DNA of 64,000 nt from positions 28,483 to 92,482 of the IMG/VR virus record IMGVR_UViG_3300042887_002430; one strand, 5' to 3'. The notes beneath the pieces were generated by a model. The model was given only the letters and a program-made list of their open reading frames with translations. It was not told the origin of the DNA and made no database searches. Both the position numbers and the translations under genes were made by a program. This DNA comes from a virus. Shown here one piece after another: positions 1 to 64,000 of the stretch (positions are counted from its first letter, which is position 1; each line of letters starts with the position of its first letter).

Positions 1-49
1 AGCTGCATCGGATAATGGGTCAGATAGCGATGAAACGTAAAAGCAAAAA

Positions 50-90
50 AAAATAATGATTTCCGTGCTGGATTAGGAAATCATTATTTT
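50..90. terminator. bidirectional intrinsic terminator
   Basis: Inverted repeat AAAATAATGATTTCC/GGAAATCATTATTTT between convergent genes. Confidence 0.7.
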
Positions 91-296
91 AAACCGCCGA
101 TTCCACTCTTACGATTTATATACTTCAATACTTCCATAATAACTAAAAATTCAAATACATTCCCAACTATACCAAAAAATAAACTACCGAAATATTGATA
201 TGGTTTATCCATTGTATAGGATAAAGAAATAGATATACTGGCGAAAGCCAAATATATAATAAATGAAAATCTATTTACATTCATGATAACCCCCAA
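84..296 (-). CDS. small membrane protein (about 2 TM)
   Basis: 70-aa ORF with two hydrophobic stretches. Confidence 0.55.
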   Translation of the reverse strand: MGVIMNVNRFSFIIYLAFASISISLSYTMDKPYQYFGSLFFGIVGNVFEFLVIMEVLKYINRKSGIGGLK

Positions 297-364
297 TAAT
301 TAAACCATACTAAATGTAATAATATTATATATGATTTTATCATTAATCGGCTATTTTATTTACA

Positions 365-1495
365 TCATAACAACCTATTGATTGTTAAGAGATTATTAAT
401 ATTTGTTAACTGTTTGGAAACATTTAATTTCTCATTATCAAATACTGGTTGTTTATACCTGTTACACTTATCTTCAAACGTTTCAGCCTTGCTTTTTAAG
501 GCTTCTATACGGTCATAATGGTCAATAGATAAGGGTACTATTTTATCAATAGTTTCATCCAACCATTTAACAAATTCTAATTTATCATCATTACGTGGTA
601 TAAATGATAAAACTACACTATCAGTAATAGTAGTTATCTGTACAATGGTATAATAATTACCAAACACCATATTAAATTTATCATATATTTCATTTTCAGA
701 ATATGATAAATGATATGGATTATTTTTTACATCGTGAAGTCGGAAAAATGTTTCATTATCTTTTGGTAATATATAACATTCACTATAAAGATACTCATTA
801 ACACCTAAGATATTGTAAATATGCTGTTTAGTTATCTTAGGAACATGACCATCATAAAAGGCTTTCTTACGGTTAATAATAATATTTAGATTAGCATCAT
901 TATCAGCAAATATCTTAATATAATAACCATTCTTGGCTACTATCTTACGCATCTTAACCTTTAATTCTTCAATATATCCAGCAACATCTATTTCAAAAAA
1001 TTCTGGTCTAACATTGAAGATATATCTATCACCATTGTTGCACACTTTATGTACTACACTATTATAATAAACTTTAGGTATCCCTATCATAGATTCTAAA
1101 GTACCTATTGAGTAAATAGATGGTCCTGATGGGTTAGGTTTTTTTACTTTTGCTCTTCTAAAAGCATTAATAACATAACTAACCTTAAACAGTGAATTGT
1201 GTTGGGTAATTTCTACTTTTGGATGATGTTTAACTTCCATCAATACAAAATTATAAATTCTGGAATGCTTAGACATTCTTTTTAATTTTTTATTAATGAT
1301 TTCTGACGGAATCATTAAAGTAGTAATGACAGTCATATTAATACCTTTATGTGTCATTCCATTGTCTGTAGCTATTTCTACGATTTTATCAACATCATAT
1401 AAGGTATTTAACAATTTATATAAACTAATATTTCCTAGCTTATATTGGTCTAATTCATACATATTCATATTGTTACTCCCAATCCCATTCAACAT
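365..1495 (-). CDS. hypothetical protein
   Basis: 376-aa ORF; no motif recognised. Confidence 0.7.
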   Translation of the reverse strand: MLNGIGSNNMNMYELDQYKLGNISLYKLLNTLYDVDKIVEIATDNGMTHKGINMTVITTLMIPSEIINKKLKRMSKHSRIYNFVLMEVKHHPKVEITQHNSLFKVSYVINAFRRAKVKKPNPSGPSIYSIGTLESMIGIPKVYYNSVVHKVCNNGDRYIFNVRPEFFEIDVAGYIEELKVKMRKIVAKNGYYIKIFADNDANLNIIINRKKAFYDGHVPKITKQHIYNILGVNEYLYSECYILPKDNETFFRLHDVKNNPYHLSYSENEIYDKFNMVFGNYYTIVQITTITDSVVLSFIPRNDDKLEFVKWLDETIDKIVPLSIDHYDRIEALKSKAETFEDKCNRYKQPVFDNEKLNVSKQLTNINNLLTINRLL

Positions 1496-2276
1496 TTTTT
1501 AATACTGAACCATATTCATAAATTTTTCTAACACCATCGGATATTTCTGATGGTTTTGAACGTATCCCAAAATAAACGTTATCACCATAGATTAATGGTT
1601 CAGAACAATTCTTAAACCAACAAGCAATATCATATCCTTTTGCTAAATCATCCTTCTTAAATTTAGCTACTGGAAAGTATCGTTCACCAAATATTGGACA
1701 TTCCGAATGATTCTGCTGTGCATATTCTATATAATCATCAGCAGTATCATAGGATTCACATTCATGACATTTTACGGCATAAGATTGAAACGCCTCCCCA
1801 TACCACTGTTTAGGTATAAAAGAATACATTTTATCTGCATCTTCACAATCATATCGATTAATGAATTCAAATGGTTTTCCATTGTATTCTAATTCCATAA
1901 AACATTCTAATTCGAAAGGATTACCAATTTCACCACTCTTCCATGATGGAGTTATATAAGATTGCACACATTTTAATTTTACATCAGGGTCATCAAAATA
2001 ATCTTCTACACTACGATATTCATTAATATTTCCCCTACCATTTTCTTCCATTTCCATAAATTTAACAGATGTAACATCTACATCTACGGAAATATTCAAG
2101 TATTGCTCATCATTACAATCATCATAGGTATATCCAAAGACATTAGGAACGAATCCATACATGGATACTTTTTTAATATCATCTTTATATATGACATATA
2201 CTCTTTGGGTATTATTATCTTCAGAATACCCAAAGTGAACTAAATTTAATTTAATTTTCATTATTTTTATACTCAT
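1473..2276 (-). CDS. hypothetical protein
   Basis: 267-aa acidic ORF with a CHEC motif; sigma70-like promoter upstream. Confidence 0.75.
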   Translation of the reverse strand: MSIKIMKIKLNLVHFGYSEDNNTQRVYVIYKDDIKKVSMYGFVPNVFGYTYDDCNDEQYLNISVDVDVTSVKFMEMEENGRGNINEYRSVEDYFDDPDVKLKCVQSYITPSWKSGEIGNPFELECFMELEYNGKPFEFINRYDCEDADKMYSFIPKQWYGEAFQSYAVKCHECESYDTADDYIEYAQQNHSECPIFGERYFPVAKFKKDDLAKGYDIACWFKNCSEPLIYGDNVYFGIRSKPSEISDGVRKIYEYGSVLKNVEWDWE

Positions 2277-2295
2277 AATTATGTTACGAAGGTAT

Positions 2296-2323
2296 ATGGT
2301 AGCATAACCGTATCATATGTCAA
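2296..2323 (-). promoter_or_regulatory. sigma70-type early promoter
   Basis: TTGACA-N16-TACCAT with extended TG on the minus strand. Confidence 0.55.
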
Positions 2324-2366
2324 TCTAAATTTGATAAATACATTCATTTGAAATCTGTTGGTTATT

Positions 2367-3320
2367 ATGCAAAACTTCATCGATTATTTGATTACTGAAT
2401 CAACCCTCCAATATCATCATTCATTAAACCAAGATATTTGGAATGGGGATACTCTTGACCCAGAAATTAGAGATAAAATGTTGGAGATTGCAAAGAATTT
2501 CCATGAACAGTTAGAATTGCCGGATTTCAAAATTTTAGATATTATTTTTGTTGGTGGTAACTGTGGTTACAATTATACCAAATATTCTGATATCGATTTG
2601 CATTTAGTGCTAGATACAACCAGCAAAAGATGTAAAGAGTGTGGTATAGATATGGATGATTTCTTAGATACTAAGAAAAAATATTTCAATCTAAAACATG
2701 ATATTAACATTTATGAATATGATGTTGAATTATATGCACAAACTAAAGATGATAAATTAGAATCAGCAGGTGTTTACAGTGTCCTGCATAACAAGTGGTT
2801 AAAACATCCAGAATTTAATAAAGACTATAAAATTGATAATAATTTAATTGACCGTAAGGCAAAACAATTAAAAATCAAAATCGATAGAATTATTAAAACT
2901 CATGATTATGATGAACTAAAAGCATTATCTACAAAAATAAAACATTATAGAAAATCTGGATTAGCCAAACATGGTGAAACAAGTATTGAGAATTTAGTAT
3001 TTAAAGAATTACGAAATACTGGATATATAGATAAATTGAAAGGTGCAAAATTAAAAGCTATCGATAATCAATTATCATTGAAAGAATCTGAAGGTGAAAA
3101 ACATAAAGATGATATTCATGCTAGTAAACGAAACTTATTTTATCTACACAAAAATAAACAATTAGGATTAAATGATTCATATCATAAGAAAATGCAACAA
3201 TTATTAAATGATGAAAAATTTATTAAGGATGCACATAAAGTGAAACATATTCAAAATAAATTAGAACAAGTGATTGATAAATATCTTAAAAATAGTAAAA
3301 CCACTACCCTACAAGGGTAG
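2367..3320 (+). CDS. Pol-beta-fold nucleotidyltransferase, probably virion-associated
   Basis: GGNCGYNYTKYSDIDLH motif and later VELYAQ; ATAAATA late-promoter motif at about 2334; leader MQNFIDYLITE. Confidence 0.75.
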   Translation: MQNFIDYLITESTLQYHHSLNQDIWNGDTLDPEIRDKMLEIAKNFHEQLELPDFKILDIIFVGGNCGYNYTKYSDIDLHLVLDTTSKRCKECGIDMDDFLDTKKKYFNLKHDINIYEYDVELYAQTKDDKLESAGVYSVLHNKWLKHPEFNKDYKIDNNLIDRKAKQLKIKIDRIIKTHDYDELKALSTKIKHYRKSGLAKHGETSIENLVFKELRNTGYIDKLKGAKLKAIDNQLSLKESEGEKHKDDIHASKRNLFYLHKNKQLGLNDSYHKKMQQLLNDEKFIKDAHKVKHIQNKLEQVIDKYLKNSKTTTLQG

Positions 3321-3325
3321 TGGTT
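3299..3325. terminator. stem-loop terminator
   Basis: AACCACTACCC-TACAA-GGGTAGTGGTT at the gene end. Confidence 0.6.
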
Positions 3326-3408
3326 CCGATGATATTACTGCTGATTCATGTTTAGCAGACCCTGGTTCAAATTCTATTTGTTCTAATATGGTCATGTCTT
3401 TATACCAT

Positions 3409-3434
3409 AAAAAAAGCCCATGATAGTCATGGGC
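3409..3434 (-). terminator. intrinsic terminator
   Basis: GCCCATGA/TCATGGGC stem followed by a U-run on the minus strand. Confidence 0.7.
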
Positions 3435-3451
3435 AGAGGAGAGGAGAACTA

Positions 3452-3910
3452 CTATGCAAAATGGGGGAAATGGTCATTTATATAATCAATATATTTAAAT
3501 CCTTTTTCGACCACAAAATCGGTAAAATCAAACGTACCATGTCTAATATCATCTGCATTTTTTATAAATTCAGATTGTTTTAACATAGCCAATACAGGAT
3601 ATGATTCCATAAAATCAATATGGTACTTAGTACCTCGATGTGCTTCTAACCAAAATATTAAATCGTAATTAACAATGGATTTAATATTCTTATCCAAAAT
3701 TGTCTCTAACTGTTTCTTATTTTTAAATTTTACAATATATGTACCATAATCAGGGGAATTAATCATATATCCTTGGTCAATGGTAAATTCTAATGACTTA
3801 TCCGGCATAACTGCATAGTGTATTTTATTCTTATCATATTTTATAAAATCCAACATATCTTGTAGCATATCATTGTCCATCAAATTGGTCACAGGATTAT
3901 TAAAGTTCAT
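3452..3910 (-). CDS. hypothetical protein
   Basis: 152-aa ORF. Confidence 0.7.
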   Translation of the reverse strand: MNFNNPVTNLMDNDMLQDMLDFIKYDKNKIHYAVMPDKSLEFTIDQGYMINSPDYGTYIVKFKNKKQLETILDKNIKSIVNYDLIFWLEAHRGTKYHIDFMESYPVLAMLKQSEFIKNADDIRHGTFDFTDFVVEKGFKYIDYINDHFPHFA

Positions 3911-3965
3911 AATATTGTTAGTCCATAAGTATTTTTAATTAAAATATTATTATACCTATATTATC

Positions 3966-4178
3966 CTAATTGTCAACAATTATTTTTATATCTTCATCAT
4001 CAGATATTATATTACAACCAATCGGTAAATGAATACCATGAAAATACCATTCCTCTTTTATCTTATATAAGTGCAAAGCATCATTACCATGTAACGTAAA
4101 TTCAGATAATACGGCATCTGGATAATGGTTACTATTGACAAATAGTAAGAATTCATCAGTATCACCAGTAAATATCAT
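3966..4178 (-). CDS. hypothetical protein
   Basis: 70-aa ORF with ATGA overlap to the upstream gene. Confidence 0.6.
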   Translation of the reverse strand: MIFTGDTDEFLLFVNSNHYPDAVLSEFTLHGNDALHLYKIKEEWYFHGIHLPIGCNIISDDEDIKIIVDN

Positions 4179-4561
4179 ATCATTTTAAAGGCTCTAACGT
4201 AAAATTGCTTTTTCTTATCCCTAGAATTTTGGTAATACATCATACCTTTATAATAAAATGATATGGTTAACCCATAATCGGGGTTAGTATCAGTAACAGT
4301 CCAATATTCTTCTTCAAGATGCATATCATATCCATCAATCATATCATCCTTAATAATGGCATAATGTTGGAGAATATATTTCATAAAATCTGCATCAGGA
4401 ACAAACCATTCATTATAATCATCAATAATTAAAAATGATTCAAACATTGAAATATCCGAATAGGCTAACTTTTTTTCATATACCTTTGGTGATAATATTA
4501 ATCGTTTACCATCTGGAACTGTAGAAATATGTAAGCCACCTTCTAATATCTCTCCAATCAT
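4175..4561 (-). CDS. stand-alone Lcl/DUF1566-like (C-type lectin fold) protein
   Basis: LSPK...WFVP...YWT...YVRAF pattern, matching the Lcl tips at 54540 and 56729. Confidence 0.55.
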   Translation of the reverse strand: MIGEILEGGLHISTVPDGKRLILSPKVYEKKLAYSDISMFESFLIIDDYNEWFVPDADFMKYILQHYAIIKDDMIDGYDMHLEEEYWTVTDTNPDYGLTISFYYKGMMYYQNSRDKKKQFYVRAFKMI

Positions 4562-6345
4562 ATATTATAATCATCATACTTCAATATCATCGGAGGTATA
4601 CCTAACTCTTCAAATACAGAATTATACACCTGATTAAAAATATCTAAATCATCAGGATGGAACATAACAGAATCATGTATAGTGATTGCCGGATACTTCT
4701 TAACCTTCATAAATCGTCTAAAAATTCTATTAACAAACAATTCTGATTCTACTTTTTGTAATAATTTAGGCAAATGTGGAACAAAGTCTTGTTTATTTAA
4801 ATATGATACTAACCCTACCATTGTTGGAAATTCTGTAGCTAATTTTGTTTTTAAGTCTTTGAATTGTATATCATTACTGAAGAATGTTTTAAAAACACAA
4901 CCTTTAGCTCCATCTCTATCTTTTTTAATGATAGATGCTATTTCTTCATACAACATACCAGCTTTAGATAATCCAATAAATTTATCTAAATCTTGTTTAT
5001 TCTCATCAGAATGATTTTTAGCATATTTTATAGCTTCCATAACATTAGCGAATGGTAACAAAATCTTATCATCATCTTCATGCTTTAACCATTCAACACC
5101 GTACATCATTTCAGAAATCTGTTTAGGATATTCAATAATCATGGAAAAAATAGCCATTTGAGAATTCTTAGCATCAGCACTAATATATTTTACACCATCA
5201 ATATTAATGAATTGTCTAACCCATGATTTGATATTGGTGAAAATACTATGGAATCGTCCACCAAATTTATCACAAACGTTAAAATAGGTATTACCTTGTT
5301 GGATAAATTCTACGGTATTAATGAATTCAGCAATCTTTATTTCGTCAGCATCCTTTAATTTTTTCTTTAATCCTTTATCATCACCAAATGATAAATTATA
5401 ATAAGCATAAGGATTTGAATTATAAGAAGAAAGCATTTCAGCAGTGTTCATTCTTTTGAATAATTCAATAGCATCATCAATCATTGGTTTATATTCAGCA
5501 CTATTCATCTTACGTTTGTTTCTGATTCTAATCTTATCAGCAGCAAATCTATGTTTTAAACGCCAATCTTGAACATTAAAAATATAATATTGTTTAACAT
5601 CTATAGTAGATGAATCAGTAGTGAATAAATGATTAGCTAATTTATAGCTTCTAGCCTTTTTACTATCTTCATAATGATACCATTTATCATCACATAGCAA
5701 TAATCCAGCATTAATATAGGCTAATCTATATGATTCAAAAGTATAACCTACCAATTGTTCAATATAATTACTTCTTAACTGTACGAAACTTTTAAAATGA
5801 TTAGAGAAGAATTCGTTATCAGTAATATATACTTTTCTAGTTCTTTTAGTTTTTTGAAACAAATATGTAAATGCTACTAAACCTATGAAAGCCTTAGCAA
5901 TTTCTAAATTATATTCAAAATTTTCATCATATTTTTCTTTATAATCCATCATAGCCTTATGAATCATATCATCTGTCAATAGGATAGGAATATATAAAGG
6001 TACTCTTTTATCCTCATCAGACCCTTCTAAAGATTCATATCTAATCTGTGAAGCACATTTCTTTTTTATAAATTTATAAGGTATGACATATTTCTTAGCA
6101 TTAAATTTTTTAAACTGATGTTTCATAGCCCCTACCATAGATTCAGGGCTTCTTTTTTGATAAGGTTCAAAAATTGTTAAATCATCCATAAATCTAAAGT
6201 ATGAAAGACTGTCAAAGAATGTTTGTGTTACAGGGTCATAATATCTAGCATTCTTAATATCATGAAAGCATACAGTCTTGGTAACAGTAGAGAAAACACA
6301 TCTAAACCGTGAATAATCATAGATTTCATTAGCAATAATATTCAT
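4558..6345 (-). CDS. winged-helix-like plus family A polymerase-like palm protein (candidate replication initiator or primase)
   Basis: GGRFHS, motif A ISADAKNSQ, motif B-like RDGAK, LQKVES and motif C TIHDSV; wing-like WYHYEDSKKARSYKL. Confidence 0.6.
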   Translation of the reverse strand: MNIIANEIYDYSRFRCVFSTVTKTVCFHDIKNARYYDPVTQTFFDSLSYFRFMDDLTIFEPYQKRSPESMVGAMKHQFKKFNAKKYVIPYKFIKKKCASQIRYESLEGSDEDKRVPLYIPILLTDDMIHKAMMDYKEKYDENFEYNLEIAKAFIGLVAFTYLFQKTKRTRKVYITDNEFFSNHFKSFVQLRSNYIEQLVGYTFESYRLAYINAGLLLCDDKWYHYEDSKKARSYKLANHLFTTDSSTIDVKQYYIFNVQDWRLKHRFAADKIRIRNKRKMNSAEYKPMIDDAIELFKRMNTAEMLSSYNSNPYAYYNLSFGDDKGLKKKLKDADEIKIAEFINTVEFIQQGNTYFNVCDKFGGRFHSIFTNIKSWVRQFINIDGVKYISADAKNSQMAIFSMIIEYPKQISEMMYGVEWLKHEDDDKILLPFANVMEAIKYAKNHSDENKQDLDKFIGLSKAGMLYEEIASIIKKDRDGAKGCVFKTFFSNDIQFKDLKTKLATEFPTMVGLVSYLNKQDFVPHLPKLLQKVESELFVNRIFRRFMKVKKYPAITIHDSVMFHPDDLDIFNQVYNSVFEELGIPPMILKYDDYNI

Positions 6346-6374
6346 AAAGGAAATATACCATAGAAAAGGTCAAA

Positions 6375-6416
6375 TATTTATAAGCATAATTATACAGAAT
6401 ATTAAAATATTGTCAA
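6375..6416 (-). promoter_or_regulatory. tandem sigma70 and T4-type late promoters of the PolA-like gene
   Basis: TTGACA-N16-TATAAT (6416-6389) and TATAAATA (6382-6375) on the minus strand. Confidence 0.7.
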
Positions 6417-6419
6417 CTA

Positions 6420-6900
6420 TTAAATTGTTAACAGGTAAAAAAAAAAAAAGTCTTGTAAGTCTTTAGGATAGAAAGGATTAAAGATGATAAAGTATTGAAA
6501 TAATTAAGAATAATTAAAGAAATAGGATAGTCTTTAGGATATTCATAATTAGGATAGTCTTTAGGATATTCATAATTAGGATAGTCTTTAGGATATTCAT
6601 AGAATACAATAATTAAGATATGAAGATATGATTTCATAATTACATATATAAAAGATGATTCATAGAATTATAATTTACAATGTAGAAAATCATTATAATG
6701 ATAATAATAATAGTTAATTAAAGAAGATAGTAAAATATCATAATAACAGACGATATGATAAAGAAGAATCAAAGGATTCTCCGCAAGCCCCGTATAATAA
6801 GGCATGCTGTGAAACGGCATTTCGGGAGCATATGCCAATTTTTACATAAAAAATTAAAAATTGTTGCAATTATGTTAAAATATATGATAGGATATACCGA
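6420..6900. other. candidate replication origin region
   Basis: About 500 bp with no credible gene, purine-skewed, with an A13 tract, iterons and a GC-rich hairpin block, at a divergent strand switch. Confidence 0.5.
6524..6601. repeat. 27-bp tandem direct repeats (iteron-like), about 3 copies
   Basis: AGGATAGTCTTTAGGATATTCATAATT at 6524, 6551 and 6578 (last copy 24 nt); partial copy near 6459. Confidence 0.9.
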
Positions 6901-6962
6901 TGATTTTTAGGACTAAATATCATGCAAAAACAAAAATTCAAAACCCTTTAATGAGTATTACT

Positions 6963-9713
6963 ATGACAAAACCTATTGATGTGATTAAAAGAGATGGAAC
7001 CTTAGAACTGTTGGATATTAATAAAATCCATACAGTGTTATCATGGGCATGTGAAGGTTTATCCAATGTTTCAGTATCAGACATTGAGATGAATTCAAAA
7101 ATTCAATTTTATAATAAAATCAAATCGTCCGATATTCATAACACCATGATTAAGGCGGCGGCAGATTTGATTGATGAAGAGTATCCTAATTATCAATATG
7201 TCGCCTCCAGACTGTTGTTATTCTCCTTACGTAAGCAAGTATTAGGACAATACGAGCCTATTCATGTAAAGGACCTATATTTAAGGAATGTTGAACTAGG
7301 ACTATATGAAGATATAACAAATCAATATTCAGATGAAGAATGGGCGGAATTTGATAATATTGTTGACCATGAACGAGATTTTTTAATTGCTTATGCAGGT
7401 ATGAAGCAATTAGAGGGTAAGTATCTTGTACAGGATAGAGTAACTAAAAAAATCTTTGAAACGCCACAGTATTCATTTATCATGATTGCTGCTAATGTGT
7501 TTATTAATTATCCTAAAGATACCAGAATGTCATATGTAAAAAAATTATATGACAACCTTTCAAAATTCAATATTAGTTTACCTACCCCTATTATGGCAGG
7601 TGTACGTACACCATCTAAACAATATTCATCATGTGTATTATTAGAATGTTCTGATTCTTTAGATAGTATCACTGCTACTACTGGGGCTATCATTAAATAT
7701 ATTTCTCAGAAAGCTGGTATTGGTTTAGGCGCAGGTTCTATCCGAGCATTAGGTTCATCTGTCGATAATGGTAGAGCAGAACACACTGGAAACATTCCAT
7801 TCTTTAAATTATTCGAAGCTGCAGTAAAATCGTGCTCTCAAGGTTCCTTGAGGGCAGGTTCAGCAACCTTACATACAGTAATTTGGCACTTAGAAATTGA
7901 AGACATTTTAGTGTTAAAAAATAATAAAGGTACTACTGAAAATCGGGTTAGAAAAATTGATTACAGTATTCAATATAATGGATTCATCTTGACCCGTTTA
8001 TTGAGAGGTGAAAAAATTACATTATTCTCACCGCATGATGTTCCAGATTTATATGATGCATTTTTCGATGACCAAGATAAATTTGCCGAACTATATGTCA
8101 AATATGAAAATAATAAACACATTCGTAAAAAACGTATTGATGCTAATGAATTGATTACTACATTCTTATTAGAACAATTCGAAACCGGTAGACTATATAA
8201 TATGTTTACTGACCATGCAAACACCCATAGTTCATTCTTGGAAGAAGTAGCACCTATAAAAATGTCTAATCTTTGCCAAGAGATTACATTACCTACTAAA
8301 CCGTTTGTATCGTTAGACGATACTAACGGTCAAATAGCATTATGTATCCTAGCAGCTATCAATCTTGGTAATGTTAAACAATTATCAGATATGGAAGAAT
8401 GGGCTGATATTTGTGTTAGAACCCTAGATGAACTAATTGATATTCAAGACTATCCCTTAGAAGCTGCTAGAATTTCTACTGTTAATAGACGGTCTTTAGG
8501 GGTAGGCGTTATCAATTATGCTTATTACCTTGCTAAAAATTCAGCAAAATATGATGAATCTGGTTTCGATTTAACCAATAAAACCTTCGAAGCATACCAA
8601 TACTATCTATTGAACGCATCAGTTAATCTTGCAAAAGAAAAAGGTAAATGTAATTGGTTCTACCAAACAAAATATTCTAAAGGCATTCTTCCTATTGATA
8701 CCTATAAATCTAATATTGATGAATTGGTAGGAAAAGATTTACAAATGGATTGGGAATGGTTAAGAAAAGAGATTCTTACACATGGTCTACGAAACAGTAC
8801 ATTATCATCTTTGATGCCTAGCGAATGTCAATTATATTCTAATAAATTAAATCTAGCCGATGGTAGACGATTAAATTTCCATGAATTATTAGATGATGTT
8901 GGGGTAGATTGGGAAAGTATCGAAACGTCTGGAATCCCACAACGATATTCATTCTTGAAACCTATTGTTATTAATACTCAACATGGTCCTAAAGAAGCAT
9001 TTGAATATTACTATAATGGCTTTATTGATGTTATTGAATTAGAATTCGATGATGGTGAAACATATGGTTTTACACCTAATCATAAATTATTGGTTCTGCA
9101 ACAAAATGTATCATTAATCAATGATATAGAATATACCAGACATTGGGAAAAGGTGGAAAATCTAACGGATGGTCATTTGATTATTTTCAAATCTGACGAC
9201 CAACATGAATATGGTGTTAGAACTATTCGTAAAATTACTCATTCTAAAAATCATACATGGGATATCTCAGTATTAGATGGTGAAGAATATATTTTACCAA
9301 ATGGTATCATTTCTCATAACACATCTTCACAAATCAGTAATGCTACTAATGGTATTGAACCTGTATTATCTACTGTTACCACAAAAGGTTCTAAAAATAG
9401 TACAGCTAAACAAGTTGTACCAGAAGTAGGAAAATTGAAAAACAAGTATGATTATGCATGGAATATGCGGACTAATGATGGATATATTAAGAATGTAGGC
9501 ATCATGCAAAAATATATTGACCAAGCAATATCTGCTAACAAGTATTACAATCCTGAACACTGGCCAGATGGCAAGATTCCTATGGATATCCTCATTAACG
9601 ACTTTTTGAATTCTTATAAGTATGGTCATAAAACTGCTTATTATTCAAACACTTACGATGGTAGAGGAGAATCGGAGGATGAAGGATGTGAAGGCGGTGC
9701 ATGTAAAATATAA
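6963..9713 (+). CDS. nrdA: ribonucleotide reductase class Ia alpha subunit with intein
   Basis: ATP-cone VIKRDG, PTPIMAG, SSCVL, SNLCQEI, MPSE/TSSQISNATNGIEP and C-terminal CEGGACKI; start placed at MTKPIDV. Confidence 0.97.
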   Translation: MTKPIDVIKRDGTLELLDINKIHTVLSWACEGLSNVSVSDIEMNSKIQFYNKIKSSDIHNTMIKAAADLIDEEYPNYQYVASRLLLFSLRKQVLGQYEPIHVKDLYLRNVELGLYEDITNQYSDEEWAEFDNIVDHERDFLIAYAGMKQLEGKYLVQDRVTKKIFETPQYSFIMIAANVFINYPKDTRMSYVKKLYDNLSKFNISLPTPIMAGVRTPSKQYSSCVLLECSDSLDSITATTGAIIKYISQKAGIGLGAGSIRALGSSVDNGRAEHTGNIPFFKLFEAAVKSCSQGSLRAGSATLHTVIWHLEIEDILVLKNNKGTTENRVRKIDYSIQYNGFILTRLLRGEKITLFSPHDVPDLYDAFFDDQDKFAELYVKYENNKHIRKKRIDANELITTFLLEQFETGRLYNMFTDHANTHSSFLEEVAPIKMSNLCQEITLPTKPFVSLDDTNGQIALCILAAINLGNVKQLSDMEEWADICVRTLDELIDIQDYPLEAARISTVNRRSLGVGVINYAYYLAKNSAKYDESGFDLTNKTFEAYQYYLLNASVNLAKEKGKCNWFYQTKYSKGILPIDTYKSNIDELVGKDLQMDWEWLRKEILTHGLRNSTLSSLMPSECQLYSNKLNLADGRRLNFHELLDDVGVDWESIETSGIPQRYSFLKPIVINTQHGPKEAFEYYYNGFIDVIELEFDDGETYGFTPNHKLLVLQQNVSLINDIEYTRHWEKVENLTDGHLIIFKSDDQHEYGVRTIRKITHSKNHTWDISVLDGEEYILPNGIISHNTSSQISNATNGIEPVLSTVTTKGSKNSTAKQVVPEVGKLKNKYDYAWNMRTNDGYIKNVGIMQKYIDQAISANKYYNPEHWPDGKIPMDILINDFLNSYKYGHKTAYYSNTYDGRGESEDEGCEGGACKI
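8826..9320 (+). mobile_element. mini-intein (165 aa) in NrdA
   Basis: Starts with Cys after MPSE, has block B TPNH, ends ISHN followed by Thr; no LAGLIDADG motif. Confidence 0.92.
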
Positions 9714-9734
9714 TTAAATTTTTTACATAAATAG

Positions 9735-9768
9735 ATGCCCATTATATGAAAAGTATCATGGGCATTTT
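9735..9768 (+). terminator. intrinsic terminator after nrdA
   Basis: ATGCCCAT...ATGGGCAT followed by a T-run. Confidence 0.6.
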
Positions 9769-9863
9769 ATTATAATTATGGTTGACATAATAACTGATAT
9801 ATTATAATATTCTTCATAAATTCCGTTATCTTAACTTTTAACACATATAAGAAAAAAACTACT

Positions 9864-10994
9864 ATGTCCGTATTCTCAACTACAAAAACAGATTTTACAA
9901 AAGAATCCATGTTCTTCGGAGCTGAACCTAACCTAGCACGATACGATGTACAGAAATATCCAATATTTGAAAAGTTGACGGAAAAACAAATAGGATTTTT
10001 TTGGACACCCGGAGAAGTTGATTTATCAAAAGATGCTAGAGATTTCAAAGCCTTAACAAAAAATGAACAATTCATTTTTACACAAAATTTAAAATATCAA
10101 ATCCTACTAGATTCTGTTCAAGGTAGGTCACCTAATATTGCCTTATTACCATTCATTTCTATTCCAGAATTAGAAACCACCGTGATAACATGGTCATTCT
10201 TTGAAACTATTCATTCAAGAAGCTATACTCATATTATCAGAAATCTATATCCTAATCCTGGTGAGGTATTTGATACGATTCTTGATAATACAATGATTGT
10301 TGCACGGGCACAAACTGTTACTGATAAGTATGATGATTTCATTGAGTATGCTAATTATTATAAATTGTTAGGATATGGTTCCCACACAATCACCTCAGAT
10401 AATAAATCTAAAACCATTACAATCAACGAATATACCTTAAAAACTAAGTTGTATTTAACCTTAGCATCAATTTATATTTTAGAAGGTATTAGATTCTATG
10501 TAAGTTTTGCTTGTTCTTTTGCCTTTGGCGAAAATTCAAAAATGGAAGGAAATTCTAAATTAATTTCATTAATCGCCCGTGATGAATTCGTACATTTAGG
10601 TATCACCCAAAATATCATTAAAAATCTTCCTAAAGAAGATGATATGTTTGTCAAAATTATCCATGAGTGTACTGATGAAGTATATGCCATGTTTAATGCT
10701 GCTGCTGACCAGGAAAAAGAATGGGCTAAATATTTGTTCAATGATGGTTCAATTATTGGTTTAAATGAGATATTATTAAGTCAATATGTAGAATATATGA
10801 CCAATAAAAGATTAAAGACATTGGGGCTTAAAGCAGTATTTGCAAATATTTCTAACCCTCTACAATGGACGAATAAATATCTCGGTAGTAAAGACGTACA
10901 AACAGCTAAACAAGAAACTGAAAATAGTTCATATTTGGTTGGTTCTGTCGATACTAATGTCAATACCCAATTACTTTCATCTTTTGTTCTATAG
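9864..10994 (+). CDS. nrdB: ribonucleotide reductase class Ia beta subunit
   Basis: FFWTPGEV, LLDSVQGR, ETIHSRSYTH, LEGIRFYVSF and RDEFVH. Confidence 0.97.
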   Translation: MSVFSTTKTDFTKESMFFGAEPNLARYDVQKYPIFEKLTEKQIGFFWTPGEVDLSKDARDFKALTKNEQFIFTQNLKYQILLDSVQGRSPNIALLPFISIPELETTVITWSFFETIHSRSYTHIIRNLYPNPGEVFDTILDNTMIVARAQTVTDKYDDFIEYANYYKLLGYGSHTITSDNKSKTITINEYTLKTKLYLTLASIYILEGIRFYVSFACSFAFGENSKMEGNSKLISLIARDEFVHLGITQNIIKNLPKEDDMFVKIIHECTDEVYAMFNAAADQEKEWAKYLFNDGSIIGLNEILLSQYVEYMTNKRLKTLGLKAVFANISNPLQWTNKYLGSKDVQTAKQETENSSYLVGSVDTNVNTQLLSSFVL

Positions 10995-11002
10995 GATTAT
11001 AA

Positions 11003-11203
11003 ATGATTAAATATCATTTTCAAAAATTGTTTACCGATATTTTGTGTACTATTGCTAGAATTATGCCAAAATCAGTAGTATTATATTGTGCAATATACGT
11101 TATGTCATATTCCACCTCTGGAAAATATTCTAATACCGTTGTCCCAGAATTATCAGGTATGGATGCTATTAAAAGATTTTCGGAAGATTATAAGATTAAC
11201 TAA
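11003..11203 (+). CDS. hypothetical protein
   Basis: 66-aa ORF with an AGGA RBS. Confidence 0.6.
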   Translation: MIKYHFQKLFTDILCTIARIMPKSVVLYCAIYVMSYSTSGKYSNTVVPELSGMDAIKRFSEDYKIN

Positions 11204-11210
11204 ATATATA

Positions 11211-11237
11211 AACATCCCTACCTAAGGTAGGGATGTT
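11211..11237 (+). terminator. intrinsic terminator
   Basis: AACATCCCTACCT/AGGTAGGGATGTT inverted repeat. Confidence 0.7.
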
Positions 11238-11271
11238 TCTCTTAACAACCTAGGTAAAACCGTTACACAGA

Positions 11272-11508
11272 ATGTCAAAAAAATATTTACAAACCTTAGA
11301 AACAAAAGTAAGAACGGATATAAAAACATGGGATGCTGACGACATATATTATGAATATAGTATTATTGTTCATGATGATGGTAAAGTATTCGATGATGTT
11401 AATAATAGATTATATTCATCATTAGATGAATGGTTAGACCACTATCTTGATGATAGTGAAGAAGATATTGATTTTTTATCATCACATAGAGGATATTTCG
11501 ATGACTAG
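11272..11508 (+). CDS. hypothetical acidic protein
   Basis: 78-aa ORF. Confidence 0.65.
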   Translation: MSKKYLQTLETKVRTDIKTWDADDIYYEYSIIVHDDGKVFDDVNNRLYSSLDEWLDHYLDDSEEDIDFLSSHRGYFDD

Positions 11509-11716
11509 TTTTTTATTCAATAGTCCCAATGGCGAATTAGAAGTTGTATGTACAGGAAGATATGCTATTAAAAAATCATTGACTTCTAAGAATACATATA
11601 AGAAAATAGAGATAACCCCAACAGATGAACATATTGGGTGGAAGAAATTTGTTAATGAAGAAGATTTAATGGAGATACGTCGATTTGATGGATTGGAATC
11701 AGACGATACATTATAA
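11501..11716 (+). CDS. hypothetical protein
   Basis: Probable start MTSFLF at 11501 with a GAGGA RBS. Confidence 0.6.
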   Translation: MTSFLFNSPNGELEVVCTGRYAIKKSLTSKNTYKKIEITPTDEHIGWKKFVNEEDLMEIRRFDGLESDDTL

Positions 11717-11776
11717 AAAAATATGATATACTGTAACGACAGTTAAGATTAACTGTCACTAATTAATGACGAAATT

Positions 11777-12742
11777 ATGAAAAAAATTATAGAAAAATAT
11801 ATACCTTTACCATCCTTTCCTAATGCTAAAGGTTGGTATAGTTTAAAATGTAATGTATGCCACGATTATAAAGTTAGAGCAGGATTTAATTTTACTGATG
11901 ATAATGTGTCATATCATTGTTTTAATTGTAATTTTAAAGCATTTTATTTTGTTAATTCACGGGTTAATGATGATTTCAAAAAAGTATTAAATTCGTATCA
12001 TGTTCCAGAAGATGAGTTGTTGAAACTATCATTTGTTGCCTTAACCGCAGAACGTCCAACATATAAAAAAGTAGTAAAAAGTGATAACCCATTGGTAGAA
12101 ATAGATGTTCCTAAATGTTTTTATAAATTAATATCTGATGGTAGTGACAAACAGTCTAATATTGCTATAGAATATTTAAAAAATCGTGGAATAATAAATA
12201 ACTATAATTTTTATCTCTCAAGAGGTAATACCACACAGGATGAAAAATTGTGGGGTAACCGTTTGATAATCCCTTATTATAGGGAAGATAAATTAATCTT
12301 TTTTCAAGGTCGGACATTAAACAATGCAAGTAGAAGATATGTTAATTCAACAGTTGATAATGATGGTATTATTTTATACGGGTATCAAAACTTTCATACC
12401 GTATCTAATGACCTTCTTTTCATTGTAGAGGGTTTTTTTGATGCCTATCATTTGAATGGTGTTGCCATTGTAGGGAATAGTTTAACCGATAAAAAAATTA
12501 AAGTTATAAACGAAAGTAATAAAAGAAAAATATATGTCCCTGATAGATTCGGGAATGGTAAAGAACCTGCAATAAAAGCTATTGAGGCAGGATGGGAAGT
12601 ATCTATTCCTGATTGTGGTAATTGTAAAGATTTAAACGAAGCCATCATTAAGTATGGTCTACTATATGTAAAAAAATCATTAATGGATAATTGTAAAAAA
12701 GGTTTTGCAGCTACCATAATGGTTAATGCTATGTGCAAATAA
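11777..12742 (+). CDS. DNA primase, T4 gp61-like
   Basis: Zn ribbon CNVC...YHCFNC, YLKNRG, RLIIPY and Toprim VEGFFDA. Confidence 0.88.
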   Translation: MKKIIEKYIPLPSFPNAKGWYSLKCNVCHDYKVRAGFNFTDDNVSYHCFNCNFKAFYFVNSRVNDDFKKVLNSYHVPEDELLKLSFVALTAERPTYKKVVKSDNPLVEIDVPKCFYKLISDGSDKQSNIAIEYLKNRGIINNYNFYLSRGNTTQDEKLWGNRLIIPYYREDKLIFFQGRTLNNASRRYVNSTVDNDGIILYGYQNFHTVSNDLLFIVEGFFDAYHLNGVAIVGNSLTDKKIKVINESNKRKIYVPDRFGNGKEPAIKAIEAGWEVSIPDCGNCKDLNEAIIKYGLLYVKKSLMDNCKKGFAATIMVNAMCK

Positions 12743-12759
12743 TAAGGATAATAAAAAAA

Positions 12760-13317
12760 ATGAACAATATGTTAGTGGTTGCTATGGAAACCAGTGGGTT
12801 AAATGTTGCCAATTCTATTGGAGTGGATAGAAACCTATCAAATCATTATCAAATCCTATCCATAGGATTAATAGTTTGTAATTCCAAATATGAAAAAATT
12901 GATGAAATGTATATGGAAATTCAATATGATGGTAAAAGCCTATGGGATAAACAGGCAGAAAAACATCATGGATTATCAAAAGGGCGATTGAAAGAATATG
13001 GTTTAGTAGAAGTAAAAGCATTAGAAGAAATAGGGTCTTTTATATTCAATCATTTCGAAAATAATAAAATACCATTGGTCGGACACAATACCCACTTTAG
13101 CTTAACATTTTTAGATTCGTTATTTAGACGATATGATATTGTCTTACCATTTGATTGTCATTATTATGATTTGGCAACATTAGGAAAGGTGTTCTTAAAT
13201 ACCTGTAATAAAAATACCATCTTTGCACTATTAGAATTAAAAAATGATAAACGAAATGCATTGAATACTGCCCGTAATATATTAAAGGCATTCAATAGAT
13301 TTAAAAGTATTGTTTGA
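12760..13317 (+). CDS. DEDDh 3'-5' exonuclease homologue, apparently inactive
   Basis: Fold motifs AMETSGL, ILSIG, LVGHN and RNALNT with most catalytic residues substituted. Confidence 0.65.
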   Translation: MNNMLVVAMETSGLNVANSIGVDRNLSNHYQILSIGLIVCNSKYEKIDEMYMEIQYDGKSLWDKQAEKHHGLSKGRLKEYGLVEVKALEEIGSFIFNHFENNKIPLVGHNTHFSLTFLDSLFRRYDIVLPFDCHYYDLATLGKVFLNTCNKNTIFALLELKNDKRNALNTARNILKAFNRFKSIV

Positions 13318-13345
13318 TTAATATAATTGTTGTATAATTTATTAT

Positions 13346-13918
13346 TTGGAGGTTAATATGTATAGAAAATTGAAAATGTATTTAAATAAAATTTCCGATG
13401 TCAAACCTATTGATATGGATGATGGTACTGAAAAATTAGCCTATTTTTCCAAATATGATGGGAGTTATATTACCTTAACAGGGTTGGAGAATTCGGTTAG
13501 ATATTTAATGAAACGTGGAATCACAAAAGATTTGGCGCATGGTGTTGGCTATTCTCCAAGAAAGAAAAAATGGTACGGATGGTCCCATAGGGCAATTTAT
13601 GGATTTAAAATTGGAAGTACCGTTACACAAGATGATTGTGCCTATTTTCCAACTAATAAACAAGACTACATAGATTCTTACATTGAATTTTGGACGGATG
13701 TTGATAATCATAAAACAGTTTCTGTTGAAGATATAACAGAAGAAGGATTTAATATTATTTTTAATTATAATGATACCGTTCCAAATGAATCACTTAAAAA
13801 TAAAATTTCTTCAGTATATCAAGAATTCCCAAAACAATGGGGACGTGGCGAATGGACTGCTAAAACCATGGATGATGCTAAACAAATGGCTATAGATTTT
13901 TGCGAAGGTGTTTCGTAA
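13346..13918 (+). CDS. phage hypothetical protein
   Basis: 190-aa ORF containing WYGWSHRAIYGF; start probably the ATG after GGAGG. Confidence 0.75.
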   Translation: MEVNMYRKLKMYLNKISDVKPIDMDDGTEKLAYFSKYDGSYITLTGLENSVRYLMKRGITKDLAHGVGYSPRKKKWYGWSHRAIYGFKIGSTVTQDDCAYFPTNKQDYIDSYIEFWTDVDNHKTVSVEDITEEGFNIIFNYNDTVPNESLKNKISSVYQEFPKQWGRGEWTAKTMDDAKQMAIDFCEGVS

Positions 13919-14721
13919 TGAAACAATATCACGATTTATTACAAAAAGTATTATCAGAAGGTATAGAATCTTCTGATAGAACCGGTACCGGTACATTATC
14001 ATTATTTGGTGAAAAAATGGAATTTGACCTTAGTGAAGGTTTTCCATTATTAACCACTAAACACGTATCATTTAAAAATATTGCCACAGAATTAATATGG
14101 TTCCTTAAAGGGGATACCAATGCAAAATATTTAGATGATATGAATAATACCATTTGGAAAGAATGGACTAATGATGAAAATGATTTACCACATACTTATG
14201 CTAAACAATGGCGACATTTTGGTGGATTAGATTCTAATTATACTGTAGACCAAATTGCTAATGTTATTAAAAGTATTAACGATAATCCTTATGGTAGAAG
14301 ACATATTGTCAGTGCATGGAATCCTTTAACAGTAGAACATGCTGCCTTGCCACCATGCCATATGTTTTTTCAATTATACGTTAGAGATGACAAACTCTCA
14401 TTATTGTTCTATATGCGGTCTAACGACATGTTTTTAGGTAACCCTTACAATATAGCTAGTTATGCTCTTCTCGCCCATCTAGTGGCATTTCTGACAGGAT
14501 TTCAGGTAGGTAAACTAGTCTACATGTGTGGGGATTGTCATTTATATACAAATCATATTGAACAGGCTAAAGAATTGTTATCAAGAGATTATAACAAATA
14601 TAAATTACCTACTTTAAGTATACGTGATAATTTAACCAGTATTGATGATATAGAATTATTCCATTTAAAATTAAATGATTATGCATCATATCCCAGTATT
14701 AAGGCAGACGTAGCTGTATGA
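13918..14721 (+). CDS. thyA: thymidylate synthase
   Basis: DRTGTGT, FPLLTTK, ALPPCH, RSNDMFLG and DCHLY. Confidence 0.97.
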   Translation: MKQYHDLLQKVLSEGIESSDRTGTGTLSLFGEKMEFDLSEGFPLLTTKHVSFKNIATELIWFLKGDTNAKYLDDMNNTIWKEWTNDENDLPHTYAKQWRHFGGLDSNYTVDQIANVIKSINDNPYGRRHIVSAWNPLTVEHAALPPCHMFFQLYVRDDKLSLLFYMRSNDMFLGNPYNIASYALLAHLVAFLTGFQVGKLVYMCGDCHLYTNHIEQAKELLSRDYNKYKLPTLSIRDNLTSIDDIELFHLKLNDYASYPSIKADVAV

Positions 14722-14918
14722 CCACCAGTTATCATTGTTCATATAATAAGATTGGAACCTTATATACAACCTATCCATGTGGACATAGGGTAGAATCCAA
14801 TATTGACTATTTTTATTCAAATAATGAGATTAAACAATATTATACTACTTCGGAAAAATGTCCAACATGTCGTAAACATTCAAACTATACTTCAAACTTC
14901 GGTACCCGATACTTCTAA
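14718..14918 (+). CDS. small Zn-ribbon protein
   Basis: CGH...CPTC. Confidence 0.55.
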   Translation: MTTSYHCSYNKIGTLYTTYPCGHRVESNIDYFYSNNEIKQYYTTSEKCPTCRKHSNYTSNFGTRYF

Positions 14919-14932
14919 TAGGAGATTACAAT

Positions 14933-15427
14933 ATGATTCACATTATCGTAGCTTATGATAATAAAAATGGTTTTACAAAGAATAAAAATATTCCATGGTT
15001 AGCTGAGGAATGGTGTAAACAAGATTTACAAAGATTTAAAACATTAACAGATGGATGTGCATTAGTAATGGGTACTAATACATATAATGAGATTGCATCT
15101 TTAAGAAAAGTAAAAAAAGATTTATTACCAAATAGAACATCATATGTTGTAACCTCTAAGCCTGAAAAAACATTTCCCGGTGCTACTACTATTTCTTCAT
15201 TATCGGAAGTATATAAATTAGAACCCAATAGAGATATTTTTATTATTGGTGGTGAAAAATTATATCGAGAAGCTATGACACATTGTAAATCAGTCTTTGT
15301 TACCTATATTAACAAAGATTACGATTGTGACCAATACTTTCCAGTACCTATCAATAATTGGGAATTCTGGGACCATTCAGAAGAACCATTAAATGAATAT
15401 GTAACCTTTAAAACTTATTTTAAATAA
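14933..15427 (+). CDS. folA: dihydrofolate reductase
   Basis: IPW, D..RFK, VMGTNTY, LPNR, FIIGG and CDQYFP. Confidence 0.93.
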   Translation: MIHIIVAYDNKNGFTKNKNIPWLAEEWCKQDLQRFKTLTDGCALVMGTNTYNEIASLRKVKKDLLPNRTSYVVTSKPEKTFPGATTISSLSEVYKLEPNRDIFIIGGEKLYREAMTHCKSVFVTYINKDYDCDQYFPVPINNWEFWDHSEEPLNEYVTFKTYFK

Positions 15428-15429
15428 TT

Positions 15430-15672
15430 ATGAAAAAAATATTAATATTAGTAAGCATCCTTTTATTATCTGGGTGTGCTGATAAAAATCCTAATCCTGA
15501 TGAGGTATTAGGATTTTGGTACGGTATGTGGCATGGTTTTACTATTATTTTAGCATTTTTGGCATCATGGTTTGATAATGATGTTGCTTTATATGCTACT
15601 AATAATACGGGATTCTGGTACAATTTAGGATATTTGTGTGGATTATATATCTTTTATGATACTACCAATTAA
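15430..15672 (+). CDS. small membrane lipoprotein
   Basis: Lipobox LLSGC and hydrophobic GFWYGMWHG...WYNLGY. Confidence 0.7.
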   Translation: MKKILILVSILLLSGCADKNPNPDEVLGFWYGMWHGFTIILAFLASWFDNDVALYATNNTGFWYNLGYLCGLYIFYDTTN

Positions 15673-16079
15673 TGTTTATTAATACCTTTCCAGTACCCTA
15701 GCTTATTATCAAATACCAATTCTTCTGGTGCATAGAATTCACCCTCTGCACCAGTCACTTCTAAATCTCTAGGGTCTACAATAATCTTCATTATTGTATT
15801 ATTCTTTCCAAATTTTGGTTCAGAATGTTGTTTAGTAGATTTATCTGTTGGACCAAACCATGCACCCTTATTAAATCTTCCTAATAATTTAATATTTTCT
15901 GCATTATCTTTGGATGTTCCATGATATACAATAATAGTAGCATCACCAACTTTCTTTTCAACTTTTGAACCACGTTGTTTAGCTTCTTTAACAAAATCTT
16001 CCATAGCATTATATCGTTCAATATAATCTTGACGGTAATTGAAATTCTCTTTTAATGGTTTAATTTCTGATAGTTTCAT
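15669..16079 (-). CDS. ADP-ribosyltransferase-like protein
   Basis: VYHGTS...GAWF...GEF, an H-x-E ART pattern; leader MKLSEIKPLKE. Confidence 0.55.
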   Translation of the reverse strand: MKLSEIKPLKENFNYRQDYIERYNAMEDFVKEAKQRGSKVEKKVGDATIIVYHGTSKDNAENIKLLGRFNKGAWFGPTDKSTKQHSEPKFGKNNTIMKIIVDPRDLEVTGAEGEFYAPEELVFDNKLGYWKGINKH

Positions 16080-16081
16080 AA

Positions 16082-16918
16082 TTATCTAAATTTTGATTGG
16101 GTTAATCTAATATTACCATCTTTATCTACATATGCATGGGCATACATTTTATCTGCACCGTGTTTATAAAAATCTACTGTAGTGGCATCTAATCCATAAT
16201 CCCATAAGTATAAACGATTATTAAACTTGCACCAATTTCTAGCGGTTGTTAAATCACCAATAGTCAATCCCGCATTTTGCATCAATTCTGTTAAGTATAA
16301 AAAATTTTCATTCTGTTCGTCATCCTGTTTACCTGCACGATATACTGTAGATGCTGCATCATGTAAATAATCTACTATATTACGAAATCGTCCACGATAA
16401 TATAAATCTGCATTGGTAAATTCATTAAAAATATCACCAAACTCTTCTTTGAACATTTTTTTAAATTCACCAGGCTTGATAGGTTCAGCAAGTGGCATTT
16501 GTATCCAGTTAGATAATGAAATATTATCAAAATGAATATCTTTATTTCTTGCACTAGTATCTAAAATAGGCAATAAAAATCTACCACTTTCCCAATGGGA
16601 ATAATTATAAAAATGTTCAATCTCTGCACGATTTTGAGCAATACCTTTACCATTTAATGCTAATTTAAATACGGTTTGTACCATACCCGATGTTGGTAAA
16701 TTATATTCCGATAATACATGATGGTCTAACATGGATGCATCTATAGCTACTTTAAAAACAATTCTCGATGACCCTTTACCAACCCGTTCACCAAATTCTT
16801 CAAATTTTTTAATAATAGCCACAGATGAATATTTTCCTGCCCGACTATCTAATGAACGTGCCTCAATTTCGGGAGGTAATGGAGCTTCAAATAATGGTAA
16901 TACTTCTTTTAGTTTCAT
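16082..16918 (-). CDS. protein-kinase-like protein (paralogue 1)
   Basis: GKGSSR, VFK, QNRAE, GDL..RNW and DYG. Confidence 0.75.
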   Translation of the reverse strand: MKLKEVLPLFEAPLPPEIEARSLDSRAGKYSSVAIIKKFEEFGERVGKGSSRIVFKVAIDASMLDHHVLSEYNLPTSGMVQTVFKLALNGKGIAQNRAEIEHFYNYSHWESGRFLLPILDTSARNKDIHFDNISLSNWIQMPLAEPIKPGEFKKMFKEEFGDIFNEFTNADLYYRGRFRNIVDYLHDAASTVYRAGKQDDEQNENFLYLTELMQNAGLTIGDLTTARNWCKFNNRLYLWDYGLDATTVDFYKHGADKMYAHAYVDKDGNIRLTQSKFR

Positions 16919-16920
16919 AC

Positions 16921-17757
16921 TTATGCCTTATATCGTTTTAGTGTAGGTGATAATTTCAATGTTATATTACCATCCTTATCCACCTTAGCAGTTGCCTTTT
17001 TAAATTTATTATATAGTTCATGGGTAGTAACATCAAAACCATAATCTAACAAATATAATCTATTGTTAAATAATCCCCAACTACTATTCTTAAAAATATC
17101 CCCAAACCCTAATTTCACGGTATCAATCATATCCATTAATGTATGAAAATTATGAGCTTGTAATCCTGTTGCTACACCATTCTTAACAGCATTATCTCTA
17201 ATCTCTTTCAATGCATCATGTAATTCCGCACGAGTTTTTATTTTAATATTAGATAAATCATCAAAGACCATACCAAATTCTGCTTCAAATATTCCTTTAA
17301 ATTCCAATGGTTTAATTCTTTTTACCATTGGTAATTGTATCCAATGTGACAATGGTTCATCATCTAAGGTAATATTCTTAGTTCTTGCACTAGTATCTAA
17401 TATAGGTAAGATATACCTTGCAAAATCATGAGATTTATATTTTTTAAATGTATTGATTTCTGCTTTATTCTGTGCAATACCATTAGCATTAGTAGCTACT
17501 TTAAAAACAGTATCTATTTTTCCAGATGTTGGGAAACCATAATGTGATAATATAGAAGTATCTAATAATTCTGCATCAATACTAACACTAAATGCTGCTC
17601 TTGACGAACCTTGACCTACCTTAACTCCACCAATTTTTGTAAATCTATACATTAAACTAGGTGAGGAATATGCACCAGGTTTAGGTTCTAAATATGATGG
17701 GTCAACATCTGGCGGTAATGGTGCTTCCAATAATGGTTTTAATTCTTGTAATTTCAT
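16921..17757 (-). CDS. protein-kinase-like protein (paralogue 2)
   Basis: GQGSSR, VFK, QNKAE, GDI..SSWG and DYG; tandem duplicate of the 16082 gene. Confidence 0.75.
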   Translation of the reverse strand: MKLQELKPLLEAPLPPDVDPSYLEPKPGAYSSPSLMYRFTKIGGVKVGQGSSRAAFSVSIDAELLDTSILSHYGFPTSGKIDTVFKVATNANGIAQNKAEINTFKKYKSHDFARYILPILDTSARTKNITLDDEPLSHWIQLPMVKRIKPLEFKGIFEAEFGMVFDDLSNIKIKTRAELHDALKEIRDNAVKNGVATGLQAHNFHTLMDMIDTVKLGFGDIFKNSSWGLFNNRLYLLDYGFDVTTHELYNKFKKATAKVDKDGNITLKLSPTLKRYKA

Positions 17758-18122
17758 GATATGCCATTCTTAAAAATGTTATTTAAGTAATTAGAATCCA
17801 TATTTAAACCATTGTGTATTAATACATTACCTACAAACGTAGAACAATTTTCAGCATTAACGTTATTTACTGATGGTACTAATACTGGTTTAGATAGATT
17901 TATAATTTTTAATTGTTGTGGTGGGAAATTAGAATCTTCGGTAATGCTATTAGTAATATAAACCCCATCACCATGTTTATGTCCAGACATTTGTAATTGT
18001 TTACCACTATCAATAATAAATCCAACATGGTCATAATACCACAATTTCGGACATGAAGTAGAACGTGCAAAAAATATTGAATTAGATTTATATTCTTTAG
18101 ACAATAATTCTCTTAATAGCAT
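17754..18122 (-). CDS. permuted papain-like (NlpC/P60-type) thiol enzyme
   Basis: DHVG precedes ENCSTFV (His-before-Cys order). Confidence 0.55.
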   Translation of the reverse strand: MLLRELLSKEYKSNSIFFARSTSCPKLWYYDHVGFIIDSGKQLQMSGHKHGDGVYITNSITEDSNFPPQQLKIINLSKPVLVPSVNNVNAENCSTFVGNVLIHNGLNMDSNYLNNIFKNGIS

Positions 18123-18123
18123 A

Positions 18124-18633
18124 TTAATCCCATCTCAATATTCTTAATTGTGTTAATTTATCAGCCAATGCTATTAAATGTTTGCATCCACCTAATGATT
18201 TGTTAGGATTAACCGGTGGTCTATTAGTCTTTTTAATATATGGAGGGGGAGGAGTTCCTTCTAAACTATTGTTGTTAAAGTGAAATGTTGCAAATCTATA
18301 ATAAAAATCTAAACAATCACAGGATAAATGAATATCATTATGTCTAGCATTCAATGGAATAATATTATGAATTTCATTATCATCACATTTAATAGCTATG
18401 CCACCATCATCTACATACTGAACATCATCAAATTGAATATCAGTTTTATAATGTTGACCACCACTACTCTGTGTATCTGCCTCAACCTTTAAATTATTGG
18501 TTTGGGTATATGGAGTGAATTTAAGACCACGTGCATTAACAGTATTTGTAATATGCTGACGTTTCTTAGTTGTTGGGAAACCAGTAATATTATTCTGGTT
18601 AACTTGGCTGACGGTAATCTCTGATAATAGCAT
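18124..18633 (-). CDS. SWIM Zn-finger protein
   Basis: CDCLDF...GCKHL. Confidence 0.75.
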   Translation of the reverse strand: MLLSEITVSQVNQNNITGFPTTKKRQHITNTVNARGLKFTPYTQTNNLKVEADTQSSGGQHYKTDIQFDDVQYVDDGGIAIKCDDNEIHNIIPLNARHNDIHLSCDCLDFYYRFATFHFNNNSLEGTPPPPYIKKTNRPPVNPNKSLGGCKHLIALADKLTQLRILRWD

Positions 18634-18662
18634 AAAAATTCTTATATGATTTTTAAATCTAC

Positions 18663-18670
18663 TATTTATA
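18663..18670 (-). promoter_or_regulatory. T4-type late promoter
   Basis: Exact TATAAATA on the minus strand heading the 18633-15669 operon; a gp55 homologue is in the window. Confidence 0.7.
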
Positions 18671-18673
18671 AAA

Positions 18674-18714
18674 ATACCCTCCTAATGATTGATTTTTAAT
18701 CATTAGGAGGGTAT
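18674..18714. terminator. intrinsic terminator
   Basis: ATACCCTCCTAATGATT/AATCATTAGGAGGGTAT. Confidence 0.75.
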
Positions 18715-18725
18715 AAAAGAATATC

Positions 18726-19049
18726 TTAGTGTGTCAGGTGACTTACATGTGCTAAATGACCTGATGGATGTTCTTCTGCATTATCACCATGTTTAATAAC
18801 AATAGAATCATAATCATCCATCGTTAATTTTTCAGAATGTAATTTCAATGCATTCTCGGTAATTTTATGCAAATCCATATCAGATGCTGCTTCTTCTTTA
18901 GCATATTCTAATAATCTAATAAACAATGGAATATCCAATGTTAATGTGTCTTCAGGATTTCCAGGAACATCACCATGTGATGGTGGCATATCATGTCGGG
19001 TATCAGCACCATCCATTTCAAAGGATGATAAAACTTCACATAATTTCAT
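18726..19049 (-). CDS. phage hypothetical protein, probable internal head protein
   Basis: DIPLFIRLLEYAKE...DMDLH; leader MKLCEVL. Confidence 0.7.
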   Translation of the reverse strand: MKLCEVLSSFEMDGADTRHDMPPSHGDVPGNPEDTLTLDIPLFIRLLEYAKEEAASDMDLHKITENALKLHSEKLTMDDYDSIVIKHGDNAEEHPSGHLAHVSHLTH

Positions 19050-19090
19050 AATTGTTGACCTATATTGTAGAATGGTTATATTTAGTACAA

Positions 19091-19546
19091 TTATTTAGCA
19101 ATACTGGGATTAATGTCAAATGTTTTAGGGTGTAAATCCTCACTACGCCCCGTATAATTTCTAGGATTCATCAATACATTACTATTTAATAATCGTTCAA
19201 CCGCCTTTCTAGTATCTGAAGATTGTATATTAATAGTAATAGTTCTAATACCATGAATATATAATTCTCTAATTAAATCTTTAAAGAATCCTCGTCTTTT
19301 AAATTTATATTCATCAGCAGAATATTTAAATTCGGATGGTACACTATTCATACCAATGATTCTAGCATTATCATCAACTATTTCGCCATAGGCTTTACCA
19401 CCAATAATATCAGAATATTTAAAACCAGTATAGGAAACATCTTTAACAACATCATCTCCAATGTCATCATCATATTCTTTTACCTTTTTAGTTTCTTTAG
19501 CTACAATAAATGATTCATCCAATGATTTAATTTCTAATAATTTCAT
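19091..19546 (-). CDS. GNAT-like acetyltransferase
   Basis: Motif-A-like KFKRRGFFKDLI; leader MKLLEIKSLDE. Confidence 0.5.
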   Translation of the reverse strand: MKLLEIKSLDESFIVAKETKKVKEYDDDIGDDVVKDVSYTGFKYSDIIGGKAYGEIVDDNARIIGMNSVPSEFKYSADEYKFKRRGFFKDLIRELYIHGIRTITINIQSSDTRKAVERLLNSNVLMNPRNYTGRSEDLHPKTFDINPSIAK

Positions 19547-19548
19547 AA

Positions 19549-20052
19549 TTATTCCACAATAGTTAGTTGATTATATTTAGCTATCCAATAGGCATCAACA
19601 ATATCATATAATCCACTAGATACTTTATATTTTGATTTAAATAATACTTTAACATCTTCCGGCAATGCAGCAAACATCATAGGCTTAGTTACTTTTGCCT
19701 TAGCACTGCCGCCACTACCAGTGGCGAATTTTTTAACAGTCTTAGGAGATATAATAGTAATATCACCAATCTTTAATTCATATTTAAACTTATTAATAAT
19801 AACATATTGTAATCCTGCCAAATTTCTAATAGCATTACCATTATTGCCAAATGATAAACCTTCCATAGATAATTTAACATTTTCATGATTATTATATATT
19901 TCTTCTAATTTATTAATGATGATATGCACCCTATCATGATTATCTCCATCCTCTGGATTTGTCTTAATAACGCCAAAATCTATAATATTGTCTTTATTTA
20001 AAATACAATATCCACTACTGGTAAACGATTGGTCTAATCCAAAATAAATCAT
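19549..20052 (-). CDS. RuvC-like Holliday junction resolvase
   Basis: GLDQSFTSSG, MEG, PKTVKKFATG and DIVDAY. Confidence 0.85.
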   Translation of the reverse strand: MIYFGLDQSFTSSGYCILNKDNIIDFGVIKTNPEDGDNHDRVHIIINKLEEIYNNHENVKLSMEGLSFGNNGNAIRNLAGLQYVIINKFKYELKIGDITIISPKTVKKFATGSGGSAKAKVTKPMMFAALPEDVKVLFKSKYKVSSGLYDIVDAYWIAKYNQLTIVE

Positions 20053-20092
20053 TTAATAATCCCAAATATTAATAATAGTAAGGACTATTTAC

Positions 20093-20120
20093 AAAAAAAG
20101 CCACCTTACGGTGGCTTTTT
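20093..20120. terminator. bidirectional terminator
   Basis: A-run-GCCACC-TTAC-GGTGGC-T-run. Confidence 0.8.
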
Positions 20121-20128
20121 ATTATGAT

Positions 20129-21886
20129 TTAATTATAAGTAATCTTACTAAAATCATTTTCGGTAGAGATATACATAACTTTTTCAAACATATCAATGGT
20201 TTCCGAACGATGGGATATTAAAAATAAGGACATCTCATCTTCACTAGCCTTCATCTTTAATAATTTGATGGCATCCGATACACTATTGGTATCTAAACTA
20301 GTATCCAAAATCTCATCCATGATACATAGATTAATAGGTGATGACATCTTCTGTCTAATATCTCTAAATGCAAATATTAATCCTAATGATATCTTACCTC
20401 TTTGACCATTAGATAAATTGGAGAATTTGATGTTTCTTCCTAAGTATCTAATATCGGCTGTCATATTAGCATTAAATTCTACCATATACGGCATTCTCAT
20501 ATCCTGCAAATACTTTTGTAATCTACTATTCAGATACTTCAAATTACTATCTAACAGATTCTTACGGATGAAAGAATCCTTCTTAGTCAATAACTTAACT
20601 AAGAATTCCTGATGATATAGGATATTTCTCAATTTATCTAATCCTTTATAATCAATAGGTTCTAATTTCATATCTTCTAATTCTGCTAATTGTTCCAAAT
20701 AAACATTTTTAGAATTATGTAATTCTTCAATTTTTTGCTTAATATTTTCTGAACGATTCTTAATATTAATCAATTCTTCAATATCATCTACCGTGATACT
20801 AGCCAATAATGAATCATGTTCTTCTTGACGTTTAACCATTTCATCATCTAATACCTGTAATTGTTCAATAGTTTCCGTTAAGGTTTTATCACATTCTTCA
20901 ATAACGGTTACACAATTTTGGATATCATCTTCATTGTGATAATGTTGTTTGCATCGTGGACAGATGCTTTTTTGTAAACTATCTAATTCTTGTTCGGTCT
21001 TTTGTTTCAACCTTACAATTTTATCCTTAGTATTAGACATGGATGATGCATCTGATTTCAGTGTTCTAATTTCGCCACGGACAACATTAGCCATTGATAA
21101 ATACTTTTTTTCTTCATCAACATTAACACCATCAATCTTACCCAATTCTTTTTTATAATTAAGAATTGTTTTTTGAACCTCATCATTATGAGTTTCCGAT
21201 TTTCTTCTAATATTGGCAATATGATTATCTAATCTTTCCTGTTCTTGAATAATCCTATTCGTTTCAAATTCTTGTTTATCAACATGTTTCTTAGTTTCAC
21301 TAATCGATGCTTTTAAGGAAACTGCCTTTTCATTAAGGATATGTAAATCAAACAATCTTTCAATAAATCCTTGTTGGGAGACACCATTAGTAGCAGTTAC
21401 CGGCAAATCTAAAAAATCTGTATTGGTGGCCAGAATTAATACCATCTGAATAAACATATCATAACTAATCCCCAATATATCAACAATCAGTTGGTCTGTA
21501 TTCTTAATGCTATCTAATGATACATTATGATGCTTCTCAAATACTCCTTCATCATTATTATGGAATAATTGTACATAATTGCCATCCGCCCCAGGTTTCA
21601 TCTTTCTACATCTAACAACCTTATAATATCCTGCCTCTTTTTTATGGAAGGTAACACTAACCTCCATTTGTTTAGCATTGATATTATTGATTAAATCATC
21701 TGCTGTAGTACCAGTATTCAATGCTTTATTATATAATGCATAGACTACCGCTGCCGCAATAGTGGTCTTTCCTGTACCGTTTTGACCCTGTATTAATATT
21801 ACATCACTATGGTTTAAACTTAATTCGGTAGCAACATTTCCATAGGATAAGAAGTTTCTTAATGTTAATTTTTCAAATGTTATCAT
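20129..21886 (-). CDS. recombination ATPase, T4 gp46/SbcC-like
   Basis: NFLSYG, GQNGTGKT, Zn hook CPRC, LSNGQ, MDE and ISH; start placed at MITFEK. Confidence 0.93.
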   Translation of the reverse strand: MITFEKLTLRNFLSYGNVATELSLNHSDVILIQGQNGTGKTTIAAAVVYALYNKALNTGTTADDLINNINAKQMEVSVTFHKKEAGYYKVVRCRKMKPGADGNYVQLFHNNDEGVFEKHHNVSLDSIKNTDQLIVDILGISYDMFIQMVLILATNTDFLDLPVTATNGVSQQGFIERLFDLHILNEKAVSLKASISETKKHVDKQEFETNRIIQEQERLDNHIANIRRKSETHNDEVQKTILNYKKELGKIDGVNVDEEKKYLSMANVVRGEIRTLKSDASSMSNTKDKIVRLKQKTEQELDSLQKSICPRCKQHYHNEDDIQNCVTVIEECDKTLTETIEQLQVLDDEMVKRQEEHDSLLASITVDDIEELINIKNRSENIKQKIEELHNSKNVYLEQLAELEDMKLEPIDYKGLDKLRNILYHQEFLVKLLTKKDSFIRKNLLDSNLKYLNSRLQKYLQDMRMPYMVEFNANMTADIRYLGRNIKFSNLSNGQRGKISLGLIFAFRDIRQKMSSPINLCIMDEILDTSLDTNSVSDAIKLLKMKASEDEMSLFLISHRSETIDMFEKVMYISTENDFSKITYN

Positions 21887-21973
21887 AATTTTTTGATTTT
21901 CAATGTTAAAGAGGTTGATGGTATAATATTCATATTCGAATGTCAATAATATAAATGTATAAATAGATTCACA

Positions 21974-22002
21974 AACCCCTATGACCTTTGGTCATAGGGG
22001 TT
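21974..22002. terminator. stem-loop between gp47 and gp46
   Basis: AACCCCTATGACC/GGTCATAGGGGTT. Confidence 0.6.
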
Positions 22003-22008
22003 ATATTA

Positions 22009-23052
22009 TTATAATTCTCCGTACAATTTTACCAATAATTTATTATTGACTTTATCACCTTCAATCTTTTTTAGCATATCAATAATCGCATCATTGATAG
22101 ATATGATAGAAGTATCATCAATTTGTTCAATATCATCAAAGACATAATTGATAGGTGGTTCTTCAATAGCTAGGGTAATAAGACCAAAATCATTTTGTAT
22201 ACGATTTTTAAATTCCATCAATTCTGAATAGTCCATTGCAATATCTGAAATTATTTTACAATTACAATTTTCAGGAATGGTTACTTTCTTATCGAGAACA
22301 TCTGAAAGATTGACTTTCATATATCGTGGACTATCGTCCCAATCATAAAATGATAATTTGTCAGTATCTAATTCATGGATAGCAAATCCTTTATTGGTAT
22401 CAGTTTCTGAAAAATCCATGGAGAATATATTACCAATATAATCAACGTTTCCTAATCTTTGCCGTTTATGAAAATGTCCTGATAGGATTCGTTGAAATTT
22501 GGCATATTTTTTATGGTCGGGACCACCTTCAAATTTATTATCGGCACCTGTTACAACAAAACCATTAAATTCTAAATGACCATACCAATAGGCTGCATCA
22601 TATTTAAGAATGGTTTCATATTCATCATGCATTAGATATGGTGTTAATAGTACATCTTCTATAAAATCTGATGATAATGTAATTTCATCAATGATAGTAA
22701 CATTTGAAAATTCTTTGAACATTACTAGAGAATGGATAGAACGGTCACTTTTTCTATACATATCATGGTTGCCGGTTAGCATATAGATAGGAATATTAAG
22801 ATTATTAAGATTCTTAATAGCTCTACAAGCATAATTGATTGTAGAGATATTGATGGCATTGCGAGTTTCAAAGAAGTCACCTAAGATGACGATATGGTCT
22901 ACCTTATGTTTGATAGAGCCATCACAGGCATAATCAATAAAGTCATAACATTTTTGATTATGTTCATCACTATTGTTTTTTCTACCGAAATGTACATCTG
23001 TAAAGTGCAACCCTTTCTTTAATTTTTTCATGATTATCCTGAAATTTTTCAA
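22009..23052 (-). CDS. recombination endonuclease, T4 gp47/SbcD-like
   Basis: TDVHFG, LGDFF, GNHD, GHLE and SGHFH. Confidence 0.93.
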   Translation of the reverse strand: MKNFRIIMKKLKKGLHFTDVHFGRKNNSDEHNQKCYDFIDYACDGSIKHKVDHIVILGDFFETRNAINISTINYACRAIKNLNNLNIPIYMLTGNHDMYRKSDRSIHSLVMFKEFSNVTIIDEITLSSDFIEDVLLTPYLMHDEYETILKYDAAYWYGHLEFNGFVVTGADNKFEGGPDHKKYAKFQRILSGHFHKRQRLGNVDYIGNIFSMDFSETDTNKGFAIHELDTDKLSFYDWDDSPRYMKVNLSDVLDKKVTIPENCNCKIISDIAMDYSELMEFKNRIQNDFGLITLAIEEPPINYVFDDIEQIDDTSIISINDAIIDMLKKIEGDKVNNKLLVKLYGEL

Positions 23053-23099
23053 AATTGAATAGTCATGATACGTGATACAAAAAAAAATTGCAATAAGTA

Positions 23100-23220
23100 T
23101 TGACAGTTTTATTTTTTATGGTAAACTGTTATTGTCAATTGGGTGGGAGTCCAATTGATGGGAGATAGTAATGTTGTAAAATAACCCACTATATTAATAT
23201 GATATGGTGGGTTTCTTATT
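23100..23220 (+). ncRNA. candidate small RNA (promoter, hairpin, terminator, no ORF)
   Basis: TTGACA-N16-TAAACT, a 10-bp hairpin at 23133-23160 and a terminator at 23183-23220. Confidence 0.4.
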
Positions 23221-23703
23221 TTAATCTTCTACATTATCGTGATGTTCACTAGGTGCAAACATAACTTCGGCAGGATTGAATAATACTGAGGAGTCCACAA
23301 CATGATTTTCAGTTAATTGAGCTTTATAATCTTCTGCAAATGTTCGGCTAGGGTCTAATCCTTCATGGACTAAAAGACTATCACGAATATTACGTTGTTT
23401 CTTCTCAGCTTTAAGATATTGAATGAAGCTATTGAAAATATATGTGGATAGGTAGGAGAATACATTACTAGATTTTGTAGCATCGAATGACCTCCAATTT
23501 TTAACGATATTTAATAGTGCATAACTTTTCATATCATCAATATAAGTATATGCTGCAAAGTTAGGACGATTTGCTATTCGTTCACATAATAACATAACCA
23601 TTTTAGATAATTCATCGGTCATTTTATTCTGTTGTTTTGATAATTCCATTTGTTCTAAAAGATTATGATTACTTAAATAATTCCGTGCTGGTTTTTTTGC
23701 CAT
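23221..23703 (-). CDS. late-transcription sigma factor, T4 gp55-like
   Basis: NYLSN..LL, RPNFAAYTYIDDM, FDATKSSNVFSYL and EKKQ. Confidence 0.9.
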   Translation of the reverse strand: MAKKPARNYLSNHNLLEQMELSKQQNKMTDELSKMVMLLCERIANRPNFAAYTYIDDMKSYALLNIVKNWRSFDATKSSNVFSYLSTYIFNSFIQYLKAEKKQRNIRDSLLVHEGLDPSRTFAEDYKAQLTENHVVDSSVLFNPAEVMFAPSEHHDNVED

Positions 23704-23849
23704 GTAGTATAATCCTAAAAAGAGTTATATAATATGTTATTAATAATATTAAATATTATTTTAATAACTATTAAAAAATAATTACTGGGAGTATACCATA
23801 AAAATTAATAAATATATAATTAATTTAGGTATTTTAATAGTGTTTATAT

Positions 23850-24449
23850 ATGGCTGAAGATTTTAAAGTAAAATTGATTGGTAATGTTAGTGGATTATCT
23901 GTAATATTTGATGCTATGCCACAGATAGGGGTGCATCATACTGCAAAGTATTCTCCAATAGAACCATCTCATTTAATTGGTTCTTATTATGTATATGATA
24001 ACTCACCTAGTGCAACATATTCATTAAGTGATGTTAAATTAGTATCACGTAATCCCAAAGAGGCTGGTGAAAATTTAAAAAGGATTTTAACCTTAAAATC
24101 ATGGACAAAATCTTATTTTGGTAAGACCGATAATTTTGGTAGTGCTAATGATGATTTGTCGCAATGGTTGGGGTCACCACCAGAAGTATTAACATTTTCT
24201 GCTTATTCTACTGGCGATAGTCGTGGACATATATACAATATACCTGTAGTATTAACATCTTTAGATATTAGTTATCCTAATGATGTTGATTATATATTTA
24301 CTGGAAATGATACTGGTGATAAACTTAATGGAACACCATTTCCTAGTATATTGACAATATCATTAGCATTAAATGAACAACATTCTGCACAGGATTATGA
24401 ATCATTTAATTTACATAAGTATCGCAACGGCATTTTGGATAACTTCTAA
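23850..24449 (+). CDS. baseplate or tail-tube-initiator-like protein
   Basis: GSPPEVLTF, PVVLTS and YPNDVDY; next to a gp53-like gene. Confidence 0.6.
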   Translation: MAEDFKVKLIGNVSGLSVIFDAMPQIGVHHTAKYSPIEPSHLIGSYYVYDNSPSATYSLSDVKLVSRNPKEAGENLKRILTLKSWTKSYFGKTDNFGSANDDLSQWLGSPPEVLTFSAYSTGDSRGHIYNIPVVLTSLDISYPNDVDYIFTGNDTGDKLNGTPFPSILTISLALNEQHSAQDYESFNLHKYRNGILDNF

Positions 24450-24721
24450 TGAATAGTTATAGTAGACATGAAAAGGGTGGAGTAGTAACAGATGGTTTTT
24501 GGAAAAAAACTATTTTTACAAAATCATTAGATGATTTAAAAATTACTATTTCTGCTAAGTATGTAAAACGTCCAGATTTGGTAGCATATGATTTATATGG
24601 TAGACCAGATTTAATGTGGTTTGTTTTACAATATAATGATATTTTAAATATTAATGAATTTGTTTTAAATAAGCAAATTACTTTACCGTCACCATCTCGT
24701 TTTAGCATGGGCATGTTATAA
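24449..24721 (+). CDS. baseplate wedge gp53-like (LysM-like) protein
   Basis: RPDLVAYDLYG...LMWFVLQYN. Confidence 0.8.
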   Translation: MNSYSRHEKGGVVTDGFWKKTIFTKSLDDLKITISAKYVKRPDLVAYDLYGRPDLMWFVLQYNDILNINEFVLNKQITLPSPSRFSMGML

Positions 24722-26635
24722 ATGGCAACATATAATCCATTACATCAGTATAGAAGTTATCAATATCATTTTGTATTAATAGCTACTGATAAAATTAATA
24801 ATTTAGTAGGATTTGATGATAATGGTGATGGTGATTTAGATAGATATAAACATGCTGAAGATAATAAGTATGGTGCTAAAGAATTTGGGGGTATGAAGTA
24901 TGCCGTAATCTATAATTCTATGCAGGATGCCAATTTCTATATAGATTCATTAGAATTGACACATATTAACGGTTCATCGTCCGATAAAGGTGTTAGTGAA
25001 TCTGTACTAACACAAAAGATGAGTATGGTTATTAAAGAACCATATACTGCTGATTTTATTACTGCTATGCATATAGCATATCAAAATGTATCTAATAATG
25101 AAAATATTCCTAAATCTTTATCTATTCAATATATGAGATTTGGATTAAAAATTATTTTTACAGGATATACTGAAGATAATACTGCTAATAAACCAAATGT
25201 TATCACCAACATAAATTTAATACCCTTTAGCATATCTACATTAGATATGTCATTATCTAAAGATGGTGCTACTTATAATATGACCTGTATACCAATGATT
25301 AATTCTGCTGCATTTCGGTCACCAACAACCAATTTTGGTGGTATTAAAGTAACAGTTAAGAAAAAATTATCTGATGCTTTAAAAAAGTTGCAAGATACCA
25401 TCAATGATAATATGAAGAAAAAATATGACGAACATAAAAAATCTACTCCTGATGATACCAGTCCTTTATTAGAATATAATATATTATTGGACCCAGTATA
25501 TGCTGGTAATGAATATGTATTAGACCAATTTTCGAAAGACCAACATAATGGAGATGATGATAGTACAGTCAATTTTACTACTACAGATAGTGACACATTA
25601 ACAAAAATCCTAGAAAATATGATGAATATGTCACAGAAAGTATCTAAAGAAACGGAAATGGTTGATAATATTAGATATACTCATAGGATAATTAGTGGTG
25701 GTCCCTATTTTTCAAAAGATGGTAAAACCGAAAAATATGTATATTTAATATATCAACAGAAAATAGCTCCTCAAACTGCTGATGAAAGTTCTGGTAGTAA
25801 AGTAGTCACATTTCCGTTATCATATGACTATCTCTATACTGGGAAAAATTATGATATTCTGAATTTTGATATGAGAATAAAGGGGATGGCAACCTCCAGA
25901 GAATTGATTACGGTTATAAATCCTTCATCATATAGTGGTGATAATAAATCAACAGTAGAAGTTTCCAAAAAAGTATCCGATTCTGATAAAAAAGATGCCA
26001 GTAAATTGGTAACTAGTGAAAATGAAGAGGTGATGACTACTACTTATAATGATGATAAAACTCATGCAAAACCATTAACTAGAATAGACCCGCAACGTAT
26101 AGGGACTGGTGCTATAGCCCCTGATACTCTATATAGTGGCCGGAAAGCTATTTCTGCTGCATTGATTGGTACCATGAATGATAATCTAACCATTAGACTG
26201 ATTGGGAACCCGGCATTATTGCAAAATATGGTACCCGATTCGAGTATGTTTGTTAATACTGCTGGTGATGTTAAAAGTGCTGCAGAAGTAATACAGAATT
26301 TTAGTAAGGTAGTAAACAATCATTATAGTTCATATCCTTGTGTGGATATTAACGTAAGAGTACCAAAACCTAGTACCATGCAGGGTAATGTATACAGTTC
26401 TAGTGAGGCTGAAACATATTATAGCTTGCCATTCTTTGATGATAGGTATTATTATATCAAAGATACCATTAGTCGATTTAGCCATGGTGTCTTTGAACAA
26501 TCTATGGATTTGGTAGTAATGAATAAAGAAGATAGAGTATCTCATATCACTACTAATAAAATTGGTGATAAAAAATCAGATGATGGCGCAGCCGCAAAGG
26601 CAGAACCAACAGTTAAAAAAGCCACATTACTATAA
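24722..26635 (+). CDS. probable baseplate hub-like structural protein
   Basis: NPLHQYRSYQY, YDYLYTGKNYDI, IGNP and FSHGVFEQ; gene context. Confidence 0.55.
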   Translation: MATYNPLHQYRSYQYHFVLIATDKINNLVGFDDNGDGDLDRYKHAEDNKYGAKEFGGMKYAVIYNSMQDANFYIDSLELTHINGSSSDKGVSESVLTQKMSMVIKEPYTADFITAMHIAYQNVSNNENIPKSLSIQYMRFGLKIIFTGYTEDNTANKPNVITNINLIPFSISTLDMSLSKDGATYNMTCIPMINSAAFRSPTTNFGGIKVTVKKKLSDALKKLQDTINDNMKKKYDEHKKSTPDDTSPLLEYNILLDPVYAGNEYVLDQFSKDQHNGDDDSTVNFTTTDSDTLTKILENMMNMSQKVSKETEMVDNIRYTHRIISGGPYFSKDGKTEKYVYLIYQQKIAPQTADESSGSKVVTFPLSYDYLYTGKNYDILNFDMRIKGMATSRELITVINPSSYSGDNKSTVEVSKKVSDSDKKDASKLVTSENEEVMTTTYNDDKTHAKPLTRIDPQRIGTGAIAPDTLYSGRKAISAALIGTMNDNLTIRLIGNPALLQNMVPDSSMFVNTAGDVKSAAEVIQNFSKVVNNHYSSYPCVDINVRVPKPSTMQGNVYSSSEAETYYSLPFFDDRYYYIKDTISRFSHGVFEQSMDLVVMNKEDRVSHITTNKIGDKKSDDGAAAKAEPTVKKATLL

Positions 26636-26636
26636 A

Positions 26637-26690
26637 AATCACCATCCCGAAGGGATGGTGATTGACAATACTTTATAATTATAATATAAT
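26637..26690 (+). promoter_or_regulatory. terminator overlapping a consensus sigma70 promoter of the DNA polymerase gene
   Basis: Hairpin at 26637-26663, then TTGACA-N17-TATAAT at 26662-26690. Confidence 0.75.
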
Positions 26691-26726
26691 TTTTCAAAAT
26701 AATTTTAAATTTTACGAGAATAAACA

Positions 26727-29700
26727 ATGACATATATTAGTGCATTTATGCCAAGGGATGAAAAAGGATTTATTACTGAAGATGTGGTATATGTATATGA
26801 ATGCATTAATCATAAAAATATCTTAAAAAAGTATCCGGCAATCTTTGAATATTATACAAAATCAGAACGTGGACAATATACCAGCATCTTTGGGGAAACA
26901 TTAACAAAGGTTGTCTATAGTTCTACTAGAGAATTTAGAATAGCCAAGAAAGAGGCACTAGAAAATGGGGATAAGTTATATGAATCTGATATTCCGCCAG
27001 AAACTAAAGTTCTTATGGAACATTATTATGGTAAACCTGCCCCAGATTTGAATGTATTATTCTATGATATCGAGGTTGATTATGTTTCCAGAAAGTTTAA
27101 TGATGCCGATATTGTTACTATTCGTGCCAAAGGCGATGATGCAACACATAATGAAGAATTAAAATTAATTAGAGAATTAGAGCCGCAGAATAGGGAACTA
27201 TTTGAATTATATGATGATATGCTCAAACAATGGGTATCATATGAAGATTCAAGATTCTCCTATATGGGCGAAACAGGATTCTCATCACCATTAAATCCTT
27301 ATGCCCCTATTAATGCTATTTCTATTTTCAAACAATGGTTGGGAAAGTCTATTGTATTAGCAGTTCCTCCGAAAGGGTGGGACATATCTGAATTAGACCA
27401 ATCATTATCAGAATTAGCAGAAATTAGATTCTTTAAAACCGAAAAAGAATTATTGATGGAATTCCTTTCAGAATTGGAAGATGCTAATGTATTATCTGGC
27501 TATAACTCATCATACTTCGATGACCCATATGTTGCTAAAAGGGTAGAGATGGTATTAGGTGATTATTTCTTCAAGAAATTATCTATGAAAAAGGCAAATC
27601 TTGCCCAATTTAGAGAAGTGTTTGTTAAGGGTAAAAAACAATTACAAGTACAATTAGGTGGTCGTGCACAGTTAGATTATCTGGAATTATTCAAAAAGTT
27701 TGAACAGGCTGAAAGACCGTCCTATAAATTGGAAGCCATTTCTGCAGAAATTCTACCACATCTAACAAAATTAGAATATACCGGAACATTAGAACAATTG
27801 TATCATAATGATTTTAATCATTTTTTACGATATAACATTCGTGATACTGAAATCCTAAATGGGTTTGAGCAAAAATTGAATTATATTAAACTTGCTAATG
27901 ATATGATTCATTCTAATACCAGTAACTTTAATAATATTTTTGGTACGGTTAGGGTGGTTGATAATTCTATTATTAACTATTGTCACCATGTTAAAAATGT
28001 TATTGTTCCTGATAAATGGGATACTGCGGATGGTAGTATTCAAGGTGCATATGTATTATATCCTCAAAAAGGTATGCATAGATGGATATGTGCTATTGAT
28101 ATCAATAGTTTATATCCTTCTGCTATGAGAGCTATTAATATTAGTCCAGAAACCATGATTGGACAGTTTATTGATAATATGAAAGCCTGGAAATGTATCA
28201 GTGAACGAGTTGAAATCGATTTAGCATTCAAATATGAAAATGGTAGTATAGAGGTAAAAACCACGTCAGAATGGATAGAACTATTCTTAGCAAAGAAATG
28301 GGCTGTTAGTGGATATGGTACCGTATATGACCAGAATGAAGAGGGTGTTATCCCATCGTTATTATCATCATGGTATACATTACGTAAAGAATATCAAGCA
28401 TTGAAAAAGAAATTTGGTAACATGTGTGATGAATTAAAATTAGAACATGGTACATTGACGGCTAAACAGTTAAAAGAATATGATGCATTGGATGATAATC
28501 ATAAGAAAGAATATAAGTTAAAGAATGCTAAACTATCTAAAGAGAATAAAAAACAATATGATGAATATTATGAAGAATCTAAAAAGAATGACCGATTCCA
28601 ATATATCTATAAGATTTTGTTGAATTCTACTTATGGGTGTTTAAGTAATTATAATTTTAGATTCTTTAGATTAGAAGCTGGTGAATCGGTAACAGGTACA
28701 GGCAGAATGATTCTAAAACATCAATGTAGAGAAGTTAATAAAATGTTAGAAAATAATTATGATATTGAGTTTCCTCTATACGAAAGTAAGAAAGTCATTG
28801 ATAAAATGATTAAGGTTTATAATAAAAAAATGGCAGTTATCCATGCTGAAAATAAACCAGAGGTAGCTGAAGATGCTAGTTTGCATCAATATATTGAAAC
28901 ACTTAACCAAGAATATTATCATCCATCATTATTAACACATGATATTGCCTTAGATGGACCAGTGTTTAAAGGAAAATTTACTTCTAAATCAGTTATTTAC
29001 GGTGATAGTGTTGCTGGTGATACTATAATTTATTTGTCTGATAGATGTGTATTCATTGAAGATTTAATGACTGATGATATTATCTATCGGGAGGGTAAAG
29101 AGTATTGCAATTTAAATAATGTTCAAGCATTGACCTATGATAAATTATCAGATACTACTACATTTAGAGATATCAAATACGTCATGAGACATAAATGTGA
29201 GAAACAAATGTATCGGGTATGGACATCTAATAACAGTTATATTGATGTTACCGAAGACCATAGTTTAATGCATTTTGTTAATGGTGTGGTATCAGAAGTT
29301 AAACCATTTGAAGATATTGGAAAATTAATTTGTGTCAACGGTACAGATACTGTTATTGATACCTTAATATTTGATAGTAAAGATACTGCTATGATACAAG
29401 TATTTGATATGCTTAATAACGGTCAATATGCCACCGTTACCAGCATTGGAGATATGTTTATGGTTAATTCTGCAAATATTAAATCTGAAAGTATTGGTAA
29501 GGATTTTAATACTAGTGATGTTTATAAAATTGAAAAAATATCTTACGATGGGTATGTTTATGATATTGAAGTAGATGATACACATGTGTTTTATGCTAAT
29601 AATATATTAGTACATAATACCGATAGTACCTATTTTGTGGTTCCGGCAAAGGATAAAGAAGAAGCTGTGGAAATGTCAGATTTTATTGCAGAACGGGTGA

Positions 29701-30431
29701 ATAAATCCTATCCTAAATTTATGAAACATGCATTTTTATGTCAACCAGTATTTGATAAAATGATTGCATGTGGTCGTGAAATTGTCGGCGATAATTCTAT
29801 CTTTGTTAATAAAAAACTTTATACAATTCATGTAGTTGATAATGAGGGAAAGGCGGAAGATAAGATTAAAACAATGGGGTTAGCTATTAAGAAAACTACC
29901 TTACCTAAACCTATTGCAACAAAATTAACATCATTTGTTAAACGTTTATTAATCGGTGAAGATTGGTCAACTATTTCCCATGATGTTGTTGATTATAAAA
30001 AAGAATTGAAGAATTTGGATAATTTATTAGAGATGGGTCTCCCGAAAGGTGTGAATGGATTAGAAGATTATTATAAGAAATATTTAGATGATTCTGGTAC
30101 TAATCTTCCGGGACACGTAGCAGCATCTATATTCTATAATATTAATTTAAAAGAATATGCAGATTATGATAATGCTCCGATATCATCAGGTAACAAAATT
30201 AAGGTATATTATCTTAAAAAACCGGAAGGACGATTTAAAGCTATAGCATTGCCTACTGATTTGGAAACTGTCCCAGAATGGTTTACTGAGAATTTTATTA
30301 ATCGGTTAGATGTTGAATTACAGATTTCAAAATTAGTAGATGACCCATTAGAGAGTATCCTTAATGCTATTGATTATAAGGTACCTACCCAACAGTTGTT
30401 AATGATGGAAGATGCTTTCGTCTGGGATTGA
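26727..30431 (+). CDS. family B DNA polymerase, T4 gp43-like, with intein
   Basis: YDIE, GYNS..FD, YNIRD, DINSLYPS, KILLNSTYG and YGD/TDS. Confidence 0.96.
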   Translation: MTYISAFMPRDEKGFITEDVVYVYECINHKNILKKYPAIFEYYTKSERGQYTSIFGETLTKVVYSSTREFRIAKKEALENGDKLYESDIPPETKVLMEHYYGKPAPDLNVLFYDIEVDYVSRKFNDADIVTIRAKGDDATHNEELKLIRELEPQNRELFELYDDMLKQWVSYEDSRFSYMGETGFSSPLNPYAPINAISIFKQWLGKSIVLAVPPKGWDISELDQSLSELAEIRFFKTEKELLMEFLSELEDANVLSGYNSSYFDDPYVAKRVEMVLGDYFFKKLSMKKANLAQFREVFVKGKKQLQVQLGGRAQLDYLELFKKFEQAERPSYKLEAISAEILPHLTKLEYTGTLEQLYHNDFNHFLRYNIRDTEILNGFEQKLNYIKLANDMIHSNTSNFNNIFGTVRVVDNSIINYCHHVKNVIVPDKWDTADGSIQGAYVLYPQKGMHRWICAIDINSLYPSAMRAINISPETMIGQFIDNMKAWKCISERVEIDLAFKYENGSIEVKTTSEWIELFLAKKWAVSGYGTVYDQNEEGVIPSLLSSWYTLRKEYQALKKKFGNMCDELKLEHGTLTAKQLKEYDALDDNHKKEYKLKNAKLSKENKKQYDEYYEESKKNDRFQYIYKILLNSTYGCLSNYNFRFFRLEAGESVTGTGRMILKHQCREVNKMLENNYDIEFPLYESKKVIDKMIKVYNKKMAVIHAENKPEVAEDASLHQYIETLNQEYYHPSLLTHDIALDGPVFKGKFTSKSVIYGDSVAGDTIIYLSDRCVFIEDLMTDDIIYREGKEYCNLNNVQALTYDKLSDTTTFRDIKYVMRHKCEKQMYRVWTSNNSYIDVTEDHSLMHFVNGVVSEVKPFEDIGKLICVNGTDTVIDTLIFDSKDTAMIQVFDMLNNGQYATVTSIGDMFMVNSANIKSESIGKDFNTSDVYKIEKISYDGYVYDIEVDDTHVFYANNILVHNTDSTYFVVPAKDKEEAVEMSDFIAERVNKSYPKFMKHAFLCQPVFDKMIACGREIVGDNSIFVNKKLYTIHVVDNEGKAEDKIKTMGLAIKKTTLPKPIATKLTSFVKRLLIGEDWSTISHDVVDYKKELKNLDNLLEMGLPKGVNGLEDYYKKYLDDSGTNLPGHVAASIFYNINLKEYADYDNAPISSGNKIKVYYLKKPEGRFKAIALPTDLETVPEWFTENFINRLDVELQISKLVDDPLESILNAIDYKVPTQQLLMMEDAFVWD
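29007..29618 (+). mobile_element. mini-intein (204 aa) splitting the YGD|TDS motif
   Basis: Starts SVAGDT, has block B VTEDHS, ends LVHN followed by Thr. Confidence 0.93.
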
Positions 30432-30456
30432 CAATTGGTAAATAATAGTGTATCAT
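30428..30456 (+). promoter_or_regulatory. sigma70 promoter driving the mini-CRISPR
   Basis: TTGACA-N17-TATCAT, 20 nt before repeat 1. Confidence 0.65.
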
Positions 30457-30475
30457 TTTTAAAATTTGTTAATGA

Positions 30476-30563
30476 CTGTGCCGCCTAATCGGCGGCTTTG
30501 AATGTTTAAGCCTTACTGAATTCCAATTTCCAAATGTGGGCCGCCTAATCGGCGGCTAATAAT
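30476..30563 (+). CRISPR. type I-F-like mini-array (2 repeats, 1 spacer), no cas genes in window
   Basis: CTGTG-CCGCC-TAATC-GGCGG-CTTTGAAT, 32-nt spacer, GTGGG-CCGCC-TAATC-GGCGG-CTAATAAT; 60-nt period. Confidence 0.7.
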
Positions 30564-30570
30564 TAAAGAA

Positions 30571-30599
30571 TTGAATAATATTAAATAATCAATTATAAT
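30571..30599 (+). promoter_or_regulatory. sigma70 promoter of the clamp operon
   Basis: TTGAAT-N17-TATAAT. Confidence 0.55.
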
Positions 30600-30627
30600 A
30601 AAAGCTAATAACCTTTACAGGATTCAT

Positions 30628-31311
30628 ATGATTTTAGATAAGGAAACGATTACCATAATTAAAAATGCATTATTGGTATCGAAACAATTTGGGATAAGTG
30701 TTTTAAAAATTGATGATAATGGTATCAGAGGTACTGACGAGGATGGTACGGTAGCATTATTATCACCAATGTCTTTAAATATTGGAGGTACTGTTGGTAT
30801 CAATAGAATAGAATTTTTATTAAACCGTTTGAATATTTTAGATGAGCCTACGGTTGAAATTAATTATGATGCTACTAATATTTCAGAATCTATATCGTTA
30901 TATAATAAAAAGACGGTTATTGAATATAGAACTGCTAATGCTAATAGATTAAAGGTTCCATCTGTGCCTAAAGATGGTGATTTATATCAAATTAGTATTA
31001 CTGAGGATTTGAAGAATACTTTAACCAAAGGTAAGGCTGCAATGAAATCTGACATTATCACTTTACTTTGTAATGATAATAAATTATCATATAAGATTGC
31101 TGACGAAACTAGTGATACTTTATTATATAATGCAGAATATGTAGTAAATATGACAGATGATGAAGAACCAGCAAATTTTGTTAACGTTTATTCAATCAAA
31201 GCATTATTATATGCTTTTAACAGTTGTGATGAAGTTGTAGGTATCGATAAGAAAGGTATTTTACGATTCAACATAAACAATTCAAACATTTACTTATTAC
31301 CAAAAAAATGA
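30628..31311 (+). CDS. sliding clamp-like protein, gp45-like
   Basis: 227 aa with a beta-rich clamp-like pattern, directly after the DNA polymerase. Confidence 0.6.
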   Translation: MILDKETITIIKNALLVSKQFGISVLKIDDNGIRGTDEDGTVALLSPMSLNIGGTVGINRIEFLLNRLNILDEPTVEINYDATNISESISLYNKKTVIEYRTANANRLKVPSVPKDGDLYQISITEDLKNTLTKGKAAMKSDIITLLCNDNKLSYKIADETSDTLLYNAEYVVNMTDDEEPANFVNVYSIKALLYAFNSCDEVVGIDKKGILRFNINNSNIYLLPKK

Positions 31312-31439
31312 AAACATTTATTAACAAACTTATTACTTTTTTCAAAAAATGCAACTGTCAAACATTTCACGTTCATAAACATATTTCTGTACTGGAATGC
31401 AAGGATTGTGGTAGAATAGAATTTTCTAATTGTAGATAA
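31308..31439 (+). CDS. small Zn-ribbon protein (43 aa, not in ORF track)
   Basis: CNC...CKDCG; ATGA overlap with the clamp gene. Confidence 0.5.
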   Translation: MKTFINKLITFFKKCNCQTFHVHKHISVLECKDCGRIEFSNCR

Positions 31440-31448
31440 GGTTTCAAT

Positions 31449-31745
31449 ATGAGCAATATATTAAACAAGCTATATACCACCTATAATAATTTCAAAGATA
31501 ATACTGATGCTACTGATAAAGAACAACCTCATTTTAGTATTAGTTGTAATAATATCGACCCTGTGCATGGCATTCAAATAGATTATGAATATAGAGACGA
31601 TTTTGTAATATATTTAAGAAAGAATGGATATACCGGTATTGACGATGAAACTATATTAAGAAATTTCTTTCTTAAAATGTATGCAGAAATGCATGATAAA
31701 TTAAAAACTAATGGGACTGCCCCTAATTATGGAGAGTTTGAATAA
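31449..31745 (+). CDS. phage hypothetical protein
   Basis: FVIYLRKNGYTG..DE motif. Confidence 0.7.
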   Translation: MSNILNKLYTTYNNFKDNTDATDKEQPHFSISCNNIDPVHGIQIDYEYRDDFVIYLRKNGYTGIDDETILRNFFLKMYAEMHDKLKTNGTAPNYGEFE

Positions 31746-32104
31746 TGATTATTACCGATATTGCACATGAAATTTTACTAACCTATGGTAAAATGTACTT
31801 TGTGGATAATTCAACAGATATTCATGTTGATGCAGTAGATATGGACGACCATGCTCATCATTTTGTAACACCGTATAAGAAAACCTATGCATTAGCATTT
31901 ATTCAATTATCAGAAGATTCTGATAAAAAATATGAATTAGTATTATTTGGCGACAATATTTATCCACTACATTATCAATATGCTTCTGATAATTTAGAAG
32001 AGTGTTATTCATTATTAGAACGACTACATCTAAAAGATTACCAAGTATTAGAAGAAATGACTTATGAATCTGGATTAACATATTGGCCAAAAGATGAAAA
32101 ATGA
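31745..32104 (+). CDS. hypothetical protein
   Basis: 119-aa coupled ORF. Confidence 0.65.
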   Translation: MIITDIAHEILLTYGKMYFVDNSTDIHVDAVDMDDHAHHFVTPYKKTYALAFIQLSEDSDKKYELVLFGDNIYPLHYQYASDNLEECYSLLERLHLKDYQVLEEMTYESGLTYWPKDEK

Positions 32105-33077
32105 TACTACCCATCATATTCTAATATTTGATATGTCTAATATGTTGTATAAGACATTTTATGTTAACAGTAAAGAAACGGATGAAACCACTTTAATACA
32201 GTTAGCATTTACTTCTAGCTTTGCAACATTAAACAAATATTACAAATTATATAAACCATCCAAAGTCATCTTTGCATTTGATAGGACTAATTGGAGGGCA
32301 TCATATACACAATCTGCAGAATGTTATTCTAAAAAATTGTATAAGGGGCATAGACGACAATCTATGACACCTACACAACAACAGATGTATTTGATTTTTA
32401 AACAGTTTATTACAGAATTTGAAAATGTTATTAGAGCCTGTACAGCTATAACATGTTTATCTGCTGATGGTTTAGAAGCTGATGATATTATTGCTGGTGT
32501 CTGTAGGATATATGGTGGTGAAGATACCGCTCCTGATAATGGATGTACATTTCATGATGTAATAGATGACCATAGTGTCACCATTGTCAGTGCCGATAAA
32601 GATTTACTACAGTTATTAAGATATAAGACTGTAGAATTGATTGACCCTGCCACTGGCAGAAATAGAACCGTTGAAAATACTGGTTTTGAATCGGTGGATT
32701 ATTATCTTTATGAAAAGTATATGACTGGTGATGCTGGTGATAATGTTGCCTCTGCATATCCTAGATATCGTAAGGCAAAGATTAAAGCTGCCTATAATGA
32801 TGAATATTTGCATAATAATTTAATGCAAACTGAATGGACCGATATTGAAGAACGAGTGATAGTGGTTGGTGAAATGGTTAAAGAAAACAAACTATTAACC
32901 AATTTAACACACCAACCACATGACATTCAGGATAAATTATGGAACACCATTTTAGAAGGATGTAATGCTAAAAAACGTTATGACCATTTCAAATTTTTAC
33001 AATTCTTGGGAAAATATGATTTGGTTATGGTAAGTAAGTATATAGATTCCTATATGCCTATGTTATCATTACGATGA
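32094..33077 (+). CDS. RNase H / 5'-3' flap exonuclease, T4 rnh-like
   Basis: FDMSN, YKGHR, EADDII, SADKDLLQL and GDAGDNV. Confidence 0.9.
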   Translation: MKNDTTHHILIFDMSNMLYKTFYVNSKETDETTLIQLAFTSSFATLNKYYKLYKPSKVIFAFDRTNWRASYTQSAECYSKKLYKGHRRQSMTPTQQQMYLIFKQFITEFENVIRACTAITCLSADGLEADDIIAGVCRIYGGEDTAPDNGCTFHDVIDDHSVTIVSADKDLLQLLRYKTVELIDPATGRNRTVENTGFESVDYYLYEKYMTGDAGDNVASAYPRYRKAKIKAAYNDEYLHNNLMQTEWTDIEERVIVVGEMVKENKLLTNLTHQPHDIQDKLWNTILEGCNAKKRYDHFKFLQFLGKYDLVMVSKYIDSYMPMLSLR

Positions 33078-33413
33078 TTTAGCTCCTAACCACGTTGGTG
33101 GTGTTAATCCACGGTTTGTTGGAGTATCATCACCATTGGTTGTAGAATCAATAGTGTACCCCGTTGTTAGCCCTACATAAATTAAAGTCACCATTGACAT
33201 ATCAGCCGTTACTAGATTATTAGATAATGCACCAAATATTGCTATTGCGGCGGTGGATAATGATGATATTGTTCCAAAAAAATTAATGGTTCCAAACCAT
33301 TGATATATTGTGACTTGAGTTTCTGACCGTACTTTCTTTTTGGCATAATGCCCAATCATACCTAAAAGAGTTGATAACAAAAATATTAATTGATAAGTTG
33401 ATATGAATTCCAT
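33069..33413 (-). CDS. membrane protein (about 3 TM), possible holin
   Basis: Hydrophobic segments; TATAAATA late promoter just upstream on the minus strand. Confidence 0.5.
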   Translation of the reverse strand: MEFISTYQLIFLLSTLLGMIGHYAKKKVRSETQVTIYQWFGTINFFGTISSLSTAAIAIFGALSNNLVTADMSMVTLIYVGLTTGYTIDSTTNGDDTPTNRGLTPPTWLGAKSS

Positions 33414-33597
33414 CGATTATACTCCTTCAAATGTGTATATTTATATAATACTATAAAAAATCATAGACCCGGTAATTGTCAATATAATCAATAAGTTGAA
33501 AAAATTACAATAAAATTAATAATTTTTATCATGTTCACTTTTTTACATAATAAATATCGCCATAACAAATAGTTATTAATTTTTTTAGGAGTTTTTT

Positions 33598-34017
33598 ATG
33601 TCGCAACAAGGTTATAAATTTATTGAATGGATGGATTTGGATGGTAGTGGTCTGTTAACAGAAGTAGCTATCATGAAACGATTTCCATCTGGTGATGTTG
33701 TATTTTTTAAAGTAAATGATTTAGATGTTATTGATAAGCAAAGATTACGAAATATCATTACTAATCGTAATTCTTCATTATATGATGAATTGTGGAAATT
33801 ATGTGAAATTACTACATTAGGTAATGGTGTCAATGCTTTATCATTCTTTTCACAATTAGCACAAGTTAGACATCATAATGGTCAGATTTCACCGTTTAAT
33901 TCTGGTAAAATTTCAGCACCTCGCCAAGCAGCACCAGTTAATTTTTCAGAACCAACACCTGATGAAGTAGCACCCAGTTTTGACCAAGTAGCCAAACCAG
34001 CAGCAAAAACTAAGTAA
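33598..34017 (+). CDS. phage hypothetical protein
   Basis: LDVIDKQRL...LGNGVNAL..F.QL; strong RBS. Confidence 0.75.
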   Translation: MSQQGYKFIEWMDLDGSGLLTEVAIMKRFPSGDVVFFKVNDLDVIDKQRLRNIITNRNSSLYDELWKLCEITTLGNGVNALSFFSQLAQVRHHNGQISPFNSGKISAPRQAAPVNFSEPTPDEVAPSFDQVAKPAAKTK

Positions 34018-34081
34018 AATTATCGTCAAACATTCATAAATACAGTAATTGATGGATTAACTTTGTACAAAGGAGTGTACT

Positions 34082-34348
34082 ATGTTTGATGAAGTTAATG
34101 ATGATGGCGATATTGCATCTATGTTTGAAGAACGTGACAGGGAAAGAGCCTTACACCAGGTGTTAGGTAACATTCCCCAAAAACGAGATATAGATGCATT
34201 GCTGGAAGATGGAAAACTTTGTGAATGGTGTGACGATATTATACCTATGGAGAGACAACGAATCGTGTTGACATTATTGAAATCATGTGATTATTGTGTT
34301 GAATGTCAAGCACTTATGGAAAAACAAGATTTATTATATTGGGGTTAA
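34082..34348 (+). CDS. TraR/DksA C4 Zn-finger protein
   Basis: DDGDIA (DxxDxA), CEWC..IPMER and CVECQ. Confidence 0.85.
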   Translation: MFDEVNDDGDIASMFEERDRERALHQVLGNIPQKRDIDALLEDGKLCEWCDDIIPMERQRIVLTLLKSCDYCVECQALMEKQDLLYWG

Positions 34349-34356
34349 CCAGTTAT

Positions 34357-34812
34357 ATGAGTTGTAAACATTGTGGTAATTATTTAATCAACCTTTCAGC
34401 AAAATGCTATGATAATTTTTCATTATCATATGATGACCCTAGATTGGTTGATTATAATAATTTAGGGTTTAAATATGATGGCAAAACATTAGAAGTATCT
34501 TATTGTTTACACTGTGGCAAAGTAGATGGTGATTTTCCAGTAGTTATTAAAGAATTGGAAAGAATCGAATCTCCGGCAGTGTACATTGGTGAAATGATTA
34601 AAAAATTCTATGACTATGTTATGATAGGAGATACTAAACATGCTGATGGTATTATGAGGCAGTTAAGTGTCAGGATGTCCCCTACTGACGTATCCACATT
34701 AATCGAATTATGGGCAAATTACGAAAGTATCAAAAACGTATATCCACAATATCCAGAATTTGATGAATGTGTTAAAGAGTTTATTGGACGTTATAACAAA
34801 TACTTATTTTAA
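34357..34812 (+). CDS. hypothetical Zn-binding protein
   Basis: CKHC...CLHC; start placed at MSCKHC. Confidence 0.6.
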   Translation: MSCKHCGNYLINLSAKCYDNFSLSYDDPRLVDYNNLGFKYDGKTLEVSYCLHCGKVDGDFPVVIKELERIESPAVYIGEMIKKFYDYVMIGDTKHADGIMRQLSVRMSPTDVSTLIELWANYESIKNVYPQYPEFDECVKEFIGRYNKYLF

Positions 34813-34820
34813 GGTATTAT

Positions 34821-35123
34821 ATGCTATTAAAAGAAATTGTAAATGGTTTAGATTATGAACATAATGAATTAATCAAAAAAACCATTAGAAAATACGTAAA
34901 TGACCCACATGTTACTATTGATAGTGCGGTAGGGTTAGTAAAAAAAGTCTATGCTGAATTAGGTATAGAAATCCCAAAGTTTGGTGATTCTGCAAAATAT
35001 AATGATTATGAGGATATTAATATTTTTGCAGTGAAAGAATTACAGAAATCTACCGAGAAAGGTGTTCGGGATGATAGTTGGAAAATCACTAAAGATGATA
35101 GTCCGTTTAATAAAGATGTTTAA
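34821..35123 (+). CDS. hypothetical protein, probable internal head protein
   Basis: Leader MLLKEI. Confidence 0.65.
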   Translation: MLLKEIVNGLDYEHNELIKKTIRKYVNDPHVTIDSAVGLVKKVYAELGIEIPKFGDSAKYNDYEDINIFAVKELQKSTEKGVRDDSWKITKDDSPFNKDV

Positions 35124-35218
35124 TACTTAAATTATTGATTATCAACGATAATCAATAATTTTTATTACTATTTTGTACAAATAATTTAAAATAATTTGCA
35201 TTATTATACTAAAAATGG

Positions 35219-35437
35219 TATAAATATAACTGTGAGGTTGTAAAAATCTTGCAAATGATATTATAAAAGTGACAACAAATGGAAAACGATTTAACCCAAG
35301 GTATAGATTCCTATACTTTGAATTTTTGTTTTAACGAATGGTGTTTACTTACGGTAGGTGAGAGTCCTACCAAACACTGTCCACCTCATGCTCCGAACCA
35401 TTGCTGTTTAATGGTCAGTAGCATAAAGGAGATTTTT
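35219..35437 (+). ncRNA. candidate structured 5' leader of the cell-wall hydrolase gene
   Basis: TATAAATA promoter, then about 210 nt with several stems before the AAGGAG RBS. Confidence 0.4.
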
Positions 35438-35875
35438 ATGGTAAGAATTAGTTTTATATTGGGGTGTATGTTATTATCACCTATGGCATTTGCTAAAGAT
35501 GTTGCTAACAATTTAGATAATGATTTAAAATGTATAGTAAAAACAGTATTAGCAGAAGGTGAGAACCAATCAAGAAATGCAAAGGTTGGTATAATGTATA
35601 CAATCAAAAATCGAGTGAAATTATCACATAAGTCCTACTGTTCGGTAGTGAATGCTAAAAATCAGTTTAGCCACAGAATAGTAAAAATAATTCCAAAAAA
35701 GCATAAGCAGATTATAGAACTGGCTAGATTGGTAATGGCAGATAAAATTGCAGATGTGACAAATGGTGCCACATTTTTCAATGATGATTCACTCTCTAAA
35801 AATCCGTTTCGGCATACCGTCCGAACGGTCAAATATGATAATATGATTTTCTACAAATCAATATTACGAGCATGA
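35438..35875 (+). CDS. SleB-like cell wall hydrolase (Hydrolase_2) with signal peptide
   Basis: CIVKTVLAEGE, NRV, QFS and DVTNGATFF; start after the AAGGAG RBS. Confidence 0.85.
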   Translation: MVRISFILGCMLLSPMAFAKDVANNLDNDLKCIVKTVLAEGENQSRNAKVGIMYTIKNRVKLSHKSYCSVVNAKNQFSHRIVKIIPKKHKQIIELARLVMADKIADVTNGATFFNDDSLSKNPFRHTVRTVKYDNMIFYKSILRA

Positions 35876-36015
35876 CGTGCTTGATATTATAATTTAATCA
35901 TTTAATAATATCATCACAACACCCGTTTTCCAAAACATATACCGAACATGATAAATAGTATCATGTTCGGTTTTTAATAAATACGTTTTAATTTCAATGA
36001 AATAGGTACCCACAT

Positions 36016-36144
36016 ATGCAATTATTAAAAGAGCTATATGAAACATACGTTAGCGAGGCAAACATTAGCAAGGAACTTGCCCATAAGGTATATCATGTTG
36101 ATTATTTAAGAAAAAAAACAAAAAAGAAAAAATCTAAAAAATAA
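36016..36144 (+). CDS. 42-aa basic peptide (not in ORF track)
   Basis: MQLLKELYE leader and RKKTKKKKSKK tail; AGGT RBS and ATAAATA upstream. Confidence 0.6.
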   Translation: MQLLKELYETYVSEANISKELAHKVYHVDYLRKKTKKKKSKK

Positions 36145-36166
36145 TGACCATTTTTTATACTAACCC

Positions 36167-37090
36167 ATGGAGTCCGTGATGGAAAACATTGACATTAAAC
36201 AACCCTCAGCAAGCCCTGTCAATGACATCATGCGTCTGGCTGGGATTCAAAATATATTTAAACCAGATTTAACTGTTAATCATGAACAATCGGCAAATGT
36301 TAATAGCATTAAATATATTTTATTAGCTGTAATTGAAAAATATAATAATGCATCGGACCGTAGTAATACACCTAATGCTAGAGCATTATATTCTGAAATT
36401 ATTAATAAATTAGATAGTATTATTGGATATATTAATAGTAATAATAATGATGCTGCTAAACAAGCATATGATAGTTTAGATAGTAATGTGAAGAATAGTA
36501 TCTTAACATTTGATACTAATGACCAATTAGCATCCTTTTTCAAATCTCCAGATGATACACAATCTACTGCTGTCGTAGTCACAACCACTCCTACCTCAGT
36601 GGAAGTATGTGATAAAGATGATAACTCTTGTGATAAAGAAGAAAAAGCAGAAGATGAAGCTAAGGAATCTACAAAAGAGGAAGATGATGAACAAGAGAAA
36701 AAAGAAAAATCTTTGGTAAAGAAGAAAGATAAAGTATCTGAAAGTGTAAAGATAGAAAAAGAAGATAAGGTTACTGTACCAGCAAAAGTGATTGATGCTT
36801 TAAAAATGGCCATCAAAGAATTAAATGATGGTCATAATTTTGATTATGTATCACATTTATCAGGTGTTGAACAGAAATCTAGTAAACAAGCCTATCATCA
36901 AGAAATTTTAGAAACATTGTTAGGATACTTCACCACCCCACATAAAGAATCAGTAAACAATGCTACTACATATATTATGACATTAGATACTGAAGCAAAA
37001 CAACAAATTCCCCTAACTGTATGGGAATATCTCATTAAAGCTAAAGACCCTAAGGACAAAGACGATGAATATTATAAAGCAATTAAATGA
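36167..37090 (+). CDS. probable head scaffold or internal protein
   Basis: IMRLAGI motif and a highly charged central segment. Confidence 0.55.
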   Translation: MESVMENIDIKQPSASPVNDIMRLAGIQNIFKPDLTVNHEQSANVNSIKYILLAVIEKYNNASDRSNTPNARALYSEIINKLDSIIGYINSNNNDAAKQAYDSLDSNVKNSILTFDTNDQLASFFKSPDDTQSTAVVVTTTPTSVEVCDKDDNSCDKEEKAEDEAKESTKEEDDEQEKKEKSLVKKKDKVSESVKIEKEDKVTVPAKVIDALKMAIKELNDGHNFDYVSHLSGVEQKSSKQAYHQEILETLLGYFTTPHKESVNNATTYIMTLDTEAKQQIPLTVWEYLIKAKDPKDKDDEYYKAIK

Positions 37091-37562
37091 AGAAATTGCA
37101 ATCATTGCACAAGAATTAGATGAAGAAGTTATTTCATTTAATGAAAATTGTTTATTTTTAAATGTAGATGCGGTTCAATTATCAGAATCTGCTATTTCAT
37201 TCTTAGATAAATTATCATCAGAAATTATTGAAAATAAATTAGATGAAAGTAGTGCAGCAAATAAAATTGGTGTCTTTTCAGTATTGCAATTAATGAGACA
37301 ACATCAAAAACATCCTGATAAACTATTAGAATCATCTTCTATTCGTGCATACATGAAAAAAAGTGAAGATGCTAATCAAGGGTTAAACGAAGCCGAATCA
37401 TTCCTGTTAGAATCATTATCACAATTAAAATCTGAGCATGATGAGAATGGATTGTCATTGAGACAGCATTACTTAAACATGCTAGAACATGATTCCACAT
37501 TTTTAAATGATGCTGTTGTTCAATTAAAATCGCAATACAAAAAAATTAAATCTAAACTTTAA
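37065..37562 (+). CDS. hypothetical protein, probable internal head protein
   Basis: Leader MNIIKQLNE; many LxE sites. Confidence 0.6.
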   Translation: MNIIKQLNEEIAIIAQELDEEVISFNENCLFLNVDAVQLSESAISFLDKLSSEIIENKLDESSAANKIGVFSVLQLMRQHQKHPDKLLESSSIRAYMKKSEDANQGLNEAESFLLESLSQLKSEHDENGLSLRQHYLNMLEHDSTFLNDAVVQLKSQYKKIKSKL

Positions 37563-37565
37563 GAT

Positions 37566-38036
37566 TTAATTCGGTAGCCCGGTGATTTGCATAAATTGCC
37601 GGGGTACACTAGTCCACAATTCATACCGTTGAACATTATCAGGACTTGACCCAGTTTTATGGTCAATATCAGTACCATTCAAAATAGCATTTCTAATATT
37701 AAACTCATCCTTCAAACCTTTCTGTATATCATATGCCCATAATTCAGTATATGTACCGTCAATATCTTGACGTTTATATATAAGATGTGCATTTTGGATT
37801 TTTCTTAATACCCCTTGTTTATCAGGGTTTTCTTTTTTGTTTTTCTCATCATCTTTTTTATCATCCGATGATTTTTTATCATCACCATCATCAGTGGTTT
37901 TTTCATCTTGTTTGATATCTTTTTCATCCTTGTTATCGGAATTTATTGATTTTTCATCACTTTTTTTAGAATCTTTATCAAATTCTATCAGTTTGAACTT
38001 TTGTTCATATAAATATTGGCTAAATGTTTTATGCAT
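37566..38036 (-). CDS. phage hypothetical protein, probable internal head protein
   Basis: Leader MHKTFSQYLYE; PDKQG..R...AHLIYKR..GTY.ELW. Confidence 0.7.
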   Translation of the reverse strand: MHKTFSQYLYEQKFKLIEFDKDSKKSDEKSINSDNKDEKDIKQDEKTTDDGDDKKSSDDKKDDEKNKKENPDKQGVLRKIQNAHLIYKRQDIDGTYTELWAYDIQKGLKDEFNIRNAILNGTDIDHKTGSSPDNVQRYELWTSVPRQFMQITGLPN

Positions 38037-38072
38037 GTTTAGTTTACCGTATCAATTATAGAAAGGACACAA

Positions 38073-38459
38073 ATGAAAATCAAATTATATTCGATTATAC
38101 ATAATGATATAATCAATGAACCTTATAACTTTATTTCTAAAGTTATATTTACTAATAATACAACAAATGATTGTATTATAGACCATGTAGACCAGAAGTG
38201 GATAATTCTATATGTTATTCCTAATTTTGAATATGTAGATACTGCAATATATAAAATAGCAGATAATTGGTATATAACTGGATATGATAGACCAGTATCA
38301 ATAGCCTTTGAACAATTAGGGGCAAAACATCTAGCAGCCCCATTATTAAAGAAAATAAATTTAAAAAATATACAACAAATAGATGGTCCTATCTTTTCAC
38401 ATATTAATAATAATGCTATTATAAAAAAAGCATCTGCTACTATTATTGATAAATATTAA
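38073..38459 (+). CDS. hypothetical protein
   Basis: 128-aa ORF with an AAGGA RBS. Confidence 0.65.
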   Translation: MKIKLYSIIHNDIINEPYNFISKVIFTNNTTNDCIIDHVDQKWIILYVIPNFEYVDTAIYKIADNWYITGYDRPVSIAFEQLGAKHLAAPLLKKINLKNIQQIDGPIFSHINNNAIIKKASATIIDKY

Positions 38460-38494
38460 ACTTATTAATAGTAAAATTTTTTGGAGTAATAATA

Positions 38495-39187
38495 ATGTTT
38501 TTAAACCCTAGAGATATTAAAGAATTATTGATTAACGGTGAAAAACCATTAACCAGTGTTATAGATATCACAGCAGAACAATTATCATTAATTGATAATG
38601 CATTTAGTTATGTAACAGATAATGTTGCATCTAAACAAGACCAAGGAAAACATGCCGTACCATTGAGTGATTCATTAGAAGCTAATGAAAGATACGGTTT
38701 ACATAGAACCCCTACTAGAAATGAAGACCATGGTTGGTTTTTAAATGCTCAACAAGCATATGTGGTGGATAGTGGATTAACTATTACTGTACCTAACGAG
38801 GTAACAGCATTGTTGGTTAGTAGACCAGAATTAAATGATAATGCACTTAATGTATTGCAAAAAACATTCCCTTCTGGTTATACAGGTAACCTTTCATTTA
38901 TTTTACATAAAATTAATGGTAATTCTTTCTTAGAAAAAGGTACTAAAGTTGCCCAATTATTCTTCATTTCCTCACCAACAGTTGAAATTATTATTCCAAC
39001 TGTAGAAACTACTACGGAAGCACCTATTGTAGAAACTACTACGGAAGCACCTGCTGAAGCTCCTATTGCTATTGTAGAATTACCTACTGAACCAGTAGAA
39101 TCTATTATCGAAACAGTAGAAACTACTACTGAACCTGCGGTAGTAGCAGAAGAATCATCTACTCCTCGTCGTACCAGACCACGTTAA
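38495..39187 (+). CDS. dUTPase/dCTP-deaminase-fold protein with degenerate active site and Thr/Glu/Pro tail
   Basis: SRPEL, FPSGYTG and KGTKVAQL; TTTEAP repeats at the C-terminus. Confidence 0.7.
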   Translation: MFLNPRDIKELLINGEKPLTSVIDITAEQLSLIDNAFSYVTDNVASKQDQGKHAVPLSDSLEANERYGLHRTPTRNEDHGWFLNAQQAYVVDSGLTITVPNEVTALLVSRPELNDNALNVLQKTFPSGYTGNLSFILHKINGNSFLEKGTKVAQLFFISSPTVEIIIPTVETTTEAPIVETTTEAPAEAPIAIVELPTEPVESIIETVETTTEPAVVAEESSTPRRTRPR

Positions 39188-39368
39188 TATATTAAAATAT
39201 TCCCAATGTTTGTAATTATTGAATTTAATAATTACAACCATATGGGAATATTGATATACTAATGTCACTAGGATAATACCGTGGGCTATGCCCCACTACT
39301 ATATGATGTTTTAATACCGTTTATTGCCTTAAACGGTATTTTTATATAAAATTTATAAATTATTATTA

Positions 39369-39396
39369 ATGTGCCGCCGTATAGGCGGTAATAATC
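39369..39396 (+). repeat. solitary type I-F-like CRISPR repeat unit
   Basis: ATGTG-CCGCC-GTATA-GGCGG-TAATAATC. Confidence 0.55.
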
Positions 39397-39450
39397 ATTA
39401 CCAGCTTTTTTTGATAATAAATATCATTTTTGATTTAATGATTGGTAATT

Positions 39451-40917
39451 ATGAAAGAAGCTATTGAATTTATAAGAAAAAATAAAATTCATACATTGTT
39501 AGAATGGAAATTATATGTAAGTTGTCATTATAATAATGTCATATATTATAATTTAGATGGTGTACCATGCCCCGCATTACCAAGTTATGTTCCTCCTAAC
39601 ATTAAGACACAGTTAGCAAATTATCTTAAACTTAAAAAAAAATCAATAAAAAAACGTAACACTACTAAGACAATCAAAAATAGTAAAAGTAAAAAAACCC
39701 GTATTAAAAATGTTACTGTTCTCAATTTATTCCGTCCAGAACCTGACATACAGTTGAATGATTATCTATCATATAATGAATCTAGGGAATATATAAAACA
39801 ATACAATATTAAATGCTATCAGGATTGGTTACAACTAGTAATGAATGCTAGAAATCCTAATAATGCTTCATCGTTCAAACCATCTAATATCCCTGATAAT
39901 CCGAATGTTGTTTATCTTATGGATGATTCATGGTGCCATTGGGGACATTTTTTCAATATTAAGGAACGTGAGGTAAAATTAAAAACATATCATGTTCACA
40001 AAGACAAATATCTATCATATGAAGATGCAAAAATATTTGCACATACCTTAAAAATGAAAGGTTATTATGATTGGAAATTGTACACAGATTGTCCAAAGGC
40101 TAGAGATTATTATAACCAATTCGGGGAGGTATGTGCTAAAAAACCAATAACTATTCCTGTAAAGGTAAAAACCCATTATATGCAAACTGGAGAATGGGTA
40201 TCGTGGCCAGATTTTTTAGGATACGAAGAAAAAGTTAAAATTCCGCTGGAAACGTTACAACAATTAGCATTTGAAAATAATATCACTACCATTGCAGCAT
40301 GGGTAGTATTTGCAAGAAAAAATAAGTATCCGATGTATTTAAAAAACATTTATTATGATGTTTGGCAATCGTGGAAAATATTTTTCGGCACAGTACGATA
40401 TTCATATCTTGATTATTATGAAGCTAAGAAGTTTTTAAGTACCAAAAGTTTCCTTACCATCCAACAGTATACCAAATGGTGGGATAAAGAAATGCCAGAA
40501 TTCCTCCCTAGAGATTTAGCATTCTACCGAACCTTTTGTAAAGATAATGATATTACATTTAGTTCTAAAGATTTCCTAAGTTCTGGTATTGTTGAAAAAT
40601 TCAATAATATGGAAGATATTAGTGTTGTTTATATCAGTTGTTATAATGATGAATATGTTAATAATTTGATTAGTGTTTCTGTAGATAAACAAGGATTAGT
40701 GAATGCTGCATTAATTATGAAGAAAAAGAATCAACGGTTATTAGGTATGTTTAATTTAAAAGAAGATACTGAATTATTAAAAACTGTTATTAAGCAACAT
40801 TGTGTAAGATATTCGGGCGGCGAAAATAATCAATATTTGGTAACTAATTATCATAATTTTTTGAATGATATGAAAAATACTTTTGATGAAGTAATCATGC
40901 CATCTCTCATAACATGA
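39451..40917 (+). CDS. protein with tandem integrase-repeat-like / helicase-associated-like units
   Basis: About 5 units of Y.SY.EA..F.....W..Y...P..IP..P...Y...W..W..F. Confidence 0.65.
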   Translation: MKEAIEFIRKNKIHTLLEWKLYVSCHYNNVIYYNLDGVPCPALPSYVPPNIKTQLANYLKLKKKSIKKRNTTKTIKNSKSKKTRIKNVTVLNLFRPEPDIQLNDYLSYNESREYIKQYNIKCYQDWLQLVMNARNPNNASSFKPSNIPDNPNVVYLMDDSWCHWGHFFNIKEREVKLKTYHVHKDKYLSYEDAKIFAHTLKMKGYYDWKLYTDCPKARDYYNQFGEVCAKKPITIPVKVKTHYMQTGEWVSWPDFLGYEEKVKIPLETLQQLAFENNITTIAAWVVFARKNKYPMYLKNIYYDVWQSWKIFFGTVRYSYLDYYEAKKFLSTKSFLTIQQYTKWWDKEMPEFLPRDLAFYRTFCKDNDITFSSKDFLSSGIVEKFNNMEDISVVYISCYNDEYVNNLISVSVDKQGLVNAALIMKKKNQRLLGMFNLKEDTELLKTVIKQHCVRYSGGENNQYLVTNYHNFLNDMKNTFDEVIMPSLIT

Positions 40918-40956
40918 TAAATATAAGATGTTTCTACAATTGGACAATTATTAAAT

Positions 40957-43900
40957 ATGGCAAACTTTGATTATCGTAAAGATTCATTAAAAGTAGATGA
41001 ATTACTACCTGAGAATTTACAGACAGAAATTATGGTTTCTGTTTTTAATAATGGGATTAATAGATTATTAACTTCTCCTGATACCGTTCGTTCTGCTGGT
41101 TCAATTGGGCAGAATTATAAAAAAGTGTATAAAAATAGAATAACAGAGGATGTTAATCATAAAGATTATATTCATCGTACTACATATCAATTACAACCAT
41201 TAGTATATTCTAAAATTGCCACAGAAGAGTTTATTACATCATATAAAGATATATTAACAAAATTACAATTCTTGTGTGGTGATGATATTGTAGACCGTCA
41301 AGATAAATGGGCTGATTGTGAACAATTTGATTTTGCACCACCCATTGATTTAGATAAATTTGTAAATTATCAAAATTACGTTTGGGTGGATAATACAGAA
41401 CCAGATTATATTACCATGAATAACTCTTTGACTAGAGCTAATTCTAGGGTTGCAGAATTATCAAAAAATTCGGCAACCGCAACGGTAATTCAACCATATT
41501 TAGATTCGGTAACAAATTTAACAAAACAAATATCAGATATAATGCATAAAACTATATGGGGCAATAATGTTATTGACCATAAGTACATGTGGATAGAATC
41601 TAATAAATGGGTACACAAATCTGATGCACCTGCGGGGTTTTTACCAGCAGAACGACCCATTATAGAATATTTTAGCAATATTGAAGTTAATGAATGGAAT
41701 TATACTAAACATAATTGGTTATACAGAAAAAACATTTTGTCACCATGGATACCATCTGATACCGGTCCAACCGATAGTGAACTATTAACTAGATATCCTA
41801 TTATTGATTGGAATCCTGCTGCTTCATCTATGACGATAGCCAACAATCTAACATCAGTTTTTGTAAAAAATTTAAAATTTACTATTAAAGAAGCTACCGA
41901 TTCCAGTAATAATAATTATTATACCGTAGTATCTAGTACAGTTGATACTACTAATGGTAATACCATTATCGTAGTTTCCGAAACTATTACGGCAATGGCA
42001 AAGCATAACATAGCACAGTCATATTCATATGTTGGTAATACCAATAATACTATGCCTGACGAAAATTTGGGAACTACTGGTGATTTCTATGGAATAATTG
42101 TACCTGTTGCTAAAACTAGTAAAGGGGATAATTGGTTAGGGTTGCATCAACATTGGGCTTGGGTATCACAAGAATTACAGACAGCAGTAAACCATCAAAT
42201 CCAAGATGCAGCACAATTTGAGCAAGTATTTGTAGTAGGAAATGAAGCATATGATACTCAAGCATATGATGCCGAATTAGGTTTTGATGGGAAAACCAGA
42301 TATACCTTCGACGTACCATACATTTATGATACCGATGATTTACAAGTATATATTAATGGTGTTAGACAATATGGTACATATAATGAAGTTATTGACGATG
42401 TAGATAGTAGATTCGATGATGACCCATTAGAATTCACACGATACGAATACCCTAATGTCCCAGTATTAGTATCATCATATAGCATTGATTTTACAATACC
42501 GTTAGCCAGACACGATACAATTCTTATAAAAGTTGGAGCACCATGTGAAAAAGATGTTAAAAAACATGGTATTACAGTAGGGTGTTATGATGAAACAAAT
42601 CCAAACACCCCAAAATTAAAATATAAAAATTTGGTTGAATATCGTTTACATGAACAAGTTAAAATAAATAAGAATCAATATTTGCATTTTGATTTGTATC
42701 ATCCAAATGAACAAACTGCTTATACCGCAAATCCTATATTTAAATATAAGGAAGATATTTCATTTAATTATGATAATCTCCTAATGGTTAGAACTAATAT
42801 AGTTGAAAGTAATGACCCCAATAAACCATATGATATTAATGCAATTTTCGAAAATTTGGCAGTAGATGATAATGGGTTATTATGCTATAAACAATATGAA
42901 AATAGTGTCGAGAATCTATATAGTATTTGGAGAAAATGTCCAGATAATTATGTACCCCAAAAAGTAGATATTTATAGAAATCCTGTTTTGGATACTACCA
43001 CACCATGTGACTGGGAACTTCCTGCTCCATTTATACATAATATCTATAATGAATGTAGGGTAGATGTTTTATATAAAGAATTAAAAAATCATTTTAATGA
43101 TATCCTTACATATCAAACATTATCTTCAGATTTTGCTAATGTAACTTACGTTGCTAAAATGTTAGAGAATTATGTATATTCTGGTGGATATATTAAAGTG
43201 TTCAACGGTAGATATGATTTATTAGTATCCTCTATTCATCAAAACATTGTTAACATAATAACATTAATAAATTATGCAAAACAACAATATTTTGACAATA
43301 TTGATAATTTAAAGACTACTATATTAAAAGATATATTAAGTAATGATAATTATGATTCTAATTATCACATATCGAATTTCGTAGAAAATACGTATCTAAA
43401 TAGAACCTTTTCTGATACTACTACTGTAAAAACAGTTGCCAATATTAAGTATGGTATTAAGAATTGGATTACTACATTGCCAATTCTTGGATTTATGGAA
43501 CCAGTAGAACCAAGACATATATACGATAGTAAATTAGGCATTAATAAAATATTACACCATGATGGGCATTATTCGGATATTTCACACGATACCTTAATTG
43601 ATGCTATTATCAGTAAATATAAAAAAAATAACCCAGCATATATTGAGGCTGATATCAATAGCCTAATTGATATTGTTAATAAAAATATCATCGAAACTGT
43701 ATTAATAGTAGAAAATAAACTATATGACCGTGCAAAATTAGAACAGATTAAATTCAATTTTGTAGATATTATTAATGGTGAGCAATCGTTATTTGATGAT
43801 AAATTAAATATTCTATTTTCTGAATATGCGAAATCATTAGACGATATGGCAATCACGAATGATTTTACTATCGGTGATGCTTTCACTTGGAATTATTCAG

Positions 43901-46900
43901 GGATAGAAACAGAACCAGCATTAACAATTTCACAAAACCCTACAAAATGGGGAGCACATTGGAAAGAGATATATAAACAACAATACAATACCTCTTATCC
44001 TCATTTAGAACCTTGGAAATTACAAGGATATACGGAAAAACCTACACATTGGGATAGTGTTTACTTAGATAGTGGTACATGGTCTCCACAAATGTGGACT
44101 AATATTAGAAATGGTATTATTGATTCTGGATTATCTGCTCCCCCATCTTCTCCACCTACATATACTATAATAAGTGTTAATGATACCGGGACTAAACATG
44201 GTTCATATGATGTTAATGAATTAATACCACCATATGTTAGTATTCCCGCATTATCACAGAATTCATTAATATTTGGTGATATGACTTCAGTAGAAGCCGT
44301 CAATATCATTTCAAAAGTTACTAATAATTATATTCGTCAACGATATGAAGAATCTATAAATTATAATTACGATAAATTTATGGTATTGTTCAAACTACAA
44401 CCATTAAAAATATTAAGATTAGCATTTGGTGATGAATATTATGATACTACCAAAAATGGAGGTTTGTTAATTAACAAAACTTCTAATGCGGTACCATCAC
44501 ATAAAGATATAATATTCCATGGTACATTAGTTAACAACGTATCATATTCTGCACATGGTATTAACCAATGGTATACTAATATCTTACGTTCAGAAAATAA
44601 TATTATTAGTATGGATGATTTTATAACTATGTGGACTGCATGGGAAAGTAAACTATCATACCAAACTAATTCTATCATAAATGACAAAACCTTGATGTTA
44701 GATAATGAATTTTTTAACATTTACCACCAAGATTACTCCGTACATGTAAAAAAATCACCATCTGTTATTGCCAAATGGTTGCATTCATTACTATTTTCTG
44801 TATATAGAAGTGGTACGTATGGATATAAAAATGGGGTTAAAATACCAACCGATGGGAACGATTGGTTATTTACTGTTGATATTCCAGTCACTGGTAATCA
44901 AGAATTGTATTACTACGGTACCAGAAATTATAAAATTAGAAGTGTGGATGTAGTGAATAATACTTTCTCACTAGATGTTTCTGAAGCCATTATGGGCAGC
45001 AATATTACCGAAACACAATTATTAGAAAATAATAAAAACATTTTATGGAACAATAATGAAACCGTATTTGTTGATTATGTTTCACCAACATTAAACAAAT
45101 CTTTCGATTATGCTATTGTAAAATATGATACCAATACATTTGGTCTTTCTAAGTATAATTCAAATACTAATACTACTGAAGTAATAGATTTGTACGATAC
45201 CATAAATTGTTATTATATCCCAGATAGTATTACTATAGGTAGTTTACGTATTGATAAAGATAATAATTTATATCAATACACCGCTAACGGTTGGGAAATA
45301 TTATCTAATAGTTCTAATGATTTTATAGTTTCCGCATTTACTGATATTAAATTATATAATAATGGGTTACCATTATTAATAGGTTACACCATTACGGGGA
45401 CTACTATATCTATCGATAAATCTATTACACTAAATGACTTTACTGTTGTTTTAGATTATACACATCCTGTACCAGTTTACACAATCCCAGTATTATTTAA
45501 TGATGGTGATTTGAAATATAATGCCTCTAATAAAATAATGCAATATAGAGCAATGGCCGGAGTTTGGGTATCATATTCAACTACAACCAATGATTTCATA
45601 TTACCAACTGATAGTAGTGATGTATATATCTACAATGATTCTAAATTATTATCATATGGATACACTATCACTGGTTCTAAAGTATCACTAGATTCTTCTG
45701 TTATTTTAAACAATTTGCATATTAAAATTGCAATTCCTAGCAATACTACAATACAACAAAGATTAGATGAATTTACAGTATTAGATAAATCAAATAATTC
45801 TGATATGTGGTATAATTTGGTATTGGATAAACAGAATGTTAAAAAGATAATTCTTAAAAATGATAAATTTATCGGAATTCAACCAATCATTGATTTTATA
45901 CAAGGATATTATGTATATGCTACTGATAACGGATTTGTGTTAACTGATGAATTAAATCCAAAAAATGATGTTGAATATCCAACCAGAATTAGAGGATGGA
46001 AACTAGAAATAGAAAAATTTATTCATACCTTATATTCTGGTGCTGATTTTACCACAATATTAGTGAATCCTTTTAGATATGAGTTTTGGGTAAACACTCC
46101 AGTGGGTGTAGTTTCTGACCTCCTCAGAGGCCCGTACAGAGATGTTAATCTATACCCTATAGTATATGATAGCCTTGGTAAATCTATCAAGAGTATGGAG
46201 AATCTGAAGCTATTTAGAACAGATAAAAGCTCTCATCTAACATATCCAGAAAACAGTGATAATTTCATCGGGGGCATACATATCTTCTTAGATTATTATG
46301 AACATGTCATCATGTTCAATGATTATACCATCAATTACAATATGATTTATGACCATTTTGTTGGTGTTAATAATGAAGATATTAAAATAAGTCTAAACAA
46401 ACATTACGAAACGAATGGTAGACCTAATATTGGTGGGGGATTCTTATCAAATAACAATATTATTGATAATATCGAAACCGATGCTATGAATTTCCAACAA
46501 CTATATGATATCTATGCTGATACTGAAGAAAATGAATATATTAATAATGTAAGAGCATTATTAGGATATGATAATTCGAAAGACTATGGTACTTTTAATG
46601 CTAAATCAAAATTCTTATTCTGGAAAGGGTTGATGCATCAAAAAGGAACATCTGATAGTGTTAATATGTTTGCTACACAAGGTCATTCTACCAATATCAA
46701 TATTGATGAGTATTGGGCATATCGTATTAGTGAATATGGTGATGCTAAAATAAAACGTGAACAATATGTGAACATTAAATCATCCGATTTTATCAATCAT
46801 AATATTTTGTATCAATTCGTTACTGATGGTTATATTAAAGATACCAAATTTATACAGATAGATAAAAATGATATTACCCGTTGGGATGATACTACCACAG

Positions 46901-49272
46901 ATAATAATGGAACTATTAATTTAGAGTTTTCATCATGTGTTAGAATAGAAATTAACAATTATAAAAAATCATCAAATCCTCACCCATTGACGACAATAAT
47001 AGATACTACATCGTATCCCTACTTGTATTTAGATAGTTATATTGATGATTGTGATATTTTTGTAGAAAACGAACATAATGAATACTTTAATTATCCAGTA
47101 TCATCATGTGTTATTACAGTTCCACAATACGCCGACATTTCATCGGTTATTATTGCTAAGGAAGCTGTTTCATATATAAAATTAACTAATACAACATTAG
47201 AACTTCCAATAACCGGAAATTATAAGGATGTTATAGTCACATATTCTGATGGGACTTCCGAGACCGCAGTAGCAGTACCATATACTGTGGTAGTAGAGAT
47301 ACCATTCCACATTCCTAATATTGGTATGATTACTGTATATGCTAATAATAGTGAAGTTAAATTTACTTCTATTGATAATACTCACATATCCATACACTTA
47401 TCAGATGTTAGCCAATTTTCAAAATTAGCAATATCGGTATTGTTCAATAGAGGTAAATTAGTAAAGGATGTTCATTTTACAATATTAAAATCGAATCTTA
47501 TTAAATTCCATATTTCAGAAATCATATTTCGTGATTTGGTAGTATGTGATGTAAATTTGTTAAATTATTATAATAAATTAACGGCTTCCGTTATTGATAC
47601 CAATAATGATATATTATTAAGTACGGTACCATATTATCATCCAGCATTAAAAATATATCCAACAAAAATATCATTGGTTGAATATATTTCTGATAGTGAC
47701 CCCGCAAACTATGCAGATTTCAAATGGAGTGACCCAGAATTAGGACAAAAATGGTTGGATGTTTCTAATTTAGGATATTATATGTACCACGATAAACAAA
47801 TTTATCCAAAATTAGAAGATAGAATAGCTTATTGGGGTTTAACTTCTGAATGGAGTAGAATCCAATGTTATGAATGGGTTAGCTCTACTGTCCCACCTAA
47901 TGTATGGGAAGATAATAATCAAATTGGTAAACCATTAGCTATATTGTATAAACAAGTTAAAAATACAATATTTGATTTTTGGGAAGATGAATATGTTGAA
48001 AAAACTACATACCAAATAATAAATTCATTTGACCATGCAACCACCGATGGTACATTAACGTTTCTAGTATCGTTGAATGTTAGTACAACTGATGTTTATA
48101 AGCTATATATTAATGAAATATTAACCACTGATTACAGTATTAATATTACCAATGGTGTTATTTCTTCTATTGTAGTTAACAATATTACTAACAAAGATAC
48201 TATCAGATTGGTTAGATTTGCCGATGATGTGACTACAAAAAATATAACATCTAAAAGTAATGATATGGTAAAATATCGTTTCGAATATCCGTATAATTCG
48301 ATTGTTACTTATGATAATATTGGTATTAACGGTGCAACAACCTATTATTTTTGGGCAACTAATCAGATATCCAGAAATTATAACAATCTGTCTACCTATG
48401 ATATAGAACAATTGTTTATATACAATAATAATCCATATCATTTTTACCAAGGATTGGATAAATGGGTTGTTAAGAATGTTAATGAATATTTAAATTACAA
48501 TGATATTGCATTACAGATTATTAAAAATGATACCATCACTTCTGATAATCCTATTGTAGATAATGTTAATAATGTATACAAAGAATGGACTTTAATTAAT
48601 GAAAAAGCTAATAAAAAGATACCATTTATGTTATGGATTCGAATTATAGAATCTATGGTTGGAAAATCTATCAATGATTATTCTGCGGTACCCGAATATA
48701 ATAAGGTAGTATTTGACAATATACATAATACTAACACTAGATATGGTATAAATCCTGGACAAGTTGTTGGTGATAAAGATAATGTTATTATATCTATATT
48801 TGATTTGTTATATGATGGTTCATTCAATATTGATAACATATTGACACCTACTGCAACAGTGACTAGTCTAGCTACCATTATAACATCTATTGCTACAGAT
48901 AAAGAGAATTTCCTGTATTATTATAAATTTAATGATAGTTCTAATTATAATATAAAATATAAGTTCTACGATGATAGAGATATTATACACGGACTTGCAT
49001 ATATTGATTCTGGATTATTAAACAATATATCCACCAAATTAACTACCATTGTATCAAAAGATGGTTTCTTGGATACCTATAAATTTAATGCTATGGATAA
49101 TATCATTGAAGGAATGTTATTATTATATTTAACCTGTTCAACAGAAACAGTAAATACAATATTCTTCCACATTTTTAAAGATATGGTTGCATATAATACT
49201 AAATTGGATGGTATCTTTAAAACATCATTAATTGTGGCAAATTGTGAAATTACATTGAATAAAACATCATGA
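40957..49272 (+). CDS. giant virion structural protein (baseplate-wedge-like)
   Basis: 2771 aa; YQLQP, PPIDLDKFVNY..Y.W, FTWNY, PHLEPW and EYWAYRISEYG; ATAAATA upstream. Confidence 0.75.
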   Translation: MANFDYRKDSLKVDELLPENLQTEIMVSVFNNGINRLLTSPDTVRSAGSIGQNYKKVYKNRITEDVNHKDYIHRTTYQLQPLVYSKIATEEFITSYKDILTKLQFLCGDDIVDRQDKWADCEQFDFAPPIDLDKFVNYQNYVWVDNTEPDYITMNNSLTRANSRVAELSKNSATATVIQPYLDSVTNLTKQISDIMHKTIWGNNVIDHKYMWIESNKWVHKSDAPAGFLPAERPIIEYFSNIEVNEWNYTKHNWLYRKNILSPWIPSDTGPTDSELLTRYPIIDWNPAASSMTIANNLTSVFVKNLKFTIKEATDSSNNNYYTVVSSTVDTTNGNTIIVVSETITAMAKHNIAQSYSYVGNTNNTMPDENLGTTGDFYGIIVPVAKTSKGDNWLGLHQHWAWVSQELQTAVNHQIQDAAQFEQVFVVGNEAYDTQAYDAELGFDGKTRYTFDVPYIYDTDDLQVYINGVRQYGTYNEVIDDVDSRFDDDPLEFTRYEYPNVPVLVSSYSIDFTIPLARHDTILIKVGAPCEKDVKKHGITVGCYDETNPNTPKLKYKNLVEYRLHEQVKINKNQYLHFDLYHPNEQTAYTANPIFKYKEDISFNYDNLLMVRTNIVESNDPNKPYDINAIFENLAVDDNGLLCYKQYENSVENLYSIWRKCPDNYVPQKVDIYRNPVLDTTTPCDWELPAPFIHNIYNECRVDVLYKELKNHFNDILTYQTLSSDFANVTYVAKMLENYVYSGGYIKVFNGRYDLLVSSIHQNIVNIITLINYAKQQYFDNIDNLKTTILKDILSNDNYDSNYHISNFVENTYLNRTFSDTTTVKTVANIKYGIKNWITTLPILGFMEPVEPRHIYDSKLGINKILHHDGHYSDISHDTLIDAIISKYKKNNPAYIEADINSLIDIVNKNIIETVLIVENKLYDRAKLEQIKFNFVDIINGEQSLFDDKLNILFSEYAKSLDDMAITNDFTIGDAFTWNYSGIETEPALTISQNPTKWGAHWKEIYKQQYNTSYPHLEPWKLQGYTEKPTHWDSVYLDSGTWSPQMWTNIRNGIIDSGLSAPPSSPPTYTIISVNDTGTKHGSYDVNELIPPYVSIPALSQNSLIFGDMTSVEAVNIISKVTNNYIRQRYEESINYNYDKFMVLFKLQPLKILRLAFGDEYYDTTKNGGLLINKTSNAVPSHKDIIFHGTLVNNVSYSAHGINQWYTNILRSENNIISMDDFITMWTAWESKLSYQTNSIINDKTLMLDNEFFNIYHQDYSVHVKKSPSVIAKWLHSLLFSVYRSGTYGYKNGVKIPTDGNDWLFTVDIPVTGNQELYYYGTRNYKIRSVDVVNNTFSLDVSEAIMGSNITETQLLENNKNILWNNNETVFVDYVSPTLNKSFDYAIVKYDTNTFGLSKYNSNTNTTEVIDLYDTINCYYIPDSITIGSLRIDKDNNLYQYTANGWEILSNSSNDFIVSAFTDIKLYNNGLPLLIGYTITGTTISIDKSITLNDFTVVLDYTHPVPVYTIPVLFNDGDLKYNASNKIMQYRAMAGVWVSYSTTTNDFILPTDSSDVYIYNDSKLLSYGYTITGSKVSLDSSVILNNLHIKIAIPSNTTIQQRLDEFTVLDKSNNSDMWYNLVLDKQNVKKIILKNDKFIGIQPIIDFIQGYYVYATDNGFVLTDELNPKNDVEYPTRIRGWKLEIEKFIHTLYSGADFTTILVNPFRYEFWVNTPVGVVSDLLRGPYRDVNLYPIVYDSLGKSIKSMENLKLFRTDKSSHLTYPENSDNFIGGIHIFLDYYEHVIMFNDYTINYNMIYDHFVGVNNEDIKISLNKHYETNGRPNIGGGFLSNNNIIDNIETDAMNFQQLYDIYADTEENEYINNVRALLGYDNSKDYGTFNAKSKFLFWKGLMHQKGTSDSVNMFATQGHSTNINIDEYWAYRISEYGDAKIKREQYVNIKSSDFINHNILYQFVTDGYIKDTKFIQIDKNDITRWDDTTTDNNGTINLEFSSCVRIEINNYKKSSNPHPLTTIIDTTSYPYLYLDSYIDDCDIFVENEHNEYFNYPVSSCVITVPQYADISSVIIAKEAVSYIKLTNTTLELPITGNYKDVIVTYSDGTSETAVAVPYTVVVEIPFHIPNIGMITVYANNSEVKFTSIDNTHISIHLSDVSQFSKLAISVLFNRGKLVKDVHFTILKSNLIKFHISEIIFRDLVVCDVNLLNYYNKLTASVIDTNNDILLSTVPYYHPALKIYPTKISLVEYISDSDPANYADFKWSDPELGQKWLDVSNLGYYMYHDKQIYPKLEDRIAYWGLTSEWSRIQCYEWVSSTVPPNVWEDNNQIGKPLAILYKQVKNTIFDFWEDEYVEKTTYQIINSFDHATTDGTLTFLVSLNVSTTDVYKLYINEILTTDYSINITNGVISSIVVNNITNKDTIRLVRFADDVTTKNITSKSNDMVKYRFEYPYNSIVTYDNIGINGATTYYFWATNQISRNYNNLSTYDIEQLFIYNNNPYHFYQGLDKWVVKNVNEYLNYNDIALQIIKNDTITSDNPIVDNVNNVYKEWTLINEKANKKIPFMLWIRIIESMVGKSINDYSAVPEYNKVVFDNIHNTNTRYGINPGQVVGDKDNVIISIFDLLYDGSFNIDNILTPTATVTSLATIITSIATDKENFLYYYKFNDSSNYNIKYKFYDDRDIIHGLAYIDSGLLNNISTKLTTIVSKDGFLDTYKFNAMDNIIEGMLLLYLTCSTETVNTIFFHIFKDMVAYNTKLDGIFKTSLIVANCEITLNKTS

Positions 49273-50057
49273 TATATTCTAAATTAAATCCTATTATAAA
49301 AGATAGTATTACTGATTTCTACGAGAAATCAGTAATCTCTTATATTAACTTAACAAAACCATATCATACAAAATTAAAAGATATTATTGTTAATTTCAAA
49401 TTTGTTGAAAATATAAATGCAATAATTGATGAGACTGGTCAACCACCAGTTGATACAATAGTACCAGGAACTATCGGTCCTGTTAATTTATTTGATACCA
49501 TTAATGCTCTAACTAATGATAATATTATTAGCACAATAGGCTTCATTTTGGATTATAATAAAACAGAATATGTAGATGATTACGGTCAACCTTTAAAATT
49601 GTTGTCAAAATATAAAAAAGAAAGCTATGGCTATGAAATAGTGCCCTTCGGGCATTCTCCGTTAGGTGCTAACCTAGACCATACTGCTATAGGTGATGTG
49701 TATGATATGTTACATCCAACATATGAATATAATCAAAATAATAATGATACTACTATTAAGACCAGTATTAAAGAACGTTTGATTATTGATACTTCTCGAA
49801 CATTAGTATTAGGGTTCGATTATAGACCATATGATACCGATAAGTATGATACTATAGATACTACTGGCGTAACGATACCACCACCAAAAGTATTTGTACA
49901 TTCAGATACATGTGGTGATGAAAGTTTTGTTTGGGGTGGATTAGATACTGATATATTCCATAAATTCTTTACTGATTGGGATACGGATACTTTAGAATTG
50001 CCAAGAACTTTACCACCATTCGATACTGATATATTTGAAAAAATGTTTAAGAATTAA
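49269..50057 (+). CDS. virion structural protein
   Basis: YINLTKPYHTKL; ATGA overlap with the giant gene. Confidence 0.65.
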   Translation: MIYSKLNPIIKDSITDFYEKSVISYINLTKPYHTKLKDIIVNFKFVENINAIIDETGQPPVDTIVPGTIGPVNLFDTINALTNDNIISTIGFILDYNKTEYVDDYGQPLKLLSKYKKESYGYEIVPFGHSPLGANLDHTAIGDVYDMLHPTYEYNQNNNDTTIKTSIKERLIIDTSRTLVLGFDYRPYDTDKYDTIDTTGVTIPPPKVFVHSDTCGDESFVWGGLDTDIFHKFFTDWDTDTLELPRTLPPFDTDIFEKMFKN

Positions 50058-50087
50058 AAAAAAAGCCCCTCGTTGAGGGGCTTTTTT
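50056..50087. terminator. bidirectional terminator
   Basis: A-run-GCCCCTC-GTT-GAGGGGC-T-run. Confidence 0.85.
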
Positions 50088-50533
50088 TAACGTTTTGACG
50101 TATGGTATTTCAATTCATCAATTTCTCGAAGCAATTCTTCTTGCTTCTGTTTTAATCCTTCCATATCATGATACAGTTGAGAAATATTATTAAATTTTTC
50201 ATCTGTAGTAGCTTTATATATAGCTAATTGATTCGTTGATTCAGTAATATTATTTTCTAAAACATTATATTGAGCAGCGGCTGCTAAAACTAATGCTAAT
50301 ACTTGTAATACTACCTCTACCGTAAAAGTTGATTTTTTAGGATTCATTTTTTCCACCGTCATAGGTTCTTCTCGTTGAATTATCACATTGGCGATTTGAC
50401 CATACTCGTTATAGTAAGTATTGTTATCTTCGTCATAAAATAAATTCATGTGAGGAACATATTTGCCGGGAGGAGATGCATCCGCATTTCCTGTATACAA
50501 ATGATTGTTTTTTATCCGTATTCTTGACATCAT
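50087..50533 (-). CDS. membrane-anchored coiled-coil protein
   Basis: One TM segment followed by a coiled coil; AAGGTGGT RBS and ATAAATA upstream. Confidence 0.6.
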   Translation of the reverse strand: MMSRIRIKNNHLYTGNADASPPGKYVPHMNLFYDEDNNTYYNEYGQIANVIIQREEPMTVEKMNPKKSTFTVEVVLQVLALVLAAAAQYNVLENNITESTNQLAIYKATTDEKFNNISQLYHDMEGLKQKQEELLREIDELKYHTSKR

Positions 50534-50639
50534 ACCACCTTCCTTGCTACACCACTAATATTTATGGTTTTATGAGAAAATAAAATTGCAACATAATAAT
50601 TTTTAAGATATAATTGTTATTTAAATATCAGGAGGCAAT

Positions 50640-51128
50640 ATGATTTTGCATGATGAACAGGGCGAACCATTTCTTATTAATAGTATCAAACAACCGATAC
50701 ATGCTAATCATATTTGGTGTTTAGATTTAAGTATATTAGATTATACGTTAAAACAAATTTCAGTATTAGAAGAGAACACATGCAATACAATTGTATTATC
50801 CATAAATAATAATATCGTAAAAATGCCTGCATTCTGGTATGTTCTTGTGTGTGACCCTGAGACCACACAAATAGATTGTGTTCAAGCCGCCACATTATCT
50901 AATAATACCTTTTATGCCTTAATATATGGTTCTCAAATGGCACAAACAGAATTAAAGCCTATTACTGTAGTAGATTGGATACCCACCGATGTAAATGTTT
51001 ACCCAACTATTACTAGAAATTTAATGTTATGTCATGATGTTGGTGATAATAAATGGGCTTCCATATCTTTTTCCGATACCTATTCTCGTTTTTTAAAAAA
51101 CAAATTTTCCATAGATTTAGTCTCTTAA
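50640..51128 (+). CDS. phage hypothetical protein
   Basis: 162 aa; AGGAGG RBS. Confidence 0.75.
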   Translation: MILHDEQGEPFLINSIKQPIHANHIWCLDLSILDYTLKQISVLEENTCNTIVLSINNNIVKMPAFWYVLVCDPETTQIDCVQAATLSNNTFYALIYGSQMAQTELKPITVVDWIPTDVNVYPTITRNLMLCHDVGDNKWASISFSDTYSRFLKNKFSIDLVS

Positions 51129-51142
51129 CCAGGAGTTTCACC

Positions 51143-51346
51143 ATGTTTCAAGGAAGTGCTATAATTTTATTAATCGCCGTTTGGTATGCATCAATTACAC
51201 AAGCATTTGTTTATGCTTACAATTTTAATAATATCTATGCTTTTTGTATTGGTATTGTAATTGCTTATTTCCTACCATCTATTGCTATTCGACATGTTTC
51301 ACAATATTTTCATAATTCTAAACAACATAAAATTATTAATAAATGA
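51143..51346 (+). CDS. small membrane protein
   Basis: Start MFQGS after AGGAG; two hydrophobic segments. Confidence 0.55.
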   Translation: MFQGSAIILLIAVWYASITQAFVYAYNFNNIYAFCIGIVIAYFLPSIAIRHVSQYFHNSKQHKIINK

Positions 51347-51513
51347 ACAAAGATATTGACTAATGACAACAAATACATATAATACTATAACGTAACCGGA
51401 GAAACTAAGATTTCGTGAAATGTGTTTACATTAATACAAATCATCTTCGTTACATAGGGGATGATTTGTATAATCATCAAAAAAATTAATGACTACCTTT
51501 CTAAACAATAAAT

Positions 51514-51828
51514 ATGGCTAAGAAAAAATCTAAAACCGAAATATCAGTATCAGAATTTAAATCATGGATTTCTGGTATTGAAGATATGCAAGAAGATGAT
51601 TGGGTACCTAATAAAGCACAATGGGATAAAATTAAGGCAAAAATTGAATTATTAACGGAAGATGTAGTGGAAAATACGATAGAACAAAATGTTTTACCAT
51701 CATACCCACAACAATATCATCAACCAATTCAACAATACCAACCACCCATGATGCCAACCTTCCACGCATCAACTCCCATGATGTCAGATATTACATACAC
51801 AAATGGCGATATGCCAGAATTTTTATAG
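51514..51828 (+). CDS. phage hypothetical protein
   Basis: EFKSWISGIEDMQEDDWVP...QW.KI. Confidence 0.75.
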   Translation: MAKKKSKTEISVSEFKSWISGIEDMQEDDWVPNKAQWDKIKAKIELLTEDVVENTIEQNVLPSYPQQYHQPIQQYQPPMMPTFHASTPMMSDITYTNGDMPEFL

Positions 51829-51836
51829 GATTAAAT

Positions 51837-52163
51837 ATGTCTAAAGTTACAAGTTCCAGAGGCTCCATGGTAGATTTTGAATTGATGAATATTATGGCAA
51901 ATATCAATGCACCAAAAGCTCAAACAGTTTCACCATCAGCACCAAAATATTATAATGTTGAACACGATATTGCTTATGTGGAGGCCATTTCTACTGAACA
52001 ATTCCTTCGGGAACAATTAGCAAACAGTATTCCACCTACACCAGAAGTTACTGAAGAAGCTCCAGTAAAATTAGAAATTGTTGAACCGTCTACAGAATCA
52101 GATGATTTTGATGATATAAATGTTGACAATGTAACAGAAACAAAGAATAATAAACGAAAATAA
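51837..52163 (+). CDS. phage hypothetical protein
   Basis: N-terminal SSRGSMVDF motif; precedes GroES. Confidence 0.7.
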   Translation: MSKVTSSRGSMVDFELMNIMANINAPKAQTVSPSAPKYYNVEHDIAYVEAISTEQFLREQLANSIPPTPEVTEEAPVKLEIVEPSTESDDFDDINVDNVTETKNNKRK

Positions 52164-52181
52164 TTTATTAACGAGGTTTTA

Positions 52182-52478
52182 ATGATTTCAACATTGCATA
52201 ATAACATCCTTTTTACTTTCAATGATGCCTCTGATTCACAAGGGTTTAATAATGTTTCCACTGGTGGGATTGTTTATAAATCCTTCGACCATGATGCTAA
52301 AACCCCACGATGGGCTACAGTATTAGTAGTAGGTCCAGATGTTAAAGATGTGAAAGCAGGTGATGAAATTCTTATTGAGAATCTTAGATGGTCTGAAGGA
52401 CACGAGATTGAAGGTTTGAAAATTTGGATGACACAAGAATCTGAAGTGATGTGCATCCGTGAACCAGATACAGAATAG
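52182..52478 (+). CDS. groES: GroES-like co-chaperonin
   Basis: STGGI, VLVVGP..KDVKAGDEIL and ESEVM. Confidence 0.85.
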   Translation: MISTLHNNILFTFNDASDSQGFNNVSTGGIVYKSFDHDAKTPRWATVLVVGPDVKDVKAGDEILIENLRWSEGHEIEGLKIWMTQESEVMCIREPDTE

Positions 52479-52986
52479 AACTCTTTGGTATGATGGGTCT
52501 ATATCAATAGACCCATCTGACATTTATCAATATCTTGATATTGATAATGTATTTGTTACTCATTTAAATGATGAAATAAAACAATACAATAATCATGTTA
52601 TTGATACTGAACAAATAAAAGTAAAAGATGGGTTAAATACATTCGATACATCATGGAATATTCCAGATACATATAAAGATTTAAATATGATGGAATATAT
52701 TATTGATAAATTATCCAACATATCCGATACATTATCAGATAATGATTTATTAATACGGTATAATAGAATAAAACAAGAATTTAAATTATATGAACAATTG
52801 GATTTGACTATTGTACTGCAAACTATGGTATATATTATTGATACTTTTAAAAAGAAAAATGTCGTCTGGGGTGTAGGTAGAGGTAGTAGTGTATCCAGCT
52901 ATATATTATACTTATTAGAAGTGCATGATGTGGATAGTGTCTTATATGATTTAGATTTTAATGAATTCTTGAGGACTGGCGAATGA
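52459..52986 (+). CDS. stand-alone DnaE (Pol III alpha) fragment
   Basis: WGVGRGSSVSSYILYLLEVHDVD...F.EFL. Confidence 0.8.
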   Translation: MNQIQNRTLWYDGSISIDPSDIYQYLDIDNVFVTHLNDEIKQYNNHVIDTEQIKVKDGLNTFDTSWNIPDTYKDLNMMEYIIDKLSNISDTLSDNDLLIRYNRIKQEFKLYEQLDLTIVLQTMVYIIDTFKKKNVVWGVGRGSSVSSYILYLLEVHDVDSVLYDLDFNEFLRTGE

Positions 52987-53279
52987 TGAAAAAATATTCT
53001 ATGGAATATAAATCCAATAAATTATCTGGGGATTGGACACGATTAAATAATCCTTTATTAGGATTTCCAGATATGTACATAATGATTATTAACAATTATA
53101 GGGTATTGAAAAAATGACAAGAGAACAAAAATTGAATGCAATTTTCTATATGGTAATCTCTATTACTGTATTTAATTTTATTGGATTATTAGCATTCTTA
53201 GATATTGCTTATCTAGTCTATGATAAAATTTCCGGCATCGGTGTAGATGTTGGGATTGTTGAAAAGACTAGTGTATAAT

Positions 53280-53307
53280 AAAAAGCCCCTCTACGAGGGG
53301 CTTTTTT
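53280..53307. terminator. bidirectional terminator
   Basis: A-run-GCCCCTC-TAC-GAGGGGC-T-run. Confidence 0.85.
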
Positions 53308-53310
53308 ATA

Positions 53311-54351
53311 CTATTTTAATAATAATTCAGTTTCGGAAGTATAATAAACGGTTATCATACTTTTAGGTGCAATAGTAACCGGACTAGTTTTAGCAGTAGT
53401 ATCACCATTTACAGTAATTACTAATGGTGATGCCCATGTAATATTTTTAGCACTGGTGGTTTTATTATATAATGAAAAATAAAATCCTTCACCCATTCCT
53501 GAAGATAATGTAATATTATTAGAAATGTTAATAAGTTTTCCTAAATCTGTAGCAACTATAGTATAAGCACTAGAAGGATTAGCCACAGTTAATCGTTTAG
53601 GAACATTAGCTACTAATAACCAATCTACTTGAGTCGTAGGATTTCCTGAAGAATCATTAATAAAACCATTACTAATTTTTAAAATATTATTGGTAATATC
53701 GTACCATAATTGTCCAATGGTATTATTTCCTGGACTTGTGGGGCTAACAGTAACACTATTGATAGATTTCCATGTTTTGGTACCACTCATGTTTACTAAA
53801 ATTTTACAAACATTATCATTAGTATCATACCAAATTTTCCCAGCAACCTCATCAGTAGTTAATGTTGGTTCCGTATCTACCGTGACTGCTCTACTATCAA
53901 CATATGCTTTATCCAATGTGAATACTGCTGTTGGTACTCCTGCAGATAGTGTTGTAGGATTAGCTACAATTTCTGACCATTCTGCACCACTTGAAAAGGT
54001 TTTAGGCTTTGTAATATATTCAGCATCTGTGATTAATGTTGTGGGATGCTTAGTACATATTAATAATTTTGTTCCAGTATACCATAATTGACCGATAATT
54101 GGATTTCTGGGTTCTTTTTCATGATTGAAATTTTCCAATAAATGAATCATATTTGCCCAAAAACCTTGTCCATATTCCGTAGATTGTTTTCCAAATAATT
54201 CTAACGATGTTGACACATCATGGTCGGTAAGAGGAATACTAATAGTGCCAGTATCATTAGCCAATACTACATTATAGTTAACATTAGTAGTTGTTGGTGA
54301 TGTTACTGGTAAGGCACTAGAATATGATAGAGTAATAACAGATGTTGACAT
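53311..54351 (-). CDS. tail fibre-like protein (paralogue family)
   Basis: Shared N-domain L.LFG...YG....N..HLLENF...P..GQLW; further G.(L/I)WYD repeats. Confidence 0.7.
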   Translation of the reverse strand: MSTSVITLSYSSALPVTSPTTTNVNYNVVLANDTGTISIPLTDHDVSTSLELFGKQSTEYGQGFWANMIHLLENFNHEKEPRNPIIGQLWYTGTKLLICTKHPTTLITDAEYITKPKTFSSGAEWSEIVANPTTLSAGVPTAVFTLDKAYVDSRAVTVDTEPTLTTDEVAGKIWYDTNDNVCKILVNMSGTKTWKSINSVTVSPTSPGNNTIGQLWYDITNNILKISNGFINDSSGNPTTQVDWLLVANVPKRLTVANPSSAYTIVATDLGKLINISNNITLSSGMGEGFYFSLYNKTTSAKNITWASPLVITVNGDTTAKTSPVTIAPKSMITVYYTSETELLLK

Positions 54352-54372
54352 TATATTTAACCTATTTAAAAA

Positions 54373-54537
54373 TTATCTAATACCATATTTATCATATAAT
54401 GGAATATGATTAATTAATACGGTATAAGACCCTAAAATTACTACTGGTATAATGAAAAAACTCAAAACTGTTGCGGCAAATGTCAATAAAATAACATTTG
54501 CGAGAATATATAAAATTCCCATAATAAAAATCCTCAT
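54373..54537 (-). CDS. 54-aa hydrophobic protein (not in ORF track)
   Basis: MRIFIMGILYILANVILLTFAATVLSFFIIPVVILG... Confidence 0.4.
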   Translation of the reverse strand: MRIFIMGILYILANVILLTFAATVLSFFIIPVVILGSYTVLINHIPLYDKYGIR

Positions 54538-54539
54538 GG

Positions 54540-56732
54540 TTAAGGAGTGAATTGTACCGCGCGGATAGCACGGGCTATATTACCAGAACCCCCCGTCAAA
54601 TCTATATTGCCGGTATAAGTTGCCCCGTCCGAGAAATTCAAACATTTGAAACCACCGGGAACCGAGTCCCAAGTAAATCCTATTGTTTGACTTGCAACTG
54701 CCGGAGTTTGGGACCAATATGCACTGGCTGATAATGGGGTGAATGGTGTGCCATATGTTGGTGGATATGGCGATTGTCGTAAAATGTCTAATTGTTCGAA
54801 TGTTGGTAACACCCAATCTTTCAAAACACTTCCATTATTTATGGATTTTATATATTGTATTCTATTTGCTAGTGGTAGACCGGATAAATATTTATTTACA
54901 ATAGCACTATCATACATGGTATAGTTGCCGGTACCGGCATATGGCCATTTAACATACAATTGGTCTTTATTCACATACAGATGATAACTTTTTCCATTAG
55001 TGGTAATATCTCCATAATAATATCCATATATTTTAGGGTCTAATGTAGTAGTTGTCGTAGTTGGGGCTGCTGTAGTTGTAGATGTGGTTGGAGCTGCTGT
55101 TGTCGTAGTCGTGGTAGGTTCTTCGGTAGTTGTTGTAGTTGGTTCCTCAGTTGTAGTGGTAGTTGGTTCTTCCGTTGTAGTCGAAGTAGTAGGTGCCACT
55201 GTAGTAGTCGAAGTAGTGGGTGTTGCTGTAGTCGTTGACGTAGTAGGTGCTGCTGTAGTAGTTGTACTAGTTGGTGCCGCAGTTGTTGTAGTAGGAGCTT
55301 CGGTTGTCGTGGTAGTAGGAGCTTCAGTAGTCGTAGTTGGAGCTGCTGTAGTAGTTGTACTAGTTGGTGCCGCAGTTGTTGTAGTAGGAGCTTCGGTTGT
55401 CGTGGTAGTAGGAGCTTCGGTTGTCGTGGTTTGACCAGCCACTGTTGTTGTGGTAGTTGGAGCTTCGGTTGTCGTGGTAGTTGGAGCTTCGGTTGTTGTG
55501 GTAGTAGGAGCTTCGGTTGTCGTGGTTTGACCAGCCACTGTTGTTGTGGTAGTTGGAGCTTCGGTTGTCGTGGTAGTTGGAGCTTCGGTTGTTGTGGTAG
55601 TTGGAGCTGCAGTTGTCGTAGTCGCAGGAGCTGCAGTTGTCGTAGTCGCAGGAGCTGCGGTTGTCGTAGTCGCAGGAGCTGCGGTTGTCGTAGTCGCAGG
55701 AGCTGCGGTAGTTGTTGAAGTTGGAGTAATAAACCCAGGGTCGCTAAAACCTTTAAGTCCAAAAATACTAAAAAATACTTGCTCATTTGCGGTTACTGTG
55801 TTTCTGTAAACCGTTATTGATGATGGAGAGGTTTTCTCAAAAAATATATCATCTATGATGTCGGCAGAAGCATTATTTTTATTAACATTATGCATTCCAC
55901 CAGATAATGTACAATAATATTTTCCGGTAAACGGCGGCTCCCAAGATACGATAATACTACTACTACCAGTAGTAAAAATTATATTCCCAGTAACATACAT
56001 CAACCCATCATTACCAGCATCGATAGAATAAACACATTTATTACTATCTACTAATGTAGTGGGACTATCTATATTATAAAATGATGATGTAATCTGTAGA
56101 TTTGTTTTGGTATCTATATAATTTTTGGTTGCACAATAACTAGAATCACTAAAATCTGATGGTAAGTATACCGTAGTTAATACAGTAGATGCACCAATCA
56201 ATGGGACATATGAACCTTCTTTAGTAGTGTCAGTAGAATTATTACATTTACATGCAGCATTATCAACATATTGTCTATTTGCTAATAATTGTCCATCACT
56301 ATCTGATGTCAATTCATTCAATTGTAATATTCCGTACATTGGTTTGGTATTACCAATTAACGGAATAAATCCCTCCATCGAAGACCCAAAAGTATCGGTG
56401 GTTAATATATTATTAAGAGTTTCTGTTGAAGAATTACTAATTATTGGCCAATCTTTGGGTGTATGTGATGTACACAATTTTAAAACTTTATTATATTTGT
56501 CAAACCATAATTGGCCTTCCAATATCTTGTCACCAAATTGTGGATAATAATCATTACAAAAATTTTCTAAAATGTGTAGAAAATTTTCATTTAAATATTG
56601 AGTCCATTTAGGGGTATTCCTACCAAATAATATTAATGTGGTAGCTTCTTCATTAATGGTGTTTTCTGGTATAACAATATCGTCTCTACCATAATTAAAT
56701 TTAATAGTATATGTAGGGCTTCTTGTTATCAT
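54540..56732 (-). CDS. fibre/adhesin with Thr-rich stalk and Lcl/DUF1566 tip
   Basis: Shared N-domain; about 230 aa of TTTT(E/A)AP repeats; DWVLPTFEQL, YWS and IRAV. Confidence 0.75.
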   Translation of the reverse strand: MITRSPTYTIKFNYGRDDIVIPENTINEEATTLILFGRNTPKWTQYLNENFLHILENFCNDYYPQFGDKILEGQLWFDKYNKVLKLCTSHTPKDWPIISNSSTETLNNILTTDTFGSSMEGFIPLIGNTKPMYGILQLNELTSDSDGQLLANRQYVDNAACKCNNSTDTTKEGSYVPLIGASTVLTTVYLPSDFSDSSYCATKNYIDTKTNLQITSSFYNIDSPTTLVDSNKCVYSIDAGNDGLMYVTGNIIFTTGSSSIIVSWEPPFTGKYYCTLSGGMHNVNKNNASADIIDDIFFEKTSPSSITVYRNTVTANEQVFFSIFGLKGFSDPGFITPTSTTTAAPATTTTAAPATTTTAAPATTTTAAPATTTTAAPTTTTTEAPTTTTTEAPTTTTTVAGQTTTTEAPTTTTTEAPTTTTTEAPTTTTTVAGQTTTTEAPTTTTTEAPTTTTAAPTSTTTTAAPTTTTEAPTTTTTEAPTTTTAAPTSTTTTAAPTTSTTTATPTTSTTTVAPTTSTTTEEPTTTTTEEPTTTTTEEPTTTTTTAAPTTSTTTAAPTTTTTTLDPKIYGYYYGDITTNGKSYHLYVNKDQLYVKWPYAGTGNYTMYDSAIVNKYLSGLPLANRIQYIKSINNGSVLKDWVLPTFEQLDILRQSPYPPTYGTPFTPLSASAYWSQTPAVASQTIGFTWDSVPGGFKCLNFSDGATYTGNIDLTGGSGNIARAIRAVQFTP

Positions 56733-58459
56733 TTAGGAACTCTTCTAATTGCACGAACGGTTGTATCCATATCAGATTTGGCTCTACTAATTTGACCACC
56801 AGAAATGCTGTAACACCAGACTTTATTACCAGCAACTGAACTTTGGGTACTAGACCAGTATACGGTGGAATCATCAACTTCATAAGCAGAAGTCAGGGTA
56901 TTTGACCATTCTTTTATTTTCATAAGTTCTGTAATGGATGGCAAATACCAATCAGTCATAACATATGACGCACTTCCTGGGGCTAATTTTGGAATTGGTA
57001 TTGATTGACAATGGCTTGCCGCCGGATGTTGGCCATTTATCATTTTCATGATACATGCAGTATTGGCTTTACCATCATTGGCATCAGCAGTATATCCAGC
57101 AACACCTTTTTCATTAGCATCAACACTCCCCCAATATTTTTCAACTTCCGAACTTTTTGGTGACAAATAATATTTATATTTGGCATCTTCACCCATATAT
57201 CCAGGCGGTTCTGCCGCAGTGGTAGTTGTGGTGGTCTGTGCTGCAGTAGTCGTTGTTGTAGTAGCCGGTGCTTCAGTAGTTGATGAAGTTGCGTTAGGTG
57301 CCGGTGCTGCAGTAGTTGATGAAGTTGCGTTAGGTGCCGGTGCTGCAGTAGTTGTTGTAGTAGGTTCTTCGGTAGTTGTGGTAGTAGGTGCTTCGGTAGT
57401 TGTGGTAGTCGGTGCTTCGGTAGTAGTTGTTGCAGGGGCAGCAGTAGTCGTGGTAGTAGTTGTAGGTAACACCATCCCAAATAATCCACATAATGAAAAA
57501 TATACTACTTCTGATGTATCTGATGTTTGACGTTGTATAGTTATTGATGATGTAGAAGTTTTTGAAAAATAAATATCATCTATAACATCTGATGATGCAT
57601 TACCTTCTAATACATTATGCATACCCCCAGATAAAACACAATAATAATTATCAGTATATGATGGTGTCCAATTAAATTCTTTAGTATCTTCATACTTATT
57701 AAATATGACACTACCATTAATATACATCATGGTATCATTACCAGACTGCATAATGTGTTGTGAATATGTAGCAGTTTCCAGTGCAGTTGAAGTATTATTA
57801 ATATCAAAATAATTAATATCATTATAAATTTTAGAAATACTATCAATATATTTTTTGTTAGCACCACTATTTTTATCGGCAGGTATCACCTTTTGCAAAA
57901 ATACTTTAGTAGAAACTGTTGCTTCGCCAACCATAGGGACATATACACCAGCTTTGGTATCAACCACTTTCCCACATTTTCCAGATTTTTCTTCAACATA
58001 TTTTTTAGTTGCTAACAATTGATTATTACTGGTGCTATCAATATGAACTAATCTCAATGTTCCATACATTGGAGTATCATTACCATCGATTGGGATGTAA
58101 TTATTTAAATAATTATCAATATTATCAGTGGTTAGAATATTAGTTAATACTGGAGCTTCAGCATTACATAATATATCCCATACCCTAGTATTTTTATCAG
58201 TACATAATTTTAATTTTTGTGTTGAATTGTCAAACCATAATTGTCCATCTAATAATTGATTACTATACCCAGGATAATATTCATTGTTGAAATTTTCCAA
58301 AATATGTACAAAATTTTCATTTATATGTTGTGCCCAATTTTCAGAATTTCTTCCAAATAGTGCTAATGGGGAATCAATCTCATTAACACTATTTTCTGGT
58401 ATAACAATATCTTGTTTACCATTTTTAAATTTAATAACGTATGATGATGGTTTTATCAT
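56729..58459 (-). CDS. fibre/adhesin with Thr-rich stalk and Lcl/DUF1566 tip
   Basis: Shared N-domain; Thr repeats; DGKANT, DWYLPSITEL, YWSST and VRAIR. Confidence 0.8.
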   Translation of the reverse strand: MIKPSSYVIKFKNGKQDIVIPENSVNEIDSPLALFGRNSENWAQHINENFVHILENFNNEYYPGYSNQLLDGQLWFDNSTQKLKLCTDKNTRVWDILCNAEAPVLTNILTTDNIDNYLNNYIPIDGNDTPMYGTLRLVHIDSTSNNQLLATKKYVEEKSGKCGKVVDTKAGVYVPMVGEATVSTKVFLQKVIPADKNSGANKKYIDSISKIYNDINYFDINNTSTALETATYSQHIMQSGNDTMMYINGSVIFNKYEDTKEFNWTPSYTDNYYCVLSGGMHNVLEGNASSDVIDDIYFSKTSTSSITIQRQTSDTSEVVYFSLCGLFGMVLPTTTTTTTAAPATTTTEAPTTTTTEAPTTTTTEEPTTTTTAAPAPNATSSTTAAPAPNATSSTTEAPATTTTTTAAQTTTTTTAAEPPGYMGEDAKYKYYLSPKSSEVEKYWGSVDANEKGVAGYTADANDGKANTACIMKMINGQHPAASHCQSIPIPKLAPGSASYVMTDWYLPSITELMKIKEWSNTLTSAYEVDDSTVYWSSTQSSVAGNKVWCYSISGGQISRAKSDMDTTVRAIRRVPK

Positions 58460-60588
58460 GGAATTGCTTTAATTGCGTCAATAATTAATGATGCATCAGT
58501 AATAGGTGTGGATACACTACCACCAGTTGTAGTAACCATATCAAAATATGCTTTCGCACCAGCAGTAGCACCGGTATTAGCAATCATTTCTGTAGTAGTT
58601 AGCATGGACATACGGATATTTTTGTCATAATATTTAGTCGCCAATGCATTTACTGCTGTTGTATCGGCAGCCTCATTTGAATCAGTTGTTCCACTAGGTG
58701 GAGCATCTGTAATTAATATGACTGTTTTGGCAACATTGTCTCTCCAAGTACCAGCAAAATTATTATAGGTTTTATCTAAGGCTATGTCACCAGGTTCTGG
58801 TGTGGTACAACCAAAACCAAGAAGGAATGTATTTGTATTAATTTTATTAAGTTGTGTTATAAAAGATGATTTATTATTTGATTGCATCATTTCCATAGCA
58901 GTAATCATTTGTACTCTACCACCTTGTGATGAACTGCTATTATTAAATTTTTGGGAGGCTGGTAATGATTTATAATCGGTACTGCTTAGATATCGTTCGA
59001 GTTTACCATATGAAAAAGTAGTAGTTTCGTCAAATAGTACCAAACCTAATCTATAATTAGTATTAGATTTACTGGAAATGGTATCCACAATATTAGAGAT
59101 AGTAGATTTCACCGATTCAATACTAGGACCCATACTTGATGTAAAATCTACCACGAAAACAACGTCCATCCCATCTTTTGCTAAAGATGGATTTCCTGGG
59201 GTTTCTGGTAATGATGCTTGTGTAGTTGTCGTAGTAGGCTCTGCAGTCGTAGTCGTAGTCGTAGTAGGCTCTTCAGTCGTAGTCGTAGTAGGCTCTTCAG
59301 TAGTGGTAGTAGTTGGAGCTTCAGTAGTAGTGGTATGCCCAAATAATGTAGTGGTAGTAGTTGGAGCTGAAGTAGTAGTCGTTGTGGTACCATTTACAGT
59401 AGTCGTAGTAGTTGGAGTTGAAGTAGTAGTCGGTGTGGTACCATTTACAGTAGTCGTAGACGTTACTGCTGTAGTAGTTGTTGATACTTCTGGTGGGGTT
59501 GTTGTTACTGGCGTAGTGGTATCACCACAACATACGGTTTGAACAGTCGCCACTACTGGATTAACTTTACTAGATAATGCCGCATCTGCATTAATATCAG
59601 CAATAGATGAAATATCTCTTGATACTGATACTAATGGTTGAGTAAATCCAAAAATCATACCATCTACTTTTACTGAACTTCCGGTCTTACGTTTAATAGT
59701 AACAGACTGACCATTTGCAATACTCGCATATACTGGAACATTAACATCTACTGATTTACATACTACCGTCATATCATAACCACTCGTCATATTTGATGAA
59801 GTGATAAATGTTACCGGTAACGGTATAGTTAATGAAGTATTTGTTAATAATGCACTAAAATATATAGCAGTGAAAGAATCAGTAGTATCCGGTTGTCTAT
59901 AATCATCTAATCGACCAGTAACATTATATGTTGTTACTACAAAATTATAGTCGGCAGCAATAACTGGATTGTTAGTAACATTCAAAACCCCTAATTCATT
60001 AACATATCCTACGGTAACAGCCTTTCTACTGTCATCTTTACGATATGGGGTTTTAAGTCTTAAAGCCCCTGTCATAGTTGCTGTTTCAGCAGCTATTGGT
60101 AAATATTTTATTGTACTTTTTTCTCTAAAAATCTCATCAACATAGGCTTTAGTGACAGCCTCATTTGAAATATCAAATGCAGTTTTTATAGTCGATACAC
60201 TAATTGGGGTATCATTTCCTGATAATGGAATATAATCATTTAATACCTCAGGTAATATGTTAGTACCATGTGGACCTTTAGAAGTTTCATCTAAATACAC
60301 TACATCTAAATAATCAGTATTAGGTACTAAATTAATCTCAGACCAACCATTCTTTTTATATACTGATATTTTTTTTGTAATATAGTTATAATATGTTTGT
60401 CCTAATATTGGATTAGTTGGTGCAGAAGCACTACAAAAATTATCAGTTAATCTGATTAAATTTGTTAATAATGCTTGCCCATAATTGGTAGAATCATTAC
60501 CATGTAATACCAACGATGATTCGTTATTCGTAGAACGATATGGGATATTAAACGATTTTCCCGAAACAGTTATATTATAATCTCTCAT
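58456..60588 (-). CDS. fibre/adhesin with Thr-rich stalk and vWA tip
   Basis: Shared N-domain; MIDAS DFTSSM; LITDAPP. Confidence 0.8.
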   Translation of the reverse strand: MRDYNITVSGKSFNIPYRSTNNESSLVLHGNDSTNYGQALLTNLIRLTDNFCSASAPTNPILGQTYYNYITKKISVYKKNGWSEINLVPNTDYLDVVYLDETSKGPHGTNILPEVLNDYIPLSGNDTPISVSTIKTAFDISNEAVTKAYVDEIFREKSTIKYLPIAAETATMTGALRLKTPYRKDDSRKAVTVGYVNELGVLNVTNNPVIAADYNFVVTTYNVTGRLDDYRQPDTTDSFTAIYFSALLTNTSLTIPLPVTFITSSNMTSGYDMTVVCKSVDVNVPVYASIANGQSVTIKRKTGSSVKVDGMIFGFTQPLVSVSRDISSIADINADAALSSKVNPVVATVQTVCCGDTTTPVTTTPPEVSTTTTAVTSTTTVNGTTPTTTSTPTTTTTVNGTTTTTTSAPTTTTTLFGHTTTTEAPTTTTTEEPTTTTTEEPTTTTTTTAEPTTTTTQASLPETPGNPSLAKDGMDVVFVVDFTSSMGPSIESVKSTISNIVDTISSKSNTNYRLGLVLFDETTTFSYGKLERYLSSTDYKSLPASQKFNNSSSSQGGRVQMITAMEMMQSNNKSSFITQLNKINTNTFLLGFGCTTPEPGDIALDKTYNNFAGTWRDNVAKTVILITDAPPSGTTDSNEAADTTAVNALATKYYDKNIRMSMLTTTEMIANTGATAGAKAYFDMVTTTGGSVSTPITDASLIIDAIKAIP

Positions 60589-61478
60589 TCCATAAATCCA
60601 ATAATAATGTAATGCACAGTTATATCCTTTGTGGTACTATTATGTTTAAGGATATCTAAGGTTAATAAATCACCTACTGATTTTACTTTTGCCGAAACCG
60701 TACATCCATAATCTTCACCAATGATAGTGACGTGACAACTGGTTGCATGTATTTTACCATATCCGGTAATATCAATTGATTTAATATAATTTTGTGATGC
60801 TATAGACGTTTCACCAAAAATATGATTCAGTTTGAGAGGCATTATCTTAACAATATTCATACCCTCAGCAGAATTAACAGCTTTTGAAATTATTACCTGC
60901 GGTATGGTAGCATCCGCATAGCCTTTAGTGGCTGCTTGCGTTGGAGCAATAAGGTCTGCTGACAAATATATCGGACCATCGGCAATGGTAGGATTCCCCG
61001 ATAATCGTATATAATCATCTTTTTCTATCGGTGCTTTACTATCTACATATTTTTTGGTAACAGCACTAGATTCACTATCGGTTTCTAAAGTATCTTTTAA
61101 TAATAATGACCCCATCATTGATGGGGTACCTTTATTTGGTAAATATTGGGTTAATTCTGATTTTAAGGTTGTGAACAATATTACATTATCTGGTAATACT
61201 GGTGGTTTAGTATATCCTAATTCTACATAGGTATCAGACCCAGTATTAACCTTTAACTTATCCTTACCACTATCAAACCACAACTGTCCCTGAACACCAT
61301 TTAACGGTTGGTTAATCCCCGAAAAATGTGAGAGTAAAGTTAATAAATTGGTATTAATATCTTTCCCATAATTAATACTGTTTGAACCATATAATGCTAA
61401 AGGTGTCTCAGCATTGACCGAACGGTCTGGTACATTCAATGGTGTGTTATGAGTGTCGGAAAATAATATGTTTGTCAT
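60585..61478 (-). CDS. tail fibre-like protein (paralogue family, no stalk)
   Basis: Shared N-domain; AVTKKYVD and ATKGYAD fibre repeats; TATAAATA upstream. Confidence 0.7.
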   Translation of the reverse strand: MTNILFSDTHNTPLNVPDRSVNAETPLALYGSNSINYGKDINTNLLTLLSHFSGINQPLNGVQGQLWFDSGKDKLKVNTGSDTYVELGYTKPPVLPDNVILFTTLKSELTQYLPNKGTPSMMGSLLLKDTLETDSESSAVTKKYVDSKAPIEKDDYIRLSGNPTIADGPIYLSADLIAPTQAATKGYADATIPQVIISKAVNSAEGMNIVKIMPLKLNHIFGETSIASQNYIKSIDITGYGKIHATSCHVTIIGEDYGCTVSAKVKSVGDLLTLDILKHNSTTKDITVHYIIIGFME

Positions 61479-61705
61479 TGTTCATAATATTGTATAGGAA
61501 GACATGACATATTTATACTTTTCAGAGATAAATATACATTATTTTATAAAGTATTATATTGTTAACTGCCACCCGAAGGGGTGTTTTTTGAACATCCATA
61601 TAATTCGTGGCTTGTAGACGGACCTTTTCAAATCCTTTAACCATAGTATATCTTTATCCTATAATATATTCTATCATAAATATTCTATTTGAAATATGGT
61701 TTATC

Positions 61706-62881
61706 ATGAAATTATCAGAAATTCTCCCATTATTAGAAGCTAGGGTTAATCCTATACAGAATCCTAAAGTATCTGCCTATGATGCTCTTTTACCTTATAA
61801 AGATAATCCTAATGTGTTTATACACTTTTCAGATTATAATAAATTAGGATTAAATCCTCTTTCAGAATTTGCAACACCTTTAGGAATTTATGGGTATCCT
61901 TTAAAAGATATTTGGAAAAAATATGATATTGATGAAGTTAAAACTTTTAAATATCTACCTTTTGCCAGTGATAGACAATTTATCATAGTCTATTCTTGGA
62001 ATGGTAAAGGAACATTTATTAATGATATGGAATATCATTATAATACTACCAATTTAAATAATGATATTGAAAAATTAAAGGTTATGTATTCTAAGAAATC
62101 ATCTCATGATTATTATGGTGATTTAGATAAATTATTGAAAAAATATGCTATTAATTATGATAGTTTAGATATTCATAACTTAGAGATAGCTGCTATTATG
62201 ATTGAACCTAATAGAGATTCCCCAAAATATAACCAGATATATTCTGAAATCAACAAGGCTAAGAATAATTTTTATCAATCTACTATTGATATTGATGATG
62301 TTATTGAAAAGGCTATTGAAGATGCCAGAGGATATGAACCTATATCTAAATTTTGGAATATTACACGATGGTTAGCTAATCATGGTGATAATCCGGAGGA
62401 TGATAATATTCATTATCATAGTAAATTAACCATTATTGGTGACTATGACAGTTTAAAAGTTTCTTATGATATGTGTAAGAATTGGAATACCATTTTACGA
62501 AAATTAGGATATGCAGGATTCGCAGACCGTACAGGACAAGGTTTTATTCACGGTAATGAACCTATTCAATGTGTATTACTATCTACCCAATTCTGTAATA
62601 GAATTGATGTTATTCATAATAAGGATTATAAAGAACCTATTAAAAAATCTGAACCACCTAAAGAAGGTAAAGTAATTTATATAGGGGATAATCCATATGA
62701 TTTAAATAATGGATATGCTATTTCAAATTATCTTAAAATAGAGATGAAATATGAAAAACCTATACCCATAACACAACAACAATATGATAAATTAATGAAG
62801 GATACTACATGGAAACCCGTTATCCTAGATTTATTAAAACAATCCGATTATAAATGGATTAATCACCAGGAAGCATCATGA
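61706..62881 (+). CDS. hypothetical protein, probable internal head protein
   Basis: Leader MKLSEILPLLE; KLGLNP.S...TPLGIYGYPL and D.TGQG.IH.NEP.Q. Confidence 0.7.
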   Translation: MKLSEILPLLEARVNPIQNPKVSAYDALLPYKDNPNVFIHFSDYNKLGLNPLSEFATPLGIYGYPLKDIWKKYDIDEVKTFKYLPFASDRQFIIVYSWNGKGTFINDMEYHYNTTNLNNDIEKLKVMYSKKSSHDYYGDLDKLLKKYAINYDSLDIHNLEIAAIMIEPNRDSPKYNQIYSEINKAKNNFYQSTIDIDDVIEKAIEDARGYEPISKFWNITRWLANHGDNPEDDNIHYHSKLTIIGDYDSLKVSYDMCKNWNTILRKLGYAGFADRTGQGFIHGNEPIQCVLLSTQFCNRIDVIHNKDYKEPIKKSEPPKEGKVIYIGDNPYDLNNGYAISNYLKIEMKYEKPIPITQQQYDKLMKDTTWKPVILDLLKQSDYKWINHQEAS

Positions 62882-64000
62882 AACTATTTGAATTATTTGA
62901 GGCTCTGAAGCCTAGTGAATATCGTGCATTCGTTAAAGGATATGCCGGTACTGATAAAGTATTTGAACCAGGATATAAGAAGGCTGATAACAGTTTTAGA
63001 GAAGAATATAAGAAACGATATTCTAATATTTTCGGTGACAAATATAGAATTTTTATACCATTGGTAGAGAAAGATGTATCTATTAAAGATGCTATTGATT
63101 ATGAATTATTGGCTAAAAAAATATCATCTATTAATGTTAGAATAGGTGCTAAAGTATCAGAAGTGGATGGTAAGAAGGTAAAATCCGGTGGTAGAATTAT
63201 TAAAGATTATGAAGGATTAGTAGATAATTATAAAGATATTGAATATACCCTAGTTAAAAATGGTTATAAGATTGTTGATTATATGCAAGGTTTAGCCACT
63301 AAGGATGAAAAGAATAATGTTAATATTGGTAAATTATTAGCACCTTATCCAGAATTGAAACAATTTTATGATTTAGACCCTGTTAGACAATCTGTTACTA
63401 AAAAACAAGAGGTTTGCATATCTCGACATCCTTATGATATTGCAGGTATGACTACGGGTAGAGGATGGTCTAATGAAAGTTGTATGAATATCGATAGTAA
63501 AAATGGTGGGAAATATTTACCAGTGGATGTTAAGGCTGGAACATTAGTAGCCTATTTAATTGATAAAACTTTAAAAGATGCTAATGGTAATCCTGTTGAT
63601 AAGAATGGTAGAAAGGTTGAACCATTAAAGAGTCCTACTGCTAGGGTATTAATTAAACCATTTGTAAAATTAGATAATGGTAAAATGTCTAAAGATGGTG
63701 AAGTAGTATTTGGAGTAGAAGGTAAAATATATGGTGCAGCAGGTGTTACATCATTTGTAGATACTGTTGTAAAATGGGCTGATAATATTAATGCTTCTCA
63801 TGAATTAGAAGGAGCATATGTATTATTTCCAGGATTATATAATGACGACATTGAAGATATTAAACATTATGGTAGAAAGGATATATTGCAAAGTGGTGCA
63901 TTGATGGTTGGTAATGTTCGTGGTAAGAATTTTTTCTTATCACCAAAATCTACTGAAAAAGAATTAAATTGGGATGAAGCTGATAAGTATTGTAAAAATT
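62878..64000 (+). CDS. probable internal virion protein, truncated by the window end, entering an Lcl-like domain
   Basis: Open frame to the window end; MKLFELFEA, SRHPYDIAGM..GRGW..SCM and finally LSPKSTEKELNWDEADKYCK. Confidence 0.7.
   Translation, partial: MKLFELFEALKPSEYRAFVKGYAGTDKVFEPGYKKADNSFREEYKKRYSNIFGDKYRIFIPLVEKDVSIKDAIDYELLAKKISSINVRIGAKVSEVDGKKVKSGGRIIKDYEGLVDNYKDIEYTLVKNGYKIVDYMQGLATKDEKNNVNIGKLLAPYPELKQFYDLDPVRQSVTKKQEVCISRHPYDIAGMTTGRGWSNESCMNIDSKNGGKYLPVDVKAGTLVAYLIDKTLKDANGNPVDKNGRKVEPLKSPTARVLIKPFVKLDNGKMSKDGEVVFGVEGKIYGAAGVTSFVDTVVKWADNINASHELEGAYVLFPGLYNDDIEDIKHYGRKDILQSGALMVGNVRGKNFFLSPKSTEKELNWDEADKYCKN

Follow-up and report, generated by a model that had tools for sequence, protein, structure and literature searches.

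Why does a T4-like jumbo phage from a lake, in which the need for a further primer-maker is not obvious because a DnaG-type primase and a PolB are already present, also encode a small polymerase-like protein beside a long non-coding gap? The question is posed by the IMG/VR record IMGVR_UViG_3300042887_002430 (92 kb), of which a stretch of 64,000 nucleotides (hereafter the window) was analysed. The original prediction, made from this stretch, held that the 595-aa protein binds adjacent 27-bp repeats as iterons and makes an origin primer there; it also named the replicative genes of the phage, which were recovered here (PolB with an intein, 26727-30431; DnaG-type primase, phrog_47, 11777-12742). 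Our best explanation, which as a whole we rate at slightly better than even, is a predicted active, minimal family-A nucleic-acid polymerase that lacks a nuclease domain, is joined to a winged helix (wHTH), would work as a TV-Pol-like primase-polymerase and is encoded by a resident phage gene (Table 1).

Table 1. Features of the polymerase-like gene and its surroundings (positions in the window).
Feature	Position	Strand	Basis or remark
152-aa gene, with its own perfect sigma-70 promoter (3949-3976)	3452..3910	-	synteny, alignment
70-aa gene, same operon as the polymerase-like gene	3966..4178	-	kept in the close clade
128-aa gene	4175..4561	-	start overlaps the stop of the polymerase gene (ATGA)
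Gene for the 595-aa protein, predicted winged helix + minimal family-A polymerase, TV-Pol type	4558..6345	-	ORF, AF2 model, homologues
Polymerase core, aa 261-595: short helical thumb, Arg beta-hairpin, palm, fingers	4561..5565	-	structural alignment, invariant residues
Key codons of the polymerase core	R364 5254-5256; D391 5173-5175; K481 4903-4905; H557 + D558 4672-4677	-	
Winged-helix (wHTH) domain, aa ~116-260	5566..6000	-	VIA-align + family-wide signature
N-terminal extension, aa 1-115, mixed beta + alpha	6001..6345	-	secondary structure of the AF2 model
T4-type late-promoter octamer TATAAATA	6375..6382	-	30 nt upstream of the ATG
Early sigma-70-type promoter, TTGACA-16-TATAAT, perfect	6389..6416	-	12/12 match; serves the polymerase-like gene
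A13 tract (T13 on the gene's strand)	6437..6449	+	read from the sequence; just upstream of the -35 element
Isolated additional half-site TCTTTAGGATA	6460..6470	+	pattern search
Tandem array, three 27-bp units	6523..6603	unstranded	TRF + pattern search
nrdA with intein, divergent	6900..9713	+	Pfam; conserved neighbour of the polymerase-like gene

The 595-aa open reading frame with its ATG start was confirmed (stop codon 4558-4560), and its AF2 model has a pLDDT of 90.4. The N-terminal extension is confined to the phage clade, as the family-wide consensus begins near residue 120 and homologues outside this clade align from residue ~100 onwards. A winged-helix-like middle, proposed from the letters, is borne out at modest values: residues ~119-260, which include a disordered loop (residues 169-180), match the winged-helix domains of ORC/Cdc6, a plasmid initiator (4pta), TFE-alpha, Fur, and CRP (VIA-align Z 5.5-6.9). 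In an alignment of 76 diverse homologues with a mean column identity of 17%, the wHTH signature Y..Y...L...GIIE.D..Y..G.KS.GYR is kept family-wide, reading YRLAYINAGLLLCDDKWYHYEDSKKARSYKL in the phage protein. The predicted absence of an exonuclease domain also held, with no such match in Pfam, PHROG, or PDB sequence searches and with structural alignments to family-A polymerases that begin at ~residue 280. Judged by this structural model, the gene product is a genuine but pared-down DNA polymerase I relative, to which a putative DNA-binding winged helix is joined.

Residues ~280-595 are predicted to adopt the right-hand family-A polymerase fold, aligning over ~250 residues at Z scores of 13-14. 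The palm-fingers-thumb fold is shared with the Klenow fragment of Pol I (Z 13.2), Pol theta (12.9-14.0), and T7 DNA polymerase gp5 (13.9), with an rmsd of 3.8-4.4 over 250-257 residues for the three, apicoplast Pol being another structural match of the core in this range, and the best 50 Foldseek matches are all family-A DNA polymerases (E ~2e-4). All four catalytic motifs that had been read from the sequence are present, namely D359xxGGR364FHS, D391 in ISADAKNSQ, R477xxxK481, and H557D558 in TIHDSV. The phage protein has the motif-2 Arg, the motif A Asp, the motif C HD, and the motif B RxxxK with a Phe at K+4 in common with Pol I Klenow, T7 gp5, and Pol theta. Across the 76 homologues R364, D391, K481, Q530, E533, H557, and D558 are invariant, and the R477 column holds Arg in 61 and Lys in 11 sequences. 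In contrast to family-A DNA polymerases, the phage protein has no 3'-5' exonuclease, a core of ~335 residues, HDS rather than HDE in motif C, and Phe rather than Tyr at K+8, and its profile similarity by hhalign covers motif C only. Pfam searches with PF00476 (DNA_pol_A) matched neither the query nor any of the 76 members.

The motif register of the protein was compared with those of T7 RNAP and E. coli Pol I. Between the Arg hairpin and motif A lie 27 residues (Pol I, 37; T7 RNAP, 112), and GRFHSxxTN resembles the GRLSSxxPN of Pol I. The K+8 position, corresponding to T7 Y639, is Phe489 in the phage protein and Phe in 64 of the 76 members, while an invariant Gln (Gln396, D+5) occupies the G542/E710 position. 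This steric-gate assignment is based on an ungapped motif register and not on superposition, since the family profile could be aligned by hhalign with E. coli Pol I and with T7 RNAP at motif C alone. Read in this register, the residues suggest the use of dNTPs or a relaxed sugar choice; the product may nevertheless be RNA, given that the HDS of motif C is also that of single-subunit RNA polymerases.

The protein belongs to a family of 1138 clusters at 50% identity (representatives at E<=1e-3), for which Pfam, PHROG, NCBIfam, and PADLOC contain no curated model and whose members are inconsistently labelled across databases as 'hypothetical', 'DNA polymerase palm domain', or 'RNA polymerase'. 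Searches of Pfam, PHROGs, PDB, NCBIfam, and PADLOC with the query sequence gave nothing or chance-level matches. Among GenBank phages, tblastn gave nothing beyond weak matches to the unannotated huge phages LR7565xx and LR745206. Megablast of the region returned no match, P0030 as query matched no phage, and P0050 as query gave a single match, to a Hymenobacter plasmid. Species-representative genomes yielded 123 matches, nearly all in Bacteroidota, where 19 of 301 sampled genomes (~6%) contain a copy, some of them broken. There, the family is the core of small integrative islands in the chromosomes, with a tyrosine integrase nearby in 47 of 80 loci, HTH_17 (excisionase-like HTH) genes preceding the polymerase gene, and a variable cargo that includes restriction-modification, SNF2-PLD, and RadC genes. 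This organization is in keeping with the TV-Pol concept, in which a primase-polymerase initiates the replication of its own element.

TV-Pols were predicted in 2008 to be primase-polymerases (Iyer, Abhiman and Aravind; PMC2579912), so a prim-pol activity of minimal family-A enzymes is not a new idea. They combine a bi-helical thumb, an Arg hairpin, a palm with two Asp residues, and fingers with RxxxK, never with a nuclease domain, and are linked to a lambda-type integrase, resolvase, transposase, or D5-like helicase; the founders named are Sputnik V13, Ma-LMM01, CcPol of SCCmec, and Brucella elements (PMC2579912). The 595-aa protein has all four features of this core and no nuclease fusion, and the likeness extends to a length of 400-600 aa, an additional N-terminal domain, as in the TV-Pol subset linked to integrases, resolvases, or transposases, and an occurrence in viruses and integrase-linked elements, including those of Bacteroidetes. 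An integrase neighbourhood characterizes the family but not the phage copy, which is flanked by nrdA and small uncharacterised genes. Further differences are the N-terminal domain, which is all-helical in TV-Pols (PMC2579912) as opposed to a winged helix with a mixed alpha/beta extension, and the genomic setting, as the phage copy is stably inherited in a T4-like jumbo phage with its own PolB and DnaG-type primase and does not serve a small element as its replicase. The family profile had no match in the Ma-LMM01 record, in which PF00476 finds an ordinary, apparently split PolA. By description and context the family fits the TV-Pol type, although no sequence match tied it directly to the named TV-Pols.

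De novo priming has been demonstrated for just one enzyme of the TV-Pol type, CcPol-MP of SCCmec, a dNTP-using primase (Bebel et al. 2020, PMC7581432; PMC10061031). CcPol is a truncated, true Pol I relative that keeps E710 and F762 and requires the OB-fold partner MP and the helicase Cch2 (PMC7581432; PMC10061031). Points in common with CcPol-MP and the PolA-SSB primases of Bacillota elements are a family-A domain without working proofreading, its encoding by a mobile element, and a small gene after the polymerase gene. The phage protein differs from CcPol in the Gln at the E710 position, the HDS of motif C, the fused winged helix, and the lack of an adjacent helicase; neither a helicase nor a confirmed ssDNA-binding partner adjoins the polymerase-like gene, and its operon contains no helicase.

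In the phages, the genomic position of the gene is conserved. The syntenic clade L003-L005, at a protein identity of ~30%, retains the order nrdB-nrdA, polymerase, 152-aa gene, and 320-aa gene. In both phage clades the 152-aa gene is thus found on the downstream side of the polymerase-like gene, and the closer relative L102 keeps the operon at 68%. The 128-aa gene is restricted to the close clade, with a 70% identical homologue in L102 and none in L003-L005, and the AF2 model of its product is unreliable (pLDDT 52). As the place beside nrdAB is kept across ~30% identity, the polymerase-like gene can be regarded as a resident phage gene. It has long belonged to the region of this phage that is devoted to nucleotide metabolism and replication, and it is both an early and a late gene.

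The gap between this gene and nrdA (6346-6899) was confirmed as 554 bp of non-coding DNA with a GC content of 23.5%, falling to 19.6% between 6420 and 6740, and a purine content of 60.8% on the plus strand; its A13 tract and the switch to divergent transcription are likewise as predicted. So are both promoters. Perfect sigma-70 sites number four in the 64-kb window vs. 0.52 expected, the other three heading the 152-aa gene, nrdB, and PolB. The late octamer is depleted in the window (nine copies vs. 32.6 expected), and its copies are therefore probably genuine signals. Metatranscriptome contigs touch the polymerase-like gene, which may reflect DNA carry-over and is not proof of expression. An Rfam search of 6200-7100 returned only a chance-level 6A RNA match (E 0.92), the window contains no tRNAs, and RNA folding of the GC-richer patch 6735-6900 was unconvincing (z -1.8 on the plus and -2.7 on the minus strand). 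A 69-aa ORF that spans the repeats (6428-6637, minus strand) was dismissed, as it lacks a ribosome-binding site and encodes a low-complexity sequence derived from the repeats.

The three 27-bp repeats within the gap are real (2.9 copies at 100% identity by TRF, 6523-6601; none expected by chance) and unique within the 92-kb record. Each unit contains two TAGGATAKTC half-sites with spacings of 12 and 15 bp; this 10-bp core occurs 6-7 times in the gap, and its only other exact copy in the record, at 5124, falls inside the polymerase-like gene. The metagenome scan yielded only two contigs: L101, from a strain with an identical protein, begins inside the repeats and has at least four units vs. three here, along with the A13 tract, and L102 has just 116 bp upstream. 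Metagenome contigs break at the array, where a 57-nt unitig shows raised depth. The repeats form a strain-variable tandem array in a promoter-bearing gap, and a role as the enzyme's target is not supported.

Several observations favour the iteron-origin model of the original prediction, in which the wHTH binds these repeats and the enzyme makes a primer within 6346-6899: the polymerase carries a fused DNA-binding winged helix, the gap is AT-rich and carries the A13 tract and multiple core copies, repeats lie upstream in four of eight other viral loci (L006, L008, L012, and L013), and the polymerase gene is often the first of its transcription unit, at a divergent junction and after a long gap. 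Repeats and an AT-rich gap, as in an iteron-type origin, are therefore present, whereas their conservation with the initiator gene among relatives is not. The nearest syntenic clade, L003-L005, has an equivalent gap of 269 bp without repeats, and across 83 loci repeats occur beside the gene in nine (11%) vs. 9% of control windows, contrary to the expected tie between homologues and repeat-rich gaps. Where other loci do have repeats, these have no motif in common with the 27-bp units. The differing copy number in the strain with the identical protein looks like replication slippage, and both the 27-bp period and the half-site spacing appear to mismatch the helical repeat. The GC skew tracks the coding strand and reaches its cumulative minimum at another junction, at ~22-24 kb of the window. 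We consider this model distinctly unlikely. Of the predicted initiator-primase, the family-A fold, the motifs, and the winged helix stand and agree with the TV-Pol prediction, but the link to the 27-bp repeats does not.

Other readings accept the polymerase core and differ in its function. A compact single-subunit RNA polymerase, resembling that of T7 or N4 RNAPII (the latter heterodimeric), could transcribe a subset of phage genes or make RNA primers, and the superfamily, the HDS of motif C (cf. HDSF in T7 RNAP), and weak profile matches at motifs B and C are consistent with it. The best PDB matches of the family profile, neither of them significant, are N4 RNAPII (E 0.08) and mitochondrial RNAP (E ~1.5), PF00940 is touched by one of 76 members below the cut-off (E 0.006) and not by the query, two members are named 'DNA-directed RNA polymerase' in UniRef, and yeast mitochondrial RNAP aligns over 357 residues (Z 10.5). 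However, T7 RNAP (Z 9.0) and N4 RNAPII (Z 7.1) score below the family-A DNA polymerases, and the phage protein is much smaller, has the Pol I-like spacing described above, and lacks equivalents of Tyr639 and Gly542, with Phe and, in the ungapped register, Gln in their places. From the T7-like signature (PF00940, motif A DGSCxGxQH with Gly at D+5, motif B Tyr at K+8, motif C HDS/C) only the HDS of motif C is shared. There is also no evidence of a promoter of its own, sigma-70 and T4-late promoters being used in the window, including at the polymerase-like gene, and the integrase-excisionase islands where the family is at home offer no evident role for an RNA polymerase; we regard this reading as unlikely. 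A repair or lesion-bypass polymerase similar to Pol theta or Pol nu, or a gap-filling enzyme, would not be an initiator, and it would suit the missing proofreading domain, the Pol theta polymerase domains as best structural matches, and a region with nucleotide-metabolism and recombination genes, e.g. a gp46/47-like pair. The rank of Pol theta is, however, uninformative because all family-A DNA polymerases fall within ~1 Z unit, and the family-wide wHTH fusion and integrase-excisionase core point to element replication rather than repair, making this reading very unlikely. Finally, the gene might be a hitch-hiking remnant of a mobile element with no role in the phage, given that the family is typical of mobile islands and patchy among genomes, with stops in some copies. 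Against this, Pfam and PHROG searches of the window found no integrase, transposase, or excisionase nearby, synteny is kept across the phage clades, all catalytic residues are invariant, and the gene possesses an early and a late promoter of its own, so that such an origin seems highly improbable.

For the TV-Pol-like primase-polymerase that we favour, the winged helix would direct the enzyme to a particular site or structure in the DNA, and the polymerase core would then synthesize a short primer de novo or extend an existing one, which the PolB replisome of the phage could take over. Such an enzyme would provide an auxiliary start or restart of DNA synthesis alongside the DnaG-type primase. 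By analogy, the family probably starts DNA copying, and we infer primase activity in this branch from that analogy and from genomic context. A site-specific initiator-primase would agree with both the TV-Pol prediction (PMC2579912) and CcPol-MP (PMC7581432). The more specific proposal, that the wHTH-guided polymerase is a self-contained site-specific DNA primase that could start replication at an origin without host RNA polymerase transcripts, with the TAGGATA array or another site in the gap as its landing pad, is one that we think has little chance of being correct.

For a very large family (~6% of the sampled Bacteroidota species genomes) that is nearly unstudied, the practical gain in annotation is that a recurrent 'hypothetical protein' can be named and its domains mapped. 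Its core is near the smallest family-A polymerase architecture, and its catalytic motifs are intermediate between those of DNA and RNA polymerases, with HDS in motif C, Gln at the steric gate, and Phe at the Y639/Y766 position, which would make the enzyme informative on the origin of sugar selection and de novo priming in the superfamily. For the phage, the stable place beside nrdAB, in a genome that already encodes PolB and a DnaG-type primase, points to an auxiliary way of initiating DNA synthesis. If the site-specific primase reading is true, this would be a replication-start mode not described for T4-type phages, and a family of more than 1000 clusters common to phages and Bacteroidota islands would receive its first assigned function.

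The 595-aa protein adopts the fold of a family-A polymerase. No match recognising it was found in the curated libraries (Pfam, PHROGs, PDB, NCBIfam, and PADLOC); an exhaustive phmmer search yielded 1138 cluster representatives as homologues at E ≤ 1e-3, most of them 400-520 aa long and matching query residues ~340-590. In a 76-sequence alignment with a mean column identity of 17%, R364, D391, Y466, K481, Q530, E533, H557, and D558 are invariant, and D359, H366, T370, N394, S395, Q396, G463, and S559 are nearly so. The AlphaFold2 model built from this alignment is confident (pLDDT 90.4, pTM 0.83), and the top 50 Foldseek matches of the model are all family-A DNA polymerases. When compared with 48,161 representative chains using VIA-align, residues ~280-595 superpose on Klenow (Z 13.2, 252 residues), Pol theta (12.9), apicoplast Pol (12.5), and T7 DNA polymerase (12.3), with lower scores for the RNA polymerases of yeast mitochondria (10.5), T7 (9.0), and N4 (RNAPII, 7.1); a second structural comparison gave Z scores of up to 14.0. 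The model and its structural matches thus show a right-hand polymerase. Residues ~119-260 match winged-helix domains with modest scores (Z 5.5-6.9), including those of ORC/Cdc6, the plasmid initiator 4pta, TFE-alpha, Fur, CRP, and LexA, and the winged-helix-like signature Y..Y...L...GIIE.D..Y..G.KS.GYR is conserved family-wide, while an N-terminal extension (residues 1-115) is found in the phage clade only. The original prediction had therefore described the protein correctly, as carrying family-A motifs and a winged-helix-like middle.

Whether such an enzyme would make DNA or RNA was approached by a register check against the E. coli Pol I and T7 RNAP sequences from annotated records. We infer the motif A D+5 assignment from the ungapped register, because hhalign aligned nothing beyond motif C with either sequence. 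In silico, the features are mixed and lean towards the DNA polymerases, and the enzyme may use dNTPs or be relaxed in its choice of sugar.

Motif features of the 595-aa protein and of two reference polymerases
Feature	595-aa protein	E. coli Pol I	T7 RNAP
Arg hairpin to motif A Asp, spacing	27	37	112
Motif after hairpin Arg	GRFHSxxTN	GRLSSxxPN	
Motif B, K+4	Phe	F762	
Motif B, K+8	Phe (64/76 members)	Y766	Y639
Motif A, D+5 (ungapped register)	invariant Gln	E710	G542
Motif C	HDS	HDE	HDS

All of the DNA elements first reported around the gene, namely the ORF and its divergence from nrdA, the promoters, the A13 run, the purine-rich gap, and the 27-bp repeats, were recovered. Perfect TTGACA-N15-18-TATAAT promoters occur at four sites in the window (0.52 expected), heading the polymerase gene, a 152-aa gene, nrdB, and PolB, and the early promoter of the polymerase gene is of the same class as those of nrdB and PolB. 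The late-promoter octamer TATAAATA is present in nine copies in the window versus 32.6 expected, a 3.6-fold depletion as expected for a signal avoided elsewhere, and its copies immediately precede gene starts. The two motifs look like genuine signals and point to a T4-like early/late promoter scheme. The nrdA leader, otherwise of ~20% GC, contains a GC-richer patch with a terminator-like hairpin and no minus-strand gene upstream; the patch, for which Rfam has no match, may encode a small RNA or act as a regulatory leader.

Features of the polymerase gene region and of the remaining window
Feature	Position	Strand	Details
Polymerase-like ORF	4558..6345	minus	595 aa
Polymerase gene/nrdA gap	6346-6899		554 bp; 23.5% GC; 60.8% purine on plus strand
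T4-type late-promoter octamer	6375-6382		TATAAATA
Sigma-70 promoter	6416->6389		12/12 match
69-aa ORF	6428-6637	minus	reads the repeats as (YEYPKDYPN)x3
A13 run	6437-6449		
Extra half-site	6460-6470		single
27-bp tandem repeat	6523-6601		2.9 exact copies
GC patch	6740-6840		40% GC
Terminator-like hairpin	6782->6763	minus	within GC patch
nrdA	6900-9713	plus	divergent from polymerase gene; 937 aa; intein PF14890, residues 699-807
Tad6-like gene	13346-13918		PF25188, E 8.7e-37
PolB replicase	26727-30431		1234 aa; intein PF14890, residues 780-964
Single large ORF	40957-49272		2771 aa
730-aa ORF	54540-56732	minus	contains GC peak
GC peak	55001-56000		45% vs ~30% GC; GC skew +0.34

The 27-bp repeats had been read as origin iterons bound by the polymerase-like protein, and this reading is unsupported. 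A linkage of homologues to repeat-rich gaps fails overall: three syntenic viral contigs have a 269-bp gap without any repeat, and among 83 loci, 11% are repeat-rich in the 500 bp before the gene, compared with 9% of 1726 control windows. Upstream repeats are found at four of eight other viral loci, and the polymerase gene often lies behind a long divergent gap, leaving a weak, residual hint of linkage with no motif common to the repeats. At two of these loci, an ~80-bp unit is repeated three times (L013, 5870-6111) and a 25-mer twice (L006, 5685-5793) upstream of the polymerase gene, both unrelated in sequence to the 27-mer of the window. The proposed skew switch did not hold up either, as the sign of the GC skew follows the coding strand in nearly all of the ~20 strand blocks of the record, and the cumulative skew reaches its minimum elsewhere, at a junction near 22-24 kb of the window. 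The array itself, which is unique within the 92-kb record, comprises at least four units in a contig encoding an identical protein versus three in the window; contigs from independent lake metagenomes break there, and a 57-nt unitig at this site has raised depth. Tandem repeats prone to slippage typically behave in this way. A protein may still bind the array, but nothing ties the array to the 595-aa protein. The small ORF across the repeats, which frames them with two hydrophobic stretches, lacks a ribosome-binding site and would stay in frame upon repeat gain or loss; it is probably not a gene.

The virus record (92,482 bp in IMG/VR, ~26% complete according to CheckV, GC content ~29%) has a T4-like gene content, including an intein-bearing nrdA, nrdB, thymidylate synthase, and gp46/47-like genes, and also encodes an intein-bearing PolB and a DnaG-type primase. 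Near-identical DNA is present in lake and freshwater metagenomes from at least 12 studies. Elsewhere in the window, the Tad6-like gene, a type I Thoeris inhibitor, is flanked by genes for an RNase T-like exonuclease and thymidylate synthase, and the GC peak is probably a repeat-encoded low-complexity stalk.

The polymerase family is present in viral contigs and in unannotated huge phages. The syntenic contigs L003-L005 (one of 133 kb) encode a 652-aa homologue with ~30% best-segment identity to P0007, a relative of the query, and share the gene order of the window (nrdB-nrdA, divergent gap, polymerase gene, and homologues of the 152-aa and 320-aa genes), with helicases near the polymerase gene. 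In L102, a relative with 68% identity, the operon of the polymerase gene with 130-aa, 70-aa, and 144-aa genes is preserved. The polymerase gene has therefore long resided in this phage lineage, rather than having been inserted recently.

Scanning one genome per prokaryotic species, we found 123 loci, nearly all on Bacteroidota chromosomes; 19 of 301 sampled Bacteroidota genomes have a copy, some of them interrupted. Neighbouring genes were clustered and Pfam-annotated at 80 of the 123 loci, 47 of which have a tyrosine integrase, usually just upstream of the polymerase gene. The usual order is integrase, a small HTH_17 (excisionase-like) gene, and the polymerase gene, followed by variable, swappable cargo (type I restriction-modification HsdM, an 1100-aa SNF2-PLD protein, RadC, or AAA_24 with DUF3871) that looks defence-related. 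A second layout comprises DUF3871, AAA_24, and the polymerase gene, the integrase being encoded on the other strand. Such patterns mark the polymerase gene as part of the core of small integrative islands.

A 2008 study predicted primase-polymerase activity for the TV-Pols, and this family matches the description of those among them that combine an N-terminal domain with a neighbouring integrase, resolvase, or transposase gene (PMC2579912). In the Ma-LMM01 record, the family profile found no match that would tie the family by sequence to the founding TV-Pols, so membership is judged from architecture and context. Among TV-Pol-type enzymes, only CcPol-MP of SCCmec has been assayed; it primes with dNTPs and needs a small OB-fold partner (PMC7581432, PMC10061031), and a prim-pol of this architecture is an already-known idea. 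Half of the original interpretation stands, without its iteron origin: the evidence and the literature agree on the enzyme class and, by analogy, on a likely role as initiator or primase.
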